Notes: a model not told the origin generated them from the letters alone. 64,000 bases of DNA from Lepidodermella squamata (GCA_047495785.1 JBLDXI010000059.1:310001-374000), one strand, 5' to 3'. Positions 1 through 64,000 are shown, numbered from the stretch's first letter. Made by a program: numbers and translations.

Positions 1-1613
1 TTGGCCATTTGCGTTGGGTCATTTCCGGTCGATTCTGGCATGCCGTCGGAAGAAATCGCCTCTTGCATCGACGAAATCGTGTCCGAACTAGCTCAGCACG
101 ACAGTCACGGCATGTGGCTAACTTTCGATGGCGATGGGAAAAATCGTGAACTTCGAAATTATCTCGAAGAAAATCCGATTCTAAACGCCCGCGGCGAAGC
201 TCTCGAGGTCATTTTCGACGTTCCTCATCTGCTCAAGGTAATATTTCATAATATTTCTCAATTTTTTTTAAATTTTTCCGAATTTTGTTGGATTATTTTG
301 AAATTTGAATTAATAAAATATTATTAATTTTTCAGACTCTTCGCAACAATCTAACAAAGAAATCTTGGGAATTAGACGACCATGGCTCGCGGTTTCTGTG
401 GCAAGTTTTCGACGCCATCCTCAACATCGATTCGCGCCGAATTTTGCGACTCTATAAGAAATTCAATCCGACCAACATCCGGAAAATTCTATCGAATAAC
501 TCGCTGAAAATGAGCGTTGCTCGAGCGGCCGAAGTTCTCAGCGAATCCATGGCCCAGGCCTGCCGATCCGAGTTCCAGCCCGGTCATCCTCTTTATCAAC
601 ATGCCCAAGCCATGGCGCCAGTGATTTCGATGATCAACAAGTGGTTCGACATCCTCAACATCAATTCCTGCTACGGGTTTCTTGGCAAGCGCAACAACAA
701 CCTCGCCCCGTTTCGCAGCGTCAATGACCCTCGCTTGACCTGGCTCCGAGATTTCTGCACCTGGCTCCGCGACCGACAGGGTGCCCAGAAAAATCCGGAG
801 AACAAGTTGTCGACCCAAACCTTCGACGGCATTCTCACTTCGACCGAAGCCATCGTTCGTTTGACGGAGAAGTTGCTGGGCGAAGGTGTTGAATACGTCT
901 TAACGGCACGCTTCAACAGCGACCCTCTAGAACAGCTATTCAGCCAAGTCCGGTGTGGGTTGGGCGGAGCTCGTCACCCTACGATGGCTCGGCTGCTTCA
1001 GCGAATCGCGGTTCTACGGTACGTTGGGTCAAATTTCGGTATTTCGAAAGGCGCGAATGTGCAACGGCACAAAATCAAGAGCCTCAAAATCGCTACTGCT
1101 CGAAAACTGAAACAACTCTCGAAAATCGATAATCGAATCGAGCCGCTTTTGCGCGTCGAATTGCCAGCCGAACTCGTCACCGACGATCGCTCTACGGCCA
1201 GCGTCGCCGGTTATATCACCCGCCAGCTGAAACTGGAGCCGGACAACAGTCAACCCGAAGTATGGCTGAGCCGCGGCGGCCTTGTCAAGCCGAACGTGCA
1301 CGTGCTAGCTCTTGTTCGCGAGGCGATTTCGGCGCCCTACCGCCAAATCTGGTATCAAAAAGAGTTCGCAGATATTTTGCACGAGGCTTTAATTGTAAAA
1401 AATCCTTCTTATCCACCAAATCTGGAATTTGTACAGCCAATTGTGAAAATTTTGCAAAATATGTTATCTAAAAGAATAACTTTATTAGATCGCGACAATA
1501 ATAATCCTACTTCTATTAATCTTCGCGCTGGTCTGAACAGCGATTTTAAACGTGCTAAAGGTGCCAAGCGTTCGCCTTCTGAAGAAATGATTAGTGACTC
1601 GGCGCCTTTTTAA
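1..1613 (+). CDS. P-element/THAP9-family transposase, 5' part outside window; exons <1..237 and 336..1613
   Basis: Splicing the GT(238)..TTTTCAG(335) intron gives in-frame DVPHLLKTLRNNL, the P-element D-x2-H-x4-RN motif. Also TFDGD, KMSVARA, WFDILN and FNSDPLEQLFSQVR (catalytic E region), and the C-terminal SRGGLVKP motif. Confidence 0.9.
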
Positions 1614-1771
1614 ATAAAGTTATGTTTTCGTAAATGCGTGTGTTACATAGCAACAACTAGGGACGCTAGAGAGCTGATTGGCTGTTAAAGTGTGTCACGT
1701 GATCGAGGCGAGCGGGCACCCTGCTGCGCCACTCGGCCTTTGTCAGACGATAGTGCGCGTTGATACGAGGC

Positions 1772-1800
1772 AGTGCTCACTCCATCTCTATTCCTCCAAG
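1772..1800 (+). mobile_element. Probable right terminal inverted repeat of the P-like element (reverse complement CTTGGAGGAATAGAGATGG...)
   Basis: Lies ~190 bp after the transposase stop. The terminal 14-mer recurs in a TSD-flanked palindrome at 28239. Confidence 0.65.
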
Positions 1801-3858
1801 GGTGCGCCTCTTTGCAAACTGCTGTGGACATGGTGAGACACAAGGTCGCTTTCAACCTGGTTCAAAACCATAGCCTGGCCTCTCCCGTGAAATCAGCTGT
1901 TAACTGGCTAGGTAGGTAGGTTAGAATTTCTAAATCGTCGCTCGTCCTAGGAAATAGTGCCAAGTTCTGCCTAGACCTCCTAAGATTTCAGATCTTGAAT
2001 AATCTTTGCAGAACTTGGAAGAATTTTCTTTTTGATTGCTCCATGACCTGCTGATCTTTGACGAAATCGAATATTAGTGCAGTCATTGAGTTCACTCGTT
2101 TGAAATCGATAGTATTTTTGCGACAGGGCGCAATCATATTTTCGCCGCACTCGATTTACTCATCGCAACTCGCCTCCGGCTCGTTCCGACTCGTAAATCT
2201 CGGGCGGCTCCGTACAGATATAAACGTTTTACTCATGTCATACCATACAAATATGAGAGCGTCACCGCACTAAAAATCGGTCACTAAGAATCAGCTTTAC
2301 TGCGCAACTCATAGCGCGAAAACTATGATATGACTAGAACTAGAAGGACGAGCTTGGTCTCAAAATGACCAGCGGACTATGCTCTAATGAACCTTGGTCA
2401 AAATAACGCGCCGAAATTGCGCAGTAAAACCTGCATTCTGCAAAAGTTCTAGAGCGCACTCTTCTTCTGTCCGGTTTTTTCAGTTGTGTGTACGAAAAAT
2501 CACTTGAAAAATGACAGCATTGCAAGAGAGGTAGCACGGGAAAGATAGAATAAAACAGAGATCATAACGAGAAAAAGTAATGCATTGTTTCACATGAAAA
2601 AAGTCTCTGAGTCATCAATTATCAATTCAATTTGAAAGGATTTCGCAGATAAACCATCTCATATTGCGCACATGATCGGAAAAATTGCCCTGCGCTAAAT
2701 ACACAGATTTATTTCTTTTTTTAGAAATGATTAATAACCCCTGCGCTACTTGAGAAAGCCAGCTTTGCTGCCGCTAACATAATATGCATCTCGTATAGTA
2801 CCATCTTTGAACTATAAAAACTACATAAATCAGCGAATATTCGAATATAAACTTTCCTCCTGTCCAAAAAAGACAAGGCGCCTTGTGTTTTTTTTCAAGT
2901 GGAGCAAGGCACATCACCTCACCGCAAAGCCTAATTATCAAAAAATTAGCAGCGAAATGTGCGGTGGGCGCTTAGTAGTAGTATTTCGTATTTCTACCGC
3001 GTAGTATTTCTACCCACGCTATAATTAAAGGTCGATCCTATTTGAAATTTCAACAAAGCAGACATGAAAATTTCATTCTCGTAAATTAAACCCCGAACAT
3101 TTTTGAATACTAATACGTTATCGTGGTTGCGTGCGCTTCCAAAAATAAAACACAAAATGATAATCGAGGCGTTATCGCGAGATATCTATATTTGAGATAA
3201 ACGAAGCATGGAGCGACAACTGGTTAGAGCATGCAGATATATTTGCATGTACATAGTGGTAAATGGTCATTTTTTACAATGTGTTTGCGACTACATTCCA
3301 TCGGGTGAAAACGCGGGACATTCCGTTGAGTATTTTGCGTACGCTGTGAAAATCTCGAGGGTTGGAAGGTAATTGGCAACGCTTGTTCGCTTCTGAAATA
3401 TTCATAAGCTGTGCTCAACCTTTTGCAAATCGGTAATACCTATTTAAACGGGTGACACGTGCGAATTCAGATTTTATTTCTGACACGGCCAGGCAATGTC
3501 CGGGACATCCCTTTCAATTTCGGCAGCAGAGTGCAATAAAATCTTTCCCTTGAGAGCTGCGGCTTACAACGCACCTTTTTTATGGCTTTTTTATCGAAGA
3601 ATTCTAGCACGAGCGAGTAATTTTGATTGATGAATGATTTTGAGATCGGGAGTCTGATATCGAACGTTTTTTTGATGAACTGTCACTCATAATATTGTGA
3701 TACAAGAGTATCATTCTTTTACAGAGTAATTTTTAGTGTGCTGCCTTTTTTTGCTGTCTCAACGCGCCTTCCAGCCGAAAATTCGATTAATAAAAGGCTT
3801 TGATTTCGGCATAGGCTCGTATTTATAAATCGGAGTTCTAATTGCTGGCCACAAAAAT

Positions 3859-4149
3859 ATGGAATACCTCGAAATGTTGACTGATAAGCTAGTACGAGCC
3901 CATGCTTACTTGTTTGAGCATGTTGACCCCATGGTGATTATATTTGTTTGCGGAATCTCGGCCGGTTATTTGCTTCACATCGCAAAAAAACGCATGGTTG
4001 CTCAAAGCGATAGCCTACATCTGCCAGCTAAAACGGTAACACTAAAAAACATCTCTATATTATCGATTGAAAATCTGCTTCTAAAATATGCACAGACGGG
4101 TGGTGTTCTCACGAAAGGTAAATCGGCGAGCGGTAAGAAGAGCAAATAA
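3859..4149 (+). CDS. Possible small single-pass membrane protein (96 aa)
   Basis: ATG ORF with one hydrophobic stretch (MVIIFVCGISAGYLL), TATAAA ~35 bp upstream and AATAAA at the stop. No recognisable domain. Confidence 0.25.
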   Translation: MEYLEMLTDKLVRAHAYLFEHVDPMVIIFVCGISAGYLLHIAKKRMVAQSDSLHLPAKTVTLKNISILSIENLLLKYAQTGGVLTKGKSASGKKSK

Positions 4150-4609
4150 AATAATACATCGAATTATTCCGGAATATTTCTGTCTCGACTTGCTGCCGCT
4201 ATAAAATGCGTAGATGTGGTGCATATTTTTCTGCTGGAAATCAAAAGCTTTTCATTAAATCAATCTGGTTGATGACATTCTTACATTTCCAAGGTTAAAT
4301 TTTTCATTGCCAAGCTGATTTCTAGCCAAAAGGACAATTATGACGGAGGACGGCGGAGTGCTTATTAATTTTATCTGATTTGAAGGCTCTCTATCTTATT
4401 AAATAAGCAGTCATCGCTGAGTTGCCGAACTGCTACGATTTCACATAGCTTGAAAAATATTGTTCGTTATCCGGATTTATGTGACGATTTTTCGCACCAT
4501 TTAACAGTATAATGACCAAATGACCAAATGAATCAGTTTTATTTTTCGTCCTCCGTAGGCATGTGATGTTAATATTAGAGAGTAGAAAAAAGGCCTTACC
4601 CGTGAGGGT

Positions 4610-5074
4610 TTAGGGGACGGCTGACGACAGGCGATCGGCTTCAGGGGCCGACAGATCGGTCGCGAACAACCTGCTTTTGCCCAAAAATTCATAATTTTCG
4701 ATGCTATTACACACTAATTGCCATTCATCCCGATCTCTGGCAGTTATTTCCGCTAATTCTAGATCCGCAATTTTGTGAATTTCAGTGCGTCGCATTAACA
4801 GGGTCGACTTACGAGGTCTCCCGCGTCGAACTGGCTCATTTGGGTTTTTAATATGTTTCACATGAATATCGAACAAACCAATTTTAAGAAGACTCCTTTT
4901 CAAGTTATCGGTCCAGCGGGTTGGCGGTTTACCGCGAGGCAAGTACCAACTCGGGTCGACCGCTTTCCAATGATATATGGCATTCGTGAGACTTTCAGTG
5001 TCATACTCGTCTTGGCGAATAATGTGCCCGAAATATTTCAAACGATGCTTTTCAATCATTTTACTTAATTCCAA
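4610..5074 (-). mobile_element. 5'-truncated non-LTR retrotransposon (RTE-like) ORF C-terminal fragment
   Basis: RLKYFGHIIR...RGKPPTRWTDNL...ARDRDEW motifs typical of the end of RTE-clade RT ORFs. Confidence 0.75.
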
Positions 5075-5887
5075 AACGTCAGTATAATTTAACAGTATAA
5101 TATATCATGTATATCGCGGCCTTTGGCTGCGACTCGGTCGTTCATTTTGCTAGCCTACAGGCCGATAACCACCTCGCGGATATGATATACATTAACGATG
5201 ACGCATGAAGGCTTAAATAATTTCGGACTCAATCCCTGTGGATATACACTCAATATATTAGCCAAAGCAAATCACATGACAGAATTTTTTGAACCAGCGC
5301 AACAAAAAACACGCGTGATCGACTTAGCTTATATCGCGTTGCCGTGGCACATTTTCCAAAGATATTTTTGCCGGCTTTTTTTCGCGCTGCCACCAGCCGC
5401 AGAAAAACGCATCGGCATTAGGATAATGATGATGGCTGCTATAATAGATGCCAGACGCAAGTCTTATGCTGCTATTACAGTGATTTTACGGTGCACGGAG
5501 TCGCTTTTATATTTATTTTAATAAGTAAAAAAAATCACTATTTTCTTTAACAACACAACATTCATCATCCTGCTGGCGCTAAATGGTTGAGCTAGTCGCG
5601 TGCTGTTCCCTTGATTTAGCCAGTTCTACTTGGTGTAATACTCAATTAAATTCATCCTAAAACCTATCTTATTGCTTTAATTAAGTTCAAAATTATCGTT
5701 AGCTAAGCGCATATCCATTATTGAGCGGAGGTAAATTACCAGCCCGCTAATTGAAATAAGCCTGAAAAACACTAGTCACGTATATATACTTTATTTTTGT
5801 ACTTTCATTTGCCCGCCGCAGTTTCATGTTTAAACGCTAATTCTGTGAAAGTTTGCTTGCATTTTTTTTACGTAGAATTTAACAGAT

Positions 5888-7917
5888 ATGAACGAGACGA
5901 CATTGTTCAGCTTGAAATTCGAAAACAATCATTACTCATTTAGAAACAGCGGAGATGTTGCCATGTCGAATTACCTGGACGAGGCAGATGCCATTCTGAC
6001 GAATAACAGCTCGAATGAGTACAAAATCGTAATATCAAGCCTTGCCATATTCACGATGACCATCGCGCTGCTCGCAAATTTAACTCTGCTGGCTGTGATT
6101 CTAGGCCCTTCGAAAAGAAGAGCCCTGCTCAAACTGAACAGGTCCAACGATGTGTCGATAACGATTTTTGTCGGTGTTTTAGCTGTCGATGATATATTGG
6201 TGAGTTGAAAAATAATAATCACACTTTTACAAGAGTTTAAATTCCTGCAGATGGCTGGTGTTAATGGCGTTATGCTTGTTCTGACTGCTGTTCACGACAG
6301 CGAATGGTTCATCGGCGAATCAATTTGCCGTATCAAAGACCCGATCGTAAATGCTGTCGTTGGCGTTTCATGTTGGTTGACGATGATAATCGCTTGGGAA
6401 CGACACCGTCGATTAACCCAAAGTACTGGAATGCCGAATATCAGTGCAAGGAAGGAAGCCGTAGTCGCGGCCTGTCATACTGGAGTCATTGTGGCGGCAC
6501 TCCTAGCGTTACATTCACTCTTCTCGATTCCTGCGATTTTGAACAGCCGATTAATTTCGTCTACATTTCACATTCCTGTTTACAACAATGGCAACTTAAT
6601 AGAAATGAGAGGTAAATGGGTGTAAAATTTGGGCTGTACGCCAAGTGCGCACCCTAATTTCAGGGTTCCACTAAATTTGCGACTAGATTTTCCCAAAATA
6701 TGGGATTTCGAGTTTCACTTCTTTACTAGAATCTGAACTAACTTTTTTTATAATGTCCAACTGATATATAAAACTCGATAATACACGTGTTTTGCATGAG
6801 ACGTAGAGCTACGTCTCATGGTGTTTTGAGCTATTATGAGCGAGTTATAGATACTTTTAGTGAGTTTTACTTGTACCTGCATAGCCCGTATCGATTCCAA
6901 GTATCGATTTTACATAACAATGATTTTTCCGATACCCTCCGTCTTGAAACCAAACTTGGATTATTTTTTTGGTTATACATATATAGTGTATAGTGAATGC
7001 ATTACCAAATTATTGAATTCAATACCAAACATCATCGAATTCTGTACCAAATTATTCCAATTTTAGTTCCAAGTCCCCAATTTTAAGACCCAGCCTCTAA
7101 CCATAACCTAACCCCAACCAGTTAAATAACCGCAAAAATGGTCAGATGTTGAATTAAATGATATTTGGTACCGCAATATTTTCTTTTTTTTCTTCGTAGC
7201 ATAGAACACCATGTTAGCTAAAAGAACTTTTACGTAGTGCTGGAACCTCATTTTTAGTGGTGCAAATGTTTAGACCCATTCTAGAATAGAGAATTCCCAT
7301 GTTTTTAAGGTGGAAATTCTCAAAAATGTTAGTGAAAACGTTTATTTATTTTTATAGAATCGGTTGTGGCTTCCTATTGCGTCCAAGAATGGCAATCTCC
7401 TGTCTTGTTTGTGGTCTATGAGGCTAGCAGTTTTACGTTATCATTCTTCCTCCCGCTCGCCGTTACGATCGGTATTCACATTCGCGTCATTCGTTACCTG
7501 ACTAAACGCGTTAAAATGGCACAAAGCCGAAAATACATGCGAAAAACTACGCACATCCTAGTGGCAGTACTGCTGACCTTCGCCGTGTGTTGGTCGCCCT
7601 ATAAACTGCTTGTGCTATTTGTTAACATCAAAACCAGCGGCCTGCTGGACTCGACAACTGTTCCGGACTTGCTAGCCGAGCCGGCTCTGATTCACGTGCT
7701 CAAATTATTGACCATCGCACAGGCTTGTTTGAACCCGATTTTATACGGCTGGTTCGTAACGAAGCGACGAACTGCTAGTCATCAAATGTCGGGCATCTAT
7801 CAAATGAACAGCGAAGAAGCAAAAAATAACACTAATACGTCGTTGCATAAAATCGAAATAGCCTGCAATAACCATCTAAAAAAATCGGACTTGATTGCCG
7901 CGGAAATATATTCGTAG
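5888..7917 (+). CDS. Class A (rhodopsin-like) GPCR, neuropeptide-receptor-like; exons 5888..6199, 6251..6611, 7358..7917
   Basis: GT-AG introns with matching phases. TM1 N, TM3 ESIC and WERH (DRY variant), ECL2 Cys, FFLP, CWSPY and NPILY motifs. The start could also be the ATG at 5963. Confidence 0.88.
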
Positions 7918-8092
7918 TTTTTTTTAGACTGATTCTATAAGAATTTTAATTCTGATGATTATGATCACGAAAAAACGCCATTATGCTTCCATTGCGTTAC
8001 ATTTTCATATATATAAATGGCAAAAAACGTTTCCCAGCTTTTTTTCTTTGTTGATATTCGGCGTCGAAGAAGCAGCAAATAAATCGCCGAAA

Positions 8093-9902
8093 ATGTATTC
8101 GCTTATGAGTAGTGTTGGTTTCCTATTTCAAGTCATTAAATTAGTCATTTCTGCCAGCTTATTTCCGAACGAACAAAGAGATAGGGCCTTATCTGTGCTA
8201 CATTCCAGTGAGCAAACTGTCAACTGGCCAAAAGGCGTGATTCCTTACCTGATCGAAAGCGAAGATTTCGACAGCGCCCAACGGGAGAAAATCGAAACTG
8301 CTTTGAGAGACATAAGTTACTGGACTTGTTTGCAGTTTCCGCCTTACAATGCTTCAAAACACGGCCGCAATTACATGGCCTTTGAAGGGCATATGGATAA
8401 GTGTACCTCGATTGTTGGTTATCATGGTATAGGACGTCATACCGTAAGCCTAGCTGATGAATGCTTTGTAGGACGGCAGTACTTACATGAAACTTGGCAC
8501 ATTCTTGGCATTGATCATGAGCATCAAAGGTAGGTTTGTTACTAAATCGGTTCTACGACATTTGAGCCAAAACTGAGCTGAGCCAAGCGATAACTCTAAA
8601 TTTAACTAAAGCCAGACATTTGCGCCAACGACAACTTAGTCAACATTATAATTATTACAATATAATGGATAGTTAAGGTGGAACCAGCGAATCCACAATG
8701 TTCTGATTGGTCGCAATATTCGAAACCTGATTGGCTGGCTCAAAAACCCCGCGCATTTTATTTTTTTCACGGCCAAACTGTCCAACAGATGCTTTTCGCA
8801 CGTCGTAAAAATCGAATCACCCATTCAAAAAAATTTGAATTCGCTGATTCCAAGCTTGATCAAGTATTGTCTCTAATTAATATTAAATTAGCTCAGTTGT
8901 AGTTTGCTCGAATGTCGTTGCGCAAGTGTGGCAGATCGGTTTAATTCTAAAGCTTATTACAAAAAATCCAATAACATCTCCATATTTAGAGGCGATCGAG
9001 ACCGATATGTTGCCGTTAATTTTGGGAATATTATACGCGATAAAATTTCTGATTTCGAAATAACCGGTGTTGCTAATGACAGCCGAATTATCGCAGTTGC
9101 TTACGATTACGCCTCAATTATGCACTATCGAGACAACGCGTTCGCAAATTCCCCAGATGTCAAGACAATAACTCCAATTACCGCCTCGCCATCCTCTGCA
9201 AGAATGGGCCTGAGTGATCTACCGAGGTTATCCGACTATCAAAAGATAGCACGGATGTATTGCAACGGAACTTTGAACAGCCAGGTCGCTAACAAAATTC
9301 CGCATGAAAACTGGTTCCAAGCAACGCCCGATGAGATAAGCTATTGGAACGATAAATCTATACCCTATACAATCGATAGTTCAACAATTTTTCCACAAAA
9401 TGCATCAAAAATAATCTCGTTATTTCGATCGATTGAGTCGAAAACGTGCGTGAGATTTGTGCCAAGGACGAATCAAATCAATTACATCAGATTTGTCGGC
9501 ACACAAGAGTCGCGGTGTCAGTCTTCGCTCGGCCGAATCGGTGGTCGGCAATCGATTTGGCTTAACAACGGTTGTTTTTCTGTCCCCCTATTAGCGCAGC
9601 AAATTTTTGTAGCGCTTGGCTTTCGATTCGAACACCAACGGCCTGATCGGGATAGTTACGTCACAGTTCACATGGAAAATGTTGTTGAAGGATCTAGGGT
9701 GATTTTCGGTAAGCGACCTCGGCTCGACCCCCGTCTTCTAGCCATTGAATACGACGTCGAATCAGTGATGCATTTGTTCGGAGACGAGTTTACGATAAGC
9801 CAAGGCCTTCACACGATCGAGGCGAAAAACGGGGCGAAAATCGGCAATGTAAAGGGCCCGACTGAGAAAGACTATTGCAAAATCAATACGATTTATTGTT
9901 GA
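8093..9902 (+). CDS. Secreted astacin (M12A) metalloprotease with two tandem astacin domains, the second inactive; exons 8093..8529, 8990..9902
   Basis: Hydrophobic N-terminus; WPKGVIPY; spliced HETWHILGIDHEHQRGDRD; SIMHY Met-turn. Second domain has WNDKSIPY...TCVRF...QQIFVALGFRFEHQRPDRD...SVMHL. Confidence 0.9.
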
Positions 9903-10184
9903 ACTGCAGTCACCTCCTGAATTTTCTTTTTTTTCACTGCGACATTTTTTGTACCATGCATAGAGATCAGATTAAACTCATGCAGAAACATTTCTACAGC
10001 AATTCTCAACAATTTTTAAGGTGTATTGAAAATCGATTTTTTTATTTCTGGCTCGTTTCAGCATATTTTGAAGCCCGTCTTCTTCAAAGGTAAGCCATAG
10101 ACGCAGCTATATTCGTATTGTGGTAAACTTTCTCACGGTTATTTAGGCCAAAAGCTGGTAGATTATCCCTCTCCTGAGCTCTAT

Positions 10185-10236
10185 TGAGCACACCAGGCTT
10201 CGAACCCATGATTTCAAGATTAGTTGACTAGCGGCC
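10185..10236 (-). mobile_element. Degenerate tRNA-derived SINE head
   Basis: Minus strand has a B-box-like GGGTTCGAAGCCTGG but no full cloverleaf. Confidence 0.3.
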
Positions 10237-10326
10237 TGATATAAAAGTAAAACAATGAGCGTCATAGCGTGCGTAGTTTGTTGGGCAAATTCAAGGACTC
10301 AGCTGTTTTGCTCGTCATAGTCTCGA

Positions 10327-10490
10327 TGTCGGCGTACGCGACGCCCTTATTGAGTTCAGGCTGAAGGCCCGTCGGTTATTCAGCCGCTTCGCCGGCAATT
10401 ACACCACGAGAATAAAATACAGCCGCGAACGCAACTATTCTAAGTTCTAAAACGTTTTAGTAGGTGGAAATGCGTACCCGGAGGGCGACC
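10327..10490 (+). mobile_element. LTR-like segment followed by PBS-like TGG(TCGTCGAGC)
   Basis: TGTCG...CGAC inverted termini, internal AATAAA, and TGG immediately downstream. Confidence 0.45.
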
Positions 10491-10504
10491 TGGTCGTCGA
10501 GCTT

Positions 10505-11070
10505 TGGACGAGGTTCGAGCTCATTTCCAACTCGCCTCTGCCTGCGTACGTTATGATCGCAGTTCAGGCGCTGCGCGCCGTTCGATATCGGCGATCTCGT
10601 TTACCTTCATGTGCCAAGTATCCGGCCAGATGTTCGCCAGTTACTTGTGCTATTCGGTTCTGAGATCTCTCAGGACGTGACATCCTTCCCCATCCCGCCA
10701 ACCAAGGGATGTTAAACCCTACTGTACCTACTTATACTAACATCACTTGATCGCAACCGCCTCAACCGCCTCGTTGCGGGGACCATCCCCAGGGCTGATA
10801 GCTATTCCAAAGCACAGCATTTCGGCCCAAACTTTTGCCAAGGCCCTGCGGCCAAAACGGCGCCAGTCAAACCGCATACTTCGCCATATTTCCAATAGGT
10901 TCTTCTGCCCGTGAGAACAGTTTCACGACGCGTGGTACGTAGCTGGAAATAACGACCGACATGAGCCATGAGCCAGTTCGGGCACTACTACCGCAACTTT
11001 CTCCACAACTGCGAACACGTACTACAACCACGTCATCGCTGGAAGAGACATTTCCTAGAATCCAAAATGT
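10505..11070 (+). mobile_element. Degenerate copy of the Gypsy integrase 3' end and post-integrase region
   Basis: 10560-10633 (agttcagg..gccgttcgatatcggcgatct..gtgccaagta..ccggcc) aligns with 15642-15715. Further matches to ~15830 and ~16125. Confidence 0.75.
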
Positions 11071-11149
11071 GAGTTGAAGGCTGGTGATGAAGATGATAAT
11101 AGTGAAAAACTGCTCGTGGTATTTCGCGCCCATGTATCCGATTAAATGG

Positions 11150-14100
11150 CGCTGCCCTCTAAACCGGGTCTATGCCTTTTATTTCAAAAAAGTCGAACCT
11201 TACATTTGCGACAATGATAATCACTTGCACCCGTTACAACATGTCCTCCACATGCTGCCCTTGTTTCTGTCGAACAAACTTGAGCGGGAGTGGGCGACTA
11301 TTGACTATTGGGGCTTTACTACTTTTGATGAGGCGCGGAAGGCGCTTCTCGCCGCGTCTGGCCTTGCGCCGGACACCGTGTTAGCCTCGATGCAGTTTTA
11401 TTCTTGCCCTCAATACCCTGGCGAGACCGTTCGCCAATATTATGACGTTATTCGCCGTTTGTCGATTGATTCCGGGCGTGGCGAACCCGAAAACACTAGC
11501 AGGGACCTTGTTAAAAGGGTCTATTTCGGCATTTTGCCTGCTATTCGTGAGCGTATGGCTATGCTTGGCGTACCTCAAACGTGCGAGGAGCTGTCAGTGT
11601 TGGGGATTTTATTTGAAACCAAAATCGAAATCAAATCTCTCTTCCTCTAAAATCATTTCACGATCCCAAAATCAAATCTCAAAACACTGAAATCAAATCC
11701 CAAAATCGTTGAAATCTCTAGAAATCCCAAAAACGCTGGGAAAACATGTCCATACCCGTAGCTTGGACCATCGTTATCAGGTTTTTACTTGGATCATTGA
11801 TAATTACTCACGTTACATCAGGAGCATGAGCAAAGTTTGAAGAAATTAGGTCCATTTTGATGTCAAAAAGAGGTTTTTGACCAGGTTGGGTTTAAACCCA
11901 TAAAAACTGAAGTTTCTTATGATTATCTCGGCAGTTTTCGCATAGGGGTCACTATTTTCCTCACGATGTTCTTTGCCGTATTTGATTTTGAAATCCCTGA
12001 AATCAAGTTTTTTTCGCGCCAATCAAATCTTTCATTTTTGAAATCAATCCCTGAAATCAAATCGCAGTCATAAATGGTCCAAAATCGTGAAAATCAAAAT
12101 CTGAAAAATCAAATCCCCAACACTGGGAGCTGTTGCGCCTCGCCGAGGTCGCGGATACCTCGATCCGCGTCGGCCCTGCCGGCGCCCAGGCCTTGCTTCC
12201 GGCCGGCTTCGGCCATGTCTCTTACACTCCCTCGTATCCCCAACCTTATGCTCAGCCGCCGTTCGGCCTTAACCATGCCGGTTTTCCCGTTGGCCTGCCT
12301 GGCGCCTGGCGTCACCCACGTGACGGCGACTTCGTTAGGTACGCCACTGTATGTGCCGCCGGCCCCGGTCGCGCTCGCCCCGCACTACGCGCCAGGCGCG
12401 GCCGCCTCGTTGGCACCGCCGGCGCCGGTGCCCGCCGCTGCGGCGCGGCCCGCTGCTGCTGCCGTCGTTAAGGCTGAGCCGACCGAAACGGCGCTGATTC
12501 AAGCTGTCAACGCGCTGACCGCGCAGGTTCAGGAACTTGGTCGCAACAAGCCGAGCTACAACGACCACCTGTCACGCTATTATTTCATCTGTCACTACTT
12601 TACCGTCTTCTTCATGTTCTCACGCTCCGAGCGGCCTCGTCGCTCACATGGATTTAGTTGACGTCGCAGAAAATGATAGTTGCTCACTTCGGCATGTTGC
12701 CATGCTTCTCGATTCCGGTGCGACTCATAGTTGCATCGATGCCCGCTTTCTTTACCCTGGTATTCGCCTTGAGCCCGCTAAAGCCAACGGGCCTGATAAC
12801 CAGCCCTTGCAAGTTTTGGGCAAGGCGACTATCCCGATACGCTTCGGTAGACACGAATTTTTACATCAGTTTTATTTCATTCGGAATTTGTATGCCGACG
12901 GCTTGTTAGGTCACGATTTTACGTACAAGTTCGCCGACAGTATCAGCATTTCTCGTAATGTTATTTTCCTGCGTGATAACGCGGGTTCTATTCCGTTACA
13001 CGCCGCGCCGTATTCACTGTACGCCATCAACGCAATCACGCATCCGGATTTCCGTGCAGCGTCTTTGGATGATGTAGTTCTCCGGGTAAGCCCATCGCGC
13101 CGGGTAAGCCCATCCGCGTCTGTGCACGAATTACGGGTCATGGTCTTACGGGAAAAACCGTCGTTAGTGATAATCTACATGATGAGCCTACCGACACGCA
13201 AAATCATGAGCGCGATTTTGTAGTCTCACGCTCAATTTCCAAGGTAGATGATGAGGGTCGTATTTGGGTCGAGTTACTCAACGCCGGGCGATCACCTGTG
13301 AAAATCTATATACAGGCCAAAAAGTCGCCGCCTTTCTCGTCGAGAGTGTCCACATAGACATAATCGGCGCTGATCGTAACCGCCAGTCATCCAAACGGCC
13401 GTTGCCGCCGCCGGCCGACGCCCGCGATGACTGGGAGCCCGATGTCGACTTGGAAAGCCCGAAGTCAGAGCTATCCACCGATGAGCGTCCTAGAATGCGT
13501 AGTTTGTTGAGCGAGTTCAAGGATTGTTTCGCGCGCCATAGGCTGGATATCGGCCTGTGCGATGCCCTTGGGTTCAAAGTCAAGGTCGAAGGCCCGCCGT
13601 TCATTCAGCCACTGCGGCGCCAGTCACATCACGAGAGGGAAATGGTTGAGAAAGAAATACAAGACTGGGTTAAACACGGCATTGCTGAGCCGGCCGCTAC
13701 GCCGTATAGTAGCTGCCTCCTTGCCCTGAGGAAAAAGGATGGTTCACTGCGCCTAGCCCATGATTTTCGCCGCCTAAATAGCATGACTGTCAATGACGGC
13801 TCACACCCAATACCGCAGATTTGGAGCCAGTTTGATTTATTGTCGAGAGCACGCATTTTCTCGACCATTGATATCAATCAGGCTTATTTTCACATGAAAG
13901 TGTCTGAAGATTCCAAGCAATATTTAGGGTTCAGATCATCCCAAGGGTCCTGGACCATGAATAGAATGCCTTTCGGTGCTCAAACCGCCCCGGCCTATTG
14001 GAACCGTCTGCTCACGTTCTGCATGACTGGTTTACTGGGCCGCATCGTCGCCACTTATTTCGACGATATTCTAGTTTTCAGCCCGAATAAAGAACAACAT

Positions 14101-16022
14101 TTTCACGATATTCGCACCGTGCTTGAGCGCATGCGTAAAATGAACTTGAAGATTAAGGGTTCAAAATGTCAGCTATTTCGTCGTTCCATCACCTATCTTG
14201 GCCACACTATTAGCCAGGATGGTTTATCTATTTTTCGCGACCGGGTTTCGAAGGTCCAGAATTTTCCCGTCCCTACGACGGTTAGCGAACTTCGAGCTTT
14301 TACCTCGTTAGCCGGATATTATCGGCGATTTATCAAGAATTTTGCGATGATCGCAGCCCCGTTTTACGAGCTACAACGTATAAGAACAACTTTCACTGGA
14401 ATAAGGATGCCGAGAACGCTTTTAATGAGCTCAAAAAGGCGTTGATCTCGCCACCTTGTTTGCATTTCCTCAGTTTGACAAGAAATTTATTTTGTCGACT
14501 GATGCGTCGGGGTCCGGTCTCGGCTACGTTCTACGTTCTCGAACAAGACCAGGACGACGGTACCCGGCGCCCAGTCGCTTTCGGTTCTCGAAAATCTGAC
14601 TAAGGCCGAGCGCAATTACTCTAGTTGTGAACGAGAGGTTCTTGCCGTCTTGTACGGGCTAAAGCAGATTAAGCCTTACATCTCGCCGGGTTCGAATTCG
14701 ATCACCACCGACGTCATTACTGACGCCGCTGCTCTTCGTACTTTGAATACCTGGAAGGACACCGGAGGTCGGTTATCCAACTACCTAATGATCCTACAAC
14801 AGTATCCGCTGAATATAATAACGCGCCGAGGTTCGACTCATGCGAATGCCGATGCCTGACCGAGCTACGCCACTCCCGGCTTCCATCAACGCCATGACAT
14901 CCGATCTTACTTTCGATGACGACGTTGTTGTCGACGAGAACGCGTACCACGAGGGCGACCCGTTCCGCTCTCTCACGCCCTGTGGCGTTAACTTGACTCG
15001 CGATGTTTTGATTTCGGCGCAAGCCGCCGATCGTCGTTGCCGCTCCAAGAAACGGCTATATTCTCATCATTTCCGATTATTTCAATAGCTTCACGCTGTG
15101 GGAGCCCGTTCCGGATATTAAGTCCGAAACCGTGATTGAGAAATTGCTCGATTGGATCTACATTTTCGGTAGCCCGCGTGCTTTGCTCAATGACAACGCC
15201 CGCTACTTCATCTCCAACCTCATCGAGGACGTGACTGATGCGTTTGCGATTCGCCGTATTAAAAGCTCCGCTTATCACCAGCAGACTAACGGCCATTGCG
15301 AACACTTGAATTTAGTCACGAATAGCTGCATCGCGAAATACGTCGTGCCCGGCCAGCACCTCGACTGGTGCCGCTTCGTCAAGGCCTGCTGCTCTGGCTA
15401 CAATTCGTCTCACCATTCGACTCATCGCCACCCACCAGCGTATCTTATGCTAGGTCATACGCCCAAGTTGGCTATGGACTGGCAGTGCTCCGCCGAGAAG
15501 CCTGCGTCCCAGCCCAAAACTCAGAACGAGTTGCTTGAAAATCATGACTACGGCTTGTATGACAAACTACGTCGCGCTTTCGACGACGTTCGAACTCGTT
15601 TCCAACTCGCGCGTGCTCGTGAGAAAGAGCGCCTTGATCGCAGTTCAGGCAATTGCGAGCCGTTCGATATCGGCGATCTTGTCTACCTCCACGTGCCAAG
15701 TAACCGGCCCGATGTGATACCGAAATTCGCCTCTCGCTACAAGGGCCCGTATTCCGTCGTGGCTCGAGTTTCGCCTGTTACCTACGCTATTCGGTTCTTT
15801 GATATCTGTCCGGCCGTGATATCCTTGCACATCGCAACCGCCTCAAGTTGGCCTGGTTGCGCGATTTCCCCTCGGCTGATCGATATTCGCGAGCGCAACA
15901 GTCGGCCCGTTCGTCGGCAAACGCGCTACCAAGTCTACTGCGCCGCCCGGCGCTGCGGCCACATCGGCGCCTGCGTCGACTGCGCCGCGACCACCCGCCG
16001 CCGCAGCGTCGCCGTTACCTGA
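11150..16022 (+). mobile_element. Ty3/Gypsy LTR retrotransposon gag-pol, frameshifted and internally deleted
   Basis: Gag QYPGETVRQY; protease LLDSGATHSCI; RT LRLAHDF/FSTIDINQAYF/RMPFGA/YFDDIL; RNase H TDASGSGLGYV; integrase core DNARYF...TNGHCE and GPY motif. Domain order PR-RT-RH-IN. The integrase zinc finger and first Asp region are missing (~15.06 kb). Confidence 0.93.
11595..12125. mobile_element. hAT-type MITE inserted in gag
   Basis: TIR CAGTGTTGGGGATTT/AAATCCCCAACACTG; 8-bp TSD GGAGCTGT (11587-94, 12126-33). Removal restores gag TCEELLRLAEV. Confidence 0.92.
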
Positions 16023-16029
16023 TCTTCGC

Positions 16030-18427
16030 CAGACACTTAGCCGCCAGTTTGTTCATGAGTCAGCCCGTGGCAAGAATTTCACGACGGGTGGGTACTTACT
16101 CCGTAGTTCGAAAAGGCCGACCTCGGCCAGTTCGGGTACTACAACGGCAACGTCTACGAGCACAACACCGACTACAACGACCGCAAGTACAGCGACGACG
16201 TCAGAAGCACGTCAGAAGCACGTCAGAATTGCCTGAAACACCGCCCAGAATGCCTTCACCGCCAATAATAACTGGGCCAGCGCCGTCTACCTCAGACGAA
16301 GATAATCGCCACTCCTCCATGTCAGCACCGTCAAACATTGACCATTTCAGTCCAATAATAACGTCAACACCAGCCCACAAATTTCGAATGCAAAACACCG
16401 GCCATTTGACAGCATCGCCGGGATTCCACCGACGACCGCCTGATCAACCACAATCGGTGGCCCCGCAACACCGTCCAGCCTCGTCACCCGAGAAAAATCA
16501 ATCAAGCGTGACGACGCCTGAAAATTCCTCAACCAGCGTCACTCCGACAGAAACTACACGCTCAATAAGTCAGATCCATAGATAAATAAGTGTGAAAAGA
16601 TAGGAAACTCCTACATGAGCATTGTTCCGAAATTCGGCGTCAGCTGTGACCAATCGTTGAACGCTCGTCCATTTTCGTTTAATCGAAATTTTGGCATTTT
16701 TTCAAGCCTCACTTCTCACTCTTATTGCACAGCCCACCTGGCGAACACTGCGCAAGACCTCAGCCTAAATAGAGGGGCATCTTGCCTAGATTCCGTACTT
16801 CGTTGAATTTTGTTCATATCGTCAAAATTCAACATTTGCTGGTCGGCCGCTTGGAAGCGTTGTTAAAAATATAATCTAAAAAGTTGCTCAACTTTGGAAT
16901 TTTTTTGCCGGAATGATAAGTCGTATTTTGGCGTTTCGTTTTGGCTGTGGGTACATCGACCCATGCTCTAATACCAGCCGAAAGAGCAACTTTGGCTTCT
17001 GCAAGTGAGGCGAGCGGTAGAGTGGAATTTGAAGTGTGTTTTTCCTAATTTTTGCCAATGATTGTTATTAAAAATTTTCATCGTGCGCGCATGATTCATC
17101 GTAGCTGTGTGAGCCACATGGTGCACGTACAACTTTCAAGTGAGGAACATTTTCCTCGATTCTCGCGAATTTACAATTAAAAAGTCGACATTTTTGATCA
17201 ACTGCCATTTTGCCCTGATTCAAAAGCCAAGTCTGAAACTTTTACAGAATGTAGACGAGGGTGAGATAGCATCATGGGGGCGGAAAATTCAACTTACCAC
17301 TTTGGCAAAAAAAGTTCCAAAGTTTAGCAACGTTTTAAATTATTCCAAATAATATGTTTTCATGCGGCTAAGCAGAAAATTTCGAATTCTGACGCTACGA
17401 AAAAAATTCAACGAAGTACGGTATCCCATCAGCTGTCTAACTGCGCCGCGATCAGTCTAGATCGGCATGTCCGCCATCCAATGCTCAGACCAGCCTGTCC
17501 GCCTATTTCCTACCAGCTGTCTCGACGCCTGTACCACAATTTCACCCCACAAAATCGTCTGCCCGCTTGAATTCTGCGATATTTCCACGAAACCTGACTG
17601 GCTACAACAGACCGGCCTCGTCGCTGATTACGAGCACGTCTTAGCTCTCGATCCCGTTATCAGCTCGACAGCCGAGTTCAACTGGTGCGAACAAGCCAGC
17701 GATGTTGTGCGACTCAACCACAGCTCGTTCCTCCTTCAAACACCGGCGACTGTCTCACTCTGGCGTGTTAATGGCACCGCCAGAAAACTCATTTTCAGTC
17801 GAAAATATTCGTAAAGTGGCCACATTTTCCACCTCTCTTGCAATCACATCATCAAAATTGGCGACTTCGAATTACACCCATCGGCCTTTGAATGCGACGA
17901 GGATCTGCGCCAAAAGATACTAACGGTCGTCGAGTCGATTAAAGCTGCTTGACCCCAATACCAGCGACTACCCGACCCAACACAGCAAAAATATCGATAA
18001 AATCGTCGCCAGCCTAAAGGATTCAACGATGCGTGACGAGTTCAACCGGAATGACGCTACAACACTGCGGCTCGTCGAAAACATCAGCGCCAGCTCAGCC
18101 CAATTAGGTCTCTTCACGCAGCTGATGAGTATCTACGTTGGACAAATCGGCTCCTCCAACGACACCCACCCAGAGCTGCTCTCTATTCTGCCAACCGGAG
18201 CGAACTCGCTCATCCTTGCACTAAACACCGTCGCTATAATTTACCTCATCTGCAATAGAAGTCGCCCTTCAAATCCGCTCCAAATCCAGACAATAATGCC
18301 GACACTTCAAGTCCCAACCGCCCCACAACCGCCAGGATACGAAATACCGTCAACGGCCATCCCGCTAGACAAAGCCAACGAAGCGGAACCAAAACCACAG
18401 CTGCGCAAAAAGCGCTTCTACTATTGA
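16030..18427 (+). pseudogene. env-like third ORF of the Gypsy element (fragmented)
   Basis: Downstream of integrase: Ser/Thr/Pro-rich region, Cys-rich region (17467..17814), a C-terminal TM helix LILALNTVAIIYLIC and a short tail, then a purine tract and an LTR-like segment. Confidence 0.55.
16793..17421. mobile_element. Tc1/pogo-type MITE in the env-like region
   Basis: TIR CCGTACTTCGTTGAATTTT/AAAATTCAACGAAGTACGG; TA on the right flank, TT on the left. Confidence 0.8.
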
Positions 18428-18587
18428 AAATCAAATAATCACGAAGTTTTGTATATATATTTACCAATGATCTTAACAATTGTAAATTCTCTCGCAATAT
18501 CATTATCGAATTTTTTCTCTTGCCGTTATACTCCTTTTGTTTCCCGCTTTCCAGGAGTAAAGCACTATTTCACCTGGGGAATGTGCT

Positions 18588-20849
18588 ATGAAACCTCGAG
18601 GGCCTAGAGTAGGCCTAAAACTGCATTTCAAATTTTAGGCCTACATAGGGCTTCATTTTACCCATATAGGCCTAGGATTTTTCGGCCCGAGCTAGGCCTA
18701 TGTTCCAATTTAGGCTCAAGCTAGGCCTAGGCATCATTAAAAAAGTGGAATATACATAATCAGGCTGTACCAATGATGCACATGGCAGATGAATCAATGG
18801 AATCGATCGTGTAATCGAATCTAGAATCTATCAATCACCTGTATTCGACATATATCGGGTCTTAACTATTCAACCAAGACCATAAACACTTTAATGGGAA
18901 GTTGATGGGAAGTTGAGAATGCAACACGCTAAAGGAGGATGAGAAGGTGGAGGTAGAAGGGGTAAGAGGGCAGTAACCTAAAACTAAGACATCTAGCATA
19001 CCCCCCCCTAACTTACTGGGGCATTTGGCTCAGAGCCGCGCCGGTCGGGCTATCAAATTTGCCCCTACAGCGTCACTTGCGGCGGAAGACCACAGACGGA
19101 CCAGGCAACGGATTCATCATGTAGCCAAAGTGGGACCAACTTAACCACCCGCCGTCACCACCTGAGGCCCAGAACCCGCACCTTGGGACCCAAACTATCC
19201 CGTCCTTAAAAATTTCCCAATTTTTGAGTGGATGGGCAACTAGGATTTCGTTAGAAATCCCAGTTACCCCCCGACCCGTCTTGAAATTGCATCGCAATTT
19301 CCCATGAAACTTTCGTTTCAGCCAGCCGAAGGCCGGCGCGAAGGACAATCCTTCGAGTTTGCGGTGTGTTCGCCGCCACAGTTGCAACAACGAACACCCC
19401 ACAGACAAGTCTTGACGTCGTGTTTGCGACCACATCGTAAGCATCGGATCTCATCGGAACAGTTTCGAGCCAGGTGGCCATATCGCTGGCAATTGAAACA
19501 TTGTATCACATCGGGTTGCTTAACGACGAACCAACGGAATCGTAACATGAACGGCTTGCAAATCAGGCCGTTTTTCACGCAGTTTTCAGCGAGATCGTAG
19601 TCGTTGAGCTCGAACATAGCTTGTTTGCCGCGCAGTTCGACCATCTTAGTCATCTTGTCGCCAAAGGCAGCCTTGATCGCAGTCGTTGATACAGCATCAG
19701 TGTCGAAATTAGTCAGCACAATTCGGTATTTTGGCTTAGCAGTTTGAATGATTTTCGCACCAGAAATCTTTTCCAGACATCGGATCTGAGCCGCCTGTTC
19801 GCTCGAATCGAGACGAATAGACAGCCCATCTGCTGTTGGTTTACAGCTCTTGAAGCTGGCGTTCGGTGCCGAAGCCACGATTTTAGACCAGAGTTGTTTC
19901 CGGTCGCAGTTCGGAGTCGTTTGGAGTAGAACAGTAGTTCCGCTTGTTTTCTTAGGCGGTAGAATTGGCTTAACACGTTTTTCAACGATTGGTTCGGTTT
20001 CGGTTGACTGATTCAGTTGGACAATCGGCTTAATCGGCCTTGTTTGGGTTGACTTATCGTCGCAGTTCCGTTCATGGATGATCCAGCGATTTTCTCCAAA
20101 TTCATCAGCTTCCATCATATCGAGCAGGAAATCTCGTTCAGCCTGTTCGAGGTCGAGCAAGGAGGCATACGCCCTAATGATGCGGCTAATACTGGGTTTA
20201 CCAATTTTTTCGATCTGTTTTGCTTTGTATTCCGGAAAGAAACCATGATAAAATTCCCATGCATATTTTTCAGCACCAGTCATTGTTGAAGCCATGCCAC
20301 GTGGTTGAATCGATGAATGGGATTGCCACGCGCTCGTAGTAGTATCGATCGATGACGTACAGCTTGATGTTGAAGCAGCTTGTTGTTGGAAATATCTGAC
20401 GAAGTTGGCGTATCGATAAAAACAGCAGCAGAAATTGTTTGAAAATAATCAAGAGTGCGCGTTCTAATAGACAGCACTCGGATTCGTAACGACAGTAACC
20501 TCAGAAAATTTAATATTCAATCGCAGATACATCTAGCATACCTATGGTAGCTTCATACTGTCGATCTTAATGGGATTCTCTTGTATGACCCCACTCGAGA
20601 ATGCTCAACTTGTATTCCTGCCAATTAATTAGCATATGCACGCAACATATTCCATCCTAATTAGTCGGCCTACACCAGGCCTAGCGATGGGAAGGAAATT
20701 TATTAGGCCTAGCATCGGCCTACATCAAAATCCTTAGGCCGAAGCAAGGCCCAAGTGAATTACTGGACCCAGTGTAGGCCTAGTGATTCAGCTCAAGGCC
20801 TACCTTAGGCCTACCCGGCCTAGTGTAGGCCTAGCAGGTTTCATGTGGG
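18588..20849. mobile_element. Non-autonomous TIR element with (TAGGCCTA)-rich subterminal arrays, carrying a gag ORF
   Basis: ATGAAACCT...AGGTTTCAT inverted ends; taggcc arrays at 18600-18730 and 20665-20835. Confidence 0.6.
19318..20295 (-). CDS. LINE ORF1/gag-like nucleic-acid-binding protein with three CCHC knuckles (325 aa, intact)
   Basis: CFNCQRYGHLARNC, CLRCGRKHDVKTC, CCNCGGEHTANSKDC: the CX2CX4HX4C/CX2CX3HX4C/CX2CX3HX6C triplet of Jockey/I/R1-type ORF1. Confidence 0.85.
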   Translation of the reverse strand: MASTMTGAEKYAWEFYHGFFPEYKAKQIEKIGKPSISRIIRAYASLLDLEQAERDFLLDMMEADEFGENRWIIHERNCDDKSTQTRPIKPIVQLNQSTETEPIVEKRVKPILPPKKTSGTTVLLQTTPNCDRKQLWSKIVASAPNASFKSCKPTADGLSIRLDSSEQAAQIRCLEKISGAKIIQTAKPKYRIVLTNFDTDAVSTTAIKAAFGDKMTKMVELRGKQAMFELNDYDLAENCVKNGLICKPFMLRFRWFVVKQPDVIQCFNCQRYGHLARNCSDEIRCLRCGRKHDVKTCLWGVRCCNCGGEHTANSKDCPSRRPSAG

Positions 20850-22796
20850 ACACGCAAGTCGAGCAAGGCGATTGGTCCGCATGCCAACCAATAAGCGGCC
20901 TGCGTGCCGCAGTATAAATACAGAAATACAATAACAATAAAATTAGGAGTTTTGGATAATTTCTGCCTGACTGTTATTTACTCGTTATTTCGAACCCGTG
21001 TGGTATCCGTACCGTGCCGGATAGTACACAATCGACCTTTACCCTCTCCCTTATAAACTGGCCAGTGCCTTTAATTAGTTTCAGCCTTCTAATATGAATT
21101 TTACGGTAATATGTTTTTACGGCAAAAACGGTAATATGGTTTCCGGTAATACGGTAACAAATTTGACTCGAAGTAGCCCCGACCTCGGTATGTCAGTTGC
21201 GAGCAGTAACTGAAGCATTATTCGTTACGTTGGTCTCAACCACCAAAAAAGCAGTTACCATCATAGATGATGACACGATGTCAGCATTTTCATCTATTGG
21301 AATATTTTATTGAGCGAAAAGCCGAAAGATACACAGCTTAACCCGGTTAACCCGGTGGGGCATTGCAGTGAGTTGTCTAGTATGTTACATTAAAAACGCA
21401 CGCTAACAATATTATCTAAATATAGGAGAGAAATGAAGGAAAATGAAAACGACTCTCATTGCATACATCATGGTAGAGCACAACACACAGACAAAAGTTA
21501 CAGTCTATAAGCGACGACGTGGTGATCAGCTCGGCACCGCAAACTCGTCCTGTCAGCGGCTGACCTCGAGGAGCTGCGCCGTCTGGAAGCGCCTTCTTCT
21601 CTGCCAACTGCATCAGCCGCCGAGGCTTCAAGCAGCCAGCCGATCGATCCTCCATTCAACCACCAAGGTGAAGCTGTCAGCAATCTTTGAATCTTTTTGC
21701 TGTCATTTTTGTTTTTTTTTCTTCCTGCCATTTATGTTATTTATGCCCTTTATTTCAATTATACAGCGCAGGAAGCAGATATTTTATACCTTGAACCTCG
21801 AATCAACATTTGAATATCGTCAATTGTTTTTCTGTTCAGTGGAAATTCTTAATGCCAGCAACAGCAGGTGCAATTTGATCATGTTGGGGCTAGAGTCCGA
21901 TACGTGCCCGTTCGCGATCTGGTGCGAGATCGCGCAGTGAAGCGGTGAAGTGGCGAGTAGACCCAAGGCTTATCTCTTGTCTCTACTGGCAAGAACAGGT
22001 GGCATCGATACAAAGCTAGATTTGTTCTAATTCGTTAAATTTGCAGTAGATTTCGCACGTTGTAGAGAAGCCCGCGCGCGGAGTAGCAAAGCGCCGTTTC
22101 CCTACAGCATACGGGCCGAATTCGGGTGTGGGCCCCGCCAATAACAAAGATAAATTTCGCCAGAGGACATCAGCATAAGAATAAGCAGCCAAAAAAAGGT
22201 TTACTATCATCCCATTACTATTATTTCTGCGTCGCCTGTGCGTGATTATTAATGTGCGAGCAGGCGAGTCGAGTGAGTCTAGCTCGAGAGTCGCTGTTTT
22301 CATTTTCACAAAATCGCGATACGCATTGAGTAGACAATAGATGCGAGAAATGTGGCTCCAATCGCATCGACTTCCATACCTGAACAAGGCAGCTCTGACC
22401 CTGAACCTTTCAGGAGATACATAGTTTCAAGTTTTTCCATTTTTCAAAATTCAGCGTTTGTTATTTCGCGAATAACTTCAAAACTGACGACACATGCGAT
22501 TTTTGCCAAATAAGGCGCTGGACGATTTTCCGACAACCTCTTAAAAATATGTGTTTTCAAAGTACCGTCTTGAAACGTTTTCTCGCCAACATTTTGTAAA
22601 ATGATTTCTCAATGAGCCTCGTCACTGGTTAATCTATGGTACCGTATGAACGGAAGTAATAAGGCAAAGCCCGAGGCACGATCGGCCGGAAAGCCAGCTC
22701 ATGGAAATTACAATTCTTTCTATCAAATTATTGAACGCAAATGGGTACAAATTTCTCTTTTTATTACTTCTCTGCAACGAGCATATTAACACAAAT

Positions 22797-22797
<1 letters not shown>

Positions 22798-22837
<40 letters not shown>
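22798..22837. repeat. (ATT)n microsatellite
   Basis: Directly visible. Confidence 0.95.
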
Positions 22838-23928
22838 CGTCATTACAGCGTACAGAAATTGAATAGAATGATAATATTATACACGATGAAATAGTCGCGT
22901 ATTGCAGTAAGTAATAATGATGATGATAATAGCAATGTTGCTTGCTTCAGATTTTGAATTGATTGACCGAAGGACAGCGCGGCTGGTAATATCTAAAAGA
23001 TGCGGCCTAATCAGTAGGAAAAACCAACTGCCCGGCCAAAGATGTCTCAAGATGCATTTAGCATCGATAATGAAACAATTATTTGCATTTTGTGCGATTG
23101 ATTTGTTGTGCGGCTTTTCAATACTTTACTACAGATTTTCGTGAAAAAATTTACTCCGAATCGTACAATCAAGTAAATGAAGAACAAAGTTACAAGAAGG
23201 CGCGGGAGGAGTCTTTGCCGAATATGTTTACAAAAACAAGTTGGAGAGAGGTGAGGGAAAAGACAGAATTTCCTGACACAGATCAAACACGTGAATTTTA
23301 CACAATGAGACACAACTTTTCTCGATCGATATAGGCCGAATAGCATGCAAACTTGAAGGCAGATTTTTTCACCATAAATCCATTTTAAAAGCAGAATTCA
23401 AGGGGCTGGTCGATGGAGCCACCTCGGTCAAGTCTCCACAAAAATGAGCAGTTAAGGCATAGAAATCGGTCTTGAAAAATGGTGATTTTGGAAAGGTTTT
23501 TCATCATTTTCTCTTTTCATTCATTTGCGATTTTTTAGTCACTGTTTTAGCACGGCGGTAAAAAGTCGTAGAAATTCTAGTATAATAACAATAATAATCA
23601 GAAACAGACACCGTTATCGTTTTGCTAAATAAATAATGAACAACAAACAAGCAGCAGTACGTGGGTAATTCACGTATTTATTGTTTTTCTCATAGCAAGA
23701 AGTTGAAGGAAATTCCATGGAAAACGAGGTGTGCGTGGGCTATATTTCTATAAAACCTCAATCGCAAGTGTGAGCACGAGACTAGAAAGTTTAGTCATCC
23801 AAATTGGTGCACGGTTCCCTACCTACTTCAGTTTCAAGGTTGTTACAGGTTAGCTTATTCACACCGAAATGACAAAATCGCGCACAAATTAAAGCTGCCG
23901 ATTTTAGTAAAAAAGAAGACATTTTTAT

Positions 23929-26900
23929 TTAAAATCCACCGCTTTCCGACGTTCCGGAACCGGGTAGACCGCCTGACCCCCGCGTCGAGCCCATAGTCTG
24001 ATCAGAGTGGTCATCATCGTCCTCTTCTTCCTCCTCCTCTTCGTCCTCGTTGTCATGCGTTTCACTGGGGTAGTTGGCCGGTTGGGCTGGAACGGGCGCG
24101 CCGGCCATTAAGGCGGCTACCACCTCTGCCGCCCCGACTCCCGACGCAACCATCCGTACGGCGGCAGCAGCCATAGCCTGGGCGTTAACAACCGCCTGGG
24201 CCTGTTGCTGGTCGTCGCTATCTTCATTCGACTCCTCGATGTCCTCGTCATCGCCGTCCTCAGAGGCCGCCCCATCGTCGTCTTCGTCACCCTCCGACGA
24301 CAACCCACTCGGGTTGGTCTCAACAACCATGGCCTCATCGTGCGAGGACCCGTCCATCGACGAAAGGTTCGGAATCTTATTGTTATTATTTCCAATTGTC
24401 GCATAATTATTATTTTGCTGTGATTGGTTGTGGTTGTTGGTCTGATTGCCTTGCATCAAGGAGGATTTTCGCGACAAGGCAGCCATGTCGGCTTCATCCG
24501 AGCAGCAGCACTCAGACGTAGTCCAAACGTGGACGAGCGTGTCGTCGGAGCAAGTCGCGAGCATAGAACACATGGTCGGGTTCCAGTGAACGCAGTTCAC
24601 CGGCTTGGAATGACCCTCAAGCACTGTCACGGGATCTTCAAAATTTCGATGCCAGATTCGGACGAGGCCATCTAAAACATAGAAACAATAATTATCCTCC
24701 ACTTTCTTAGCCTACAATTTGAATTTAAAAACTGCTCAATTTAAAATATCAGTGGTGACCATAAAGAAAGGAATGACCAGAGTTGCCAAAGTTAAAATGC
24801 AAACGTTTCTACGTCGGTATGACCGGAAGAACTGAAAAATACGTTAATCAGCATCAAATTCATACTCTTTTCCGCGGCAAATTTTTTTATTTTCTTTGAT
24901 GCATCTCCAATTTTTCTTCAACTAGTAGGAATCGTACTTGTTCGAATATATGAGGATTAGCGCTGTCGAACAAGCCCAAAATCGTTCGTTTAAGATTGAC
25001 CGATTTGGGGATATGATGGAAATTCTGAAGACTTCTTACTTTTGTTTCCCAAATCGCACTATTGTTATAACTTCAATAGCGATCGCTCGGCAAAATTAGA
25101 GCCCAACGATAGCCCTCGAATCACGCTATCAACTGGCATCAAGAATAACTTATTATCAAACGGTGTCCATGATTGAATAAAACAAATTGCTGCGGAAAGA
25201 AGTACCGTCCCAAGAACTTTAGCCTTGAACCAGGCCTTGAACATCAAGGCACATGCAAAAATGGCGACACTAACTAAGCCATCAAGTGTAAACATTAAAA
25301 TTAGCGCTACGAATACAACGGCAAACACCAAATACTACGCATCGATTCTCAACAAAAAGTGACTATTTCCAAGTAAAATCTGCTGAAGATAATTTAATAT
25401 CTAAACTTAAGCCTTGAATGCCTCTTGGACCAAGAAATCACGGTCAAAGTAGAATTAAATGCTGACGATGAACCTTAATTCGAATATTATTTATTATTTA
25501 TACCTTCTAGTTGCGATGTACTCTAAACCGGGTCTATCGTCCAATGCCTAACTTGATTTAAGACGGCAATTCTAACCGGTTTTGTTTTAAGCATGATTGC
25601 TAGTGCGCGCTCATTTTTGTTGGCCCTATTGTCTTCTAAGGCGAATGGGCTATCTTTTGACGCCCCGCGCGTTACTGTGACACCCGCGGTTACGCAATGA
25701 TCAGCTGATGAATAGAATGGGGAAGCAGACTAGCGTTCAAGAAGATGATAAGGACACGGAGAAAGAAACTGCGGCAACGAGGGCGATAGCGACAGCGAAT
25801 TCGAGCTTAGTTACAACGACGCAGATGATAATTTTTCATCTGATGAATAAAGATGTGATAAAGGTGTTGAAGTGATGATTTGAGATTTCAGGATAAATAA
25901 TAGCCTGTCTTGATTAAAAGAATCGAATAATAGCTCGATTTTTCCCACTATTTTTGAATACGGAAACGAAATATATTCCATACAACACGGTATTCAAGAG
26001 CATCAACACAATAAAACAAGCAACTTCTTAGAAGTGAAAAGAGGTCGAATAACGAGCTGTAAGTTTAGTCTAAGAACAGACAGTTCCTTTTCCTAGGCTG
26101 CAATCATTTTGCGGTTAAAGCCACCCAAACACAGCGCGAAGGGGGTATTCATTATCTATAGATGGAAGTTGTCAGTCGGACTTTTAAATGTTAAATTCAC
26201 TAAAAATCTGTCCGTTATAACGCAAGTCTGGCCTGTTGCAACCATTTGTATGTAAAACGCTGGTCCGCGCCACGAGCCAAGCAAAATGGTCCTTAACGTA
26301 AAACAACTGTGCTTACTTGCCATCTTTAATAGTTTGTGAACAAAAATGAGACACAGGAAACGATGTGCGCTTAAAAGACAACAGATGCTGAGATAGCTCT
26401 TTGGTGCGGCTATTTCTCGACTTGATTAGCACAAGAACGCACAAGTGACTGAAATTACTAATGCGTGAAGAGCGCCGATGACAGGCAAGTTTTTGAAGTT
26501 ACAAACGACTAGTGACTAATAGAGATGGATTCGAAGCTTGCTCATGAACATAAACGAAAACGTTCTGGTAGACAAACCGTATGGAAAAGTGTTGATAATC
26601 GCATAAGCTGACACACCACAGCAAAAAGCAGCGGATTTACAATAAAAAAAAACGCGTAAAAGCTGCATCTGCCTATGAGAAGTATAGTTCAGTCATTTTG
26701 GAAGTTGAGAAGAATTTGGTGAATAAATTTTGCGACTGTTTTAGTTCTTTTGGGAAGCTTGTTTCCTGGTTATAATTTTTTCCGCTTAGTTTCGAGTCCA
26801 TCCCTGTTAGTCCCAAGGCATAAGAGCTATCACATTCTAAACCATAATATTAGCCCTGTAATACCATTGATTTTCACCTCATTTTTACACACATGCGCGA

Positions 26901-29900
26901 CAGTTTTTTCACGGAGGTACTCAGATGCTTACCATTCCGAAGGCGGCGTTAAATGCCACGAAGTTAACGAAAATCGTATACCGAATATATCGAATTAGAA
27001 GGCAGAACCAAAATAATTGGCAGTCCCGTTTATAAGGCATCGAGGTCAATCATTTAAAACACAGGGCAGGGCCCGATTTCAAGGCAGGGACCATATTATG
27101 TGCACGTCTCAAGTGGTACCCCGCAGCTTCCTAAGGGTTACAACGCGTGAATCGCACGAATGCTCATTTTAATCCACTTAATACTATCCTTATAGTCATA
27201 ACAACGCTTAAAGAGGCGAAAGAGGGCGATTTCTAGTGCTTTTGGCTTGAAAACTGGTGTACAACAGCTCATAGGGCAGAGCCGAAATGAAGGGCAGGAT
27301 TATGAGGTAGGGGTTACGGGCTGATAAATAAAATTGGTGAGGTAAAATCTGTCGCCCAAAAAGGTAAAAGTTCGCCCCATTTGTGTCGCCCAAAAATAAA
27401 TAAAGTCGCCCTCATTGCGCGATCGCCGCACTAATCCACCTTAATCCGCCCCTTAAGGCGAAAGGCTGCACCTGACTGATAATCAGTCGCCTTGAAATAT
27501 AAAACGTCGCCCCGTTAAAATAAGAAAATCGCAAATGTGATGATGATGCCTATTAGCCGCACCTCTATTCCTTCATTTGGTATCAGTATAACATCGGCTG
27601 AACCGGTATTTGAACCAAAATACCTATCACCTGGGTAACAGCGCGGACGATTTATTGGGACACTTTGGCTATCTGAGTAGTAAAGCAATAGCCGTAAAAG
27701 CAATGGCCGTAAAAGCAATAGCCTCTAATGCTTGAGCGGGGACATAATATGTCATATTATTAGGACATAAGACACTTACCAATCGTCCACCGGCCAGGTT
27801 TTGGGGCGGCTTTATGTTCAAGGCATGCTTATTACAAGCCGAACAAAGCGTGGAAGCTTTGGTAGGGTCTCTTCAAGCATTTTATTACTACTTGCACACC
27901 GCGTTGAAGTTCACACACCCGCTGCGCCCCTCGCACGCCTGTCGAAGGTTGTTGCAAGCTCGCCGCGTTAAAGCGACTTGCCGGGGATCAAGGAATTATC
28001 TGCGTTCGAGTGTTTACACGCCGGATAAGCTACGTTTGAATGACTCGATGTCCGGTCACTAAACTGGGCCGCTAAGATCACAACGCGCAACATGCAGTTA
28101 CTACCTGTAATAAATAGGAACTAACTTGGCTGTTCAGTTTGTCTAACAGCTATTAGAATTATAATGCTATTTAAGAGCTAAGACCTATTACGAATAGCGA
28201 TCGTTATCAGATCGCTCAACGACAACTAACCTATAACGCTTGGAGGAATAGACACTATTACTCCAAGCTATAACGTGTAGTGTTATAAGCTTGGAGGAAT
28301 GTACTAATACTCCAAGTGCTATGGTAGACCGTGCTATTAGGTACTATCGCCCATCAGCTGCTATCATCAACGTCTTATTCGAACATTTCATATTTGATAT
28401 CAGTGCTTCGCAAACTTTTTTCACCATCGGCATTTTTGGCGGCCGGAAAGCCTTAACTCCGGCCACAATTTTGGCTGAAAATAGTGCAAAACAAGCTGAT
28501 TTTCGGGTTTTGATCGTGCGAAACTAAGGCATCCGGCCGCGTTCCAGCAATTATTTGAGAAACTGCCCAGCCGGCCGCGGCCGGAAAAAAATCCGAGTTT
28601 GCGGAGCACTGATTTAAATGAAAAATGAGCTAAAAGCCGCCCAAGTTGAATAAATGAAATTGGGCGGTGGTTTAACCAACGAGGGCGACTTTGTTTACTT
28701 TGAGGGCCTCTTCAAAATGAGGGCGCGCGTATTTAAAACGAGGGCGCGCTATTATTAAATGAGGGCTGAGATTAAACGAGGGCGAACTTTTACCTTTTAG
28801 GGCGGCAGATTTTATTTTACCGAAATAAAATTATAAGGCAGAACCTTCTAAATCGGTATAAACGGTATATGAGTGCGGAGATGGCCGTGACAAATTAATA
28901 AGCGGTTTTAAATCGGCGCACAATAATTCACCCAAGTAATTCACGCCCTCGCGCGCCGAACTAAAGCGTGTTACCAATGATAAGCGTCCCGCGCACCTGT
29001 TGGGCACCATAATTTGTCACCTGCGATCCTCACAAGCTCATTTAATTTAGTGGTTTTTGCCGTCATTCATAAAGTATGGCGCGTAAAGAAAGAGAGGAGA
29101 GGGAGAGAAGATAAGCTATTCATTGTCCAACCCAGAAAATTTAGTAATACTTAGCAACTATCAAATGACAAATCTCAAAAAATCAGGCGAATCTTCTTTC
29201 TGAACTTGACCGGAATTTCTTGGGCACCTTGCAACTTTTTCCGCCCGTCAACGATATATTCAGGTGCTCCTCTTGTTTTGGAACAATACATGTTTAAGCA
29301 TGGTCTAATTAATTTGATGGGGCGCGTTACCCTTTGAAATATCGCTCAACTCGAAGGGTTAATCCTCAATGCCATGATTGTCCCATGACGGTTTTAGCAA
29401 GGGTTAAAATAGCATTGAACCAAACGTTGGCAGATTCGAAATTCACCCGGCCCTTAAATCGATAATATGCCTAATTCAAGTCAGGTTTGCATCCAGTAAA
29501 GCAGTTTTCCACTTTTCCTTATGCCTCCGCTGTTAGGCGCCGGAGTGTTGAATCATTGAAAGTAGTACAAGGAGTTTCATTCTCGGGGTTTTGCTGTGAT
29601 CAGAGTTGGAATTCTGAAGTATAAATCTCGGTATAAACCGGTAGCATGACGGCGAGGTATATATCGGTATAAACTACCAACAATAACCACTAGTAGTACC
29701 AGTGAAAACCTCGGTAGCAGTTTTGCGATAATGACTGAAGGGAACGACTGAGCGAAGAAAACTTTTCAGATAAATCCTTCCTCGTGATAAATGTTAACCT
29801 CAAATTGCGTATCAATATGCGTCGCCCGCATGCCAACAGTAAAAAGCTAGCCACAATATCAGGTAATGATGGCAGAGAAATCCCAGAGTGAGCCACTCAT

Positions 29901-32160
29901 TTGATGAGCGAATAAAAATCGCGAAAATCGCATTTAAGCACATATGTAAATACATATAAGTTAACATATCGTCAAAAAAGCCAGCTTAACAATAACAAAC
30001 GAAACGATTCTATGCTTCAAGATTTTAGCTTCAGTGATTGAGGTCATTCCTTCCCCTAATGATTTAAACGTTCAAGAAAAATACCCTCAGATCCGCTTGC
30101 AACGAAGTCTTCGTTATGGCCACCGAATGTGGAGTAGATAGCGAGGTTGGCTTGAACGAAGCCGAATAGCTTTCGTATCAGGTGTTTTTCGCGGAGATCC
30201 CACAAATGCACACCGTTTTCTGCAATATTAACAGCAGCGTAGCGACCGTCCAGTGTTAGACTGAAAGACAATATTCGCTGGTCTTCCTTAATGCTACACA
30301 AAAAAGCGAACTTAAAATTTCAGATATTATGAATAATAGAGAAATTACAGCTGTTTGTCGGACCGGTCGTCGAAATTGAACAACCTCAGGCGAGAATGAG
30401 TGTCAGCGATAACAACGGAAGCATGGGTACCCGGCATCCACGCAATGTCTTGCAAACGAATACCTTCGATTTGTTTGACAACAGTTCCATTCAAGTCGCA
30501 GAGGTACAGCTGACCGCGAATTCCTCCAGTGGCGAATAAATCGCCAGTAGGCCCAACAAAGCAGCCGTACGTCAGACTGTCATCGCCGTTGATATTCGTT
30601 TTAAGGCGGACGGTCATCAACTGCACGTCGAAGACCATCACCTCTGTGCAGTCGTCAACACCACATGCCAAAACGAGTCGGCTGTCAGGGCTCCACGCCA
30701 CGTAGCTTATTGGCCGCCACTCACGGGAGCAGTGGCGCGTTAACTGGTGAGTTTCCTAGAAGATAATCACATAACGTTATTACGATTACTAGCAAACACA
30801 TTATTTTTTGCGCCTCATCGCTCTATAATATCAGACTGTGCATATTTGCCAGACGCTTTTTGCGCGGCGGGGTACGGTATATGGTAAATAAAAAGGCGGC
30901 AAACGCTCCGCAAACAGGCCCAAAAATCAGCGCGGTATAATATTTCACGTACGGTTTACAACAAACCTTATTAACGTTCCATATGATTAGATAGCGATCT
31001 CTCGAGCCAGTGGCAAGAAATTTGCCGTCAGGCGAAAACTTGAGATGTAATACTTCATCACAATGGTCAGTCAAGGTTTGCTTCAATGTACAAGGTAGAC
31101 GCTCCCTAAATCGACACGGCAATTCTCATCTTAATGAAGCTATTGCACCAAGAACTTACTTTGAGCATTTATGATCAGATAGCAGTGATATTGAATCAAC
31201 AGAATCGTAGAGTTTTGTATTGTGAAATCGGCACTGTTTTCGTTGGCTCTCTACGGCTTGAGCTAACAGGTTTCGTAGCCGAGCGGGTGGAAGCATCATA
31301 CACTCCGGAAGAAAGCCCTGAATTTTATCCACAACTTGCTGTCTGTTTTCTCGACATCGGCCAGATAAACCGATATGTTTCCGCAGCAAATCGGGCGGTA
31401 CGAAGAACGATCTAATAAATCAGAATTATTTTACTAAACACAAATAATAAAGAGATGATTTGACTCACATGCTCAGCTGTTGCAACCGCTGGGCATCACA
31501 GTTCATACAAGAAAGCTCGGATCGCAAGCATGCTAATGCTTTCGAAAACTTTCCCTCGTCGAGAAGTTCTAGGAATTTCTGCTCCAGTATGGCAAACTTC
31601 ACCTTCTAGAGATAAACAATGTCATAAGTAATCACACCAATTAGTGAGTTCAGAACCATACTTGGTATGCAGATGCATCGCTGAGGTTATTCTTTAGGTT
31701 TTGGAGCTCACTGATTGCCTGTTAAAATAAAAATATAAACATTGGCTACAAGCCAACAGGCAAATGCCAACCTGTTCCCAATTGCCACTGAGAACGGAAA
31801 CACGAAACCTCGATATCAATGGATTTTCAAAATGGAAGCCCGACTCTTCCACCAGCTCTTCTGCTGTTCTCCTGAAAAAATTTACGATGCAATTACGGCA
31901 AGGGTTGAATAAAAAACTAACTCGAAGCCAAGATCACGCAATGCTTGACCGATCAAACGAATGAGCTCTTGCTGACGCTCACTGAGCACTAATCCATTCT
32001 TACGAATTTTCGTAAGATTTTTTGTAGCTATATGCTTTGGTGCTTTGATTATTGGAGCATATTCCACGGTATCATCCTCGGAACCATTGTTGGCCTCGTG
32101 AGTTCCGTTGTGATGATCATTATTGGAATGCACGCCACCACCATTTCTGCAGTTTTGCAT
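23929..32160 (-). CDS. WDR26: WD repeat-containing protein 26 (GID7, CTLH E3 ligase subunit), ~760 aa; exons 32160-31922, 31871-31772, 31718-31662, 31605-31469, 31411-31160, 31105-30967, 30755-30349, 30293-30085, 24671-23929
   Basis: All eight introns are GT-AG and phase-consistent; CDS 2283 nt. LisH (ELIRLIGQALRDLGF), CTLH (FRVSVLSGNWEQA; ILEQKFLELL), MLPPARLRNLLAQA, SLLSDHKC, HCDEV..FSPDG..LATGS, FGGHNEDFVASGSED, GHSKPVNCVHWNP. Confidence 0.93.
28239..28267. mobile_element. P-type transposon excision footprint (29 bp) with 8-bp TSD
   Basis: CTATAACG [CTTGGAGGAATAGACACTATTACTCCAAG] CTATAACG. The left 14 nt are identical to the P-element end at 1787-1800. Confidence 0.8.
28290..28316. mobile_element. 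Second, older P-type footprint
   Basis: CTTGGAGGAAT...AATACTCCAAG; flanking duplication degenerate. Confidence 0.55.
28401..28611. mobile_element. hAT-like MITE
   Basis: CAGTGCTTCGCAAACT...AGTTTGCGGAGCACTG inverted ends; TSD not clean. Confidence 0.6.
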
Positions 32161-32705
32161 GTTTCGAGTGCTTCTGTTACGCTTTCGTGAAGGTAGAGAA
32201 GACTTAGGAGGCGACTCGCTGTCACCTCCGGGCTGCGAAGATGATGGTAGAGATACGGCTTCCAGAATGACGAATACACCTCGTGTGGCCGGGTGTAGAA
32301 ATTAAGCCACACGTTACGATAATAAAAATGGACGAAAATGTGTGTTCCGTAAAGATTCACCACGACAGGCAAACAGATTCGGATTCACTGACGCAAGATA
32401 GTATGCTAAGAAATTCACTAACGAAACGCTAACATGCGAGTACAAAAAACGCACTTGCATCAAGGCTTGAACGAAACAAAGCACAAAGAGCGAAAAAACT
32501 GAAAGAGGAACTTTTTCGCAAGCGAACAAGTACATTTAATTTCCATTTGGATTTTCATGTAAGCAGCAAAATTCAAAATTCGAATGGCTTGCTGCAAAAT
32601 ATTAAATTTAACATACGTAAAGAACAAATAACAGACCTTATAATTCCTGTCATTTTTCCGTCCCACGACGTGACTTTTTCGTGAATCGAAGACCTCAGGT
32701 GTTAT

Positions 32706-33347
32706 GCCGTAAGGTATTCCGGGATAGCCCCAATGTATAGTATACATCGTGTATAGCGCGCACTTGTATACTATACAACCGTATACTATACAGCGTGTAT
32801 ACTATACATGTATACTATACAACCATGGAGTGCGCACTAGATGCTTGTATACCATACATGTATACTATACAAGTTGCAACTTCTTGAGCGCGCTTCTATG
32901 CAATCTACGCGCACTCTACACAAGAAACAGCTTTTTAAAGCTCCTGTAATCAAGTATTTTCGAGCCAATCAAATTATTACTCTTCTAGACATGTCCCTCA
33001 GTCAACAGTCTGGCCACAATTCAATTTGGCTGTAAAATTCATACCTAATTTTCCCGAAGCTGAATGCTAAACGCTTGTTCATAGAGCCTAGAGCAACTAC
33101 CGATTTATCTAAATTCGAATGTTAAGCAGGGGGTCATGCTTCTACCAACATGATCTGCATTTTAGGTTTGAAAACGGCCGTAAATTTGACGTACTTGTAT
33201 GGTATACAAGTGCGCGCGCGCATCCGCAGCTTGTATAGTATACATGTATAGTATACACGCTGTATAGTATACGGTTGTATAGTATACAAGTGCGCGCTAT
33301 ACACGATGTATACTATACATTGGGGCTATCCCGGAATACCTTACGGC
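32706..33347. mobile_element. Mutator-like foldback MITE upstream of WDR26
   Basis: ~120-bp near-perfect TIR starting GCCGTAAGGTATTCCGGGATAGCCCC, with GTATACTATAC subrepeats; 8-bp TSD GGTGTTAT. Confidence 0.9.
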
Positions 33348-33462
33348 GGTGTTATGCTGCCATAGCCAGTTTTCCTTTGTAACTTCGGCGTTTGACTCTA
33401 GTCATTGATCGTTGATTAGTTTAGATTTCCTTTACACTTTTCGAGATGTCTTAGCTCGTTTT

Positions 33463-33615
33463 TATCCCACCACAAAAAGCTCCGCGATAGGCGACTGCCG
33501 AAGAATGGCGAGGTCCTTGAGAGAACTACCGTTCTGGTCCAGCTATACAACGGCATCAAATCCCAATGAATGGGCTTACGCGCCATCCTCACACCACTCG
33601 CCATTCTGAGCGGCT
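33463..33615 (+). repeat. ~150-bp repeat, copy 1 (inverted copy at 36006..36157)
   Basis: Near-identical reverse-complement match. Confidence 0.9.
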
Positions 33616-36005
33616 CTTATGCTAATTTTAACGTAGTTGTCTGCTTTTAGATTGTGATGACTTTTGAGGGAGATTGCTGGTTATATTATAATTGTTTTTT
33701 TCATGATCTTGTTTAGTTATTTAAGCTATGATGCCGGATATTTTTGCAAGCGAAGAAAGAACCATCAATCAATTGGTCAATTTAACGCCTCAAAACTAGC
33801 AATGGATGTCGTTTGAGAAGTAGGAGTGAGAAGACGACGACGACGACGACTGATGCTGTCTCCCTATTAGGTAAGTATGTGTCAATTATTTTTACGTAAG
33901 TATACATAAAAGCCAACTGTGAGTTTTAGGTTTTAGTAAATTTTCACAATTTAGTACCTTGTACAGTTTTGAAAAATGAGTTGCATTGTAGACTTGCAAT
34001 TTGCAATTATTATCATCAGCATCATCATCATTATTATTATCAGCATAACTGTGTGACGTATTATACGATTCGCTAATGGGCTTTTTGGGTTGTATCCGCG
34101 CCAACTTCCGACATTAGTTCGTTCAAATAAGTAAAAATCCATCTTATTGTAGTATTGCTGCTATAGCTGTCAAAGAAAGAGTTGCAGCATTCTCTAGAGG
34201 CGATTAGTACGAAACCATTGTACTATTTTTAGTAATCTTTAGTCAAAGTATCCCACGATTTGTTAAACAACGACTTGCTCGATTTACTTGAGCTTTCTTT
34301 GAACCGATGTCATTGATGGATTGAGACTGACTTCGTGAAATCTTATGAGTCTCGATAGTTTGCATACTTACTGATATACTTATTGATGATGGCAGATAGT
34401 GAGTGAGTGAGTCAGTCCCCTGTTACCGGTTTTCATGCGATCGTGGAATGGCTTGAAGACAAATGGTGAGGACAAATATTATACAAGCCTGGTCCAGTCC
34501 GACAAATAACTTTGATACAAATGTGGCAATTGATCACTTTTCGAAGAACCGACGATGAGGCAGCTGCCTGCTGCAATTGTAGAATGAGTGAAAATACGCA
34601 GATAACAATAGATTGACAGTAGTTGCTCAATCTATCAAGCCCCGGTTGTTCAAGGGTGTTCTGTGGGAAAATTTCCAATTTATTTTGTGTTGCACAACAT
34701 CCACTGCAATTTGCGGTTTGACATTGAGCCCAGCTAGTTCAGCGCAGATCAAAGACTCGGATTTTGTCTTCAATTTCTATGTAACCCGGCAGACAAGGCA
34801 TGTTGAATTTCACGGCGAGATCCCACAAAACGTCCGACTCGGTTTGCCATCGTACTTTGATGCCCCTGTCGGTGTGCCCAGTTTGGCCCAGTTAATAACT
34901 GGTGCTAACTGACTTTCGTGCTACAAATGCCTTATCTAAGTTGCATTCAGTGTTGAATTTTCGCCATGCAATTATAACTTGCTTACTTTCTTTTATTATC
35001 CGTTGCACTGCATGCTTAAAACCCAGTCATCGATTGTGCGGTGCAGAAAATTATATGAATCACTGCGGAAGCGGTCAGACTTATCAGATGTGACAAGAGT
35101 CATATAATATGGCTAGATTTATTCGCCATATATCCTAATACACATTTCATAGTAATAGTACACGGTTGAAAAATTCAGATTGATGAACGAGCATGGATGT
35201 TTATAGCGATAATTGGATGTAGGTATATCAAATTTCCTAGTTTCCAATCGTTCAAATTTTCAATTTAGTAGGAAATTGTAAATCTCACGAGATGCATGAC
35301 AATTTGAAAAATACCTATTTAATTCTATAATTATGTGTGTTTTTTTAGAGTCGAAACGCTGCGAAGCTCACTCTCTGGTGCCCTCTTATTTGCACTGCGA
35401 ATAATGCGCTCATTCACGCGGGAAATCTGGTGCTGCTTCTGGAGCTGACCGATGACCATGATTATCAGGTAATTTACTCGGTAGAGTTGTAATCTTTATT
35501 AGTATACAATTTTTATTAATTATTCTCTTAGTCGAAACATCCATTTCCATCGAACGCTATTTACCTATGCACCGCGAATAAAACGGAAAACTCGATATAA
35601 TAACACGAGGAACTTGAAACGACGCGAAATTTATGGTAAAAACTATTGACGTTTTCTTCTTTCTGCTTCTTCTTCTTATTTTTCTGTCGACGTCCATTAG
35701 CTGAATGGCTTCATCGCGCAATAAAAATTGATTTCATATCTTTCAAATGAAATTTTGCTTCCGAGTGATTTTTTGTTTACGCTTTTTTTCCATTGATTCA
35801 CTTTTTAGTACGTGCATTCACGACGTGGTACTCGCCGTTGTCCTGTGTCTATTAGCTTAGTAGCTTCAACGTTTCAATGTAGTTCATGGCTGTTTGAACT
35901 GTAGTAGATGGGCAGGCACTTAGCACCAAGTGGTGCCTGAAAGCCGATAATTTGTCCGCATTTTCTTTACCTATTGTACCTTTGGCTTTATACTTACTCC
36001 GTCCC

Positions 36006-36157
36006 AGCCGCTCAGAATGGCGAGTGGTGAGTGGTGTGCTTACGCGCCATTCATTGGGATTTGATGCCGTTGTATAGCTGGACCAGAACGGTAGTTCTCT
36101 CAAGGACCTCGCCATTCTTCGGCAGTCGCCTATCGCGGAGCTTTTTTTGGTGGGATA
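36006..36157 (-). repeat. ~150-bp repeat, copy 2
   Basis: Reverse complement of 33463..33615. Confidence 0.9.
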
Positions 36158-36474
36158 TGATGCAGTTGGCCGAAGCCGGCGTGATTTTAGTTGGTTTCGT
36201 GGCATGTATAATTATTAAGTAATCATCTGCGTTAGGCTAGCTATAGCTACATACAACTTTGCCACCAAATTCAGGCGTCTTGCATTTTGCAGCACATACG
36301 CTTCACGTAGCTGAGTGTGATGCGGCGGGAACATCATGCTTGCTTGTAAATCAGGATAGCTAGCAACTAAATGGGAAAATCAACAACAAGACGAGGAAAT
36401 CATCAAGACACACATCTTTATTGCTTTACATCACCTCTCATCAATAATCACAAGCTTTGAAAACCAGGAAATTA

Positions 36475-36721
36475 CTATTTGGACAATAGTTCGTCAACCT
36501 TAGCATGCAATGTTTCAATCCTTTTTTTTATCTCATCCAGAGCCGCTGCCGCCGGCTGAGCTTGGACCGGTGCCGGTGCCGCCTGCTGGGGATGAACCCA
36601 TGGGAAAGATGGAGCTGCAACCTGTAGCATGGCGGACATTGCCGCCAGCTGCTGCATGTTGGGGAGCTGTTGGGCGGCACAATTTGAGGCTCGATGGCCT
36701 GGTCGCCGGCATGCAGTACAG
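36475..36721 (-). other. Possible terminal exon of an unknown gene (Ala/Pro/Gln-rich plus short coiled coil)
   Basis: TTTTCAG acceptor at ~36722, GC-rich coding-like composition, coiled-coil-like LDEIKKRIETLHAKVDELL, downstream AATAAA. Confidence 0.3.
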
Positions 36722-36822
36722 CTGAAAATGAAAGAAAGTAATGAGCTTGTTTGTCATTTTTAGCGCGCTTATTGTACTTCCCGACGTTTCGACTGATATC
36801 TTAACAGTCATATTCAAGGGTT

Positions 36823-37560
36823 CATAGAGATCAGATTAACCAGAGAGGAAACTGATGCAGAAAAAATTCTGTAAAAATTCATTTCGCAATTTTTTCATTA
36901 AGGAGGAATTTTAATAATATTTGCCCTCCTCGAGCTTATGGGAAAACATCAAATTTAATAGTCAGGTTTCTTGAATTCATGATTAAAAAGCATACGATAT
37001 AATTCCTCGTCTCAGAAACAACACACCGCAAAAAACCGCATGCTCAAATCAGCTTCCCAAGTGGAGATATTTGCGATTAATAAAACCTAGTTTTTTCGAA
37101 CCTAGTTAAAACCTAGTTTAAGTATGCCTACTTTGAGCCCTAATAACTCGATTTATACGCAGAAGCCATCCGAAAGACTTATGCCATCTGATAGAGCACA
37201 TCCCAAACTTTCATTTCTGCTAAGCTCGGCCAAATCCCTGACCCACTTTGGAGATATAGCGAAACGAAATTTAAATATCTTGAAAAATAGACAAATTTTC
37301 GCGCATCAATATCTCCGGTTTGGTAGCGCTTAATCGAACGAGGTTTGCGTTGTCATGCTCGTAGTGAGACGCCGAAGAAAACTATATTTGAGTTGACAAT
37401 GCATAGCTCGATTTCAGTTTTCACGATGTGATGTGAAAATATGCAGTTTCTAGGTCATCGGCAATGGTTTGGAATTAAAAAATCCTTCTTAAAAAACTCA
37501 CCGACTTTTTTCAGAAAATTTTTGCATTGAGTTTCCTCTCTGATTAATCTGATCTCTATG
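36823..37560. mobile_element. P-superfamily-like MITE (CATAGAGATCAG...CTGATCTCTATG)
   Basis: ~55-bp TIR, CA..TG ends, 8-bp TSD CAAGGGTT. A partial left end recurs at ~9959. Confidence 0.88.
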
Positions 37561-39583
37561 CAAGGGTTATTCACATTTGCAGTTAGATTGTTCAATATTT
37601 CAAAACTATAAAAATGTTTAGCTACCGAATAAAGGTAGATTTTTTAACTAGTAAAAAGCTTAGCGCGAATCGAATCTTTTTGAGTGTTGATTGAAGGCTT
37701 CTTTTCCTTAATTACCAGCATTTCTTGAACCAGGCAGTCGAACTTAGAATTACATTTGACAACTACTTTGAAAAAGGAATCGATTTGTTCTACATCTTGT
37801 CCACAGGCTTGGTGATGGGTTCCAACCTTGCTTTTCTTATGCTCATCAACGCAATAGAAAGATAAGTGCATAATGGGTAATGCTATTTCAACATAAATAA
37901 TGAATTTGAAAAGAAACCACCACCCAACACACGCGATAAAAAAACTGGAAGTCAGGGAAGACGTGAAAAGCGGCTTTTGATGAAAAATCAAACTTGCGAG
38001 TTGAGTGCATTATTTTTGTGGCAGTGCGAAGATTTTTCTAGAAGTGAAAGTACGCATGCCCGCATGCCTGTGCCCGACGCGCCGTCGCGGCCCTAACCAG
38101 CAGCCGGCTGTTCGGCCGAAAATCATCAGCATCAAAAGTTTAAGTCTGCGCTTAATTAGTTTCTTCTCATCATTATCATTATATCACCACAATCGCGTCT
38201 GACCTACAGCCGAGATGCGTCTGGGGCGGGTTTTTTTTCATGCGCCTTTTCGCATACAGCCAGTATTTGGCAACTGGTAAGTGGTAAGGTCACTGAAAGA
38301 CAGCTGCGCGCGAAAGGGGTGGAGCTTTCGATGACAGCAACAACAAAACTGGCCAATCAGCGAGCAGGGCTTGTTAAAAAAAAGCGTCGTTGAAACGACA
38401 ACAAAATTGGCGTATACAATTCGACACCTTCTCTCCGCTCTCACAGTGCCCACTCTGCGTGCCCCGGTAGGTACTAATTTTTACTGCCTGCTTTTTACAA
38501 GGTGGCAAACTACCGTAAAATGAGGCAATGTTATATTTGATCTTTGCTGGTAGCCACCTGCTATCATGATGTTAATGATGATAAATGATGATAAAAAAAT
38601 AAGGAATTATAATAATAATAATAATGATAAGAAACAAGATTCAGCCATTCGCCGCGTATCGATCATTTGCTTGATTTTATTATCACGAGCTTTCAACACT
38701 TGAAACCTGATCTCTACAGTTCTGTCGGTATTTTGTCCATTTTACTGTAGTTTCTCTTCCGACGGTGTTGCTGCTCATTTTGCCGCCGTAGCTGCTGTTG
38801 CGTCGGCGTTGTCTTTGGTCGATGCCTGCGAGCTGGCGGCTTGACCCTTGTTTTGATTGTTGCTGGGGCTAGCTTCGGATTCTTCTCGGATGCAAGTTTG
38901 TGAAAGGTCGTCGGGGAAATCGATTCCCGTAAAATCAGTAAGTTCCCACTCGGGGATGATGGGATTGCAGATAGGATTGAGTTCTTGGGAACCAGACATG
39001 TTGCTAGCGTCGTTGCAGTAGTTTTTCTTGTAGTTGTTATGTAGTATGTAAAAATGCCTAAAATATTATTTATGAAAACGAAAAAACAATCATGATGCGA
39101 TTCAGTTTGTTAAAAAAATACCCTTGGCAACTTTTCTTTTATATAAAAAAAAGCATTGCAGATCACGCTACCTTTGAATTTTTCTTACGTTTCTTATTTG
39201 TTTATTATTTTTCAGAAATTTCGCGCGAATAAAAGAGCAACCTGGCACGACGTAGCAGGTCTAACGATGCCGATGGCCAATTTACGCCGTGTTCAACCGC
39301 CTCGCCTTCTTCAAAGCGAGTCCAGTGACGGCCATCACGACGGTACGCAATATAGCTCGGAAGAACTTGAGGTTGGTTTCTTGTTTTATCAGCTTTGCTC
39401 TTTGCGCTTTGAGGTTTTTCAAAAATGATCGCTTCGAGCTTGAAGCTCGACTTGACGCCTGCTGCTACTGCTAGCGCGTTACGTTTTTTCGTTCGATCAC
39501 TCGTGGTATCAATGCTTGCACGATTGCGATTATTTTTATTATTATTATTATTGGTATTTCTGTTGATGATGATGCTGCTGCTT

Positions 39584-39633
<50 letters not shown>

Positions 39634-40416
39634 GCTGCTGCATAAGCTACTTGTATCATCATCATCATCATCATCAACGACCAGCTCTTCGACAAAGCAT
39701 AGGCGATATGTCGCTAAACCTGTGATATGGACGGGTAGCGCGGGCGCATCTGGGTATTCCCTCTGCACCTCTGCATCACTCCTTGTTATTTCGTTCGTTT
39801 TATCATCAGGAATCAAGTCAAGGCACAGGTAGTCAGATGCCTCTGATATGTAATATTTGCGTTCGATTTGTACCGTTTTATTACAACGCGGGCAATAATT
39901 ATCATGCGCATGTTGCTCCCACTCGTGCCCTTGCTGCTGCGCGGCTGTCGACGCTGCGCTCGGCCCATCAGCTTGACCAGCAGCAGTACCCGCCGCCGAG
40001 CAAGTGTGCCACTGAAATGCAGCAGTAAAAACGTCGCGCCCACTAAGCCCACGCTGGCGTTGTCGAGCCGTGGTTGTAATCTGCTTATTACTAACGCAAC
40101 AACTACCACTGTTGCTATTGCTGCTACAGCTAACAGCCAACATTGCATTTATTATTACCGATAAACGATAATAGCAATCTGTCATCTGGCTGGCACTCAG
40201 CACCGTTTTACACTCGCAGCAACGATTAAGCTGCTTTGTACGCATTTCCAACATATCTCTAATAGCAGTGTGATTTTCGTAAAGGCTGCGAACAAAATTT
40301 TCGAGTGGATGCGCATAATTTATGCGATTATTAGATAATGATGATAAAAGTAATGAAGACGACGACGACGACGACAAGTCGTGATCGCTTCGACTTTTTG
40401 CTATCATTTGTTCGTA

Positions 40417-41033
40417 CAGTGCACTTTCACTATAACGAAATTTACCGCGCCACCCCAATTCTTTCGCTATAGCGGTTTTTCGTTGTATTGGAAGTTTGAT
40501 AAAAAAAATACATCAATTAGAACTATTTCAACACTGTTTTTCATTATTCGAGTCACCAAACGATAATTCATTACAGATGATATGTTTGGGCACTGATAAT
40601 GGCCTCCAAAGTTGCTTTTATTGCCGAAAATCATTTGTTGGAACCCTTTATTACCCAAATAACTTCTTTTAAAATAATAATGATGTCATGAATTGGAAAT
40701 CGGAAAAAAATCGAGAAATATTCTGAAAAATGTAACGCACGTGCTCACCCTACATGCGTTTTCAATTTAAAGACGTTTACATTCTCTCCCCTCACTCATC
40801 TCTCATATGCAACGCTTGAAATCTTGATTTCGTTATAACCTACAAAATATTATGGATTTTTTTTCTGAGAAAGCCATAAAATTCTTTCGAAATAGCGATT
40901 TTTCGCTATACGTATTTCGTTATAGTGAAAGCTTTCCCCATGCAAAACATGCAGACGCTGACCGAGCCACCCAGATCCTTTCGATATAACGGTTTTTCGC
41001 TATATTGGCGTTCGCTATAGTGAAAGTGCACTG
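40417..41033. mobile_element. Tc1/pogo (Tigger-like) MITE
   Basis: TA-flanked TIR CAGTGCACTTTCACTATA(A/G)CGAA. Removal restores the reading frame ...TQDLYEQMIAK. Confidence 0.92.
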
Positions 41034-41258
41034 TACAAATCCTGTGTACGCAACGTATTTGCAACTGGTCGCGCTGCTCCAGTAGAGCCAGTGATGCCCG
41101 GCGATGTTGATTTTGCTGTTGCTGCTGTTGTTTTTGTTGTTGTCGTGGTTATCTCAGCACCACTCCTGCTATTGCTTATATACTTTTTCTTGTTGTTGCT
41201 ATCTAACCGCTCAACAGCACCTTGAATTGAGCAGTAAGCAGCTGCTAATGGTGTAAGC

Positions 41259-41288
41259 CTTGTAAGGAATAATACTATTCCTTACAAG
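41259..41288. mobile_element. P-type excision footprint (30 bp) with 8-bp TSD, creates the stop of the helicase ORF
   Basis: GTGTAAGC [CTTGTAAGGAATA-ATAC-TATTCCTTACAAG] GTGTAAGC; perfect 13-bp inverted arms. Confidence 0.82.
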
Positions 41289-44200
41289 GTGTAAGCTCAG
41301 TTAGCAAAGTCACGTGCTCGTCAGTGAGTGCATCAGGTCTTATCATAGATGCGCAATCTTCGGCTTGCAGCAATGCTTCCAGCTGTTCATAAGCAAAAAC
41401 ACAGTGCAACAATGTATTCAACGCGCTCAATTGCGCGGCACCGTGATGTGGCATTTGTAACGGACGGCATAGCCTTAAATTGAACAAACACTTGTTTGTT
41501 CGTGCCGGCGTTGTTAGGCTGCTAGTGCTGGATTTTGTGATGCTACTGCTGCTGCTGCTGCTGCTGCCAACATTATTTTTAGGACTAATTTTAGCGCCAT
41601 TGCTCGGCTGCCGCGTTGCCGTGCGTGCGGCGTCGCCTGTGTTTTTGCGTTTTAGCCTCGTACCATCGTTGCTATCGCGGTCTAGCGGTAGCGAGCTGTC
41701 ATCATCACCGCTGGGACAATTCGACGCTTTTCGCGCCAAAGTGACATTTGTTGCGATATTATATATCATGGCCTCGCAGTTATTGCTCGTTTTAACATTT
41801 TCAACGCTGCTGTTGCTGCTGCGGCTGAGCTTTGATTTTTTACTTGCAACACCAGCCTGCTGTGCAGCCGATGAGGCCTCATCGGCGGCTGTACGTTTTT
41901 GTTGCGTGTTTGACTTTTTGGCTGGATGAATGTTGTCACCAACACTGCGACCGTAGCGAATAGTCACTCGTTTTCGCTGTGTCGGCGCGCCGGCGGCATC
42001 GCCAAGCGTCAGTGGGTCGTGATTATTGAAATCATCATCACTATTATTATAATTATTATTATTATTTTTACTGCTGCTAAAATCAGCAGTTGATTGGTCG
42101 ATGCTAATCGTTGTCGTATTTTCAACAGATACTTGGCGTATACGCCTAACTGTGGAGCCGCCGACGGCGCTTGCACCGCGCCCGCCTCTGCCGGTGAAAC
42201 TACCACCACGAGCAGCACCACGGCCTCGACCTCGGCCACCGCCTCGGCCCCTATCAGCGTGCGCCCGCGAAACTGTTGATACCACCACTGTGGGCAATGC
42301 CGAGGATGATTGTAGCTGCAGTTGACGCTCAACATCATCGCCGCCGGCTGCTAGGGTTACAGCGCTCGAGTCGTTCTCCTGCGCTCGCAAGCTAGCCTTG
42401 CTAAGGTACCAACGCCTGTCTTCGCAATTGATGACAGTTTTGTTACAACCTACTGGTGGCAAATTTATATCCGCGGCGTACTCTGAATAGACCGCCTCGG
42501 AATTGCGCATAACAGACTCGGCGAGGCTTTCGCGGCCTGTTGTTCGACGCAATCGGTCATATTCAATCAGCGCTAGTTTATTGACCATTTTCGCGCCGAT
42601 ACTACGGTCATCAAAGTTGATAAGCAGCAAGTCTTCAAGTTTACAGACTCGCGATAGCATGACGTAAGACTGAGCAACAGCAAAAATCGTCGGGCCCAAA
42701 TCTGCAATGACGCGTTTCAAAGTCATCCCCTGGCAGCGGTGAGCTGTCATAGCATAATTTAGGCTGACACACCACTGCTTGCGTTCAACTATCACACCGT
42801 TCACGAGTGGAAATCTACTTGTAACCGGGCCAATGTCGCATTCCAAGCCGTGATTGAATCTGATGCGCAGCGAAGCAACACGCCTCGGCTGCAATACTTC
42901 CACGGATGCGACGCCAGCAGTATTGTTGTTATTATTATTATTACTATTATTAGCTAACGATGATGATGATGATGAGCTGGTCGTTTTATGTTTTGCACAT
43001 TTGCGTTTGTTTTGATCAAAAGTAAACATGCGACGTTTGCGCTTCGCTGCCTTGATACCCGATGTTAGTTGCAACGTTGTTGTAGACGCCGTGGCTTTAT
43101 CGGCTTGGTTCATTTCAGGTATCGAGTCGGTGTAATTAATACGGACAATTTCGCCACATGCGCCATTTGTAAGTCCGCGCGTAAGGTCTAGATTTCTACG
43201 CAGCGAAATTTTAGCGCCTATTTTAAGCCGCAGCACTTTTTCCAAGCCCGCTGTTCTGGCGACTTGTGACTCGCCATCTTCTGTCAGCTTATTCAACGCC
43301 TTTCTAGCGAGTTCTTGATTGAAATTTCTCTGTGCATAAAATATATCTTCCGCTTCGAGCGTAATCATTCCGTCGTCACCGTTATCGCCGCCGTCGCCGC
43401 TAATGTTCTGCAAATTGTAAAGAACTGCTTCGTTTAGCTGATCAACTTGTGAATTTGTTGCAACAATACATGTCGTGTCTGGATTTTCAATCAAATAACG
43501 AGCTAAAATCTGCCATCGTTGTTCAACAGTTAGCTTGGTATTTTCTGCTAACAACGCACCCGCAGTAGCGTGATTGCTCTCGACAGTAGTAGTTGACGAG
43601 GCGGCGTCAAATTGCTCAAATTGCTGCTCACCTAACTGCTCAACTCGTGCGGTCACAAAGCCGTATTTTACGGCGTAGTAGTGAAAATCAAACAGACGTG
43701 TTAGCAAATGCTCGCGCCCCGGTGGTGCAAGAAGGCCTATGCGCGTTTCTGCGAGTATCTGTGCAAATAACGGATCGGCTTTTTGACGCATATTTATTGC
43801 CAACTCGTCGAATTCGAACGATTTCCACGGCGCTACTTCGATAGGTGACACGCCATGTAGGTTGTTAATAACATGGCCAGGTACATTTTCAAATACGCAT
43901 CCGTCATTTACGGGATTTAATTGTAGCAAATCACCCATTAAAAGAATGTGCATGCCGCCGAACGGCCGCACATAGTCATCCATGGCGCCGCCGTCGCAAA
44001 TTTCTCGCAAACGCTGGCTAACATAGGTGAGCATGACGTTGCTTAGCATGCTGCACTCGTCGATTACGATCAGGGCTACGTTTTTGTAAGCTACCCGCAA
44101 GGCATTAGCTAGTACGGCAAGTATCGACGTGTAACGTGGCGTTGAGCCATGCTCAACAGGCAAATTTACGCCCCGATGCACCGTAGTGCCGCCTATTGCG

Positions 44201-44766
44201 AATGATGCCTGGTCGGACGGTGCCATGGCCAACAAGTGCTTGCCGTGGCGCGATTTCAAGTAGAAGCGAAGCGTCGATACAAGTACGGACTTGCCTACAC
44301 CTGCATTGCCTGATACATAAATTTTAAGCTGCTGCGGTGGTGTGTTATCTGCAACATTAGCCGCAATATTGTTCACACGCGCGTCTGCTTCTGCTGGTGA
44401 TGATCTTTTATTTGCCTCATTATTATTATTATTATTATTATTATTTTTATTATTCACCTTGTACTTGTAAACAAACTTGTCGTGAACGCTTGCCTTGGGA
44501 CTGGCCCAATCGTTGTCGAGACGTTGCTCAACAACTGATATGACGCGGTCAAATACGCGCCGCTGATCAGGATTTAGCCTATCAATTAGCATCGTTAGAC
44601 GAGCCTCGGCTTCTTCGGCTGTTAAATTTTCGAAATCTTCATCTTTATTGTTAACAATCTGCTGCATCTCTGTTCCGTGGTTTACAGCATTAGCCGCCAC
44701 CTCGGTGTCACTCTCGTGAGCACCACTAGCGTCGTTGTCGTCGCTATCATCATCATCATCAATCAA
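41275..44766 (-). CDS. PIF1-family (SF1B) helicase portion of RepHel
   Basis: SGNAGVGKS, IVIDECSML, FGGMHILLMGDLLQLNPV, NMRQ, LRRNLD..GLTNG, YAMTAHRCQGMTL and QSYVMLSRV. Confidence 0.95.
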   Translation of the reverse strand: MIDDDDDSDDNDASGAHESDTEVAANAVNHGTEMQQIVNNKDEDFENLTAEEAEARLTMLIDRLNPDQRRVFDRVISVVEQRLDNDWASPKASVHDKFVYKYKVNNKNNNNNNNNNEANKRSSPAEADARVNNIAANVADNTPPQQLKIYVSGNAGVGKSVLVSTLRFYLKSRHGKHLLAMAPSDQASFAIGGTTVHRGVNLPVEHGSTPRYTSILAVLANALRVAYKNVALIVIDECSMLSNVMLTYVSQRLREICDGGAMDDYVRPFGGMHILLMGDLLQLNPVNDGCVFENVPGHVINNLHGVSPIEVAPWKSFEFDELAINMRQKADPLFAQILAETRIGLLAPPGREHLLTRLFDFHYYAVKYGFVTARVEQLGEQQFEQFDAASSTTTVESNHATAGALLAENTKLTVEQRWQILARYLIENPDTTCIVATNSQVDQLNEAVLYNLQNISGDGGDNGDDGMITLEAEDIFYAQRNFNQELARKALNKLTEDGESQVARTAGLEKVLRLKIGAKISLRRNLDLTRGLTNGACGEIVRINYTDSIPEMNQADKATASTTTLQLTSGIKAAKRKRRMFTFDQNKRKCAKHKTTSSSSSSSLANNSNNNNNNNTAGVASVEVLQPRRVASLRIRFNHGLECDIGPVTSRFPLVNGVIVERKQWCVSLNYAMTAHRCQGMTLKRVIADLGPTIFAVAQSYVMLSRVCKLEDLLLINFDDRSIGAKMVNKLALIEYDRLRRTTGRESLAESVMRNSEAVYSEYAADINLPPVGCNKTVINCEDRRWYLSKASLRAQENDSSAVTLAAGGDDVERQLQLQSSSALPTVVVSTVSRAHADRGRGGGRGRGRGAARGGSFTGRGGRGASAVGGSTVRRIRQVSVENTTTISIDQSTADFSSSKNNNNNYNNSDDDFNNHDPLTLGDAAGAPTQRKRVTIRYGRSVGDNIHPAKKSNTQQKRTAADEASSAAQQAGVASKKSKLSRSSNSSVENVKTSNNCEAMIYNIATNVTLARKASNCPSGDDDSSLPLDRDSNDGTRLKRKNTGDAARTATRQPSNGAKISPKNNVGSSSSSSSSITKSSTSSLTTPARTNKCLFNLRLCRPLQMPHHGAAQLSALNTLLHCVFAYEQLEALLQAEDCASMIRPDALTDEHVTLLTELTPCKE

Positions 44767-44820
44767 TCTAAATCAATCTAAATCAATCTAAATCAATCTA
44801 AATCAATCTAAATCAATCTC
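44761..44820. repeat. (AATCAATCTA)x6 tandem repeat between Rep and helicase
   Basis: 60 bp; keeps the reading frame but adds three stop codons. Confidence 0.95.
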
Positions 44821-46895
44821 GTGATTGCGCCACGGCTTGAACAGCATTAATAAGCTGTGGTAAAAATCCTCTTTTCGTTTGGACAGGCTATAGATTCTGT
44901 GTTGAATATACCACGGCGTTTTTGGCTTTTTTACAAATTCGTACTGACGCTGAGCTAGTGGCAAGTTTTCACTGCCAGCCACAGGCTTACGGTCGTACCA
45001 TGATGCTAGTTCGTACAAGCTCATGTTATCGAACGTATCATCACACGGCCGATTTGGATAATACGTATCTACCAAGTTGGTCGCAAAATAGTCGACGCTA
45101 TTCGGGTCTCGTTCTACCAGCTTGCACACTTGTTCGTATTGCTTTACGCGCCGCGATCGTTCACGTGACACATTGAGGTGGCGCACTTGGAATGTCGGCG
45201 AAAATGTGTACTGCGACTTTTTCAAGAAATAACTCGCAGCTGTCATTATGTTTGTCTCTTGGCATGAAAGAAATGACCCTGCCTCGCGCCACATTGCACC
45301 GAAACGGTTTTTACTCGCCGCCTGTGAACGCTGTCTGCGCAACGCCTCATCGCTAGTAGTAGTATTAGTATCATGATCGGTGGCACCACCACCACTACTT
45401 TTGCTTGGTGCATCGAAATTGGTAGCATTCGCAACTGGTTGCTGTGTTTCACCTTCGCCGCCGTGCATGTTAGCTAGTCGTGAAGCGTTCAGCATAGCGC
45501 GATGCTTCATGCTCATGCGATTTGGCTTTGTGCTATATCCAACGGTTACATAGTGGCACAGATTTTTGCTCTGAGTTGCTACGTATTGCACATCTAGGTT
45601 ACCAGTGTGCATAAGCAAATACAGCGAATTGTAATCGTTGATGCGGCATTCATTTTTGGCTCGCGGAAGCTCGTATGCTCGTGTCTTTGCGTCGCGCTTT
45701 GAACTTTGCATTGCGCCATATTTTTTAATCATGCGCCTATAAGCTGTTGCTTTTGCGATGTTATTGCGCTGGAATTTTTTCTTGCTTTCCTAGGAAAAGC
45801 AAACCGGCACTTGCGGCGATACCGAACGCCATTTCTGCCTGTCGTAAATGGGCTACAATAACTATTACAATTATGTCGCTGATAGCGTGCAACTTTTTCG
45901 TACAATTCAGGCGAGATTTTTTTATCAGGCAGCTCGCAAGTGATTGCCTTTGTTATGAATTCTGCTACTTTTTCAGGCTCATCTTTGTCGAGCAGCGGCG
46001 CGTTTTCACACCACAAAGTTATGTGAAAATGCGGAATTCCTCGCTGCTGTTCTTCCATTCGTACAAAGTAATGCAATATTTTACCGCCTAATGCTTTCGC
46101 CGCTGTTTCATGTACAAATTGGAACCAAGCTTGAAATCGCACGTGTATAAATTCGCAAGTAGTAAACGGGTCCATAGCTAAGTTTTGATAGGTTTTTACC
46201 CGCATGCTCGGGATTTTTCTCCCTCAAGTAATCGTGCAGATCGCGTATGTCATATTCTGACGGGTTGTAAGTCATGAAAAATGTAGCAGGGCCTAAACAC
46301 CTTAGTATGAGCTTTAATCGTTCACGCACCGAGTACCAATACTCTTGTGTTGATGGCAGCTTTGAAAATACCGTGCTCATTCGCGCACCTAGTGTCTCTT
46401 CTTCAACGGCAGCCAAATATTCTTTGGCTGTTAGCTTGTTAGGGCCGCTTGCTACTTGGGTATTGACAACTTGAAAAATGCCCGAACGAACGCATCTTTT
46501 CAAGTACTCGTTGTAATGATAGAAAATGAATGGAATTGATAGTCGGAAGCGATTGACATCTGCCAGCTGTAGCAGATGCCTAACGTAGTCAGCTTCACGA
46601 ATATGCTTTCGGCGAGAATTTCGAACCATTGTAGCGTAGCACTGTTCACTGGCGACGTGGATGTTTTTTCTATCTGGTATAATCGTTCCGAAATGCCACT
46701 CATGCGACAGCTGTGCATTGGTACAAGGCAATATTGCTCGTAATATTTGGCATCTTTAGCGAGATCTATTTTCCGCAAAATTGACTCACCGCTGTTATTT
46801 TCTGCGCCTATCACATCGCTGTATTTCTTCCATGTTTTTACTACGCTTTTTGCGCCGTCGTTTCTTTTTACGGCCGCCCTCATTCTTACTTGCAC
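44803..46895 (-). pseudogene. HUH Rep endonuclease portion of RepHel (frameshifted)
   Basis: Rep motifs spread over ORFs 46108..46731, 45729..46205 and 44803..45732, with 1-nt shifts in A-runs at ~46195 and ~45778. Confidence 0.9.
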
Positions 46896-47559
46896 TGCTG
46901 TTTTTACCTACTTTGTCATCATCATCATCATCATCATCATCAGCTGCTTCACTCGCTGAATTACCGCTGCTGGCAGACGCATCACTCTTATCGCTGCTGC
47001 TGTTGCTGTTACTGCTATGATGTTTTGTAACAAAATCTTCGTCATCATATTCTTGATACATTCGCGCATCTCCGCCTGGCAATTCATCTTCAATTTCGAA
47101 TATTACGCTATCTAGTAATGTTTTTGTTGGCAACCTCAAAATATTTCTCAGGTATGGATTAGCTCGCCGTGCGGCATTTATAGCCTCGCATAAATGTTTA
47201 AAGTTGGTCATATTTTCATATACTATTTTTCTGTCCTCTTTAGGAATAGAGCGCGTGAAAATGATCAGATATGGATCAAGTATATTATTAAGAAAATCTT
47301 GTCGCAACTTGTTTTTCAAATCGCCACTCTTGGCATTTGCAGTAGCTGCTCGACTGTTACGTATATTATTAGAATCTGGGTTGGCTATAACAAAAGGATT
47401 CCTAGTAAAGTCTGACGATGCAGAATTACAATCGGCATCACTTTCGGCTGCTGTGTCGTCTAGCAAGCGGTCAAAGTTTATTTCAAGATGATTTTCTAAC
47501 AACCTTTGATTTTCATTATTAATTCCTAATAAGCATTCGTCATTATCTTGCCCGCTTGA

Positions 47560-47995
47560 TGTTTCTTGTTCAACGTCAAAGTTTTCCCACTTATTCCTGA
47601 AAAGGTGTTCGGCGAATACCTGGAAGGGCATCGGAAAATTCCACGCAATAAAGAAGCTGTGACAGTTCGAAATCACGGCTTTTCGAACTGCCACCATGTC
47701 AGTTATTTCAAAGCAGACTTAGAACTTGGAGATTTTTTGAATCAGAAAATATATTCAGCACTTGAACAGAGACAGATTAAATTTTCCAAAATGTTAGAGA
47801 TCGACTAAATTGTCGCTTTGTTGAATCTGTCCTTTTGTCGATGAGAATGGGGACATATTCAAAAGAGGCGGGACAACTTGTTTCATCTGTCCCTTACTTG
47901 TATCTGTCCCAGTGCTCTCGTCGAGAGGCGGGACAAATTTGAAGAAGAAAGGGACAAATACCAGCGAGAAAAGGACGCGTTATTTTGAACCGGGG
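47560..47995. mobile_element. Probable TE fragment with GGGACA/TGTCCC repeats inserted in the RepHel N-terminal region
   Basis: Clustered tgtccc/gggaca motifs at 47828-47955; the minus-strand ORF breaks here. Confidence 0.4.
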
Positions 47996-50900
47996 CATTT
48001 ATTAGAGTGATCAACAGCGCTAATTGTTGATTCATTATCGCTGTCTTTACAAAAAATTATGTCGTCACCTTCATCCTGATCGCTTTGATCGCTTTGATCA
48101 GACCCTGCTGTTTCTACTTCTTGATCGTTATCTTCGCCCATTTCATCATTATCTTCTAATAACGCGGCGGATTTATCATCATCTACCCATGCATCGCTGT
48201 CGTCGTCATCGTCGCTGTCATCACTTGATTGATGCACGGCGGCTACTTGCTGCACTGCGCTATACTTTGTTCGGTTAAATTCGAGTAGTTCTTGGTAATA
48301 TATGTTCTCAGCTGGCTTATCGCGTGATTTTTGGCGAATTTTCGACAAACAAACTACTTGTTTGCAATTTTTAGCTTCTTTGCATGAAATGCATGTAAAA
48401 TAGCTCAAAGCTCGGCATCTGTTGTAGTAATTTATCATTTCTTGTCGAAAAGTTACGCGCAGCGCCTGCTCATTTACGGGCTGACGATTAGACAAATTAA
48501 CGCTACGAATAACGCCTGTCAGTTGCATCTTTTCGCTTATCAGACGATTGAGACCTTCGTTGCCGGCATCGTTGATCATTTTTTCTAAATTACCGATGCG
48601 CTTATTAAGCGAAATTAGCTTATATACACGGTTAACAATGGGGCCCAATTTTTTATAATAATGGCTAGAAATTGCTCGCAGTTTTAGTAGCATTGACGAG
48701 CAATAAGGCGCACAAGGTGAATAACAAATCTGCTTGTGGCCATGTGTTTGTTTTCTGCGGCGGCTTTTACTTTTGCGCGGCTTGTTACGCTTCGCTGCAC
48801 TACTAGCTTGCTCGTTCACGCAACCCTCAGCTCTTTCTTCATCAGTTTGATAAGTACATTTGTCAATGTTTTTCAAATATGCATGCAACTGTTGCCAATC
48901 GCTTATGGCATAGATTGATATTAAAAATTCTAGCATTACTAACCACGCGTCTGCCTCGAAAGGCATTACACATAGCTCCTTACAGCATTCCCAGCAAGCG
49001 ATTGGCGGTTTAGGCTCAACGCGTTTACTACGGCGCCCCATGTTGTTGTCCTTGCTATTTGAACGAGGCTCTAAGCGATAATTCGGATATATGCCGTGCA
49101 CCGCGCCGTTTTCGTCAATACTACAATAAATGCGAACAAATCTCTTCGTGGAGGCAAAATTGCTGCTTCCTGCACGGCCAATGGCGCATCGTTTTCAGCC
49201 ATCATCAGCATCATTGCTTCGTTTGACATAATATTATCAATGGTGGCGGTAGTAGTGCGCGATGGTATCATTGTGTCATAATTTGCTGGGTCAAACGGAT
49301 TGCGCTCATCCACTGTCTCTTCGCTACCATCTACGCTACAGTATTGTAAATGATTTAACGGCGTCGCAATTTCCGAATAAGGTGGTGGTGGTGGATCGTC
49401 ATTTTTAGCGACTTGGCGCGAGCGAAATATGCTCTTTCTCTCATCTTTCGGCAGGTAATCAAATTCGACACTCGCGCGGCTGCACTTATTAACACCGCCG
49501 CCGCCGCCATTTTCCCGTTCATACTGCTTAATTTTTGCGCAGAGGTGTTGATCGAGTGTATTTTGATAACAAAAGTATGGCTCTTGTGTTTGCCTGTGCA
49601 TGCTTTCGCCTAACAATGCCCTAATTTTATCCTCTTCATTTTCGACCGTAGTCGATAGCGGTATGGCTTGCCAAGCGATTTCTCGCAAATTGTTAGCTGC
49701 TTTTAGCTGTTGCTTCTTTAGCTCATGAAGCTCGTACAGGGTAGTTCGTGCTTGATTCTCGGCATCAAACTTGAACGTCGCTTCGCGTTGCTTTTTAGAA
49801 AGACGTGGCGTTGACACCGCGTTGTTTTTAATAGTCGGCGAGTTTTGCGAAATTTGCTCGTTGCCTAAAGCTACATGTTGTAATTGCAACAATTCACACG
49901 TTGTGTCACCCGCTATCATGGAAGCGCCACTGGAAGACTCCGGCAACAAAACGGCCGAGTTTTCTCGGTCGTCAGTTGTAACAACCGTGTCACGTGATGG
50001 AATGTCAGTTCTACTCGCCTGAGCTTCCGATTCATGTGTGCTATCAGCAGCAATAGCTACCTATATCTGATGGGCTGCCGCTCGTCAGCATTCTATTAGC
50101 CTTGTAGCCAAAGGTTCATGGTGAAATAATGTTCAAGCATTTATCACGGAGAACACCACGGCTGCTTTCACGGCGTTCTTTATCGGAGGCTGGTGATGAA
50201 GGAATAATATTCACACATTTATCACTGAGAACGCCAACGCTGCTATCACCGCTTTCTTTATTATTATAATTTTCTTGTCTCATTTCAACTTCATCTGCTG
50301 CGTTCGGCTCTGTCGGTTCAAAATATTCAAACACGCTAAAATTATCAGCTTCATTATCGTCCGGAAGTTTATCACAGGCGATACATGTGTCATCGTCATC
50401 ACTTTTACTTGTGTTTTCTGATTTTTTATTCTTCAAATCTTCTCTCATCCGATCGGTTAATTTTATTTGCAATTCTGACAATTTTTTCCGCATATCTCTA
50501 TTATAATTTCTGTTTTTTAATAGGCAAGTTTCATAAAAAGGAATTTTACGAAGCATCATAGCTTTCTCCACTACGGTGAGACTCTTGTCCTGCATGATGT
50601 CCTCAATTTTGCTGTGCCGCTCGTTTTGTCGTTTGCGCTTCCTTGCCACCTTGCTATGCGCTGATTTCACCGCCGCAGGGGAACTAGCCGGCTTGGGCTT
50701 GTCCTTGTCAGATGGCAATATCGTCGAGCTGTCGTTGTCATCACTCGAACAAGTGTCGAACAGAAAGTCGCTATCGTCATCCACCTCATCCTCATCTGTC
50801 ACGACGTGCCCGTCATTTTTACGGTTCGGTTTAACACTGCGTTTTTCATTTGTTTTTACGGCATCTTTCATTTTCTGACGCTTAGACGCTGATGCGCTGC

Positions 50901-51579
50901 CACAATAACGACGCCGTTTCGAAGCCGGCAGCGATTTCTTACCATGTTTAGCCGAGCGGCTGCTCTCATCTCGCACCGCATCTTCGCGTGATGATGACTC
51001 TACCGCGACGACGGCGATGCCATCACCATCATCATCATCATCGCTGTTATCGGCTTCATTCACAGCCGGCTCATAGCTGTCATTGTCACAATTTGACGCG
51101 AGAACACTGTACGGAGTTTCGTCTTCAATTAGATAGAGACCGGCCTCGATTAGATTGATCGTGTCTATCGATGTTCTGCCGCGACGTGTTTCGTTGTCGT
51201 TATTCGACGACGCCGGAATGCTACTAACCTTGGATGTCGCGCTGTTATCAGCGGTAGCACCGGTGTCTTTACGTTGCTTCCGACTACGGGTTGAACTGAC
51301 GACAAATTGAAAATCATCATCGGCGGCAGACTGACCGGTGCCAGCCTGTTGCTGATTACCTTCTTTATCAGCAGCTCTCTGGCGTTTCGTGTTCGCGCTA
51401 CTTGAGCTCACATCGCTCGGCTTGGTCGCCGATTTCTTCTCATTCTCTCGGCTTATGGCAGGATCACTCATCTTCGAGGGTCCTGAAAATGGCGGTCTGC
51501 TGCTGCTGCTGGTGACGCCGCCGGCGCCCGTTGAAAGCCCGCGAGGAAGCGCAGGTTGATACGCTCGGTTGTTCGCCGC

Positions 51580-53658
51580 CTACGAACTGGCGCTTTCGGC
51601 ATCCAAACGTTCGTACATGAACAAGTACGGCTGGGCGTCATACAGCCCGGTATTATCTTTATTCAGCCGAATGTTGTTATTGAAATCGACGACTACTGGC
51701 CGGTGGCTATCATCTGCTCGCCACCACAAGCCATCTCTGCGTCGCAAGTACACAAAGTAATGGCCGCTATGCATCGACCCGCCGCGATGGCAAATAACAC
51801 CTGACATGCGATATCGAACTCTGCTGCCATCACGCATGGGAAGGTAAAAGTACTCGTTAAAGTCCACCATTGCTGTGACTTTATATTCAATAGTGTTGAC
51901 AATTCTTTTGACGCCATTTGTTTCTTGGAAAATATCTCTTCTCATTGATCTTTTTTGTTGAATCAATAAATTTTCCGGGGCTTTCACAATTTTGAGTGCA
52001 TTTTTCAGCTTGCCACCGCATGCTAAACAAAAGCTAACTTTATCCGGGTAACACGGGTCTAAAATGGCGCGCAAGCTTTCGTCCATTGTTCGGTAATTCT
52101 TAGCTTTTACCTTCTCGCAGGCGTCAATCGCTACTGGAACTTGAATGTCATTGAAAATATTGCTAGGTGTTTGCACGGATTCACGGTTACACTGATCACA
52201 CACCGACACGCCAATTTGTTGCCCTGTAAAGCTGTTCAATTCCGAGCCTATCCAATCAGTGTCACCTAATAGGGCTGTTATTATGTCATGCACATCGTTC
52301 TGCTGCGATGGATCATATGTCAGACGGTCGGTGATGAGAGTTGCGAAGCCGTCACAAACGGGCGTTATATTAGGCGCCATGTCGCCAACAGAGTTGACAT
52401 AGCCCAGCACGAATTGGCGAAATGCTTGTCGCAAGCAAGTTTTGCGTTTCTCATTGTTATCGACAGTCAGTAAAGGCAGGCATGCCAAGCAAAAGCATTG
52501 ATTTGACTCGCAATACTTGCCCTTTACAACTTGTTCGACAAATCCTGGGCAATTTAACAGCAGTTGCACAACCGAAATGTCGCAACACTGAACGCTAGTG
52601 TTATTGCGCACAGGCAACAACTTTTGCGGTGTGTAATCAATACCTCTGCTGCTGCTGCTGCTGCTGCTGTGACTGTGATCATCTATAACACTGGCTGTGG
52701 CGTTATATGACGACGATGACGATGATGCTGCTGCTGCAGAGGAAGCCTGCTCATTTCGCTCAATTCTGTTAGCTCCAAAGCAATTATCGGCAACTCCTAT
52801 ATTACACGAGTTTACCTCAACAAAAACACCATTGACACGGGTAGTGCTCTCAGATGATTTTTTATTCGATTCAAAATTATTAATGTAATCATCATCATCA
52901 TAATCAAAATCACGATTAGGAGGCGCGTAAAAGACATCGCCATCAAGATACGGCAACTCGTCGTCATTTTCAGCATGAAAAATAATGCCGCCGCCACCGC
53001 AGTCGCCACTTTCCGTCATCACATTACTGCAGCTAGCATCAGACGGCGGTAAATCAATCAACGGCAAATCATCATCCTCATCATTGTTCAATATCGCAAC
53101 AGCCTCACGAGCGTTAGAACTAGCTAAACATTCCGGCTGCTGAGTGGCGCTCTCGGCGTTTCGCTCAGGCAGTTTTGGCAAGGCTGGCGATGCTGATGAT
53201 GATGATGTTAAAGGAAGATCTTCCGGCCCCATTGTGACAAACCTTAGAACGGGCTTGCTACCTGAAGCCTCTTCACGTTGAACAGGAGTCAGCATAAAAA
53301 CTTTCAATGCCTGTTCTTTGCTTTGGGCAATAGGTGCCTTCGAATTACATATGGCTAGTCCCAAATCGGCAAGTGTCAATCGAATACCCTCACTCGATGG
53401 ATTAGAAGGCAAACTAGCATGAGTGAGGTTTTGTTTAACCGCCTGCGCATAGCCTGAGATGCTAGTTGGCTGCGCTGGGAGACTGGCGGTAGCGTTTTGG
53501 ACGCAATTTTCGGCCACGTTTACAAATTCACCGCTGTTAGCCGCTGTTCCTGTTTCAGAAGCAACCGGAACAGAACTATGCATAGCGGCACCACCACTGC
53601 CCTTATGTGCATCAACATGACCGGCTTTTACACTTGCGGCTTGCGGGATTAGAACCAC
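51580..53658 (-). CDS. Ubiquitin-specific protease (peptidase C19/USP) domain protein within the Helitron
   Basis: Cys box NTSVQCCDISVVQLL, QQNDVHD, CDQC/CLAC Zn ribbon, APENLLIQQKR, His box GVICHRGGSMHSGHYFVY...WWRADDS, PYLFMYER. Confidence 0.9.
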   Translation of the reverse strand: MVLIPQAASVKAGHVDAHKGSGGAAMHSSVPVASETGTAANSGEFVNVAENCVQNATASLPAQPTSISGYAQAVKQNLTHASLPSNPSSEGIRLTLADLGLAICNSKAPIAQSKEQALKVFMLTPVQREEASGSKPVLRFVTMGPEDLPLTSSSSASPALPKLPERNAESATQQPECLASSNAREAVAILNNDEDDDLPLIDLPPSDASCSNVMTESGDCGGGGIIFHAENDDELPYLDGDVFYAPPNRDFDYDDDDYINNFESNKKSSESTTRVNGVFVEVNSCNIGVADNCFGANRIERNEQASSAAAASSSSSSYNATASVIDDHSHSSSSSSSRGIDYTPQKLLPVRNNTSVQCCDISVVQLLLNCPGFVEQVVKGKYCESNQCFCLACLPLLTVDNNEKRKTCLRQAFRQFVLGYVNSVGDMAPNITPVCDGFATLITDRLTYDPSQQNDVHDIITALLGDTDWIGSELNSFTGQQIGVSVCDQCNRESVQTPSNIFNDIQVPVAIDACEKVKAKNYRTMDESLRAILDPCYPDKVSFCLACGGKLKNALKIVKAPENLLIQQKRSMRRDIFQETNGVKRIVNTIEYKVTAMVDFNEYFYLPMRDGSRVRYRMSGVICHRGGSMHSGHYFVYLRRRDGLWWRADDSHRPVVVDFNNNIRLNKDNTGLYDAQPYLFMYERLDAESASS

Positions 53659-55094
53659 CGCCGCCGGCTAGCCCTTTGTGGATTTTTTTTTAAGAAACGA
53701 GCGCTTCTTTACTCTTACCAGAAGACGTGCGAGTTTTCGACAACTCGGCGTCAACTTCCTCCTTCCGCCAGAGAAACGCGCAAAGCGAAATTTTATGACT
53801 ATTTAAGTGATAGACACTCGCCAAACGCAACCTGTCATTATGACTTAAAAAACGCGACACGAAAATGCCTTCATACTTATTACTTATTATAACAGCGTCC
53901 GTAGTTTTTGGCGGAATATCCAAGAGTTCTGGCAACTTCAGTAGGTAAGTAGTACGACTCATTACCAAGATTAATGACGCTCAATACACCCTGAGACATT
54001 GCTGTTCAATCGATCAATAAATCAATCAGTAAAGCAATCAAGTAGCAATCTGGTTTAAAGAAGAGTGTTCTAAACACTGTATTTAGACCTGAATAAAAAC
54101 TAGCAGTAACACAACTACGCGCCTAGTTACTCGTGAACCTGTAAAAAAAAATAACCGATATGCGGCACAAAATTAGAAATATATCAATTATGCGGAAGTA
54201 TAACGTAAGTTGTAAGCTGAACAAATAGAATTCAGAAAGGAAATGACAATCTTCAAAAAGAATCAGTCAAATGGAGATACAATCGAGAAGCAAAAAGCAA
54301 ACTTTCAACAAGCACAAGTCAGCGAGAGTCAGCGAGAGGAACGCGTAACGGTTTTCTTTCGCCCCGCCGCGATGAGAGCCCCGAGAGCAAAAGCGAGGAA
54401 ATATTTTTATACCGCCAAAATAATTTAAAAAGTTTTGGAATAATAATTATAATGCAATTATAATTTTTAAATAATTATTTTTTAAAACAAATGTAGAAAT
54501 AGCTTCCTCACGGATCAGCCCTGAGAGCGCTTATAGAGCGAAATACAAAACGGCAGGGGGTACCTTCATTTTTAGAAAACCATGGAAAAATGTCCTTTGC
54601 GCGGCAACCCAAAAGTACAAGTTACCTGAGGAATTTTCCCAATTAACTTATACCATTAGATAGCTGAGATCATTAGCTAGCTGATGGTATAATTTTTTCT
54701 CGATATATCTCATTCCAAGGTCCTGGTCCTCGATCCTAAAGTTGGGTCATTTTTGGCGAAAAAATTTCTACCTGGCCCAAGTGTATATATAGGGGGTAGG
54801 GGGCAAACGGTGTGCCTCTTTTCTTTCATCCTGGGCTATGTCCCTTTCGCCGCTGTCCTTTCCAGACCCTCTCCATTCTTCGGAGGGCACTACCGTGCCC
54901 CCGCAATTTGTGGGCAGTAGGACAAGATATGTCTTTACCAAGGTCCGGAGTACTACACATTTCCAACGGTGATGTAACCATTGCTCTACTTTGTCTTTGC
55001 GATGTATTTATTGCGCTGTTTCCTTGAGAAGCATTCATTTTGGTTAGTATTTCTTCTAGGTTATTATAATATCGCTGCGTTGGTTTATTACAAC

Positions 55095-55598
55095 ATGAAC
55101 GTCATCATTTTATTGTCCTGTTTCATGAGCTTCGTAATCGATGTTTTGTCGACTTCAGCATCCAACATCATTTGTCGAAAATGTGGCTTGAATATAACTG
55201 ATTCCTCTTTGCTCTTCAATTTACCCTCGGATGTGGCTCGTGATGCCAGCGAGAAGCGCATGTATTACAAAAGTGACGTTTTGACTCAGTTATTTCGTAA
55301 CCCTCAAGGCAAATATTTCGAGCTTGTTACAACAACTCGAGCTAATCTGAAATGCAATAAGCATGCTTCTTCAGAGAATACATTCTTCGAAGGTTACGCC
55401 TGGACCCCCTGTGTTTGTCATCATTGCGGAGTATTCCATGGATGGCTTTTTACTTCGACGAAAGATCCTGAGGGCCACTGTGACGCTTCCAAGACGAAAA
55501 ATTGCGATGCTCCCACGGCTTTTTATGGTCTTGCGATTGATGATTTGGTTCATAAGTCTGATTATGATCTTCTAAAGGGCATCAAGCAGGACTTGTAA
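55095..55598 (+). CDS. Signal-peptide CULT-domain (cereblon thalidomide-binding domain) protein, intronless
   Basis: Hydrophobic N-terminus; CRKC, FRNPQG, TFFEGYAW, CHHC, HGWLF and FYGL match the CULT consensus. No LON domain, so it is not CRBN itself. Confidence 0.88.
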   Translation: MNVIILLSCFMSFVIDVLSTSASNIICRKCGLNITDSSLLFNLPSDVARDASEKRMYYKSDVLTQLFRNPQGKYFELVTTTRANLKCNKHASSENTFFEGYAWTPCVCHHCGVFHGWLFTSTKDPEGHCDASKTKNCDAPTAFYGLAIDDLVHKSDYDLLKGIKQDL

Positions 55599-56924
55599 CC
55601 GTCGAAATTTGCGAACAAATACCTATGAAGTGCATCTCTTGCATATTTGAAAGCTTTCAATTTACATTAACTGTGACTATCATTGCTTCAAAATTTTGTT
55701 TATTGTTCATTCTTCAAATCCATTCTGGACGCACATTTCGCGCGGAAGTTTTTCTATAAAATATTTATCTTCTCAACTTTCCACTTTTTTAGATTGTTTT
55801 TAGCGTTCAGTGTTGAATAACCGGCCATGAAAGTAAGGTTCAACGCCGCTATGTACCCGCGAATTCACTTGGCGTGCATATACGCTACTGATAAAAAGCT
55901 CGGCTTTGTTGCAGAGGAAACCGCCACGACTTCCATTTCCCTTATCAACGGCTCGACTAAGTACGTTTTTAATTGTTGTATATCCTCCCTTTACTTGCTG
56001 CAATTTACACAGAGATTATGATGGAAAAAACGAACTCGCAGCTTTGGTGGACATTGGTCAGTGCTTGGGCTTGCTTCCTAAAGATGGCACTATTATTCAT
56101 ATCACTGAGGTAAGTATTGATAAATCAAATATCGTTAGGGACGCGCCAAAACAACCACTTAGATGATTCATCGAACATACTTATGAACGTAACGTAATTT
56201 AGCTAGTACGTTCAGTTTTTTCATGACCTGAACATCATTCGGTTTACGATCGACATGCAAGCGATTTTACGAGTCGAGGATAATCAACAAGTAAGATATT
56301 TTACGATTTGAATTTAAAACGCGTGTACGATAGGGTCGTGAACAATGTTTACTGTCTAGATGTACCGTTAACTGGGGTGGCTTTGGGCGGTGGGTTGACT
56401 TTGACGTACCGAAATGGGGTAACTCTATTAGCATCACGTGACCTGAAAAAAACATACAGATCACATGAATTTATTCAATAAACCTTCTCATTATTTTGTT
56501 AGCCAATAACACCAATTTTGAACGTTTATTTGGCCCTAATTGCCTAGTTGAATGTGAGCCTACTTTGTGTCGATGTAATGTAATTTTAAGACAGCAATTT
56601 TTTCACCGGATTTCAGCCTCCTGTCAGGTTAGCCTCATGTTTAAGGTAAAAACAAGAACACAAGAGTAAAAAATTAATTTTAACAAAGCAAAAAATTGTC
56701 TCAGCTCTCTGGAATAGAAAGACATGTCGTCGTGTATAGCGACAATTGCACGGAAATCACAGTGAGCATAGACGAAGTGGCACATGTCGTATAAATGTAC
56801 ATTCTGAGGTAAAGCGAGGTTTTGTATGAACCGGTTAGCCGGCATTTCGTAAACCAAGGTAGAAGGTTTTGTAATACTAAAATCTCGCACCGCTACTTTA
56901 ATATGAGAATATATTGCATCGCGC

Positions 56925-58810
56925 TTAGGCTAAATTATCACAAATCCTAATATCAATCAACTGTAAAACCAGGCCGCGACAGCTGATTGTCGTTGACAAA
57001 TTTTTGAGCATGGGAACCGCTTTCCCATCAGCGAAAATGTCGCGTACAGAAAAATAATGGTTTTTAATATAGGCAACATGTGCTACGTTGTCCGGGTCTT
57101 TCGGCGACATATTTTCGTATCGAGTAGAGTAGTTAAAGCAGTGCACGATAATTTCGATTCGCTGGGCTCGGGAAGCAGCCAGGATACACTTCTGATCTGC
57201 CCATGTCCTGCCTTTGCTCTGCTCGGCTACTGTTAAAGTGACACAATTTATGACTGAAAACATTTATGATTTATGGAAATGTTGACTTTGATGGGTAAAT
57301 GGCATTTCTACGTCTTCATTTGCGACAACGTCTCCCGCTTCAGGTACGACACTGTTGAATCCTTGAAGCTCGTTGTAATCAAGTTTCATTCGATCTGCGG
57401 TGTTAATTCGGATTTGCTTGACGAGTGCGGGTGAAAGGCACTCTATTGTTTCATCAGCGGAATGTCTTTTTCCATCAGCAAAATGTCATTTTTATCAGCG
57501 TACGAAGTGTTTTTCATCAGCCTACTAAAAAGTGTCACTTTTCATCAGCAAAATGTTTTATTTCATCAGCGGATTGCCAACCTGACGGAACAGCCATCAG
57601 ATTTGGCTGTAATGGCAGATCAACTACAGGGACAATGACTAAAGGGGTGGTACCAGACATTGGCAGAGTCAGGGATAGTCAAGGCTGGGGTTCGATTGAT
57701 TTATAGCGGTTTGCTAATAGTCATGCGATTGCAATCGATTGCCTAGTTGCGAAACATGCTCAACTTCAGCTGAGTACTCATTTGTGTAAGTTACTAACGC
57801 AAAGAAGTGAAGGCTGTACAGTAAATTATTACCGCGCTAGAAGCCACTAATTATTGCTCGCTTTTTGTGACATTCACTATACCTGTGCCGATTTATGTTA
57901 TAATTGAAGAGTATTAAGGCTCTAAAGTTTGCATTTCGCATTAGTTAATCATTTAATCCTTCAATCCACGGGCGAGGCTAAGATACGTGAGGGCGTCCGC
58001 CGCGTGTGACACAGCGCCCAGGTAACTATTTGTTTACCGCCGGAATGATCCACACGGATCAATGGGGCACCATAATGTTGCGGAAAAGGGTAGAAGAAGC
58101 GCTGATGATAAGTACACTTTCTGCCAAAAAGACCCGGCCACGCTAGTTGTTGATGATTCTAGTGGATCTAGGCGATCTATTCAATCGCCTTCATTATAAC
58201 CGATAGATTAGGTACTACATTTTAAGGAGCATTTTGAGCGCAAGAACGAAGAACCACATGATTCTAGCATGAAATTGGCCTAGGTTGGCCAACCAATTAT
58301 TGCTGATATTAGTTATCGATTGATCGATTATCGGTGAATATCCGGGTGGCATCTCTTCTCCAGGTAACAGTTTCTTTCAATTGAGTTAAATAGAAAGAAT
58401 TGATCAACAACGGGACAAAAAATTAGGCAGGTAAGCTAGCTGGCGCTGTTGATTCGGGGCTGCTGATAGAAAATGACATGTCGCTGATAAAAAATGATAT
58501 TATGCTGACATAAAATGACGAAATTTATCGCTGATGAAAAATGATATTTTTTGGCTGATGAAAACCAACATTTCGCTGATGGAAAAAGTTTTCCCCGGGT
58601 GAAATAACTCAAAAATTTGATCACAGAGGGCCTCGTAAAAGCGATCGCCGCGCCCTGCAACATCCTTGAGCATACACCCGACAGGCAGCAGCCGTTCACT
58701 CAAGGTGGCTTGCTGTTTAGCGATCTCTTCGGTTTCCTTGGCCTCCGCTTTAGCTTTCGCTTCGGCACCTTCAAAATCGCCGCTGTAAACGAGCGCCATG
58801 TCTTCGGCGG
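56925..58810 (-). pseudogene. OTU-family deubiquitinase pseudogene split by a MULE-type insertion
   Basis: LKDVAGRGDRFYEALCDQI (GDC to GDR); then ALVKQIRINTADRM; then WADQKCILAAS..IEIIVH..AHVAYIKNHYFSV (OTU His loop). Confidence 0.7.
57437..58595. mobile_element. Mutator-like non-autonomous element
   Basis: 9-bp TSD CGGGTGAAA (57428-36, 58596-604), G..C ends, inverted arrays of TTTCATCAGC repeats. Confidence 0.8.
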
Positions 58811-58819
58811 GTAGACCGT

Positions 58820-59420
58820 CTTGTCTATTCCTCCAAGGAAAATAAGCCACATCCAACGGCTGGCTAATATGCGTCGAGGTTGGTGGTAGCAGGGCAAAAT
58901 GAATTCCGTGTTGCTCAACCAAAGCCTTGGTATTGATGTACACCGGTAGATTGTCGCCAATTAACACTTTGTGCCCTCTTTCCTTTTCAAAATACGGGAC
59001 AACAATGGCTTCCAACCAATCGTAAAAGATGTCACTCTCAAACCACCCAGACTTGGTGCAGGTGAAGTGCGTGTCCTCTGGTGCGCAGGCGCTCCAGTTG
59101 GAATATACATGCTTGCTCTTATAGCACACGTACATGGGTAATAAAAATCCGCTGGTGCTACCAGCAACCATCAGAGACGCCGCCGACTTGGACTCCGTCA
59201 TAACTCTGTGAGGAGTTTTGTCGTCCGCGGCAAATATAAGGAACGTCGACCAGGGTCGTCCTGAAGATTTGTTTCGTCATAGTTTACTAGGCAATCTGGC
59301 TCGACGCCGAGCAAAACTACTGCGATGTTGTTGAAGTTTTGACGAAATCTTCAGGCGACAGCATTGCGCGTTTCACATTCAGATTACTGCCGATCTTTTG
59401 TCGAATTCTTTCTCGATTAC
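58820..59420 (-). mobile_element. pogo/Tigger-like DDE transposase fragment
   Basis: NYDETN upstream, LLPMYVCYK, TKSGWF, KVLIGDN, LLPPTSTHISQPLDVAYF. Confidence 0.85.
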
Positions 59421-60258
59421 GATGCTTTCTCGATACGATTTACGATTAATACCAGTACTTAGCTACTACGAAGTGAGCATAGACAACAAATACGATTGAT
59501 TCGTACTAAACTTTTACTTTTAATCTATCCGTGGCGCGTTACTTTCAAGAATTACAGCGAAAAGCAACGCGTTACTTTCGAGGCGATTTTCACCTGCGTT
59601 GTCAAGGAAACACGTCTAATATTAGACTGCCCTACACCTGCTTCCCCTGCTGCTGCTGCTACTGCTTCTGCTGCATATATAGGCGTTATAATAGCAATCA
59701 TAAAAAACGGACGAACTGTTACAGAAAATCATTTATTGGTTTGCAAATTCTTAGGACGACAGATAGACTGGTGGTAACATTAAAAAGAGAACAAGAACAA
59801 GTCTCAGTGATAGTTATTATTGAATTTTGAATTCGGGTGGCGGGTCTTATTGATAGTTGATTGGACATTTACATTTTCGTAACGCGGTCCTGCCTTTAAT
59901 TTTATTAATTCCACCCATTTGTAACGCGTTACTTTTAGTTTCCAACCACAGAACGCGCCACTTTTGTATTTTGTTCATTATCCTTTCTCATGTAACGCGT
60001 TATTTTTGCTTCACTGTATTGGAATTAATACGGTATTCAATTTTCTGGGAACAAAGACTTTTAATCTTCATCAGAGCTATCATCATCAACCGCAGCTTTT
60101 GTTCGCTGTTTCTGCTCTAAAGAGGTTGAACTAGTTTCAGCGTCAACAATGGGTAGAGATTCATGTTTTCCTCATAGCTATTCGGAATTATCGACATCTC
60201 CAGCATGCCCAACAAATCCTTTTTCAAGACTATTTACAAACATCGGGGTTTAGAATAC

Positions 60259-60389
60259 CCCAGACCGGCATCTACAGAGCCGAACAAATCGATTTCACGT
60301 TTTTAACAGCCGGACAACGACGAAAACGTTGTGTTCGGCTGTTAAAAACTTGAAATCACTTCGTTCGGCTGTGTCGATGCCGGTCTGGG
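60259..60389. mobile_element. ~130-bp foldback palindrome (mini-MITE)
   Basis: CCCAGACCGGCATC...GATGCCGGTCTGGG with arms pairing almost to the centre. Confidence 0.75.
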
Positions 60390-60411
60390 AAGCTTCAGGG
60401 GCGGACCATGA

Positions 60412-61893
60412 CATTATGTGACCACCTTTTATGCGGGAAACAACGCCGTCTCCTATTGGTTCATTCAAATACTACGCGGGCGATTCAAATGATCATTTTT
60501 CATTAGAAAAAAGGCTTGGCAACCATATAGCGCTACACTATCTGGACAAAAAGATTGGCACACTGCTTAAAAACACGCGTTTAAGCTATTTTATTGGCCT
60601 AATTCGTTTATATTTAGCCTAAAACCAACTCAAATGAGTGAAATCGATGGACAAAGTGAAAAAGAGTCAATGTAAGCATGGAAAGTCAACCGAGGCCCTA
60701 ATAATTGATGGGCGCGCCCTTGGATTGGATGACCATCTGACAGCGGTTGGGCATGGATTGGTACAGGTTTTCGATGATTTCTTGACCAATAGCGTCCCAT
60801 TCCTCTTCGACGGCCATTTCAAGGTCATCCAGCGAGACTGGCTGTGGAACGCGCTGACGTAGACGCTGTTTCATCACCGCCCAAACATTTTCAATGGGGT
60901 TCAAGTCGGGAGAATAGGCGGGCCAGCTCTTCAAACGTCGCACGCGGTTGCGATTCAGCCAAGCTGTCACGGTTTTGGCGCGGTGAATGGGTGCATTGTC
61001 GTCCATGAATGTTTTCGTGTTGGTTCTTCGTTGAATGCCGGCCGCCGTCAAGATCTGAATGTACTGATTGGCATTGATGCGCCCTTCATCACTTTCTTCC
61101 AGTCTTCGACCGACCAATCCCGGTGTTCTTTGGCCCACTTCAAACGCTTGGATCGATCGGCAGCCGACAAAGCAAGTTTCTTAGCGGCAACTTTGCGCTT
61201 GAAACCGACCGCCTTCAACCGACGAGTTACTGTCTTGGGCGAAATGCGCCTCCTAGGGCTCAGGGTAACGTTAAATGAGGCTAAATAGGGAAGGAATGGA
61301 GCCCAGAGCTTGGAAATGGTCACATCGGGAACCTACCGACCAGCTTTGGAGTCGACATTCTTCTGCTCGACCGCGCCTCTCGGGCTAGTCGACGTAGTCG
61401 AGTCAGTCAACTTCTTGGGACGGCCAGGGCTGGTTCGGCCCTTTATTACCTTACGTTTCTCAAACATTTCAACGATTCTATAGACTGTACGCTTAGGCAA
61501 TCCAAGCCTTTCGGCAATGAAAGGGCATGAAATGCCACCCTCTCGCATACCGATGATTCGGGCTCGAATAGTGGGTGTGTGCATGGTGGATGAATGAATT
61601 CATGTCTAAACTTGAGGTCTATTAAGGACGTGATGGCGCGAAAACAATTTGTGGCATCATAAGTTCCTAGAGCGCGCGAAAGCAACATATGGTCAATTTT
61701 TCACTTATTTTCGCCTTGTGCCAATCTTTTTGTCCAGATAGTGTATATGGCGCTATTTTATCGAAAACGCATGCCAATTGTTGTAAAAACGATCATTTTC
61801 CACAAAATACAACTGTTTGAATCGCCCGCGTAGTATTTGAATGAACCAATAGGAGACGGCGTTGTTTCCCGCCTAAAAAGTGGTCACATAATG
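60412..61893. mobile_element. TIR MITE hosting the nested Tc1
   Basis: ~78-bp TIR CATTATGTGACCAC...GGGCGATTCAAA at both ends; TSD not recognised. Confidence 0.8.
60536..61743 (-). mobile_element. Tc1-family transposon, internally deleted and frameshifted transposase (61584..60698)
   Basis: 27-bp TIR CACTATCTGGACAAAAAGATTGGCACA, TA TSD; HTH and GRPKKLT; RLKWAKEH.DW; DDNAPIH...WPAYSPDLNPIENVW. Confidence 0.95.
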
Positions 61894-62289
61894 GAGGCTT
61901 TTATGAGGTAATAGCTGCGTAGATCTTCCATGGGCAGTGCGGTCATACCTTGGAGGACACGGAGTAATGACTCGCCTACTAGATAGATCGTATCGAGCAC
62001 GATGAGGGCGCGCGCGAGAAGAGGAAACAAAGCACGTGGGTACCATGTTTTTCGTTAATTTTCATGATATTGAGCTGTGCTTTGGAATTTAGATAGTAGA
62101 AAACGATGTCAAAAGAGGTGTCAAGGTACTTCCGCGCAATGGAACTTAAATCACACATTTTTCCGCACAGGTCAAGTTCTGCACAAGTTTATTTCCGCAC
62201 ATTTTTATTGCCATCGCTATTGCCTTGAAATGTATCCTCGATTAATTACTAATTAGTCCACTAATATGTAAAATATGGTTAATTAGCAG

Positions 62290-63140
62290 CAAAAACGGCT
62301 TCGACTTCTTCGATCGCCTCAACCCAGCCATCATCGGTCATTGCAGCCTGCGCCCGAGCAGCGGCGATGTCCCAATCTTCGTCGAGTCGGGTAGGACCTC
62401 CTTGATGTCGGCCACGCTTTAGCTCGCAGAATCGAGAAAGGCCATGAAGTCTAATTCGCCCGAATCTAGTTGATCGAATAGGCTGTTGAGGCAGTCGGGA
62501 ACACGAATGTAGCTAGGCGGCGACGGACTTTCGGCGGTTTATTTAGGTTCGCTCGGGTGATTTGCTCTTCACGAATGAGGAGTTCTGATAGGCGCCAAAT
62601 GCCGAGGTGAATGCCATTAGCCAGCGTTTGAATGCGGTAGTTCCAACCTTGGGAATTTTCAAATTAGTAGGCGAAAATGTATGAAAAAAATCGTCTACCT
62701 TCGACGAAATTATTCGTTCGAATATCTTCACGATGAACGTTCCACACAGCGATGCCAATTTTCTCAATCCAGAAGTCTTCAAAATACCCTAGAAACAGTT
62801 TCAGGTTCGGGTCAGCATTAGCAGGAACCGTCAACTTGATCTGCTCAGCCGGAACAACCAAGGTCTGTGGAAGCAAGGCGAGACACATAGTGCGCCTAAC
62901 AACTCGCCGAACTAAAGAGCCATTTACCCCATACTCTGTCTTCAAGCCGTGGTTGTTTACCCATCGAAGTGAAATTGCTGCTTGAAGTGAAATTAACAGC
63001 CTTTGATCGCGACGTCATCGAATTTGACTCTGATAGCTGCAAGAAGGCCGGTTTCAACATCGCAGGTGATCTTAGGAACTCAGCGGCATGTTAACCAGGT
63101 CACTAATCTCCTTCTTGAGAACATCGAAAACTGCGCAGTA
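62290..63140 (-). mobile_element. MULE-type transposase remnant
   Basis: ITCDVE; LALLP...FLGYFEDFWI...WNVH...RTNNFVEG motifs, frameshifted. Confidence 0.7.
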
Positions 63141-63144
63141 CAAG

Positions 63145-63795
63145 TCAAACGACTAGAGCGACATTAAAACGTAGATTCGTCTTTCGTATAAAGTTCGCAG
63201 AATTTTTTAATTTAATCTTTAATTTCACCTGTGCAAAAAACTGCATCATCATCATCATCATAAGCGCGTGCTGTTGAGGCTGTTGTTTTTGAAGTTGCAC
63301 CTGTGGTTGAACTGGAGGTAGCCATTGTTGGGCTAGCGGCTGAGGTATCACTGGCTGCTGAGGTTGCTCCTGCGGCTCCAGCGACGGCGTTTGGGGCAGA
63401 AAAGGATTAGGCTCTTCTATTGGTTGTGGTGGCCATGGTGGAGGCGATGCGAGACGTTCGTCGTCACCCTCGGCCATCGGCGGCAGATTCAGATTTTCGA
63501 GCTGAGTCAAGACAGCATTATTTTCGGCAACAATACCAGGGGCTTCGACTGCAACAGCCGCGGGGGCAGGTGGAGGTGGGAACAATTCCTCTTCGGCAAG
63601 GCCCGGAATGTCGAGCACGGCGTTCAAATCGACTAGCACATGCAGTGGTTGGTCCGCGAACTCAAGCGGTGGTGGTGGTGGTACATCTGCGACTGCTGGC
63701 ACTGCCACATCAGCCTTCTGTTTGGCTCGACGTGTTCTTGGGGGTAGAGCGTAAACATCTTTAATCTGTTTGTTGGATCTCAATGAGCGCGACAT
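63145..63795 (-). CDS. Pro/Gln/Glu-rich ORF, possibly first exon (donor ~63228) of the MULE-associated gene
   Basis: ATG ORF of 216 aa upstream of and co-oriented with the MULE remnant; no domain recognised. Confidence 0.35.
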   Translation of the reverse strand: MSRSLRSNKQIKDVYALPPRTRRAKQKADVAVPAVADVPPPPPLEFADQPLHVLVDLNAVLDIPGLAEEELFPPPPAPAAVAVEAPGIVAENNAVLTQLENLNLPPMAEGDDERLASPPPWPPQPIEEPNPFLPQTPSLEPQEQPQQPVIPQPLAQQWLPPVQPQVQLQKQQPQQHALMMMMMMQFFAQVKLKIKLKNSANFIRKTNLRFNVALVV

Positions 63796-64000
63796 GGTTA
63801 ATTAGACGATGTAGAATATGATAGACTGATATACTGGTTACGACTTCAACAACTTCAATTGTGCGGATCTTATTTCCCGCTGGCGGTCTATTTGGATTGT
63901 TAGCCATGTTTAGCATTAATTTATTTATTCAGTTTATCCCTCTTTTTGTCTCAAGTGCTTGGACGAGCGTCGATTCACTTCGGGCTAATCTCTATGAGCG

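Follow-up and report, generated by a model that had tools for sequence, protein, structure and literature searches.

Analysis of a 64,000-nt stretch of Lepidodermella squamata DNA (GCA_047495785.1, JBLDXI010000059.1:310001-374000; the window) indicates that a 14.7-kb block of its minus strand is probably a single old, inactivated copy of an HLE2 (Helentron/Helitron2) element of the kind that carries a USP/UCH domain. Coordinates are counted from the first nucleotide of the window, and features lie on the minus strand unless stated otherwise. Read along that strand, the block consists of an upstream deubiquitinase gene (USP-A), a linker, a Rep of the HUH type, a PIF1 helicase and a second USP-like domain (USP-B). 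This is the order given in the original prediction, and Pfam, a custom HMM, hhalign and ESM Atlas agree with it. Poly-Asp tracts are present in every ORF of the block, USP-A included, with seven on the minus strand inside the block versus two in the remaining window.

The Rep region of RepHel (HUH, two-Tyr; 44803..46731) was located by Pfam, by tblastn with HLE2 proteins (P0152 and that of contig L001), and by alignment. Helitron_like_N (PF14214) is found in two adjacent ORFs (46108..46731 and 45729..46205). Motif 1 (FFMTYNP, 46261..46281) was placed by alignment, and the HUH motif (PHFHITLW, 46011..46034) and Tyr motif (HYVTVGYSTKP, 45523..45555) align with those of HLE2 Reps. C-terminal to Rep, an ORF of 1163 aa (41275..44766) matches Pfam PIF1 (PF05970, E=1e-19) and Pif1_2B. 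Its PIF1-type SF1 helicase core (about 42544..44328) includes Walker A (44287..44310) and a DE motif (44047..44067), and behind a low-complexity stretch with an RGG tract (42217..42252) the same ORF holds the N-terminal part of USP-B. Consistent with the Helentron/Helitron2 affinity proposed originally, the top two matches of the helicase and Rep are the HLE2 proteins P0151 and P0152 (35-38% identity) and cellular PIF1s rank lower, this affinity being a ranking of sequence matches, HLE2 against cellular PIF1, in a comparison set without HLE1. P0151 combines PIF1 with Exo_endo_phos (EN), and its contig L001 also encodes DUF6570 and Helitron_like_N; P0152 contains DUF6570, Helitron_like_N and PIF1. 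No match to DUF6570 (PF20209) was obtained at E up to 5 in the ORFs upstream of Rep, and tblastn with the DUF6570-containing Rep protein of L001 matches the Rep part only. DUF6570 may have diverged past detection in this block. An AP endonuclease is the usual module after the helicase of Helentrons; as predicted, none follows the helicase here, judged by a search of the 1163-aa and 417-aa ORFs for Exo_endo_phos at E up to 10.

The block is a dead copy. Rep contains two frameshifts, near 46181..46252 and 45717..45789, each adjoining an A5/A6 run. The helicase shares the frame of the Rep-linker ORF and is parted from it by a tandem repeat alone (10-nt unit, 5.9 copies, 44761..44819), which begins within the conserved PWRNHEIDL end of the Rep-linker and places three in-frame stops between Rep and helicase, with its flanks in the same frame. 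Two insertions split the frame from helicase to USP-B. One, of 38 nt (41250..41287), comprises a 30-nt palindrome and the second of two 8-bp direct copies of CTTACACC, and it causes a frameshift and supplies the TAG at 41277. The other is a 617-nt MITE (40417..41033; 40415..41035 with its TA duplication, unstranded) with perfect 18-nt termini (29-nt arms, 93% complementary) and a TA target-site duplication. It sits in the coding sequence of USP-B, and the frame runs on when it is taken out together with one TA. Given at least five lesions in RepHel, USP-A alone looks intact. No inverted repeat of at least 12 nt pairs 53600..58900 with 36500..39260 in the single copy at hand, and a wider repeat search gave low-complexity pairs only, with no recognisable Helitron ends.

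USP-A is encoded by an ORF of 692 aa (51580..53658) that ends in a TAG (51582..51580). Its N-terminal ~340 aa are low-complexity, and residues 353-682 match Pfam UCH (PF00443) at E=4e-17. The catalytic domain (about 51613..52602, from Pfam, alignments and the AF2 model) appears intact, with the catalytic Cys, His and Asp in place as the original prediction held. Alignment with 70 USP domains puts C19, N14, Q114, D116, H294 and D311 of the domain in invariant or near-invariant columns, so that the Cys box (52573..52593), the Asn five residues before its Cys, the QxD motif (52285..52308), the GHY of the His box (51748..51768) and the Asp motif (51703..51720) are all kept. Two zinc-ribbon CxxC pairs lie at 52177..52200 and 52009..52029 by motif coordinates. 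PDB matches are to USP36 and USP18. An AlphaFold model from a 71-sequence alignment (pLDDT 78.9, pTM 0.82), which leans on that USP alignment, retrieves human USP1, USP18, USP7 and Ubp8 in Foldseek at E about 1e-18 and TM 0.6-0.7, and USP-A is thus modelled as a USP (MEROPS C19, PF00443) with a thumb-palm-fingers fold. A search of 1.84 billion representative proteins turned up no close relative. The best single-domain matches reach E about 1e-9, with about 30-40% identity over the His box, and the three neighbourhoods of matches that we examined are all ordinary cellular USP loci; USP-A is therefore unlike a conserved housekeeping USP.

Between USP-A and Rep lies the linker (46795..51471), with four long ORFs of 451 aa (50116..51471), 292 aa (49071..49949), 373 aa (47980..49101) and 300 aa (46795..47697). 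They are acidic, Ser-rich and contain CxxC motifs, much as had been described, and belong to no family recognised by Pfam.

USP-B (about 41433..39205) was identified by a custom USP HMM, hhalign and ESM Atlas. An HMM built from 117 USP domains scores it at 8.3 bits in four collinear blocks, of which the first is the helix that follows the Cys box, the second and third are zinc ribbon 1 and zinc ribbon 2 with LKRF, and the last runs from the His box to the YxLFY end. By profile alignment the catalytic triad is replaced, in agreement with the predicted loss of Cys and His: the Cys-box-like QLSALNTLLHC (41401..41433) has Ser at the catalytic position (QLSALN), the His-box-like LPSYIAY (39343..39363) has Ser for His, and FEEGE (39301..39318) has Glu for Asp. 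The C-terminal part (39205..40413) also contains the first zinc-ribbon CxxC (40201..40224), the second CxxC with an LKRF-like block (39871..39897), the LLFYSRE end (39220..39240) and the stop (39205..39207). These data support a USP-like, catalytically dead domain, on weak statistics. USP-B could instead be a low-complexity tail of no USP ancestry, in which two CxxC pairs, along with a handful of hydrophobic motifs, mimic a USP. Pfam, which recovers UCH, Helitron_like_N and PIF1 elsewhere in the block, has no match here, nor do phmmer against PDB or BLASTP against USP-A. No homologues were found, the hhalign match of the second zinc-ribbon/LKRF block has a probability of just 18% (p=0.0013), and single-sequence AlphaFold yields no confident fold (pLDDT 36.6). 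Against such mimicry, which we regard as quite improbable, the four blocks follow the order of the USP profile, with the HMM score reached by 2 of 2000 block-shuffles (empirical p about 0.001). ESM Atlas likewise gives USP-B a score of 0.92 with 74 of 100 neighbours in UCH, versus 0.48 and 0.64 and no family for the 373-aa and 300-aa linker ORFs used as controls.

We infer that USP-A was part of the mobile unit. Since a USP-type fold shares the frame of the helicase once the two insertions are set aside, USP-A is unlikely to be a chance neighbour. An alternative, which seems unlikely to us, is that USP-A belongs to the host, either as a lineage-specific gene or as one derived from the element and since retained, and only adjoins a dead HLE2 copy, being no part, or no longer a part, of a mobile unit. 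It is the sole long part without lesions, and no element termini were found enclosing it. The locus looks single-copy, judged over 49000..53910 in a DNA run, where no further diverged pieces were detected at >=85% identity; one 5.9-kb contig covers about 47965..53910 at a word depth of 53.6 versus 49.1 for the next flank contig, word depth not being a copy number. Fragments 86-94% identical to USP-A occur in the run of a third organism, and by our own count 7 of the 11 listed differences in the catalytic domain fall at third codon positions versus 8 of 19 in the disordered N-terminus. In a run guessed to be RNA, the USP region behaves unlike RepHel: contigs cover 50686..54296, with RepHel at <5% of sampled words. 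This coverage need not be sense, however, as the only intron in these contigs, a 62-nt GT..AG intron with a CTGAC branch-like site and a T-rich tract (50824..50885), is on the plus strand, which implies spliced RNA antisense to the ORFs of the element. The lack of lesions is also less telling than it appears, as we estimate that a 2-kb ORF would escape by chance about 1 time in 4 given five lesions in about 7.5 kb. Further arguments against a host gene are the second USP-type domain fused to the helicase of the same element, the proximity of the 451-aa linker ORF, which shares strand and frame with USP-A and whose ATG is only 108 nt past the USP-A stop, the absence of a close orthologue in the protein search described above, and the existing record of UCH as HLE2 cargo (PMC11417382).

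USP-A might also be the former N-terminus of one giant polyprotein of about 4,500-4,900 aa (USP-A, linker, Rep, helicase and USP-B), with the TAG at 51582 a later nonsense mutation and an organisation likened to that of VTD-Rep-Hel-EN Helentrons. Gene structure is the sole difference between this arrangement and the separate upstream gene that we favour. Eight of the ten ORFs from USP-A through USP-B are in one common frame, and USP-A and the 451-aa ORF are parted by one in-frame TAG followed by 36 open codons. The VTD and OTU domains of Helentrons, moreover, lie within the RepHel ORF (PMC9741609). We nevertheless consider a polyprotein improbable. The TAG falls 10 residues past the point where the USP fold naturally ends, with an ATG after it, and we estimate the chance of 36 open codons at about 18%. 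UCH domains are found in ORFs apart from RepHel in the HELIANO survey (PMC11417382), and a polyprotein leaves the frames of 50118..49197 and the stop-rich gaps at 47982..47721 and 46797..46758 unexplained.

The original prediction did not count USP/C19 among the standard modules of Helitrons. Novelty is not supported: HELIANO (Li et al., Nucleic Acids Res 2024, PMC11417382) lists UCH as one of 20 domains that Helitron-like elements stably include, found almost only in HLE2, with enrichment in its subgroups c and d, and encoded by ORFs other than RepHel; the endonuclease is enriched in a different HLE2 subgroup, b. As UCH in HLE2 was catalogued in 2024, the block is a new example with a twist rather than a new kind, and of the proposed new lineage there remains an HLE2 without AP endonuclease that has one intact-looking and one apparently dead USP. 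With an HLE2-type Rep and PIF1 and a UCH in an ORF other than RepHel, it resembles the UCH-carrying elements of subgroups c and d; this likeness rests on domain content, and DUF6570, which HELIANO proposed as an HLE2 marker (PMC11417382), is not detected. UCH-carrying HLE2 have been reported mostly from lungfish and axolotl (PMC11417382), whereas the host genome here has introns of 49-62 nt and is represented by a run with about 213 Mb of contigs. A helicase-fused pseudo-USP is not described in the HELIANO text or found elsewhere in the literature that we searched. What sets this block apart is thus a seemingly catalytically dead USP-like domain where the Helentron endonuclease usually sits.

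Erven et al. (Nat Commun 2022, PMC9741609) found that VTD (herpes-tegument-like) domains of Helentrons are active deubiquitinases, with inactive copies also existing, and proposed that different DUB classes play the same role; the role put forward is to keep proteins on which transposition depends from being lost through ubiquitin. By analogy with these VTD deubiquitinases and the Helentron OTU domains, an active element would have expressed a catalytically competent USP-A from the upstream gene, followed by a very long RepHel protein with the HUH nuclease, then the PIF1 helicase and, at the position of the Helentron AP endonuclease, the degenerate USP-B as its C-terminus. USP-A would act on RepHel, or on host proteins that rolling-circle transposition requires, stripping ubiquitin or a ubiquitin-like modifier from them and so sparing them ubiquitin-dependent disposal. 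Rep-DNA adducts and ubiquitinated histones or PCNA, raised in the original prediction, would be hypothetical further targets of either USP domain. USP-B has lost all three catalytic residues and so would do no more than bind ubiquitin.

Like the VTD and OTU Helentrons, the block represents a rolling-circle transposon that probably encoded its own cysteine deubiquitinase upstream of Rep, and, as with VTD, active-type and inactive forms of the same DUB fold occur, here by sequence, in one element. It differs in that the DUB class is USP (C19), a stop parts USP-A from RepHel, and the putative dead copy is C-terminal to the helicase, in the AP endonuclease place. USP-A shares its predicted fold and catalytic motifs with cellular USPs (USP36/42/17, USP18, human USP1 and USP7), but is only about 17-25% identical to them across the domain, falls in no orthologous group that we found, and has a transposon setting. 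Compared with a canonical Helentron (P0151, contig L001), the order of Rep then helicase is the same, and identity is 38% over motifs I-III of the helicase and about 36% in Rep. Unlike the canonical element, the block has no Exo_endo_phos or detectable DUF6570, and it has additional sequence, about 1,400 aa ahead of Rep and about 900 aa behind the helicase.

On the minus strand, the block from 53968 to 39205 contains eleven long ORFs, eight of which share one frame. Pfam confirmed the order proposed in the original prediction, running from an upstream USP through a linker and a Rep to a PIF1 helicase. A UCH (USP-family) match lies in the ORF at 51580..53658 (residues 353-682, E=4e-17; hereafter USP-A), Helitron_like_N is spread over two ORFs (46108..46731 and 45729..46205) and the PIF1 match falls within the ORF at 41275..44766. 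None of the four linker ORFs between USP-A and Rep (451, 292, 373 and 300 aa) matched a known family. The claimed absence of an AP endonuclease behind the helicase was also borne out, with Exo_endo_phos giving no Pfam match there even at permissive thresholds. Neither terminal inverted repeats nor element termini were found around the block. An alternative genetic code was ruled out, as the interrupting stops are a mixture of TAA, TAG and TGA.

The best helicase match, a protein with PIF1 and Exo_endo_phos (P0151), is 38% identical over motifs I-III, and its contig additionally encodes DUF6570 and Helitron_like_N. The second (P0152) carries DUF6570, Helitron_like_N and PIF1, and the Rep is ~36% identical to the P0151 contig and to P0152. 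At the level of sequence, these matches place the element with the group-2 Helitron-like elements (HLE2), in agreement with its predicted Helitron2/Helentron-like character. Since the endonuclease is absent, it falls outside the strict definition of a Helentron: Helentrons normally have this domain behind the helicase, whereas here a dead USP-like domain (USP-B, ~41433..39205) occupies that place. No DUF6570 was detected in the element. A word-indexed search of a protein collection without the proteins of the L. squamata genome returned only distant relatives of the helicase, and nothing for USP-A or USP-B.

USP-A looks catalytically competent, judging from residue comparison and a predicted structure. 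In two alignments, with 14 and with 70 USP domains, it keeps the Cys of the Cys box and the Asn that precedes it by five residues, as well as QxD, GHY and the Asp, all at invariant or near-invariant columns, as expected from the intact Cys/His/Asp boxes first reported. A motif search also recovered the two CxxC pairs of its fingers zinc ribbon, and a sequence search of the PDB gave USP36, USP18 and USP47. An AlphaFold model based on a 71-row alignment (pLDDT 78.9, pTM 0.82) matches solved USP catalytic domains with E ~1e-18. An exhaustive HMMER search of 1.84 billion representative proteins returned generic USPs only (single-domain E down to ~1e-9), indicating that USP-A has no close relative by sequence among these representatives. 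The top rows were pocket gopher, pigeon and plant gene models with 2-10 tandem USP domains, whose HMMER scores are sums over domains; Rep and PIF1 are absent from all of them, and we rejected them as relatives of the architecture. Three of the best single-domain hits lie in ordinary cellular neighbourhoods. Queried as an exact sequence, the USP-A ORF had no recorded match in assemblies.

USP-B gave no match by Pfam, by phmmer against the PDB or by BLASTP against USP-A, and single-sequence AlphaFold yielded no usable model. Given the lack of BLASTP similarity between the two domains, sequence comparison gives no support for an origin by internal duplication. The three coding pieces of USP-B were joined with X at both breaks and aligned to a USP HMM of 117 domains drawn from the USP-A HMMER hits. 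Four blocks were collinear with the HMM and in the correct order. The first is the helix that follows the Cys box, the next two are zinc ribbon 1 and zinc ribbon 2 (the latter with an LKRF-like strand), and the last extends from the His box to the YxLFY end. The score of 8.3 bits was reached by 2 of 2000 block-shuffles, and hhalign against the 71-row alignment gave p=0.0013 for the zinc-ribbon-2 block. An ESM Atlas feature search scored 0.92, with UCH clusters making up 74 of 100 neighbours, while two linker ORFs tested as controls scored 0.48 and 0.64 with no family. Taken together, USP-B is very probably a degenerate USP-type domain. The claim that it lacks the catalytic Cys and His agrees with the HMM alignment, which places Ser, Ser and Glu at the catalytic positions. 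An RGG-repeat tract (RGRGGGRGRGRG..., 42217-42252, minus strand) lies between the helicase core and USP-B and may be a site of nucleic-acid binding or arginine methylation.

Two insertions interrupt the helicase-USP-B coding sequence. A 38-nt insertion, consisting of a 30-nt near-perfect palindrome and a duplicated 8-mer (CTTACACC), ends the helicase ORF via TAG. The palindrome with the 8-bp direct duplication on its flanks spans 41250-41295 and resembles either a footprint of hAT type or a minimal element. Some 210 nt further into the coding sequence is a 617-nt Tc1/mariner-like MITE (40415-41035) with perfect termini and a TA duplication; its terminal inverted repeats, starting CAGTGCACTTTCACTATA, are its only two TIR matches within the window. 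When both insertions are removed, the reading frame continues from the helicase into USP-B. Within Rep, the frame with similarity to other HLE2 Reps departs from that of the flanks between ~46214 and 45789. Short GT-AG introns at these junctions were ruled out because there is no spare DNA for them, leaving two frameshifts caused by indels; each adjoins a run of A5 or A6, and either could be a sequencing error. Three stops separate Rep from the helicase, where a 10-nt tandem repeat (44761..44819) arises from the conserved PWRNHEIDL; this motif runs into the repeat, which argues for expansion and rules out an intron. No explanation in terms of short GT-AG introns was reached for the junctions upstream of Rep. 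These lesions leave RepHel dead in this copy. No substitution-type nonsense codon was found among them, suggesting that the wreck is fairly young.

Whether USP-A belongs to the element or is a separate gene beside it was judged from several lines of evidence, and on balance we consider it probably part of the element. The association of UCH with HLE2 is already catalogued, a second USP-type domain lies inside the same RepHel, the next ORF is 108 nt away in the same strand and frame, a poly-Asp habit is common to the block, and no orthologue exists among the 1.84 billion representatives. Against this stand the unmapped ends of the element, the copy number and the RNA. In the DNA run that contains the window, the stretch from ~47965 to 53910 falls on one contig with a word depth of 53.6 (next flank contig, 49.1), and no further pieces at ≥85% identity were found on USP-A or the linker; the locus looks single-copy, word depth being subject to the caveats of the tool. 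Moving upstream from USP-A, clearly repetitive sequence first appears at 54477-54990, as short repeats with 3-6 times the depth of neighbouring DNA; beyond 54477, short repeats reach a depth of 170-320.

The RNA behaviour of the USP-A region is unlike that of RepHel. A run that we guess to be RNA, recorded under another organism name but 100% identical to the window, covers 50686..51932 and 52904..54296, and contains <5% of the sampled RepHel words. The only joint in its contigs removes 50824..50885, a 62-nt plus-strand intron with GT..AG ends, a branch-like CTGAC and a T-rich stretch, so at least part of the RNA is antisense to the ORFs of the element. A TATA-like box lies on the minus strand at ~54402-54411, ~100 nt upstream of the RNA-contig edge. 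Fragments in the run of a third organism are 86-94% identical to USP-A; by our own count of an incomplete list, third codon positions account for 7 of 11 differences in the catalytic domain, compared with 8 of 19 for the N-terminal region, a weak hint of constraint.

The architecture reported in the original prediction was confirmed and its interpretation upheld in part. USP/C19, not known to the original prediction as a standard Helitron module, is already on record, UCH being one of 20 Pfam domains stably carried by Helitron-like elements (HELIANO, PMC11417382; preprint 10.1101/2024.02.08.579435). In that survey UCH sits in non-RepHel ORFs and is nearly confined to HLE2, with enrichment in subgroups c and d (mostly lungfish and axolotl), and subgroup b is enriched for endonuclease and Herpes_teg_N (PMC11417382). 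The domain is therefore already catalogued, which at the domain level refutes the original prediction by its own criterion. We found no description, in the literature searched, of a helicase-fused dead USP domain. Helentron VTD domains (herpes-tegument-like deubiquitinases) cleave ubiquitin and NEDD8 substrates, inactive copies exist, and Helitrons have been suggested to profit from deubiquitinase activity of differing classes (Erven et al., PMC9741609). Repeated uptake of deubiquitinases (OTU, VTD and, per HELIANO, UCH/USP) by rolling-circle transposons suggests that their transposition is restricted by the host at a step that depends on ubiquitin. In USP-A there is now a USP-type case whose catalytic domain (~51613..52602) is intact and open to expression and assay. 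To our knowledge, VTD is the only one of these three Helitron classes to have been assayed. We regard as unlikely the full scenario in which HLE2 independently recruited USP as a third class after OTU and VTD, the module was duplicated, and one copy became a helicase-fused, ubiquitin-binding pseudo-enzyme that functionally replaces the AP endonuclease. One conceivable role of such a pseudo-USP would be to direct RepHel to ubiquitin-marked chromatin or replication forks. In the same scenario USP-A, the only part still intact and located within a transcribed region, may be on the way to host domestication. Should the architecture recur in further copies, it would speak for convergent recruitment of deubiquitinases and for an exchange of modules at the C-terminus of RepHel. 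As one broken copy, the locus is mainly a starting point for surveying the whole family and for assaying USP activity.

The window as a whole consists of TE-rich DNA of animal type. OTU-like pieces at 56925-57263 and 58500-59201 (minus strand) run in the orientation of the element. An NHYFS motif is present in the C-terminal part, whose ORF has no Pfam match. The N-terminal part reads GRGDRFYEAL, in which Arg takes the place of the catalytic Cys, and forms an in-frame fusion with a pogo/DDE_1-like transposase tail that precedes it. We excluded these pieces (56925..59201) from the element, since the Cys reads Arg and they are cut off from USP-A by high-copy repeats and a Yippee-like ORF on the plus strand. 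That 205-aa ORF (54981-55598), with a weak Yippee/Mis18 match (E=1e-4), is divergent from USP-A and ~1.3 kb upstream of it. A MITE-like unit at 36823-37560 has 58-nt inverted arms, 81% complementary and 622 nt apart. Elsewhere in the window (444-1613, 8904-9902, 12537-16585, 19318-20295 and 60698-61584) are a P-element/THAP9-like TNP fragment, an astacin exon, a Ty3/gypsy RT-integrase with a zinc-knuckle gag-like ORF, and a Tc1/mariner transposase.
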